A stretch of DNA of 23,127 bases, taken from assembly GCA_039794085.1 (NCBI GenBank), contig JBDIWC010000053.1, positions 1 to 23,127 on the forward strand, given 5' to 3'. Origin of the DNA: Gemmatimonadales bacterium (GTDB taxonomy: Bacteria > Gemmatimonadota > Gemmatimonadetes > Gemmatimonadales > GWC2-71-9). The notes under the pieces are model-generated. The model did no database searches, was not told the origin of the DNA, and saw only the letters and a list, made by a program, of their open reading frames with translations. Shown in pieces: positions 1-23,127 of this stretch (position 1 is the stretch's first letter; every line of letters starts with the position of its first letter). Made by a program: the position numbers and the translations under genes.

Positions 1-74
1 GGAGAGTCATCCCGGGCGAAGCCAGGAGCGTACCGTGCCATCGGAGCGTCACCCCGGCGGACGCCGGGGTCCAT

Positions 75-106
75 CTTCGAACTTCGAACTTCGAACTTCA
101 AACTTC
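75..106. repeat. Heptamer tandem array (CTTCGAA)n
   Basis: Three perfect units plus CTTCAAA and CTTC, followed by G13 at 110-122. Confidence 0.9.
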
Positions 107-192
107 CTCGGGGGGGGGGGGGCCCGGGTTGCGGAGGACGCGGCGTGAGCGTTTCTTGCATCAGGCCCCCGATCCGACCCGGAGGAATCCCG

Positions 193-1329
193 ATGTTCCG
201 ATTGATTGCGCTCGCGCTGGCGGTGCCCCTGCTGGTGTCGCCGGTGGCGCCACCCCAGGAGACCGAGTTCTCCCGGCTCGTGGCGCGATTGTCGGAGGGG
301 CCCGGATTCTTCCAGAGCGACAATCTCGTCTCCAATGAAACTTCCTATCTCCACGCGCTGGACACCTTCCGGGCCCTGAAGGTACGCGGGGGGGCATACC
401 TCGGGGTGGGACCGGAACAGAGCTTCAGTTACATCGCCGAGATCGAGCCCGAGGTGGCGATTCTCATCGACATCCGGCGCGACAACCTGCTCCTGCATCT
501 CCTGCTCAAGGCGATGTTCGAAACCTCGCGAAACCGGCTCGAATACCTCGGGTTGCTCTACGGTCGTCCAATGCCCGACGATCTCTATCTCTGGACCGAT
601 CTCGACCTGGAAGCGCTCCTCGACTACATCGATCAGACTCCTCCGAACCTTCCCCGGCACCGCACGACGCACCAATCCCTCCTCGACCGGATCGCGTCCC
701 ATGGCATGACACTGTCGCCGGAGGATCTGGCCACCCTGCAGTACTTCCACGATGAGTTCGTGAACACCGGGCTCGACATCCGGTACTCCACCCGGGGGCG
801 GGGACCTCGGCTTTCCTTCCCCACCAACCGCATGATCTATCTGGAAACCGACCTCGCCGGGAATCCCGGCAGCTATCTCGCGAGCGAGGACCGCTGGCGG
901 CGGGTGCGGAACCTCCACCTTCGGAACCGGATCGTACCGGTCATGGGGGACCTGGCCGGACCCCGGGCCGTCCGCGCCATCGGCGACTATCTGCGCGAGA
1001 TCCGCCAGACAGTGTCGGTGTTCTATGTGTCGAACGTGGAGCAATACCTCTTCCGGGGAGGCACCTTTCCCGCATTCGTCGACAATGTCAGGACGCTCCC
1101 CGTCCGGGACAACAGCGTCATGGTCCGGAGCTGGTTCGGGCGCGGAATGATCCTGTCCACCAGCCGCCCCGGGCATTTCAGCACCCAGATCACCCAGACC
1201 ATCCCGCGATTCCTGCAAATGGCCCGCGAACCGGAGACGCTGGACTACTGGATGCTGGTCAATGACGCGATCCATCCCGCCACCCTCGATTCTGCCCTCG
1301 GCCGGCACCTGGCACCCCGGCGGCCCTGA
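193..1329 (+). CDS. Exported hypothetical protein, possibly Rossmann/SAM-methyltransferase-like fold
   Basis: GGAGGA RBS at 181-186 before ATG 193 (ORF track starts at 145). Signal peptide MFRLIALALAVPLLVSPVA; motifs SDNLVSNE, YLGVGPEQSFSY...IDI and FYVSNVEQYL. Confidence 0.8.
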   Translation: MFRLIALALAVPLLVSPVAPPQETEFSRLVARLSEGPGFFQSDNLVSNETSYLHALDTFRALKVRGGAYLGVGPEQSFSYIAEIEPEVAILIDIRRDNLLLHLLLKAMFETSRNRLEYLGLLYGRPMPDDLYLWTDLDLEALLDYIDQTPPNLPRHRTTHQSLLDRIASHGMTLSPEDLATLQYFHDEFVNTGLDIRYSTRGRGPRLSFPTNRMIYLETDLAGNPGSYLASEDRWRRVRNLHLRNRIVPVMGDLAGPRAVRAIGDYLREIRQTVSVFYVSNVEQYLFRGGTFPAFVDNVRTLPVRDNSVMVRSWFGRGMILSTSRPGHFSTQITQTIPRFLQMAREPETLDYWMLVNDAIHPATLDSALGRHLAPRRP

Positions 1330-1443
1330 GAACCCCGTCATGTGTGGCCCCTCGGGCTCTGAGACGTCTCACCTGATGCACCGGATTCCGAACCTGAGGT
1401 TCTGTCTGTCTCCTGATACTTCACCCTGACAGGTTCCTGTTCC

Positions 1444-2643
1444 ATGAGATGTGTTGGTCACCCGATCCAAAGTCGCTGGATCGTCGCCGGGATCGCAGCG
1501 GCCGGGGCGGTGCTCCCGGTGTCTGTGCGCGCCCAGGTACCGGGTCCCATCCTGAGCGGGGTCGTGGTGGACACCCTCGGCCTCCCGCTGGCCCTGGCCG
1601 AGATCATCGTTGTGCGGGTGGGGGACTCAGCCCGGTACGTGGCGCGTGCGGGAGCCCGGGGCGGGTTCGCCATCACCGGCCCCGGGTCGGGGGAGTACGC
1701 CATCACGGTGCGGCGGATCGGGTACCAGCCGATTCAGGTGACCCTCTCCCTCCGGCTGGCGGAACCGAAATGGGTGCGGTTCGAAATGATCCCCCGGCCT
1801 CAGCAGCTCCCCGATGTCCTGGTGGAGGCGACTCCCGGCCCCGGGGAACGCCGGGGGCCGCTACTGAGCGGGTTGGTGGTGGACGATGCGCGGGAGCCGG
1901 TGCCGTTTGCCGAGATCGTGGTGAGCGGATTCATGCCGAAGACCCGGGGACCGTGGCAGGTGCAGACCGATGCCCGGGGCAGATTCCGGTTTCCCGAGGT
2001 GAAACCGGGGCAGTATGCGGTGACGGTGCGGCGGATCGGGTATGTGCCGATCCGGGCGTCGCTGTCGTTGAAGGAGACCCCGCGGGCCATCGAGTTCGTG
2101 ATGGCGACATGGCCGGCGGAGCTGCCGGAGCTGAAGGTGGTGGCGCGGCGAAACGACATCCTGCGCGGGGTGCGGCGGGCGGCGGCGTACTTCGGGGAGT
2201 TCCTCACCCGGGACGACATCGAGGCGGCGGCCCCAAAGACACTCGGCGACTTCATGGCTCTGCACCTGCCCAACGTGGAGCCCGGCAACTTCTCGATCCC
2301 GACCATCCCGAAGAGATCGCTCCCTCCACTTGGCGGGCTGGCGCTGACCAGTTCCACGGGCCCGCGCCCCCGCACGAACGCAGGGGCCAAACGAGAAGCT
2401 TTCCTGGGGCCCCCGTGCCCCCCGGTCATCTCGATCAACGGGGCACCGGCCCAGGTGGGGTGGGCGATCAACGACTTCGATCCGCAGCAGATCGAAGCTC
2501 TCGAGGTATACCGGCGGCGGGACCGGCCCGCTCCGTGGGAGTTCCAGGACGATCTGGTGTACCTTCGCAGCCCCTGCTCCCTGGTGGTGGTGTGGCTCAA
2601 GGACCGCGCAACGGCAGTGGCCCCGGAGGAACCGCCGGGGTGA
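1444..2643 (+). CDS. Exported protein with two carboxypeptidase regulatory-like domains and a C-terminal TonB plug-like domain, no beta-barrel (copy 1)
   Basis: Signal peptide ending VRA-Q. Two LSGxVVD...A.I...G.F...G.Y..TVRRIGY repeats; plug motifs FLTRDDIE, CPPVISING, IEALEVYR and CSLVVVWLK. Confidence 0.85.
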   Translation: MRCVGHPIQSRWIVAGIAAAGAVLPVSVRAQVPGPILSGVVVDTLGLPLALAEIIVVRVGDSARYVARAGARGGFAITGPGSGEYAITVRRIGYQPIQVTLSLRLAEPKWVRFEMIPRPQQLPDVLVEATPGPGERRGPLLSGLVVDDAREPVPFAEIVVSGFMPKTRGPWQVQTDARGRFRFPEVKPGQYAVTVRRIGYVPIRASLSLKETPRAIEFVMATWPAELPELKVVARRNDILRGVRRAAAYFGEFLTRDDIEAAAPKTLGDFMALHLPNVEPGNFSIPTIPKRSLPPLGGLALTSSTGPRPRTNAGAKREAFLGPPCPPVISINGAPAQVGWAINDFDPQQIEALEVYRRRDRPAPWEFQDDLVYLRSPCSLVVVWLKDRATAVAPEEPPG

Positions 2644-2656
2644 GGAAGCGATTCTC

Positions 2657-3157
2657 ATGACTCGTCTGCTCCACCTCCGATGGCTCCCCTTTCTCCTGGC
2701 CCTCGGTGCTTGCTCCGCTGAGCCGGTGACCCGGGCCGCGGGATGCTGGGACCTGCGCTGGTTCCGCGACGGAGCGCCGCAGATCGGTCCCCTCCTGCCC
2801 GACCATGTTCACCTGACTGATAGTGCCGTCGAGGATGCGGGCGCCGCTCCCGGCCCGGGGGAATGGTTTCAGGTGGAGAAGGCACCCGGCGTGGTGGACA
2901 CGTCCACGTCTCCCTTCGCCGCCGCGGTGTCGTGGCCCGACACCTTTCTGGAGCGAGGGTGGCACACTCTCCCCGGCGACTCCGCCTTCCTCGTCCTGGC
3001 TATTCCCGAGGCGATGCGTCTGGAGATCCGGTTCGGGGTGGACCCGAGCGGAGAAGCGATGCAGGGAACCGGCTGGTATCGGAGCAACGGCGACTCGAGC
3101 CGAATCGCGGTGAACGCCACTCGGCCATCGTGCAGTGGGGAGGGGGGGGAAGTCTGA
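2657..3157 (+). CDS. Hypothetical lipoprotein
   Basis: Starts 13 nt after the previous stop with GAGGA upstream; lipobox LLALGAC. Confidence 0.7.
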   Translation: MTRLLHLRWLPFLLALGACSAEPVTRAAGCWDLRWFRDGAPQIGPLLPDHVHLTDSAVEDAGAAPGPGEWFQVEKAPGVVDTSTSPFAAAVSWPDTFLERGWHTLPGDSAFLVLAIPEAMRLEIRFGVDPSGEAMQGTGWYRSNGDSSRIAVNATRPSCSGEGGEV

Positions 3158-3203
3158 AGTTCGAAGTGTGAAGTGTGAAGTTCGAAGTTGAAGGTGTGAA
3201 GTC
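3149..3203. repeat. Heptamer tandem array GAAGT(TC/GT), reverse complement of the 75-106 array
   Basis: About 8 imperfect units overlapping the stop codon of 2657-3157. Confidence 0.9.
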
Positions 3204-3210
3204 ATGAGCA

Positions 3211-3252
3211 CCCCCCTCTCCCGCCCTGCGGGAGAGGGGCCGGGGGTGAGGG
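3211..3252. repeat. REP-like palindrome between convergent genes; possible terminator
   Basis: CCCCTCTCCCGC-CCT-GCGGGAGAGGGG 12-bp perfect stem followed by CCGGGGGTGAGGG. Confidence 0.7.
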
Positions 3253-3256
3253 CCCT

Positions 3257-3607
3257 TCAAACTTCCGTCATCGCCCTCTGCTTGGTCCGGAGACCCTCCT
3301 GGATCCCGCCGCACACCATCTCGCACAGGTCGAACACATGCGGGTCGGCGATGCGGTAGAACGCCGTCACCCCCTCCTTCCGGCGTTCCACGAATCCCTG
3401 GTGATAGAGCAGCTGCAGGTGCTTGGAGACGTTCGCCTGCCCGGCGCCGGTGGCCGTGACCAGCTCGCCGACCGAACGCTCGCCCGCCTGGAGTGCGTGC
3501 AGGAGCGCGAGGCGCATCGGCTCGCCGAGCACGCGAAACCGCTCGGCGATGATGCGGGCCCGTTCCGGGGTGAGGATCGGGTGGGCGGGTTGGCGTGCAG
3601 AAGCCAT
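3257..3607 (-). CDS. ArsR/SmtB family transcriptional repressor with C-terminal CxxxC
   Basis: FRVLGEPMRLALL, SVGEL, QANVSKHLQLL, RRKEG..AFYRIAD and LCEMVC; divergent from the tauE-like/cstB-like genes. Confidence 0.93.
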   Translation of the reverse strand: MASARQPAHPILTPERARIIAERFRVLGEPMRLALLHALQAGERSVGELVTATGAGQANVSKHLQLLYHQGFVERRKEGVTAFYRIADPHVFDLCEMVCGGIQEGLRTKQRAMTEV

Positions 3608-3705
3608 GGTGTTTCCCCAGTGTGGGCACGGACCCCCTTGCCCGTGCCGATCTCTAAATATAACTTGATGGTTGACTAGTTGTCATCCCCTCACGGGAGG
3701 CTCCC

Positions 3706-4458
3706 CTGATTCTCGGATACGCCCTCGCCGTTCTCATCGGTGTCCTCCTCGGCCTCCTGGGGGGAGGAGGGTCGATCCTCACTGTGCCGGTGCTCATGTA
3801 CTTCTTCGGCTTCGGCATGAAGGAGGCCGTCCCCATGAGTCTCGTGGTGGTGGGGCTCACCAGCGTGTACGGCGTGACCCGGCATCATCGGGCGGGGAAC
3901 GTGAATTTCCGTACCGCCCTGGCGTTCGGGCCGATGGCGATCGTGGGATCGTTCGGTGGGGCGGTGCTGGCACTCCGCGCGAGCGGGACGCTGCAGGTCT
4001 CCGTGTTTGCGGTGGTGATGCTGCTCGCCTCCCTCGCCATGCTCTTCGGTCGCCGGATCTTCGGGCTCACGGAGCAGGGGGACGGGGAGCAGCAGAGACA
4101 CCCCGCCGTGATGGGAGGGCTCGGAGGTGCGGTGGGAGTTCTGACCGGGTTTGTGGGTGTGGGGGGTGGATTCCTCTATGTTCCCGCTCTCGCCACATTT
4201 GGTGGGGTGACCATGCGGCGTGCCGTGGGCACGTCACTGGTGCTCATCGCCCTGAGTTGCGCCGCGGGCCTGACGCGGTATCTTGGCGCGGTCTCCCTGG
4301 AGTGGGGCATCACCGGCATCTTCACGGTGCTGGCTTTTATTGGCGTAGTGATCGGATCGAACCTGGCGCAACGGGCGTCGCACGCAGGGCTCCGAAAGGG
4401 CTTTGCCCTCTTCCTTCTGGCGATGAGCCTTGTCGTGTTCTGGCGGGGCGAGGGATGA
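3706..4458 (+). CDS. TauE/SafE (TSUP) family sulfite exporter, probable non-canonical CTG start
   Basis: ILGYALAVLIGVLLGLLGGGGSILTVP and GFVGVGGGFLYVPAL...AVGTSL repeats. GGGAGG at 3695-3700 precedes CTG 3706; in-frame TGA at 3673. Confidence 0.9.
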   Translation: MILGYALAVLIGVLLGLLGGGGSILTVPVLMYFFGFGMKEAVPMSLVVVGLTSVYGVTRHHRAGNVNFRTALAFGPMAIVGSFGGAVLALRASGTLQVSVFAVVMLLASLAMLFGRRIFGLTEQGDGEQQRHPAVMGGLGGAVGVLTGFVGVGGGFLYVPALATFGGVTMRRAVGTSLVLIALSCAAGLTRYLGAVSLEWGITGIFTVLAFIGVVIGSNLAQRASHAGLRKGFALFLLAMSLVVFWRGEG

Positions 4459-4462
4459 CCCA

Positions 4463-4488
4463 GGATCCCCCGCTTCCGCGGGGATGAC
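4463..4488. repeat. REP-like palindrome of the GGAT...GATGAC family
   Basis: GGATCCCCCGCTTCCGCGGGGATGAC resembles 16131-16155. Confidence 0.65.
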
Positions 4489-4521
4489 GACTGATCAGAG
4501 ATCCCCCAGGAGTTACCACCA

Positions 4522-5979
<1,458 letters not shown>

Positions 5980-5998
5980 CGACGACTTCCTGCAGCGC

Positions 5999-6024
5999 GT
6001 CATCCCGAGCGGAGCGAGGGATCT
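5999..6024. repeat. REP-like element GTCATCCCGAGCGGAGCGAGGGATCT
   Basis: GTCAT-headed imperfect palindrome; similar heads at 6-28 and 16078-16103. Confidence 0.55.
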
Positions 6025-6111
6025 GAGAAGGTTGCGGGTGTACTTCCCGTCGTCCGGACTCCGATGGTCGCAGTGCGCGCCTCCTCCCGCGTGGTCAGTA
6101 GCTATCTTCGA

Positions 6112-6831
6112 TCAGCCCCCAGCCCCCAGCCCCCAGCCCCCAGCCCCCAGCCCCTGGCGGCAGGCGGCCTCGAGGACCCATTCCCATCCCGGATGCAGGT
6201 TGTAGAACGACAGGCTCACGCCCAGGAGGGTCCGGACCAGCTGTCGGAGCCGTGCCTCGGTGGTGCCGGCGAGGTCGGCCAGTTGGGAGACCAAGGGACA
6301 GAGCCTCTCCTGGCGGGCGAGCCGGACCACGCGACGGAAGTCGGAGGCGTGGGCCTCGAATTCGGCCTGGACCAGGCGTTGGATGGTGCGGCGGCTACCG
6401 GAGTGGTTCGTGGATGCTCCGGCGGGTGCCATGGCGGCCTGGAGGAGCGGGAGATGCTCGGGGTGGCCGAGCCGATGGGCGAGCCATTCGGCGAGCAGCG
6501 CAATGGTGGGGGTGGGTCGGGCGTTGATGCTTTGCAGCACAACCTCAGGCGAAGGCAGGGATGTCACCGCATGCGATATGATCGCGGTCTGGCCGTGGCG
6601 GGCGATATCGAAGAGCCGCACTCCGGCTTCGATCCGGGGAATGAGGTGCGGTGGGGCCACAATGGCGAGCGGTATCCAGGGTGGGAGAGGCTCGGCGTGG
6701 GTGGCCACGAGGGGGAAGCACTCGATGTCGGTCAACTGACACGTCAGGATCCATCCGAAGTGAGGGTGCGGGCAGGAGGGTGCCCGGCGCCAGGTCCGGG
6801 TTCCGGGGAGGAGAAAGCTCGGATCGTCCAC
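6112..6831 (-). CDS. Degenerate AraC-like HTH regulator, copy 1
   Basis: GGAGGT RBS 5 nt before GTG. SRRTIQRLV and VSQLADLAGTTEARLRQLVRTLLGVS resemble the two AraC HTH subdomains. 15 substitutions over 224 aa versus copy 2, frame conserved. Confidence 0.7.
   Translation of the reverse strand: MDDPSFLLPGTRTWRRAPSCPHPHFGWILTCQLTDIECFPLVATHAEPLPPWIPLAIVAPPHLIPRIEAGVRLFDIARHGQTAIISHAVTSLPSPEVVLQSINARPTPTIALLAEWLAHRLGHPEHLPLLQAAMAPAGASTNHSGSRRTIQRLVQAEFEAHASDFRRVVRLARQERLCPLVSQLADLAGTTEARLRQLVRTLLGVSLSFYNLHPGWEWVLEAACRQGLGAGGWGLGAGG
6114..6155. repeat. Heptamer tandem array (AGCCCCC)n
   Basis: Five perfect units plus one imperfect; encodes the GLGAGGWGLGAGG tail of regulator copy 1. Confidence 0.95.
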
Positions 6832-7052
6832 GCATCACCTCCATCATGACGTTGGAAGGCAAGGGTGACCAATTTCCCGGTGACGATCGGGGGCCGTTTG
6901 GGATGCACATTGCCCGCCCTGGCGCAAGCGACCTACCGTCATGCGACAGATCTGGCACGCTGTGGTATGGTGGGGTCCGGCGCGTGCCCCTATCTTGTGC
7001 GTGACGCCGGGAATGAGCTCGGGTCACATGGACACACTACCAAGGAGGCACG

Positions 7053-7268
7053 GTGCAGTCGATCGCGAAGATCCTCTCCGCAGTCATGCTCGCCGCAGGC
7101 ATTGGTTTCGCGGCCATCGCCCTCACTCCCACCCGGGCCGTCGCTGACGGTTGTCGTACGGAGAACACGGACTATCAGGGACCGGGCACCGGAACCCCCC
7201 AAAACTGCCTCGGGGGGACCTGCAAACAGGGTTGGTGCTGCCTGATCTGCGAACAGCTCGTGCCTTGA
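7053..7268 (+). CDS. Secreted Cys-rich peptide precursor 1 (31-aa signal + 40-aa six-Cys core)
   Basis: AAGGAGG at 7042-7048. Signal ends AVA; core DGCRTENTDYQGPGTGTPQNCLGGTCKQGWCCLICEQLVP; homologous to 10500-10706. Confidence 0.88.
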   Translation: MQSIAKILSAVMLAAGIGFAAIALTPTRAVADGCRTENTDYQGPGTGTPQNCLGGTCKQGWCCLICEQLVP

Positions 7269-7426
7269 GGTAACCATGTCCGGCATCCGAGGTTGGCCAG
7301 GTAGTCTGCATGCATTCTATTCTTGGTACGTCCACCTGGCCACCCCCGGGGTGGCATGCCTTGCCGTATGCAGGTCGCGAAAGCCGGTCGATCACAGCAC
7401 AGATGAGTGGTGTGCGGGACGAGGCA

Positions 7427-7942
7427 ATGTTGCGTAGGGGGCTATGGCTCGGCCTTCTTATACTGCTGGGGGGCTGTTGGGGCGGCTCTGAACCAGGGAG
7501 TGAACTCCGCGTGGGTTCCCTCGCGCCCGAAGCCATGAGGGTCGATGGGCAGGACGCTCTCGTGATCGCAGGAAGCGTTGATGACTGCCTGAGTTGCGAC
7601 CTTCTGGGATTATTCGTGGCACTCCGTGCCCTGCAACATTCGCAGGCACCAACCCCAGCCCCGGAGGTTCTCTTTCTCGCGATATCCAATCGCGCAAGTG
7701 ACACCCTGTACTTTCGACAGACGATGCGACGAGAACGGGTGAAGGGGAGGATCACGTCAGTACTTCCCCGGGTGGCGGCGAAGCTATTCGTGCCAGGTAG
7801 ACTGCCAGCGATGTATCTTGTTGGCAGTGGTGTTATTGTGGGAGCGTGGGAACCCTCGATCGAACAGCGACTCGTGACGATCGAACGGGATGAGCTCCTA
7901 AGACTGATCGAGAGCCGTGTCAGCAGCGAGCCGGGTCACTGA
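7427..7942 (+). CDS. Thioredoxin-like lipoprotein with DCxxC (DDCLSC)
   Basis: Lipobox LLGGC; VGSLAP, DCLSC, EVLFLAIS and LPAMYLV (cis-Pro position). Start uncertain (7403 or 7427). Confidence 0.75.
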   Translation: MLRRGLWLGLLILLGGCWGGSEPGSELRVGSLAPEAMRVDGQDALVIAGSVDDCLSCDLLGLFVALRALQHSQAPTPAPEVLFLAISNRASDTLYFRQTMRRERVKGRITSVLPRVAAKLFVPGRLPAMYLVGSGVIVGAWEPSIEQRLVTIERDELLRLIESRVSSEPGH

Positions 7943-8067
7943 CAACGAGAAGTACGTCATGTTCACCAGAGGCATCGCCTCCCCGTTGTGGATGTCGTGC
8001 CCACGCCGCTCATGGTCAAGACCTGTGGTGATTTCCGCTTGACTGACAGGAAGGATGAGGGTTCCCG

Positions 8068-9162
8068 ATGCATCATCATTTGGTGTGGTTGGTCTTCACG
8101 CTGACAGGTCTGGTTGGTCTCGGGGGTTGCGACGACGGGCGTCGCCACCGCGAGAGTCAAGACGACCTTGTCGCCGGCGATCCGATCACTGTCGTGGATG
8201 GGCAGCAGTTCGATGAGGTCTTCGCTGTGTACGATACGCTGGAACTGGAAGAACCCCGAGGCGTCCTGACTGTCGCCCCGTTCGTGTCTCTCGATTCCGG
8301 GGGAGGGTTTCTCGTGGCGGATGGGGCTGAGCACCAGGTGCGGGTGTACTCACCCCAAGGGAAACTCCGCGAGGTATTCGGTGAGGGAACCGAACGGGTG
8401 GACTCGATCAAGTCGCCGGGACGTGCTCTTCGCCTGCCCGAGGGGGACATTCTCGTGGTCAACCTGACCGGCCCCCTGACCATCCTCCCGGCCCGTCACG
8501 AGGAACCATCCCGTTTCATTCCGCGATCCCTCCGTACGGCTCGCCACGCCGAGATCCTGAACGACCACGAAGTGCTCATGGTCGGCTCCGATTCGAATCC
8601 CGTCGCGGCCACGCTGTTTCGGCTCAACGTGGCGAATGGCTACTACTCAGAGAGGTACTTCGCACCCCCAGCGCATCTTGACAAATGGGTGACGACCTTC
8701 ATGTCTGCGGTCCGGACGGCTCGGCGGGGAAACCGGATCGCCGCCGTTCACATGCTGTCGGACACGCTCGTGATCTTCGATCTCTCTGGAAGGGAGCAGA
8801 AGCGGGTCCACATTCCCATCGATCCGTTTCGAGCTCCGGAAGGGCCCCTCCCGGAGGACGTGACATCGGCGGCCGAGCGGTATGCCTGGACGGCGCAGTT
8901 CACGTTGGTCATGGACCTGTTCTGGATCGATGACAATGCGATTCTCGTCCAATGGGCAAAGGCCCTGGAGAACGGGCTGGATGCCGATGTGGGAATCCTC
9001 CAGATGGATACGACTGGCGTCAGGGCGTGGGCCATTGCGCCCTCCCCGAAGCTCGTTGCCGTGCGGGGAGAGGAGTTTTTCTTCAGGGATCCGCGCAACA
9101 ATGACCCGAACCGATGGTGGGTGGCGAAGCGGAGAGTAAGTCCGAGGGAGCCTCCATCATGA
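8068..9162 (+). CDS. 6-bladed beta-propeller lipoprotein
   Basis: Lipobox LGGC; FLVADGAEHQVRVYSPQGKL and LVIFDLSGRE blade motifs. Confidence 0.8.
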   Translation: MHHHLVWLVFTLTGLVGLGGCDDGRRHRESQDDLVAGDPITVVDGQQFDEVFAVYDTLELEEPRGVLTVAPFVSLDSGGGFLVADGAEHQVRVYSPQGKLREVFGEGTERVDSIKSPGRALRLPEGDILVVNLTGPLTILPARHEEPSRFIPRSLRTARHAEILNDHEVLMVGSDSNPVAATLFRLNVANGYYSERYFAPPAHLDKWVTTFMSAVRTARRGNRIAAVHMLSDTLVIFDLSGREQKRVHIPIDPFRAPEGPLPEDVTSAAERYAWTAQFTLVMDLFWIDDNAILVQWAKALENGLDADVGILQMDTTGVRAWAIAPSPKLVAVRGEEFFFRDPRNNDPNRWWVAKRRVSPREPPS

Positions 9163-10352
9163 ACCCCCGGTGGTCGGCAGCAGCAATTGCGGCCGCTGTT
9201 CTCGCAGCGTGTGAGACGCCTCCATACGGGGCCCAGGACTGGACCGTTCGCGACAGTGCCGGTGTCACCATTGTGACCAATCACCCGTTGGAACCTGCCC
9301 GGGGCTGCATTGAGATCGCGACCCCGGCGGAGGTGGTCATTCGCTCAGGTGACGGAACCAACCCGGGGTCCCTCCCGCCGCTGATCCAGGTTCGTGGAGG
9401 GACCCTGCTGCCGGACGGGCGGACGGTGGTTCTGGCGGCCGGCACATGGCAGATCCTCTTTTACGATGCGGAGGGCCGCTTCCAACATGCCGTCGGTCGC
9501 AATGGCCAGGGCCCGGGAGAGTTCATCAGGCCCACGTGGCTCGGTTCGGGGAGGGGGGATACGCTGTTCATCTGGGATGCCAGCCAGCGCCGACTGACCA
9601 TCCTGGATGGTACCGGGACGCTCCTGACGACACAGAAGGTGGACGGGGCAGCGGAGCATCCCGACATCGGGGGCAGGTTTGGGGATGGCTCTTTTCTCAT
9701 GCGTCCGGGTGGGGCGGCGTTCTTTCCCCGGACGTCTGACGTGGTTCGACTGGAAGAAACCTACGGAAGGCACGACCCTTCCACCGGGGTCACAACGCTT
9801 CTGGCCGCTGGCAAGTCACGGGAGATGGCTCTTAGTGAGACAAGTGGGCGCTATGGCCTGCCGTTCGGTAGAGCGACCGTGGTGGCGGCGAACCGGGACC
9901 ATTTGATTCTGGCGGACACCGGCGAACCCGAGCTTCGGTTCCACGACCTGAATGGACAGGTTCGCCGGATCGTTCGGTGGACTTCACCACCGATCCCGGT
10001 GACGGCACAGGACCGGACGGACTATGCGGTCCACTATGCCGCGGAGTCCCCTCGGTTCGCGCCTCCCCCCGATGCGGAGTTCGCACGGGAACGGCCACGG
10101 TTGACCTCGATCATCACCGACCACATGGGGTGGATCTGGGTAAAGAGGTACTCGGGCGGCTGGGAAGAACCACCACTCTGGCTCGTATTCGACGAACGAG
10201 GTGTCCTCCGGTGTGAGATCGAGCCGCCGGCCCGGTTGTTGGAGTTGGAGATCGGCGCCGACTACCTGCTCAGTCTGCAGCGCGATTCCACAGGGGAGGA
10301 GACCGTCATGCGCTGGGGGCTCCGGCGCAGGGTTGAGGCGGTGACGCGATAG
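9159..10352 (+). CDS. 6-bladed beta-propeller lipoprotein
   Basis: ATGA overlap with the upstream stop. Lipobox VLAAC; VRDSAGVTIVTN, GRNGQGPGEF, DTLFIWD and WLVFDERG. Confidence 0.85.
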   Translation: MNPRWSAAAIAAAVLAACETPPYGAQDWTVRDSAGVTIVTNHPLEPARGCIEIATPAEVVIRSGDGTNPGSLPPLIQVRGGTLLPDGRTVVLAAGTWQILFYDAEGRFQHAVGRNGQGPGEFIRPTWLGSGRGDTLFIWDASQRRLTILDGTGTLLTTQKVDGAAEHPDIGGRFGDGSFLMRPGGAAFFPRTSDVVRLEETYGRHDPSTGVTTLLAAGKSREMALSETSGRYGLPFGRATVVAANRDHLILADTGEPELRFHDLNGQVRRIVRWTSPPIPVTAQDRTDYAVHYAAESPRFAPPPDAEFARERPRLTSIITDHMGWIWVKRYSGGWEEPPLWLVFDERGVLRCEIEPPARLLELEIGADYLLSLQRDSTGEETVMRWGLRRRVEAVTR

Positions 10353-10355
10353 GCA

Positions 10356-11525
10356 TTACTCGCCGATCGGGGTACGAGCGAGGGGATTGGTTGTCTCAGC
10401 GTTCATGTGCTGGGACAAGAGCAAGGTCGTGTGGAGGACCAGGTCATCGTAGGTGGTATCCATGGAGCTGTAACTGCACATGTGATCAGGGAGGGTCCAA
10501 TGCTGTCGATGGTAAGGCTTCTCACCGCAATCGCACTCACTACGGCTGTCGGTTTCGGTGTAATCGCCGTGACACCCGATAAGGCCACCGCAGGTGATTG
10601 CGTATTCGTGGCCGCTGACTTCACGGGGCCGGGGGATGTGGCCTGCCTCAACTCCAGCTGCTATGCCGGGTGGTGTTGTCAGCTCTGTGATCCGATCGAG
10701 CCGTAGAGATGACCACGACTGTACTCGGGAGGGTATGGCCCGAGGTCCGTGTTCTCTCCTGCCACCGGTTGGATTCGGCTCCCGAGCCCGGAAACCTGGT
10801 GACCGGGGGGGCGACGGGGGTTCACCCGGGACGTCAACCCCAAGCCCGCGGAGGCAGGCGGCCTCGAGGACCCATTCCCATCCAGGATGCAGGTTGTAGA
10901 ATGACAGGCTCACGCCCAGGAGGGTGCGGACCAGCTCTCGGAGCCGGGCCTCGCTGGTGCCGGCGAGGTCGGCGAGTTGGGACACGAAGGGAGTGAGCCT
11001 CTCCTGCCGGGCGATCCGGACGACGCGCCGGAAGTCGGAGGCGTGGGCCTCGAACTCGGCCTGGACCTGGCGTTGGATGGTGCGATGGCTGCCGGAGTGA
11101 TTCGTGGAGGCTCCGGCGGGTGCCATGGCGGCCTGGAGGAGCGGGAGATGCTCGGGGTGGCCGAGCCGATGGGCGAGCCATTCGGCGAGCAGCGCGATGG
11201 TGGGGGTGGGTCGGGTATTGATGCTTTGGAGTACCACTTCAGGCGAAGGCAGGGAGGCCACGGTACGAGATATGACCGCCGTCTGGCCGTGGCGGGCGGT
11301 ATCGAAGAGCCGTACCCCGGCTTCGATTCGGGGAATGAGGTGCGGCGGGGCCACGATGGCGAGCGGTATCCAGGGCGGGAGTGTCTCCGCGTGGGTGGCC
11401 ACGAGCGGGAAGCACTCGATGTCTGTCAACTGACACGTCAGGATCCACCCGAAGTGGGGGGGCGGGCAGGAGGGAGCCCGGCGCCAGGTCCGGGTTCCGG
11501 GGAGGAGAAAGCTCGGATCGTCCAC
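10356..11525 (-). CDS. Degenerate AraC-like HTH regulator, copy 2; homology stops near 10853 and the rest is a probable run-on tail
   Basis: About 93% identical to copy 1 over 224 aa (manual count), same RBS and GTG start. Confidence 0.65.
   Translation of the reverse strand: MDDPSFLLPGTRTWRRAPSCPPPHFGWILTCQLTDIECFPLVATHAETLPPWIPLAIVAPPHLIPRIEAGVRLFDTARHGQTAVISRTVASLPSPEVVLQSINTRPTPTIALLAEWLAHRLGHPEHLPLLQAAMAPAGASTNHSGSHRTIQRQVQAEFEAHASDFRRVVRIARQERLTPFVSQLADLAGTSEARLRELVRTLLGVSLSFYNLHPGWEWVLEAACLRGLGVDVPGEPPSPPRSPGFRAREPNPTGGRREHGPRAIPSRVQSWSSLRLDRITELTTPPGIAAGVEAGHIPRPREVSGHEYAITCGGLIGCHGDYTETDSRSECDCGEKPYHRQHWTLPDHMCSYSSMDTTYDDLVLHTTLLLSQHMNAETTNPLARTPIGE
10500..10706 (+). CDS. Secreted Cys-rich peptide precursor 2 (31-aa signal + 37-aa six-Cys core)
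   Basis: AGGGAGG at 10488-10494 before ATG 10500 (ORF track starts at 10407). Signal ends ATA; core GDCVFVAADFTGPGDVACLNSSCYAGWCCQLCDPIEP. Confidence 0.88.
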   Translation: MLSMVRLLTAIALTTAVGFGVIAVTPDKATAGDCVFVAADFTGPGDVACLNSSCYAGWCCQLCDPIEP

Positions 11526-11763
11526 GCATCACCTCCATCATGACGTTGGAAGGCAAGGGTGACCAACCTCCCGGTGACGATTCGGGAGCTGTGTGGATGC
11601 ACATTGCCCGCGGTGATGAGCGACCTACCGCCAGGCGACAGAGCTGGCACACCATGGACTGGTGGGCGTATTGCCCGGGCCATATCATTCTCTGACAGGT
11701 TCCGGTCGGACGCAAGAAGGATGGAACGTCACACAACAGATCCCATTCCACAAGGAGGATTCC

Positions 11764-11967
11764 ATGCTTGGCAAGATCGTCCGTGTTCTCGGACTGGTGG
11801 GCGTTCTCATCAGTTCCGGTATCGCGCCCGCCACGTCGGCCGACGGGTTCATGTGGCAGCCGCAGGAAGTCGAGGCCCAGGCGGTCGAGATGGGTCTGTG
11901 CAAGCTCGTGAAGGATATTGAGGGCGTCTATCACTGCCATGAAGCCGGAGACGACTGCCACGCCTAA
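11764..11967 (+). CDS. Secreted small peptide precursor 3 (three Cys, EVEAQA motif)
   Basis: AAGGAGG at 11752-11758. MLGKIVRVLGLVGVLISSGIAPATSA-DGFMWQPQEVEAQAVEMGLCKLVKDIEGVYHCHEAGDDCHA; same position relative to regulator copy 2 as peptide 1 to copy 1. Confidence 0.82.
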   Translation: MLGKIVRVLGLVGVLISSGIAPATSADGFMWQPQEVEAQAVEMGLCKLVKDIEGVYHCHEAGDDCHA

Positions 11968-12038
11968 CTCCTGGATCTGATGGTGGAGAGTGGCCGGAAC
12001 CTGTCTCCCACCGCAACCGTCATACACAAGGAACAATC

Positions 12039-13184
12039 ATGCGACTGGAGCCCTTCGTCCGACTTGGCAGAGGCCGAAAATCACCAGTAGTCGCTTGGAA
12101 CGGCATAGCGGCTGGACTGGTTACGCTGAGCCTTGCGTGTACGGAAGGAGCTCCTGCCGGCTCGCCCTCCTCCATTCGAAAGATGGAAGCGTCTGAGATA
12201 ACCTCTCTGACACTTGTACGCCTGGACTCCTTGGTCTTGAGGACGCATGACGGCATGGTCCAAGGAATAAGCGATTTCGTCCGCTACGCGGAGGGCTTTG
12301 CGGTAGTGGATAGGTTTTCGAAGCATGTCCACCTCTTTGATACCGCTGGCAAGTATCGCCTGAGCTTCGGAGGCAATGGCGATGGCCCCGGGGAGTTTCG
12401 CGACCCAATGGGCGTGGCCATTGATGGAGCAGAGATCCTGGTCGTCGACCCAGGCCGGGGTCGGGCGATCAATACGTTTGACAGTCAAGGAGCTTTTGTT
12501 GCGGTCGAGCAGCTACCGATTCATCACGCACCCATCGCGCTGCACGCCGACGGGGGCAAGGTATACGTACTCGCCAACGGTGCTCATGATCCTGTCCAAC
12601 TGGCCCAAGAAGGTGACGAGACACTATGGGTGCTTGGCGAGGAACTCGAGGTCCTCGGGCGGGGATGCTCTCAGGATCCCCGATATGTCGAGAGCTTGAA
12701 GCGACGGGGCAGGATTGATCGTATAGAAGGTGGCTCAATCTCGGTGCAGGGGGGACGGATATTCTGTGCTCAAGTGATTTCACCAGTCATCGAGGTCATG
12801 GATACGACCGGTATCCCCCTTGGTACGGTTCGCGTGGCGCCCCCGTTCTACAAGACTCCCATCGATTCGCCATTCGTTGCCAACGATAAGGTGTTTTTTG
12901 GCTTTCTGTCGCAATGGACCAGTCACCGAAAGGTATTTGGACTCCGTGATGGCGCTGGATTTGTCTCGGTCTATGGTCAATTCGACGAAACGCGGAGCGG
13001 GTTTCGTTACTGGTTGTTCCGCTGTGGCCTGGACGCCGACCTTAGGGTCTCCGATTGCGCCAGCATCGCGCTCGCGAAAAAGCCTCTTCTGGTCACGCCC
13101 GATGGCGATGTGTACCTCGAGGAAGACACTGGACCGAGCGAGCCTCCGGTCGTTGGGCATTACGCGATGACAGTGGAGCGCTAA
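12039..13184 (+). CDS. 6-bladed (NHL-like) beta-propeller lipoprotein
   Basis: Lipobox LSLAC; HVHLFDTAGKYRLSFGGNGDGPGEFRDPMGVAIDG. Confidence 0.85.
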   Translation: MRLEPFVRLGRGRKSPVVAWNGIAAGLVTLSLACTEGAPAGSPSSIRKMEASEITSLTLVRLDSLVLRTHDGMVQGISDFVRYAEGFAVVDRFSKHVHLFDTAGKYRLSFGGNGDGPGEFRDPMGVAIDGAEILVVDPGRGRAINTFDSQGAFVAVEQLPIHHAPIALHADGGKVYVLANGAHDPVQLAQEGDETLWVLGEELEVLGRGCSQDPRYVESLKRRGRIDRIEGGSISVQGGRIFCAQVISPVIEVMDTTGIPLGTVRVAPPFYKTPIDSPFVANDKVFFGFLSQWTSHRKVFGLRDGAGFVSVYGQFDETRSGFRYWLFRCGLDADLRVSDCASIALAKKPLLVTPDGDVYLEEDTGPSEPPVVGHYAMTVER

Positions 13185-13187
13185 GCG

Positions 13188-13784
13188 ATGCCAAGAACAC
13201 TTATGGCTTTTGTTGCCACGGTTAGCATGGTGGCTTGTGGGACGACAGCGCGCCCTTCCCATCCTGGCGGCTCTCCCGGCGGCCTGTCGCGCGCCCTGTC
13301 AGAACATGGAGTGCGTCTGGGCCAAGTGGCACCAGCAGTGCGGATGGAATGTAGTGATGGCGTTAGCCGTAACGTCGGGGCGAAGGATACCTACCAACTC
13401 ATCACGTTCGCGACCAAGTCCGATTGTGCGATGTGCAATCGTCACCTCGCGTCACTCGACAGGGTCGAGTGGAACAATCTCCCTCCGGTGGATCGATTCA
13501 TCGTGTCTTGGAGCCCAATAGCATCCGATGTGAGGCACATCGCTTCGGCGGGACAGGGTACTCCTCTAGGGTTGCCACTGTGCCTCGATCGGGAGGGGGT
13601 TCTTTGGGATAGCCTCAATCTAAGTCATACGCCGTTCACGACGATTCTGGCAAATGGCGTGGTTGTGTATTTGGAGGATCGTGACCTGTCCCGTGTCGGG
13701 AGACTTGAGGAATTCGTGGGAGATTTGTCCAGTCTACTCGCAGTGCCCAAGGTCCAAGACGTTAAGGCGCCGGCCAATCATTGA
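13188..13784 (+). CDS. Thioredoxin/AhpC-TSA-like lipoprotein with DCxxC (SDCAMC)
   Basis: Lipobox MVAC; GQVAP, LITFATKSDCAMC, LCLDREG and TPFTTIL. Confidence 0.8.
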   Translation: MPRTLMAFVATVSMVACGTTARPSHPGGSPGGLSRALSEHGVRLGQVAPAVRMECSDGVSRNVGAKDTYQLITFATKSDCAMCNRHLASLDRVEWNNLPPVDRFIVSWSPIASDVRHIASAGQGTPLGLPLCLDREGVLWDSLNLSHTPFTTILANGVVVYLEDRDLSRVGRLEEFVGDLSSLLAVPKVQDVKAPANH

Positions 13785-14180
13785 TTGTGAAGCCGTCGGG
13801 TTGGCAGGCTGAACCTTGTTTCCTTGTTGGCCTTGCACCTGCCCTTCTGAAGGGCCAAGGGCCAAGGGCCGGTGTCGCGTGGTGCGTCGATGCATCGGCT
13901 CCACACCGCCGCTCTTTTCAGGATCGTTGGGTATGGCAGTGCTGAGGGACAGGAGCCACAGCCTTTAGCGCCAGTTGTCACCATCATGACCAACGGGGAG
14001 GCCGAAACCTTAGGCCCCGGGCAACGCTCCCGCGGCCCTTATGCGATGCAACGGGCTGTGTGATCAAATACACCGAACAGTGGATGGCGCGTTGGCTGTC
14101 GCAAAATGCGGGGTCTCGGAACTGGTGACCCTTACCTCCGACCTCAGGATCACAGCCCATCTCGGGCGTGGCGGCAGCGA

Positions 14181-14312
14181 TCCCGGGGAGGGGAAGTCGG
14201 GTTGTCCACCTGTCACTTCCACCACCACACTGAAAGGCAGGCGATCAACCTCCTGGTGCCGGGGCCGCGAGGCACGCCGCGGTGATGCGAGCGGCCTGTC
14301 GCCTGGCGTCAG
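14181..14312 (-). pseudogene. Relic third copy of the regulator 5' end plus the divergent intergenic region
   Basis: CCGGGGAGGGGAAGTCGGGTTGTCCAC, GAAAGGCAGGCGATCAACCTCCTGGTG and CCGCGGTGATGCGAGCGGCCTGTCGCCTGGCGTCAG align colinearly with about 11497-11641. GTG at 14209 is followed by a frameshift. Confidence 0.7.
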
Positions 14313-14520
14313 TCAGGTTCACGGATCCGTTTTCCGTCCTGATGCTGGCTGCAGGGTGATCCATGGTGGCGAGCAGGCCAAGTCCGGGTGTATCCGACGC
14401 CGGTTGCGACAAAGGGGTATGTGTTGCCTTGCGGGTCCTCCTGCGTCTCACCTGATACATTGGATACTGAACCGGGGGTGGTTTTCGCCCTCTGTTGTTC
14501 ACTCTACCGTGTCTTGTCCC

Positions 14521-15720
14521 ATGATGAAACAGGCCGGCCACCACATCCGAAGGACTTGGGCCCTCACCGGAATCGCGGCGGTCGGGGCAATGCTCCCGGT
14601 GTCGGCTCAGGCCCAGGTGCCGGGTCCCATCCTGAGCGGGGTCGTGGTGGACACTCTCGGCCTCCCGCTGGCCCTGGCTGAGATCATCGCGGTGCGAGCC
14701 GGAGACACCACCCGGTACGTGGCGCGGGCGGGTGCCCGGGGTGGGTTTGTAATCACCGGCCCCGGGTCGGGGGAATACGCCGTCACGGTGCGGCGGATCG
14801 GGTACCAGCCGATACAGGTGACCCTCTCCCTCCGGTTGGCGGAACCCTACTGGATCCGGTTTGAGATGGTGCCGCAGCCCCAGCAGCTCCCCGATGTGCT
14901 GGTGGAGGCAACTCCCGAGAGGGGACGCCGGGGGCCGCTGCTGAGCGGGCTGGTGGTGGACGATGCGCGGGAGCCGGTGCCGTTCGCCGAAATCGTGGTG
15001 AGCGGATTCATGCCCAAGACCCGGGGGCCGTGGCAGGTGCAGACCGATGCCCGGGGACGATTCCGGTTCCCCGAGGTGAAGCCGGGGCAGTATGCGGTGA
15101 CGGTGCGGCGGATCGGGTATGTGCCGATCCGGGCCTCCTTGTCGCTGAAGGAGACGCCGCGGGCCATCGAGTTCGTGATGGCGACGTGGCCGGCGGAGCT
15201 GCCGGAGCTGAAGGTGGTGGCGCGGCGAAACAACCTCCTGCGCGGGGTGAGGCGGGCGTCAGCATACTTCGGGAAGTTCCTCACCCGGGACGACATCGAG
15301 GCGGCGGCCCCGAAGACGCTCGGCGATTTCATGACGCGCTACCTCCCGAGCGTGCCACCGGGCGGGTTCTCCATCCCGAACATCCCCCACGGGATGCTCC
15401 CTCCACTCGGCGGGCTGGCTCGCACCAATTCATCGGGACCGCGGCCGCGCTTGAACGCTGGCGCAAAGCGGGCCGCTTTCCTGGGCCCAGGGTGTCCGCC
15501 GGTGATCTCGATCAATGGGGCGCCGGCCCAGGCGGGGTGGGCCATCAACGACTTCGATCCGCAACAGATCGAGGCACTCGAGGTGTACCGGCGGCGGGAC
15601 CGGCCCGCTCCCTGGGAGTTCCAGGAGGATCTGGTCTTTTTGCGGAGCTGCGGCTCGCTCGTGGTGGTGTGGCTCAAGGACCGCGCCACGGCGGTGACCA
15701 CGGAAGAGTCGTCGGGGTGA
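14521..15720 (+). CDS. Carboxypeptidase regulatory-like x2 + plug-like domain protein (copy 2)
   Basis: Same length (1200 nt) and near-identical mature sequence to 1444-2643; start chosen by alignment with copy 1. Confidence 0.85.
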   Translation: MMKQAGHHIRRTWALTGIAAVGAMLPVSAQAQVPGPILSGVVVDTLGLPLALAEIIAVRAGDTTRYVARAGARGGFVITGPGSGEYAVTVRRIGYQPIQVTLSLRLAEPYWIRFEMVPQPQQLPDVLVEATPERGRRGPLLSGLVVDDAREPVPFAEIVVSGFMPKTRGPWQVQTDARGRFRFPEVKPGQYAVTVRRIGYVPIRASLSLKETPRAIEFVMATWPAELPELKVVARRNNLLRGVRRASAYFGKFLTRDDIEAAAPKTLGDFMTRYLPSVPPGGFSIPNIPHGMLPPLGGLARTNSSGPRPRLNAGAKRAAFLGPGCPPVISINGAPAQAGWAINDFDPQQIEALEVYRRRDRPAPWEFQEDLVFLRSCGSLVVVWLKDRATAVTTEESSG

Positions 15721-15722
15721 GG

Positions 15723-16250
15723 TAGAACGTAGAACATAGGACGTAGGACAGAGGACTTAGTCCCTTACAGACCAGATGGAACACAAAACGGCAACAATAT
15801 TGTTGCCGACGGCTGAAAACCCACACCGGCGGCCCGTGGGCCGCCGCGGGTTGGGAGGGAAGGCAGTGTACGGGCCGTTCGCGAACGGCCCGTACACGCC
15901 GGCAGCTCAGCCCAGGGGCCGTTCACGAACGGCCCGTACACGTCGGCAGATTGGGCAAGGGTCGTTCACGAATGGGGATAGGCCCAGCGAAACAGTGACC
16001 CAAGTTCGTGAACCGCTTTGGTTCCGGCTCTGTCGGCTTGGGGGAACTCTGATCAATTGACGGGATAACCAATGCCCGTCATTCCCGCGCAAGCGGGCAT
16101 CCATTCTCCTCCTCAACCCCTCGTCGACATGGATCCCCGCGTTCGCGAGGATGACGAATCAGAGATTCCCGATGTCCTACTGTCCTATTGTCCTACGTCC
16201 TCTGTCCTCTGTCCTCCGTTCTCTCTTCTCTCTCCTCTCCCCTCTCTCCT
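15723..16250. repeat. Composite intergenic repeat region: inverted heptamer arrays enclosing two REP-like families
   Basis: TAG(A/G)AC(G/A) array 15723-15760; perfect 32-bp palindrome 15866-15897 with copies at 15916-15941 and about 15958; inverted pair 16078-16103 / 16130-16155; (T/C)GTCCT(A/C) array drifting to CT-rich units at 16173-16250. Confidence 0.85.
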
Positions 16251-16804
16251 AAAAATGCGTCGACATCTGGAACACCACGTTCCGCCCCTGATCGACGGCG
16301 AACCGCTTGAACCGGCTCATGAAGTTGGTGTAGGTCTTGTCGAACAGATTTCTCACGCTCACATCCACGTGCACCTCGGCATTGCCCACGCCGCCGACCG
16401 CTCCCGCGCCGAGTGACGCCAGGGTATAGCCGTCCGGGGCAAAGTCTTCGGGGTCGAGCCGGGTCTGACGCCGGTTGGTCTCGCCTCCCAGATCGAGATA
16501 GAGATCCCGCACGGAACGGCCCTGCTGCGCTGCCTCCAGCCGGACCCCGTAGGTGACGCGGAGCGGGGGCATGAAGGGTAGGGGTTGATCCCGGGACGTG
16601 TCCTCCCCGCGCACGAAGTCGCTGCCGCCCCGGAAGTGCAGCCAGGAGGTGGGGTGATACTCGGCCGCCGCTTCGAATCCGATCAGGGTGGCATCGGTCT
16701 GCGCGATGTTGAAGATCTCGAGATTGGATTCCGGATCGAAGGTTCCGGTCGGGTCCGGAAAGATGAAGTCGTTGATGCGGTTCACGAAGCCGCCCAGTTC
16801 GGCC
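16249..16804 (-). pseudogene. Duplicated 3' fragment of the TonB-dependent receptor
   Basis: Near-identical to 17831-18386 (offset 1582); lacks signal, plug and most of the barrel. Confidence 0.9.
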
Positions 16805-17028
16805 AGGGCTAGTTCGATCTAGTTCCGATCGGTGAGCATGATCCCCGACGCCCCTCGGCGCTGCTGCATGCCGGTCATTTCGGGCATGTCGATGTTCGAG
16901 AACGGTCACGTCGGGCCGGACTGCGTCCCAGGTGGTGAGGTATTCCCGGCCGTTGGTGGCTTGGTGGACCTCGTGGCCCAGATGCGAAAGTGGCCCGCCA
17001 TGAGTCGGAGCATGTTCGGGTCATCGTC
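16805..17028 (-). pseudogene. Decayed duplicate of the receiver-domain gene
   Basis: Aligns with 20660-20898 with an internal deletion, a +1 insertion (GATGTTCGAG vs GATGTCGAG) and loss of both ends. Confidence 0.85.
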
Positions 17029-17170
17029 CGTTCGCGAAAGCTGGACGGCACTGGCGGTTTTCGCCGGAAGCGGTGGAGTGCAGGGCAAAGTCCTCCACAG
17101 CACGGCGCACCAGAGGTATGTCGAAATGGCTGATTACGCCACGGCGTGAGCCATATCGGCAGGTGCGAGT

Positions 17171-17186
17171 GGGCACACCAGATGCA
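17171..17186 (+). promoter_or_regulatory. Sigma54-type -24/-12 promoter (duplicate of the hsp20 promoter)
   Basis: GGGCAC-ACCAG-ATGCA, GG-N10-GC spacing; identical to 21102-21117. Confidence 0.55.
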
Positions 17187-17296
17187 TAACACGGGCGCAG
17201 AGGAGACATGGACGTCCCCGATTTTCAACGCCAACGTACCACACAGGCGGAATGACCATGCTGGTGAACGTTTGTCCAATCTTGAAGTCGGTGTCC

Positions 17297-17725
17297 ATGC
17301 GATCGAGTCGTTTTCTGCTTCCCTTCCTCCTTCTCCTCGGGATCGGCTGTGGTGGTGATGGGGATCCGGTGGGACCTCCCGGGAGCCGCACCTTTCAGTT
17401 CGTCATGCGCCATCGGCCCGAACTGACCTTCCGTGCGGTCACGTCCGATCCTGAGGTGATCTCAGATGTCGAGGCCCAACTCGTGCTCCCCGCCGGCGAA
17501 CGAACCATGCATCTCAACGGGGCGATCGCGCGGGGGAATGGGGGCCACAACGCTCCCTGGAGCTGGCACTTCTCGCCAGGGCAGTGGACCCTGGAGGAAG
17601 TCAGCGCCGAAGTGTGTGACGGGAGCCCGGATTGGCTCGAGGAAAATCTCGAGGAATTTCTTGCCCAACTGGACTTCTACTGCCCTTGGGATGCGATCGT
17701 GGACCGGGAGGTGAGTGGAACGTAG
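17297..17725 (+). CDS. BP74-related lipoprotein
   Basis: Lipobox LLGIGC after MRSSRFLLPFLL; GAIARGNGGHNAPWSWH, AEVCDGSP and YCPW motifs. The in-frame upstream ATGs (17252/17258) derive from the duplicated hsp20 start. Confidence 0.75.
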   Translation: MRSSRFLLPFLLLLGIGCGGDGDPVGPPGSRTFQFVMRHRPELTFRAVTSDPEVISDVEAQLVLPAGERTMHLNGAIARGNGGHNAPWSWHFSPGQWTLEEVSAEVCDGSPDWLEENLEEFLAQLDFYCPWDAIVDREVSGT

Positions 17726-17830
17726 GAGGCAGGGCAGCCCCGCGGGAATCCATTGCAGGGGCCGTTCACGGTCGGTCGTCCCTCCGTCCTCCCTTCTCAC
17801 TCCTCTCTTCTCTCTCCTCTCCCCTCTCTC

Positions 17831-20029
17831 CTAAAAATGCGTCGACATCTGGAACACCACGTTCCGTCCCTGATCAACCGCGAATCGCTTGAACCGGCTC
17901 ATGAAGTTGGTGTAGGTCTTGTCGAACAGATTCCTCACGCTCACATCCACGTGCACTTCCGCAGTGCCCACTCCGACGACCGCACCGGCGCCGAGCGAGG
18001 CGAGGGTATAGCCGTCCGGCGCGAAGTCCTGGGGGTCGAGCCGGGTCTGACGCCGGTTGGTCTCGCCTCCCAGATCGAGATAGAGATCCCGCACGGAACG
18101 GCCCTGCTGCGCTGCCTCCAGCCGGACCCCGTAGGTGACGCGGAGCGGGGGCATGAAGGGTAGGGGTTGATCCCGGGCCGTGTCCTCCCCGCGCACGAAG
18201 TCGCTGCCGCCCCGGAAGTGCAGCCAGGAGGTGGGGTGGTACTCGGCCGCCGCCTCGAATCCGATCAGGGTGGCATCGGTCTGCGCGATGTTGAAGATCT
18301 CGAGGTTGGATTCCGGATCGAAGGTTCCGGTCGGGTCAGGGAAGATGAAGTCGTTGATGCGGTTCACGAAGCCGCCCAGCTCGGCCCGGAGACGGCCGCT
18401 CTGGACCCGAACGGCCAGGTCCACATTGGTGCTGGTTTCGTTGCTCAAGTCCGGGCTGCCGATCTCGAAGCGGCTGGTGCCTTCATGGACGCCGTTCGAG
18501 AAGAGTTCGAACACGCTGGGTGCCCGGAATCCCCGCCCCACGTTGAGCACGAGGGCCACCGGTTCGCTCACCCGGACCAGCGCCCCCAGGGTTCCGGTGA
18601 CCGAGTTCCATGACTGAGCCTGGGCGGTGACGCCGAGCCCGGCGTCGTCATCCACGGTGAGGCGGCGGTGGTCGGCGCGGATGCCCGCACTGAGGATCCA
18701 GGGGCCGGTCGGGAGCTGCTCGAAGGCGAAGATGCCGATGCCGTTGGTGGCGGACCCGGGAACCAGGTCCTCCTCGCCGCCCTTGTCGAGCGTGCTCCGG
18801 ATGGCCGAGACGCCGATGGTACCCGCGGCGGGGCCCAGGGTGTGACGGAGCCGGACATCGCCGGTCCAGGTCTCGGCGTCGAGAACGAGCGCCGGGTCCG
18901 GCTCGTCGTCGGCCTCGAACTCGCGCCGGAAGTTGCGCTGAAATCCGGCGTTCACCTCCAGGCGGGACCCTCCCCGGACGGGGAGGTTGAGTTCGGCCCG
19001 GAGCCGGTCGTCCCGGATCCGCTGGAAGCCGGAGAAATCGGGCTCCTCCGCGGGATCCTCATGGATCTCGATCCGTTCGTTCCGGTGCGCATAGTGGAGG
19101 CTGGTGTTGCCCCAGGTGCCGCGGGTTCCCACGGTGACATCGCCACCAAAGGAGCGATAGGCGGAGTTGGAAAGATCCCCGGTGGGGGTCTCGATGTTGC
19201 CCGCCCGGCGGGCCGAGAAGCTCCCGCGAAATCCGACGGCTCCCGTGGCGCCCTCCAGGCCCAGGGTCCCTTCCGGCGCCGAGCCGTTGGTTCCGAATCC
19301 CGATTTGAGGGACCAGAGCGCGAAGGGGTTCCGATCGATCGCGTCGGGGAGGGGGCGCTCCACCACGTTGATGACCCCGCCCAGGGCGTCGGAGCCGTAC
19401 AGCACGCTGGCCGGCCCTCGAATCACCTCGATGCGCTCCGCGTCGGCCGTCTCCACGTTGGGACCGTGTTCGTCTCCCCACTGCTGGCTCTCCAGACGCT
19501 GGCCATCGGCAAGTACCAGGACCCGGTTGGAGGTGAGGCCGCGGATCACCGGCTTTCCGATTCCATTGCCGGTGCTGAGGTTGCGGAGCCCCGGTTCCAG
19601 GGCCAGGGTTTCGCCGAGGGTGGCCCGATTGGCGGTGCGTAGGGCCTCGGCATTGAGCACGCTGAGAGGCTGAGGCGACTCGAGTGCGGAGGTGGCCATC
19701 GCCGAGGCGGTGACCTGCAGGGTGGGGACCTCGACGATGGATATGGACATGGTGACATCGAGCGTCGCGATCCCGTCTCCCACGACCACCCTCCGTACCT
19801 CGGGCCGATATCCGATCATTGCGAACGAGACGGTGTAGGTGCCATTGGGAAGCCCACCAATGCGGAAGCTCCCCTCCCGGGACGTGGTGGCATGGCGGTG
19901 GACCTCCACCACTTCCACCCGGACCTCGGCGAGGGGCAGGCCCTCCGCGGTCTGAACTCGGCCGGTCAGATCGCCTTGATCTCCGGTCGGTACGGCGGCG
20001 AGGAGAGCCGCCAGAACGAATGTGTGCAT
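17831..20029 (-). CDS. TonB-dependent outer-membrane receptor, probably metal uptake
   Basis: Signal peptide, carboxypeptidase-like N-domain, plug GIGKPVIRGL...QQWGDEHG...IEVIRGPASVLYGSDALGGVIN, FRAPSVFELFSNGVHEG, NLFDKTY, terminal Phe. Confidence 0.95.
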   Translation of the reverse strand: MHTFVLAALLAAVPTGDQGDLTGRVQTAEGLPLAEVRVEVVEVHRHATTSREGSFRIGGLPNGTYTVSFAMIGYRPEVRRVVVGDGIATLDVTMSISIVEVPTLQVTASAMATSALESPQPLSVLNAEALRTANRATLGETLALEPGLRNLSTGNGIGKPVIRGLTSNRVLVLADGQRLESQQWGDEHGPNVETADAERIEVIRGPASVLYGSDALGGVINVVERPLPDAIDRNPFALWSLKSGFGTNGSAPEGTLGLEGATGAVGFRGSFSARRAGNIETPTGDLSNSAYRSFGGDVTVGTRGTWGNTSLHYAHRNERIEIHEDPAEEPDFSGFQRIRDDRLRAELNLPVRGGSRLEVNAGFQRNFRREFEADDEPDPALVLDAETWTGDVRLRHTLGPAAGTIGVSAIRSTLDKGGEEDLVPGSATNGIGIFAFEQLPTGPWILSAGIRADHRRLTVDDDAGLGVTAQAQSWNSVTGTLGALVRVSEPVALVLNVGRGFRAPSVFELFSNGVHEGTSRFEIGSPDLSNETSTNVDLAVRVQSGRLRAELGGFVNRINDFIFPDPTGTFDPESNLEIFNIAQTDATLIGFEAAAEYHPTSWLHFRGGSDFVRGEDTARDQPLPFMPPLRVTYGVRLEAAQQGRSVRDLYLDLGGETNRRQTRLDPQDFAPDGYTLASLGAGAVVGVGTAEVHVDVSVRNLFDKTYTNFMSRFKRFAVDQGRNVVFQMSTHF

Positions 20030-20127
20030 GACCTGTGTTCCCTTTCGAATGCCCCCGTGCCATGGACGGAGACATCATCGCGTTGTTTTCGCATGGGCCG
20101 CGTTTCCCGTCACCGGGGGCGCGGATG

Positions 20128-20502
20128 TCAGTTGATGGAAAGGGCCGAGCGGGGTGGAGCGCGGGGAAGACCCGCGTGAGTGGGACGGAAAACGAGGAGC
20201 GGGACGGCGTGACCCGGCGGGGGCTGTGTTGTGATGACCGGCGCCGAGACCCGGCTCGGGGGCCCGGTGAACAGGCGGGTGTCGGGCAGGTGCAACCCGA
20301 GATGACAGTGGTCCGAGTGAGAGCCGCTGTCGGGGGATTCGTAGTGCGGTGCCCGAGCGTGCTCCGCCTGCCCCGGGGAGGCCAGGTGAAACACAACCTC
20401 CAGAGCGGAAAGTCCCTGCCCGGTGGCCGTGAAGGCCGCCAGCAGGACCGCGAACAGGGCGCGGTGGAGAGGGTTTCGGGAAACCGAGGTCGACATCGTC
20501 AT
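20128..20502 (-). CDS. CruR/DUF2946-like leader protein with His/Cys cluster and C-terminal RAPP motif
   Basis: Hydrophobic N-terminal helix, HSDHCHLGLH, Pro-rich linker and LPRAPP (RAPP codons 20163-20152); ends 98 nt upstream of the receptor start. Confidence 0.75.
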   Translation of the reverse strand: MTMSTSVSRNPLHRALFAVLLAAFTATGQGLSALEVVFHLASPGQAEHARAPHYESPDSGSHSDHCHLGLHLPDTRLFTGPPSRVSAPVITTQPPPGHAVPLLVFRPTHAGLPRAPPRSALSIN

Positions 20503-20553
20503 TCAGAATACGCTACGGACAAGCCATCGGGAACGTTTCGCAGAGCGAGCGGC

Positions 20554-20934
20554 TCATCGCTGGCGGATCCGGTCGACCGCGCGGCGCACCATGACCTCGA
20601 GGTGGGCCATTTCGGTCGGTTTGACGAGATAATTCTCGGCCCCTTCCTTGAGGGCCGAGAGGGCTACTTCGATCTGGCTCCGCCCGGTCAGCATGATTAC
20701 CGACGCCCCGCGGCGCCGGAGCTCGGGCAACGCCTGCATGCCGGTCATCTCCGGCATGTCGATGTCGAGAATGGTCACGTCGGGCCGTATCGCATCCCAG
20801 GTGGTGAGGCATTCCCGGCCGTTGGTGGCCTGGTGGACCTCGTGACCGAGATGCGAAAAGTGGCCCGCCATGAGCCGGAGCATGTCCGGATCATCGTCGC
20901 AGAGGAGCAGGCGCCAGGGGGTAGGGTCGGTCAC
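20554..20934 (-). CDS. Stand-alone response-regulator receiver domain (NtrC-like)
   Basis: LLLCDDD, ILDIDMPEMTG, VIMLTG and GAENYLVKP; GTG start at 20934 chosen by domain boundary. Confidence 0.85.
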   Translation of the reverse strand: MTDPTPWRLLLCDDDPDMLRLMAGHFSHLGHEVHQATNGRECLTTWDAIRPDVTILDIDMPEMTGMQALPELRRRGASVIMLTGRSQIEVALSALKEGAENYLVKPTEMAHLEVMVRRAVDRIRQR

Positions 20935-21048
20935 TGCGATTCCGGGGTGAGGAGTTGGTTCCGTTCGCGAAAGCTGGATGGCCCCGGCTGTTTTCGCAAC
21001 CGGAAGCTGTGGAGCGCAGAGGGGTGTCCAGCACACCGCTAATCGATA

Positions 21049-21117
21049 TGCCGAAATGGCTGGTTTTCGTCCGGTGTAAAGCCATATTGGCAGGTATTCG
21101 TGGGCACACCAGATGCA
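21049..21117 (+). promoter_or_regulatory. Sigma54-type promoter of hsp20 with an upstream inverted pair of activator-like sites
   Basis: TGCCGAAATGGCT (21049-21061), AGCCATATTGGCA (21080-21092) and GGGCACACCAGATGCA (21102-21117); all three are retained in the decayed duplicate. Confidence 0.55.
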
Positions 21118-21187
21118 TAACATGGGCGCAGAGGGGACATGGAGATCCCCGATTTCAACGCCAACGTACCACACAGGAGGAATGACC

Positions 21188-21667
21188 ATGCTGGTGACAA
21201 CGACTCAACGGCCCCTGGACAGCGCCAGCCCGTGGAATCTTCACAGCGCCCCGTGGAATCTTCGGCGCCTCAATCGGTTCTTCGACGATGCCTTCGGAAC
21301 GGGAGGCTTCGACGACGCTTCGGCAGGGCTGGTTTCCGCCTGGGTTCCCCCGTGCGACATCTTCGAGAACCAGGAATCGGTGAAGCTGGTCCTGGAGCTT
21401 CCCGGGGTGAAGCCGGAGGACGTGAAGCTCTCCCTGGAGAACGGCACAATGATGGTGCGGGGGGAGAAGAAGCAGGTGGCCGAGGAGAAGACGGAGAGGG
21501 TTCATCGCTACGAAAGGAGCTACGGAGTGTTCGAACGTCGCTTCAGTCTGCCGAACTCGGTGGATGCCGAGGCGATCAAGGCCAACTTCGAGCAGGGCGT
21601 GCTGACCGTGACGCTCCCCAAGGTGGAGCGGGCCCGGCCCCGGGAGATTCCGGTGACCAGCAGCTGA
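21188..21667 (+). CDS. Hsp20/alpha-crystallin small heat-shock protein
   Basis: AGGAGG at 21175-21180, 7 nt before ATG 21188 (alternative 21182). WVPPCDIFE, ELPGVKPEDV, ERSYGVFERRFSLP and GVLTVTLPK. Confidence 0.96.
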   Translation: MLVTTTQRPLDSASPWNLHSAPWNLRRLNRFFDDAFGTGGFDDASAGLVSAWVPPCDIFENQESVKLVLELPGVKPEDVKLSLENGTMMVRGEKKQVAEEKTERVHRYERSYGVFERRFSLPNSVDAEAIKANFEQGVLTVTLPKVERARPREIPVTSS

Positions 21668-21690
21668 AGTGCCCGAGCCGAGTCACTCGC

Positions 21691-21719
21691 GGGGGCCGGG
21701 CCCAGGGGGTTCGGCCCCC
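21691..21719 (+). terminator. GC-rich hairpin after hsp20
   Basis: GGGGGCCGGGC ... GTTCGGCCCCC stem with G-U pairs; only a weak U-tract. Confidence 0.4.
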
Positions 21720-21865
21720 GTTGCATTCCGGGGGTCGGAAACCGATTTCACGACTCCGGACGTATTCCATCACCGGCACCAGAGAGCCGGAGTCACAGCG
21801 TCTCGAGTCCCACCACCGGGTTGGTGGTCCGACAATCGGTTGACACAGACAGTGCGAGGTGCCAC

Positions 21866-22333
21866 ATGGGTGTGTCCGTGTGCATGAGTCCCCCGGACTT
21901 GCAGGATGTGTTGCGGCGCGAGATCCCTGCCGCCGCCGTTCTGGGGGTGTCGGTCCACCAGAGCTTTCCGAACATCGTCCTGGCGGCACCGCTGGCCCGG
22001 AACCGGAACGGGCTCGGTATCGCCTTTGCCGGGAGCCTCAACACTGTTCTGGTTCTGTCGGGGTGGCTCACGCTGTACCGGCTGCTCTGTGCCGAGGGAC
22101 GATGGCCGTCGCGAATCGTTCTCCAGGACAGCGCGATCCAATACCTCTCCCCGGTGCCGGGAGACTTCCTGGCCGCGTGTGAGGCGCCCGAGCCCGGGGA
22201 ATGTGAGCGCATTCTGCGAACAGTTGCCCGGAACCGGCCCGCTCGAATCTCTCTGGTGGCACATCTCGCCGCCCGGGACAACCCCGATGTCGTCGCGGCC
22301 CGATTCACGGGTCGGTACGTCGTCGGAGGGTAG
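21866..22333 (+). CDS. YiiD C-terminal-like thioesterase (hotdog fold)
   Basis: EIPAAAVLGV, APLARNRNGLGIAFAGSL...LSGW, IQYLSPVPGDF and FTGRYV; GAGGT before ATG 21866 (alternative 21884). Confidence 0.85.
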   Translation: MGVSVCMSPPDLQDVLRREIPAAAVLGVSVHQSFPNIVLAAPLARNRNGLGIAFAGSLNTVLVLSGWLTLYRLLCAEGRWPSRIVLQDSAIQYLSPVPGDFLAACEAPEPGECERILRTVARNRPARISLVAHLAARDNPDVVAARFTGRYVVGG

Positions 22334-22342
22334 CGTCCCGAG

Positions 22343-22903
22343 TCAGGGTCTGGGGGGTACCGTCCGCGCAAAAGAGAGGATTTCGGTGAAGGGGAGGTGA
22401 TCTCCTTCGTCCGTTCCGTAATGGGCCGCTCGAATCACCCCGCCTCGATCGATGAGGAAATCAGCAGGCATGGTCGTCATACTTCCCTGGATGCGCCACG
22501 GCAGGTATCCCTTGCCGAACATGGCATCGAGGAGGGTGGGCATTCGGAAGATCATCCCCTTCAGCACGCCGAGCATCGAGTGCTCGATCCCCCAGGCGCG
22601 GTAGACGGTGTTGTCGGGGTCGGCGAGCACGGGGAAGGGGGGGGTGTGACGGTTCGCGTGGCGCTGAAGGTTGTCGAGCGGGGAATCGAAGACGGCCACG
22701 ATGGTGAAGTCGTCGGCGGCTTCGGTGATTTCCGGGAACCGGGTCGTCAACTCTTGCAGTCTCAGGTTGCAGAACGGGCAGGCGGCGAACCGGAAGAAGG
22801 ACAGGAGGAAGGGGCGGCCCGAGAGCGCGGCGAGATCCAGAGTGGATCCGTCAATGGCGGGGAGACGGAAGGGTGCGGCGGGTTCACCGACCGTGCGGCG
22901 CAT
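22343..22903 (-). CDS. AhpC/TSA peroxiredoxin-like protein
   Basis: GEPAAPFRL, FFRFAACPFCNLR, VLADP, PADFLID and HYG...DHLP; ATG at 22903. Confidence 0.88.
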   Translation of the reverse strand: MRRTVGEPAAPFRLPAIDGSTLDLAALSGRPFLLSFFRFAACPFCNLRLQELTTRFPEITEAADDFTIVAVFDSPLDNLQRHANRHTPPFPVLADPDNTVYRAWGIEHSMLGVLKGMIFRMPTLLDAMFGKGYLPWRIQGSMTTMPADFLIDRGGVIRAAHYGTDEGDHLPFTEILSFARTVPPRP

Positions 22904-23093
22904 GAGGACTCTCGTCGTGGGTGTCTGAGCCGTGAGCGGGCGACAGGAAACGTCAGCGGGATGGCATTGGATTCGTCCCCCCGAGGAAGTTTGAAGTTTG
23001 GGTTCTTCTCCAATTCCCGTGCACATGGCATGGCCGAAGCGCGGTAGACCTGACCGCCAGGCGACGCCGGATCGGTTCCCCTGCCCAGGGAAC

Positions 23094-23123
23094 AACATCC
23101 TGTCAATCCTGTTCATCCTGTCA
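23094..23123. repeat. 9-nt period array ATCCTGTnn at the window edge
   Basis: ATCCTGT at 23097, 23106 and 23115. Confidence 0.75.
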
Positions 23124-23127
23124 AAAA

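Follow-up and report, generated by a model that had tools for sequence, protein, structure and literature searches.

Organisation of the locus

The window (the whole stretch of DNA analysed, 23,127 nt) carries two cassettes that combine a regulator, cysteine-rich peptides, propellers and thioredoxin-like proteins. They had been described in a sequence-only reading, and all ten genes were found where that reading had placed them, with a few starts slightly corrected (Table 1). Cassette A comprises regA, pep1, trxA, propA1, propA2 and pep2, and cassette B comprises regB, pep3, propB and trxB. A start at 7427, giving MLRRGLWLGLLILLGGC, is more likely for trxA, and for propA2 an ATG at 9159 that overlaps the propA1 stop as ATGA; trxB begins 3 nt past the propB stop. 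A lipobox-like motif (L/M/S-x-[GA]-C) is visible in all five partner proteins, as had been claimed for them, and the scanned ORFs of the window likewise include no ABC exporter, protease or RiPP enzyme. Neither an outer-membrane export route nor a lysis gene is present. GC content in the cassette region (57–62%) lies below that of the rest of the window, and codon-usage scores are near zero for trxA, trxB, pep1 and pep2.

Table 1. Coordinates of the cassette genes and associated features in the window
Feature	Position	Strand	Description
regA	6112-6831	-	AraC/XylS-type regulator, 239 aa
regA-pep1 divergent control region	6832-7052		partial repeat 5' of pep3, 11526-11763
pep1	7053-7268	+	71 aa, GTG start, AAGGAGG 5 nt upstream
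trxA	7310-7942	+	thioredoxin-like lipoprotein, motif D-C-L-S-C
propA1	8068-9162	+	six-bladed propeller lipoprotein, divergent subfamily
propA2	9114-10352	+	DUF5128/NHL-type six-bladed propeller lipoprotein
pep2	10500-10706	+	68 aa, corrected ATG at 10500, GGAGGG upstream
regB	10356-11525	-	regA copy; matching part 10836-11525
pep3	11764-11967	+	67 aa, AAGGAGG upstream
propB	12039-13184	+	DUF5128/NHL-type six-bladed propeller lipoprotein
trxB	13188-13784	+	TlpA/ResA-like thioredoxin-fold lipoprotein, motif D-C-A-M-C
CarboxypepD_reg-domain protein	14524-15720	+	start inferred from paralogue at 1444-2643

Regulators, control regions and a recurrent neighbour

By family profile, regA is classed as a divergent AraC/XylS-type regulator: a profile of 123 regA-family sequences matches the DNA-binding domain of AdpA (3w6v) at E 1.6e-6, which gives a family to the gene previously proposed as a regulator. 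HTH_18 is matched by 15 of the 123 members, and regA alone, at 15.4 bits, falls short of the 33.6 cut-off. The protein, for which an AF2 model was made, has an N-terminal alpha/beta domain and a C-terminal double HTH, and neither its sequence nor the model contains a signal peptide or membrane segment; its tail, GLGAGGWGLGAGG, arises from a 7-nt tandem array. The copy in cassette B is 92% identical over 230 residues (1-230) and lacks the family's own stop, so that its frame continues to 10356, antisense to pep2. There are eight regA-type paralogues in the genome, and distant homologues in several other genera adjoin unrelated genes. When the control regions of the two cassettes are aligned, their first ~60 nt are near identical and both terminate in CAAGGAGG; a 48-nt repeat (6927-6974 and 11619-11666) is 83% identical, and no promoter consensus exceeded that of shuffled sequences in these regions.

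Beyond what had been noted earlier, CarboxypepD_reg proteins recur as a fifth neighbour. The one downstream of cassette B has two such domains (E 6e-26) with no barrel detected, and it belongs to a pair of paralogues visible as DNA repeats (1340-2143 and 14419-15220, 72–94% identical). Ten of the 24 peptides discussed below have such a gene within 3 kb, a range that covers 7% of the genome, and the protein is possibly a fifth component of the system.

Cysteine-rich peptides

A crude screen for a signal peptide and cysteines picks up all three precursors, which have strong RBS sequences, in agreement with the 67–71 aa secreted peptides claimed before, and no other ORF in the window passes a combined test of signal peptide, Cys, RBS and codon score. 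The Sec signal peptide of pep1 is predicted to be cleaved after A29-V30-A31, leaving 40 residues with six Cys (C-x17-C-x4-C-x4-CC-x2-C), a net charge of about -2 and the C-terminus LVP. Its paralogue pep2 would mature to ~37 aa with six Cys, the C-terminus IEP and a net charge of -5. Unrelated to both is pep3, whose mature part of ~42 aa has an odd number of cysteines (3 Cys + 2 His, C-x12-C-x7-C-H-A), a net charge of -7 and a C-terminal end, C-H-E-A-G-D-D-C-H-A, that places His beside Cys; a search of its own genome returned no homologue.

Six homologues of pep1 from metagenomes are 48–80% identical to it, and in these and pep2 all six cysteines and the G-W-C-C motif are kept. The mature part of the family is more conserved than the signal peptide, and no His or Met ligand is conserved apart from the cysteines. 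Judged by this retention of six Cys and GWCC, and because relatives of the peptides on contigs C25 and C35 of the same genome adjoin propellers in other families or genera, the peptides are real genes.

Propellers and thioredoxin-like proteins

The propellers propA2 (E 2.5e-5, 24.1 bits, cut-off 22.9) and propB (E 1.2e-9, 38.2 bits, with a visible GNGDGPGEF motif) match PF17170, and propA2 has a 79% identical paralogue on contig C22. For propA1 a weak NHL match is the sole Pfam signal, and it was recruited by an iterated propeller profile; all 25 propA1-type sequences compared have the lipobox cysteine, Cys21 in propA1.

The thioredoxin-like proteins have no detectable similarity to each other (BLASTP E 0.18) and match nothing in Pfam or NCBIfam; the evidence for their thioredoxin fold is weaker. 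A profile hand-seeded with trxA, trxB and six other thioredoxin-like ORFs of the genome, run for two rounds, retained both and gave 18 matches, including ORFs that match Thioredoxin_2, Thioredoxin_8 and AhpC-TSA. Matches to this profile beside propA1-type propellers elsewhere align with trxA, the CxxC being intact in nine of 12 sequences, and three trxB homologues retain DCxxC and HTPFT. In a PDB profile search with trxB the best eight matches were all ResA at a non-significant E of about 0.5. Its AF2 model (pLDDT 44) has the beta-alpha order of a thioredoxin fold with CxxC at a helix start, and Foldseek matched the model to thioredoxin-superfamily chains (best E 7e-5, TM 0.3–0.5). Dedicated DsbA-like genes (Thioredoxin_4, E 1e-17 to 7e-23) fill the same slot in four sister cassettes whose peptides have six Cys, an indication of disulfide chemistry acting on the peptide.

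Linkage within the genome and across the class

The two cassettes are among about 20 such loci in the 4.16-Mb genome of this uncultured Gemmatimonadales bacterium; in others, DsbA-like enzymes or ECF sigma factors are found instead. The system was thus seen to be genome-wide, with 71 NHL/DUF5128-type propeller genes having hypervariable partners and about 22 to 24 peptides, or about three propellers to each peptide. The peptide set consists of 24 signal-peptide ORFs of at most 90 aa with at least three Cys, and at least two of them look spurious: a stronger ORF overlaps C3 on the opposite strand, and C58 is inside a larger ORF. For 20 of these 24, a propeller gene is no more than 2.5 kb away, a distance that takes in only 8.6% of the genome (binomial p 4e-18, but the paralogues are not independent). 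A TlpA-like (11) or DsbA-like (4) gene is found within 3 kb of 15 peptides and a regA-type gene within 3 kb of seven; within 1.5 kb of the eight regulator paralogues there are six peptide candidates, where ~0.4 would be expected (57 candidates in 4.16 Mb). This arrangement is far beyond chance. Peptide similarity also follows that of the neighbouring propellers (Mantel rho 0.21, p about 0.005, 20 pairs). The mature peptides are negatively charged in 22 of 24 cases (median -3.5), and eight of the 14 ORFs ending in LEP among 53,777 six-frame ORFs belong to the set, with different codons each time.

Relatives of propA1 were found in 22 further genomes, which with its own makes 23 of the 201 covered in the class. 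The expected enrichment of small secreted Cys ORFs beside homologues was observed in the 22 others: such a peptide lies within 1.5 kb at 21 of 27 propA1-type loci, and one with the motif C-x3-4-C-x4-9-CC adjoins the propeller at 20 of 27, as against none of 28 control propeller loci, four of which have any peptide nearby. In terms of sequence length, 24 motif peptides were counted in 107 kb of propA1-type loci and none in 110 kb of controls, and all six motif peptides of the 4.16-Mb genome are beside propellers. A TlpA-like ORF is also present at 10 of the 27 loci. Since few propellers have a peptide nearby (22 of 71 in this genome, and the four control loci elsewhere, none with the motif), the propeller family as such is not peptide-dependent.

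In a sister species cassette A is kept at 98% DNA identity, compared with 85–95% in the flanks, and the pep1 protein is identical; 10537-15118 is missing, and with it pep2 (except for about its first 37 nt), cassette B and one half of the CarboxypepD_reg gene. NVEALA (PF14055) has no match in this genome, the peptides of the window included, or in 14 control genomes. We found no description of this kind of cassette in print, consistent with its having been called undescribed, and literature searches for NVEALA and DUF5128 were also empty.

Interpretation

Peptide, propeller and oxidoreductase are linked both statistically and phylogenetically. We suggest, with a probability of roughly 0.45, that the cassettes are split, client-encoding Trx-NHL modules. 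Each would produce a Sec-exported, anionic, Cys-rich mini-protein of ~40 residues; the co-encoded thioredoxin-like lipoprotein would handle its cysteines in the periplasm, by disulfide formation or isomerisation; one or more co-encoded NHL-type propeller lipoproteins would bind it; and the divergent AraC-type regulator would likely control the cassette. Of the earlier proposal, of exported peptides folded by a dedicated oxidoreductase and bound by propellers, comparative data support a part: peptide, propeller and thiol-disulfide oxidoreductase form real modules that are conserved and inherited together, and the divergent gene encodes an AraC-type regulator, whereas the folding and binding themselves are predicted. 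Simple oxidative folding fits badly with the usual role of TlpA-like proteins as reductants rather than oxidases. The pairing has fused counterparts: as described in PMC6107167, the Trx-like domain and NHL propeller of NHLRC2 form one cleft around CxxC, and fusions occur in prokaryotes. SOQ1 is described as another such pair, located in the thylakoid lumen. Unlike these, the cassettes hold the same pair as separate genes together with their own client gene. A precedent for a peptide operon carrying oxidoreductases, as proposed here, is the sublancin operon sunA-sunT-bdbA-sunS-bdbB as outlined in PMC4336743.

Could the small ORFs instead be frames that a GC-rich genome leaves open by chance, in which case the unit would be no more than an expanded propeller lipoprotein family with assorted neighbours? 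High-GC DNA does give many spurious ORFs (204 of at least 50 aa in this 23-kb window), candidates C3 and C58 look spurious and most propellers lack a peptide; even so, this is highly improbable and already contradicted by the conservation data, namely the six Cys invariant in seven pep1 relatives (pep2 included), the better conserved mature part and the motif peptides at propA1-type loci, as well as by the RBS sequences of all three peptides and the LEP ends written in different codons. An unlikely alternative is that the cassette encodes not a free peptide but a heteromeric periplasmic enzyme built on a propeller, with the peptide as its small, cross-linked subunit. In methylamine dehydrogenase and quinohemoprotein amine dehydrogenase the large subunit is a propeller, the small one is rich in disulfides or thioethers, and a MauD-like thioredoxin acts as helper; a propeller, a small exported Cys-rich protein and a TlpA-like protein make up the same set in the cassettes. 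Their overlapping or abutting genes suggest stoichiometric partners, and in pep1, pep2 and several related peptides the CC pair is next to a Trp. That Trp, however, varies across motif peptides, genes for a MauG-like haem protein or a radical-SAM enzyme are absent from the window, the propellers are of the six-bladed NHL type whereas those of such dehydrogenases are seven-bladed, and 71 paralogues with hypervariable partners are unlike a metabolic enzyme.

Equally improbable is a role of the cassettes as envelope modules for metal buffering or trafficking, with peptides that stay reduced and bind copper or another metal. The model here is TlpA-ScoI, in which a periplasmic thioredoxin maintains a CxxxC site in the reduced state so that it can be metallated, and TlpA reportedly reduces ScoI and CoxB; the usually reducing TlpA-like partners, the CxxxC and CC pair of the motif, the His beside Cys in pep3 and the strongly anionic peptides would all suit it. 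Against it stand the four sister cassettes with DsbA-like proteins, which are typically oxidases, the lack of conserved His/Met ligands in the pep1 family and the absence of a metal transporter or metal regulator from the cassettes, and it leaves multiplicity and hypervariability without explanation. More doubtful still, in our view, is signalling between cells or in the envelope, with the peptides as signals, propeller lipoproteins as receptors and AraC-type or ECF regulators as output. Each cassette does have its own regulator, AraC-type or ECF sigma, and peptide and propeller diversify jointly. Yet with no signal peptide or membrane segment in the regA-type regulator and no cytoplasmic part in the propellers, there is no visible path from periplasmic binding to the regulator, and neither a histidine kinase nor an anti-sigma factor was identified in the cassettes.

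If the split Trx-NHL module is the correct reading, the role that we consider most likely for its peptides, though at less than even odds, is antagonism or defence, with the propeller as holder or immunity factor. Membrane-active antimicrobial peptides are mostly cationic, and the anionic charge of the mature peptides here counts against it. We favour it because there are many such loci, which are hypervariable, have a patchy distribution over lineages and differ between sister species, and because the propellers outnumber the peptides about threefold, as is common for orphan immunity genes.

Organization of the two cassettes

Both cassettes are laid out as the sequence-only reading had described them, with a regulator gene facing a run of genes for exported Cys-rich peptides, propeller lipoproteins and thioredoxin-like lipoproteins; the ORF list and translations bear this out, with some gene starts corrected. 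For trxA, position 7427 is the probable start of translation; for propA2, the start is most likely the ATG at 9159, whose overlap with the stop codon of propA1 reads ATGA. The regB gene is without the stop that is usual in its family, and its frame continues to 10356 (~159 codons, 10356-10835), antisense to pep2.

Genes of cassettes A (regA to pep2) and B (regB to trxB)
Gene	Position	Strand	Product	Remarks
regA	6112-6831	-	AraC-type regulator	faces pep1
pep1	7053-7268	+	exported Cys-rich peptide	GTG start, AAGGAGG upstream
trxA	7310-7942	+	thioredoxin-like lipoprotein	motif DCLSC
propA1	8068-9162	+	propeller lipoprotein	weak NHL repeat
propA2	9114-10352	+	propeller lipoprotein	DUF5128
pep2	10500-10706	+	exported Cys-rich peptide	ATG at 10500 behind GGAGGG; C-terminus IEP
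regB		-	AraC-type regulator	faces pep3; copy of regA, 92% identical over 230 residues
pep3	11764-11967	+	exported Cys-rich peptide	ATG start, AAGGAGG upstream
propB	12039-13184	+	propeller lipoprotein	DUF5128
trxB	13188-13784	+	thioredoxin-like lipoprotein	motif DCAMC

Lipoboxes had been claimed for all five partners of the peptides, and all five are recognizable by eye (LGGC in propA1 and trxA, LAAC in propA2, SLAC in propB, MVAC in trxB); the lipobox residue Cys21 is invariant across 25 propA1-type sequences. The cassettes also stand apart from ribosomally synthesized, post-translationally modified peptide (RiPP) systems, as maturase, peptidase and ABC transporter families were absent from the window ORFs scanned and the peptides carry Sec-type signal peptides; the combination of a leader-bearing precursor with a cytoplasmic maturase, protease or exporter that defines a RiPP cluster is not found here. 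Promoter-like and terminator-like sites between 5900 and 14200 were no commoner than in shuffles.

The contig as a whole (C53, 23,127 bp, which the window spans end to end) is rich in recent duplications. The segment 16199-17267 has further duplicates at 17781-18080 and 20734-21197 (88-98% identical), which surround a minus-strand TonB-dependent receptor gene (17831-20029) as well as a response regulator. The contig also has tandem arrays with a period of 7 (or 14), built from differing units such as CTTCGAA, GAAGTGT, CGGTAGG, CAGCCCC and TGTCCTC and located at gene ends and between genes (75-106, 3149-3202, 5915-5977, 6113-6154, 13850-13870, 15723-15760, 16173-16250 and 17787-17832). The CAGCCCC array codes for the C-terminal GLGAGGWGLGAGG tail of regA, which is conserved within the protein family.

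Linkage of peptides, propellers and redoxins

Small exported Cys-rich peptides are concentrated around the propellers and regulators of this genome. A crude detector (ORF length 40-130 aa, signal peptide, two or more mature Cys, RBS word and codon-usage score), whose signal-peptide and gene calls are heuristics trained on the genome itself, returned 57 candidates in the 4.16-Mb assembly (115 contigs, 94.7% complete). The eight regA paralogues have six of these candidates no farther than 1.5 kb away, against an expectation of about 0.4; five of the six are divergently oriented, 217-386 bp upstream. Among the 24 candidates of at most 90 aa with at least three Cys, a set that retains two members of spurious appearance (on contigs C3 and C58), 20 are found no more than 2.5 kb from a propeller, a zone that covers 8.6% of the genome. 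Within 3 kb of the 24 there is a TlpA-like ORF in 11 cases, a DsbA-like ORF in 4, a CarboxypepD_reg protein in 10, a regA-type regulator in 7 and an ECF sigma factor in 3, all of these being counts across paralogues that are not independent of one another, as is also true across related genomes.

The CarboxypepD_reg proteins, with one or two such domains, recur beside cassettes both in the window (1444-2643 and about 14524-15720, the two copies being 72-94% identical in DNA) and on contigs C1, C30, C41, C69, C71, C104 and C108. Some show a sub-cut-off Plug-like match, and a TonB-receptor barrel was detected in none of them.

The clearest result of the cross-genome comparison comes from the propA1 subfamily. 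Across the class, 23 of 201 genomes contain it; within the family to which the window belongs, the 38 other genomes all lack it. Its loci in 22 other genomes, inspected with 1.5-kb flanks, contain a small exported Cys peptide in 21 of 27 cases, and at 20 of the 27 this peptide bears the motif C-x3-4-C-x4-9-CC; under the same settings no motif peptide was found at 28 control propeller loci. A TlpA-like ORF accompanies 10 of the 27. In the whole of our genome there are six motif peptides, pep1 and pep2 included, and all six lie beside propellers. The sequence-only reading had named a lack of enrichment of small secreted Cys-rich ORFs beside homologues elsewhere as the outcome that would speak against it, and this objection fails because motif peptides adjoin propA1-type propellers in other genomes (20/27 versus 0/28). 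With the strict detector, a peptide was seen at only 2 of 28 loci of the best-matching propellers of other genomes, and both of these peptides resemble, by eye, peptides encoded on contigs C25 and C35 of our genome.

The regulator had likewise been proposed as a bait. In the sister species it does lead to adjacent peptides. At locus L038, from a more distant genus, the genes opposite a regulator homologue encode two propellers and a Cys-rich exported protein of 155 aa; in several other genera the homologues have unrelated neighbours. The exported Cys-rich proteins of L038 (7871-8338) and L039 (4305-4697), both loci of other genera, are 130-155 aa long, are located between propellers and regA-type homologues, and share the pattern C-W-x-C ... 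W-N-C-S ... S-S-x-G-C-G. They represent a second, longer kind of putative client.

Protein families of the cassettes

The mature parts of the 24 peptides are short (median 40.5 residues) and mostly acidic, 22 of 24 carrying a net negative charge (median -3.5). Fourteen end in Pro, preceded by Leu-Glu in eight and by Ile-Glu in one (pep2). Of the genome's 53,777 six-frame ORFs with 40 codons or more, only 14 have the Leu-Glu-Pro (LEP) ending, whose codons and downstream DNA differ from copy to copy; the tag is therefore under selection at the protein level, across unrelated Cys frameworks. An origin as a by-product of DNA repeats is ruled out by the differing codons and the unrelated downstream DNA. 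The tag is not conserved among the metagenome relatives of pep1, six sequences of 48-80% identity in which all six Cys and G-W-C-C are kept without exception and the signal peptide is less conserved than the mature part. In the ESM Atlas, pep1 retrieved unnamed clusters only (at 0.81).

The propeller family is large and divergent. Both propB (38.2 bits) and propA2 (24.1 bits) pass the PF17170 (DUF5128) cut-off of 22.9 bits; propA1 remains below it, has an NHL match alone (15.2 bits, cut-off 20), and was joined to the family via an iterated profile of the propellers of this genome. This profile recovers 71 propeller ORFs, of which 22 have a peptide nearby; identity between propellers is 15-22%. 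The family is patchy, being present in 24 of 61 sampled genomes, several of them with 28 to at least 33 matches; a metagenome scan with propB found no relatives. Tandem arrays occur, such as four consecutive propeller genes downstream of one peptide gene and one thioredoxin-like gene (contig C22, 36742-42451) and three consecutive propellers on contig C22 of another genome, G049. Long ORFs on contigs C104 and C71 and at loci L109, L121 and L129 raise the question of fusion between thioredoxin-like proteins and propellers; the overlaps involve different frames and resemble GC-rich frames that run on upstream.

Neither trxA, nor trxB, nor any of the peptides has a Pfam or NCBIfam match. Three database homologues of trxB retain D-C-x-x-C and an H-T-P-F-T loop, with CxxC in 4/4 family sequences, and the top eight rows of a search of the PDB with their profile are all ResA (E about 0.5). 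In an AlphaFold model of trxB, which is poor (pLDDT 44), strands and helices follow the order of a TlpA-like thioredoxin fold and CxxC stands at a helix start; Foldseek places this model among thioredoxin-superfamily chains (best E 7e-5, TM 0.3-0.5). A metagenome scan with the trxB alignment found nothing. Similarity between trxA and trxB is undetectable (E 0.18); trxA aligns with ORFs in the same position beside propA1-type propellers of other genomes, with CxxC in 9/12 sequences, these ORFs having been recruited by the thioredoxin-like profile of our own genome and not by an outside family. The trxA-type profile matched nothing significantly in the PDB (a possible thiol-disulfide isomerase at E 0.38). 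On the strength of the homologue motifs, the ResA rows, the order of elements in the model, the Foldseek matches and the positional alignment, we regard trxA and trxB as thioredoxin-like with moderate confidence.

The regulators belong to a small family, with 8 word-index matches in 5.8 billion proteins and 126 representatives (E ≤0.001) in 1.84 billion. It occurs in 20 of 401 genomes sampled across the phylum and is multi-copy in the window's genus only; a profile search of genome contigs with the regulator alignment returned the sister metagenome-assembled genome and nothing else. Taken alone, regA scores 15.4 bits against HTH_18 (cut-off 33.6), and individual matches to HTH_18 and HTH_AraC are seen in 15/123 and 3/123 members, respectively. 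With a profile built from 123 members, a match to the DNA-binding domain of AdpA (3w6v, E 1.6e-6) extends over both helix-turn-helix units, so that the C-terminal double helix-turn-helix characteristic of AraC/XylS regulators is recognizable at the level of the family profile. It was this profile alone that resolved the AraC domain: a 10-sequence profile found nothing significant in the PDB, Foldseek gave no PDB match at E ≤0.001, and an hhalign comparison with the HTH_18 protein encoded on contig C41 reached a probability of 2.9%. In the ESM Atlas, the closest clusters, at 0.88, are those of HTH_18, which we take as a lead only. Residues 1-108 are predicted to form a generic alpha/beta sandwich without a convincing relative; the VIA-align matches to this part were confined to three-layer alpha/beta folds of a generic kind, such as those of receiver domains, STAS domains, SDRs and small GTPases, with Z up to 6.4. 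One regA paralogue (contig C22, 34624-35358) has an in-frame TAG and is possibly a pseudogene; the adjoining peptide, thioredoxin-like and propeller genes look intact.

Turnover between closely related species

Cassette A is 98% identical in DNA to its counterpart in the sister species (G110, contig C57), with flanks at 85-95%. The sister contig then passes directly from the equivalent of 10536 to that of 15119, so that the 4.6-kb stretch 10537-15118 is missing, and with it most of pep2, the whole of cassette B and the 5' half of a CarboxypepD_reg gene. A deletion in the sister would be the simplest reading of this difference, because what remains in the sister is the initial 37 nt of pep2 and, of the downstream gene, just the 3' part. 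The similarity of peptides follows that of the neighbouring propellers in a weak but significant correlation (rho 0.21, p about 0.005 by permutation), which is the pattern that duplication of whole cassettes would give.

Comparison with known systems

In Bacteroidales, the neighbourhoods of NVEALA peptides (PF14055) combine DUF5128-type propeller lipoproteins with small exported proteins and thioredoxin-like genes. The peptides described here differ from these in that PF14055 matches none of pep1, pep2 and pep3 at E up to 0.1, which places them outside the NVEALA family; PF14055 was not found in our genome either, a weak result since the same search was blank in 14 control genomes too. A full-text literature search found nothing on NVEALA, on DUF5128 or on operons of propeller lipoproteins, thioredoxin-like proteins and secreted Cys-rich peptides, and nothing relevant among the matches listed for secreted Cys-rich peptides of Gemmatimonadota.

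The pairing of a putative TlpA-like CxxC fold with a six-bladed NHL-type propeller is similar to that in NHLRC2 and SOQ1. The published account of NHLRC2, a protein of animals and some bacteria, describes a thioredoxin-like domain fused to a six-bladed NHL propeller, the two domains forming one conserved cleft that contains CxxC and is thought to bind a partner; its authors report no conserved neighbours in the seven bacterial genomes that they examined (PMC6107167). SOQ1 of the plant thylakoid lumen is described as a fusion of the same two kinds of domain in an extracytoplasmic setting. Both are single polypeptides with CC(I/V)NC, whereas the cassettes encode separate lipoproteins, in either gene order, with DCLSC, DCAMC or CLGC at the active site, and thus stand outside that family; unlike NHLRC2 and SOQ1, they also have many paralogues per genome and a co-encoded small Cys-rich exported peptide. 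The resemblance may lie in the manner of working rather than in membership.

[quoted passage not shown] Sublancin is glycosylated and has a double-glycine-type leader removed by an ABC transporter, whereas the cassette peptides have Sec signal peptides and are accompanied by neither a transporter nor a glycosyltransferase; the candidate partner is a propeller lipoprotein instead of a SunI-like membrane protein, and the host is a diderm.

Proposed mechanism and role

Beyond the genes, their export signals and their linkage, we infer a mechanism in which the co-encoded thioredoxin-like or DsbA-like protein would carry out thiol-disulfide chemistry on the peptide while the propeller would supply a peptide-binding surface. 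Thiol-disulfide chemistry is the most economical proposal because a bona fide DsbA-like gene fills the thioredoxin-like slot in four sister cassettes and the Cys frameworks are conserved; a binding role for the propeller is suggested by the arrangement of CxxC within the propeller cleft of the fused NHLRC2 and SOQ1.

As to the biological role, we favour antagonism or defence, which would fit the multiplicity, hypervariability and patchiness of the cassettes, the difference between the sister species and the fact that propellers outnumber peptides threefold. Speaking against this role are the anionic character of the peptides, the lack of a visible outer-membrane route and the fact that TlpA-like proteins are usually reductants. 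The cassettes may instead encode reduced, metal-binding peptides, or may serve in signalling. They may also specify a propeller enzyme with a cross-linked small subunit: methylamine dehydrogenase, with its propeller (mauB), small Cys-rich subunit (mauA) and thioredoxin-like helper (mauD), has a gene content like that proposed for the cassettes, namely a propeller, a disulfide-rich small exported protein and a helper of TlpA-like type. Its heavy subunit is 7-bladed, its light subunit is about 130 aa long and carries tryptophan tryptophylquinone, and the system needs MauG, is single-copy and is metabolic. Arylsulfate sulfotransferase, encoded with its own DsbL/DsbI pair, is a periplasmic beta-propeller whose gene adjoins that of a dedicated DsbA-like oxidoreductase; there, the propeller itself is both disulfide client and enzyme, and there is no small peptide.

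We suggest tentatively, with a probability of roughly 30%, that Gemmatimonadota carry a large undescribed periplasmic system made up of arsenals whose mini-proteins are anionic, hypervariable and knotted by disulfides, many with the LEP tag and each matched to its own NHL-propeller lipoprotein and redoxin. The dozens of peptide-less propellers would then be acquired immunity or receptor genes, and the peptides would be a bacterial counterpart of defensin- and conotoxin-like families and a new propeller-partner class.

If this is true, ~70 propeller genes and some 20 peptide genes of one 4-Mb genome would serve an envelope system that has no description in any paper or curated family. It would represent a way for diderms to make secreted peptides rich in disulfides by Sec export and with few enzymes, and the peptides themselves might be of use as new antimicrobials or as stable scaffolds. 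The system would further offer a bacterial model, with the client encoded next door, for the widespread and functionally obscure Trx-NHL pairing, known from NHLRC2 in human FINCA disease and from SOQ1 in plant photoprotection, so that what the Trx-NHL cleft binds would become directly testable.
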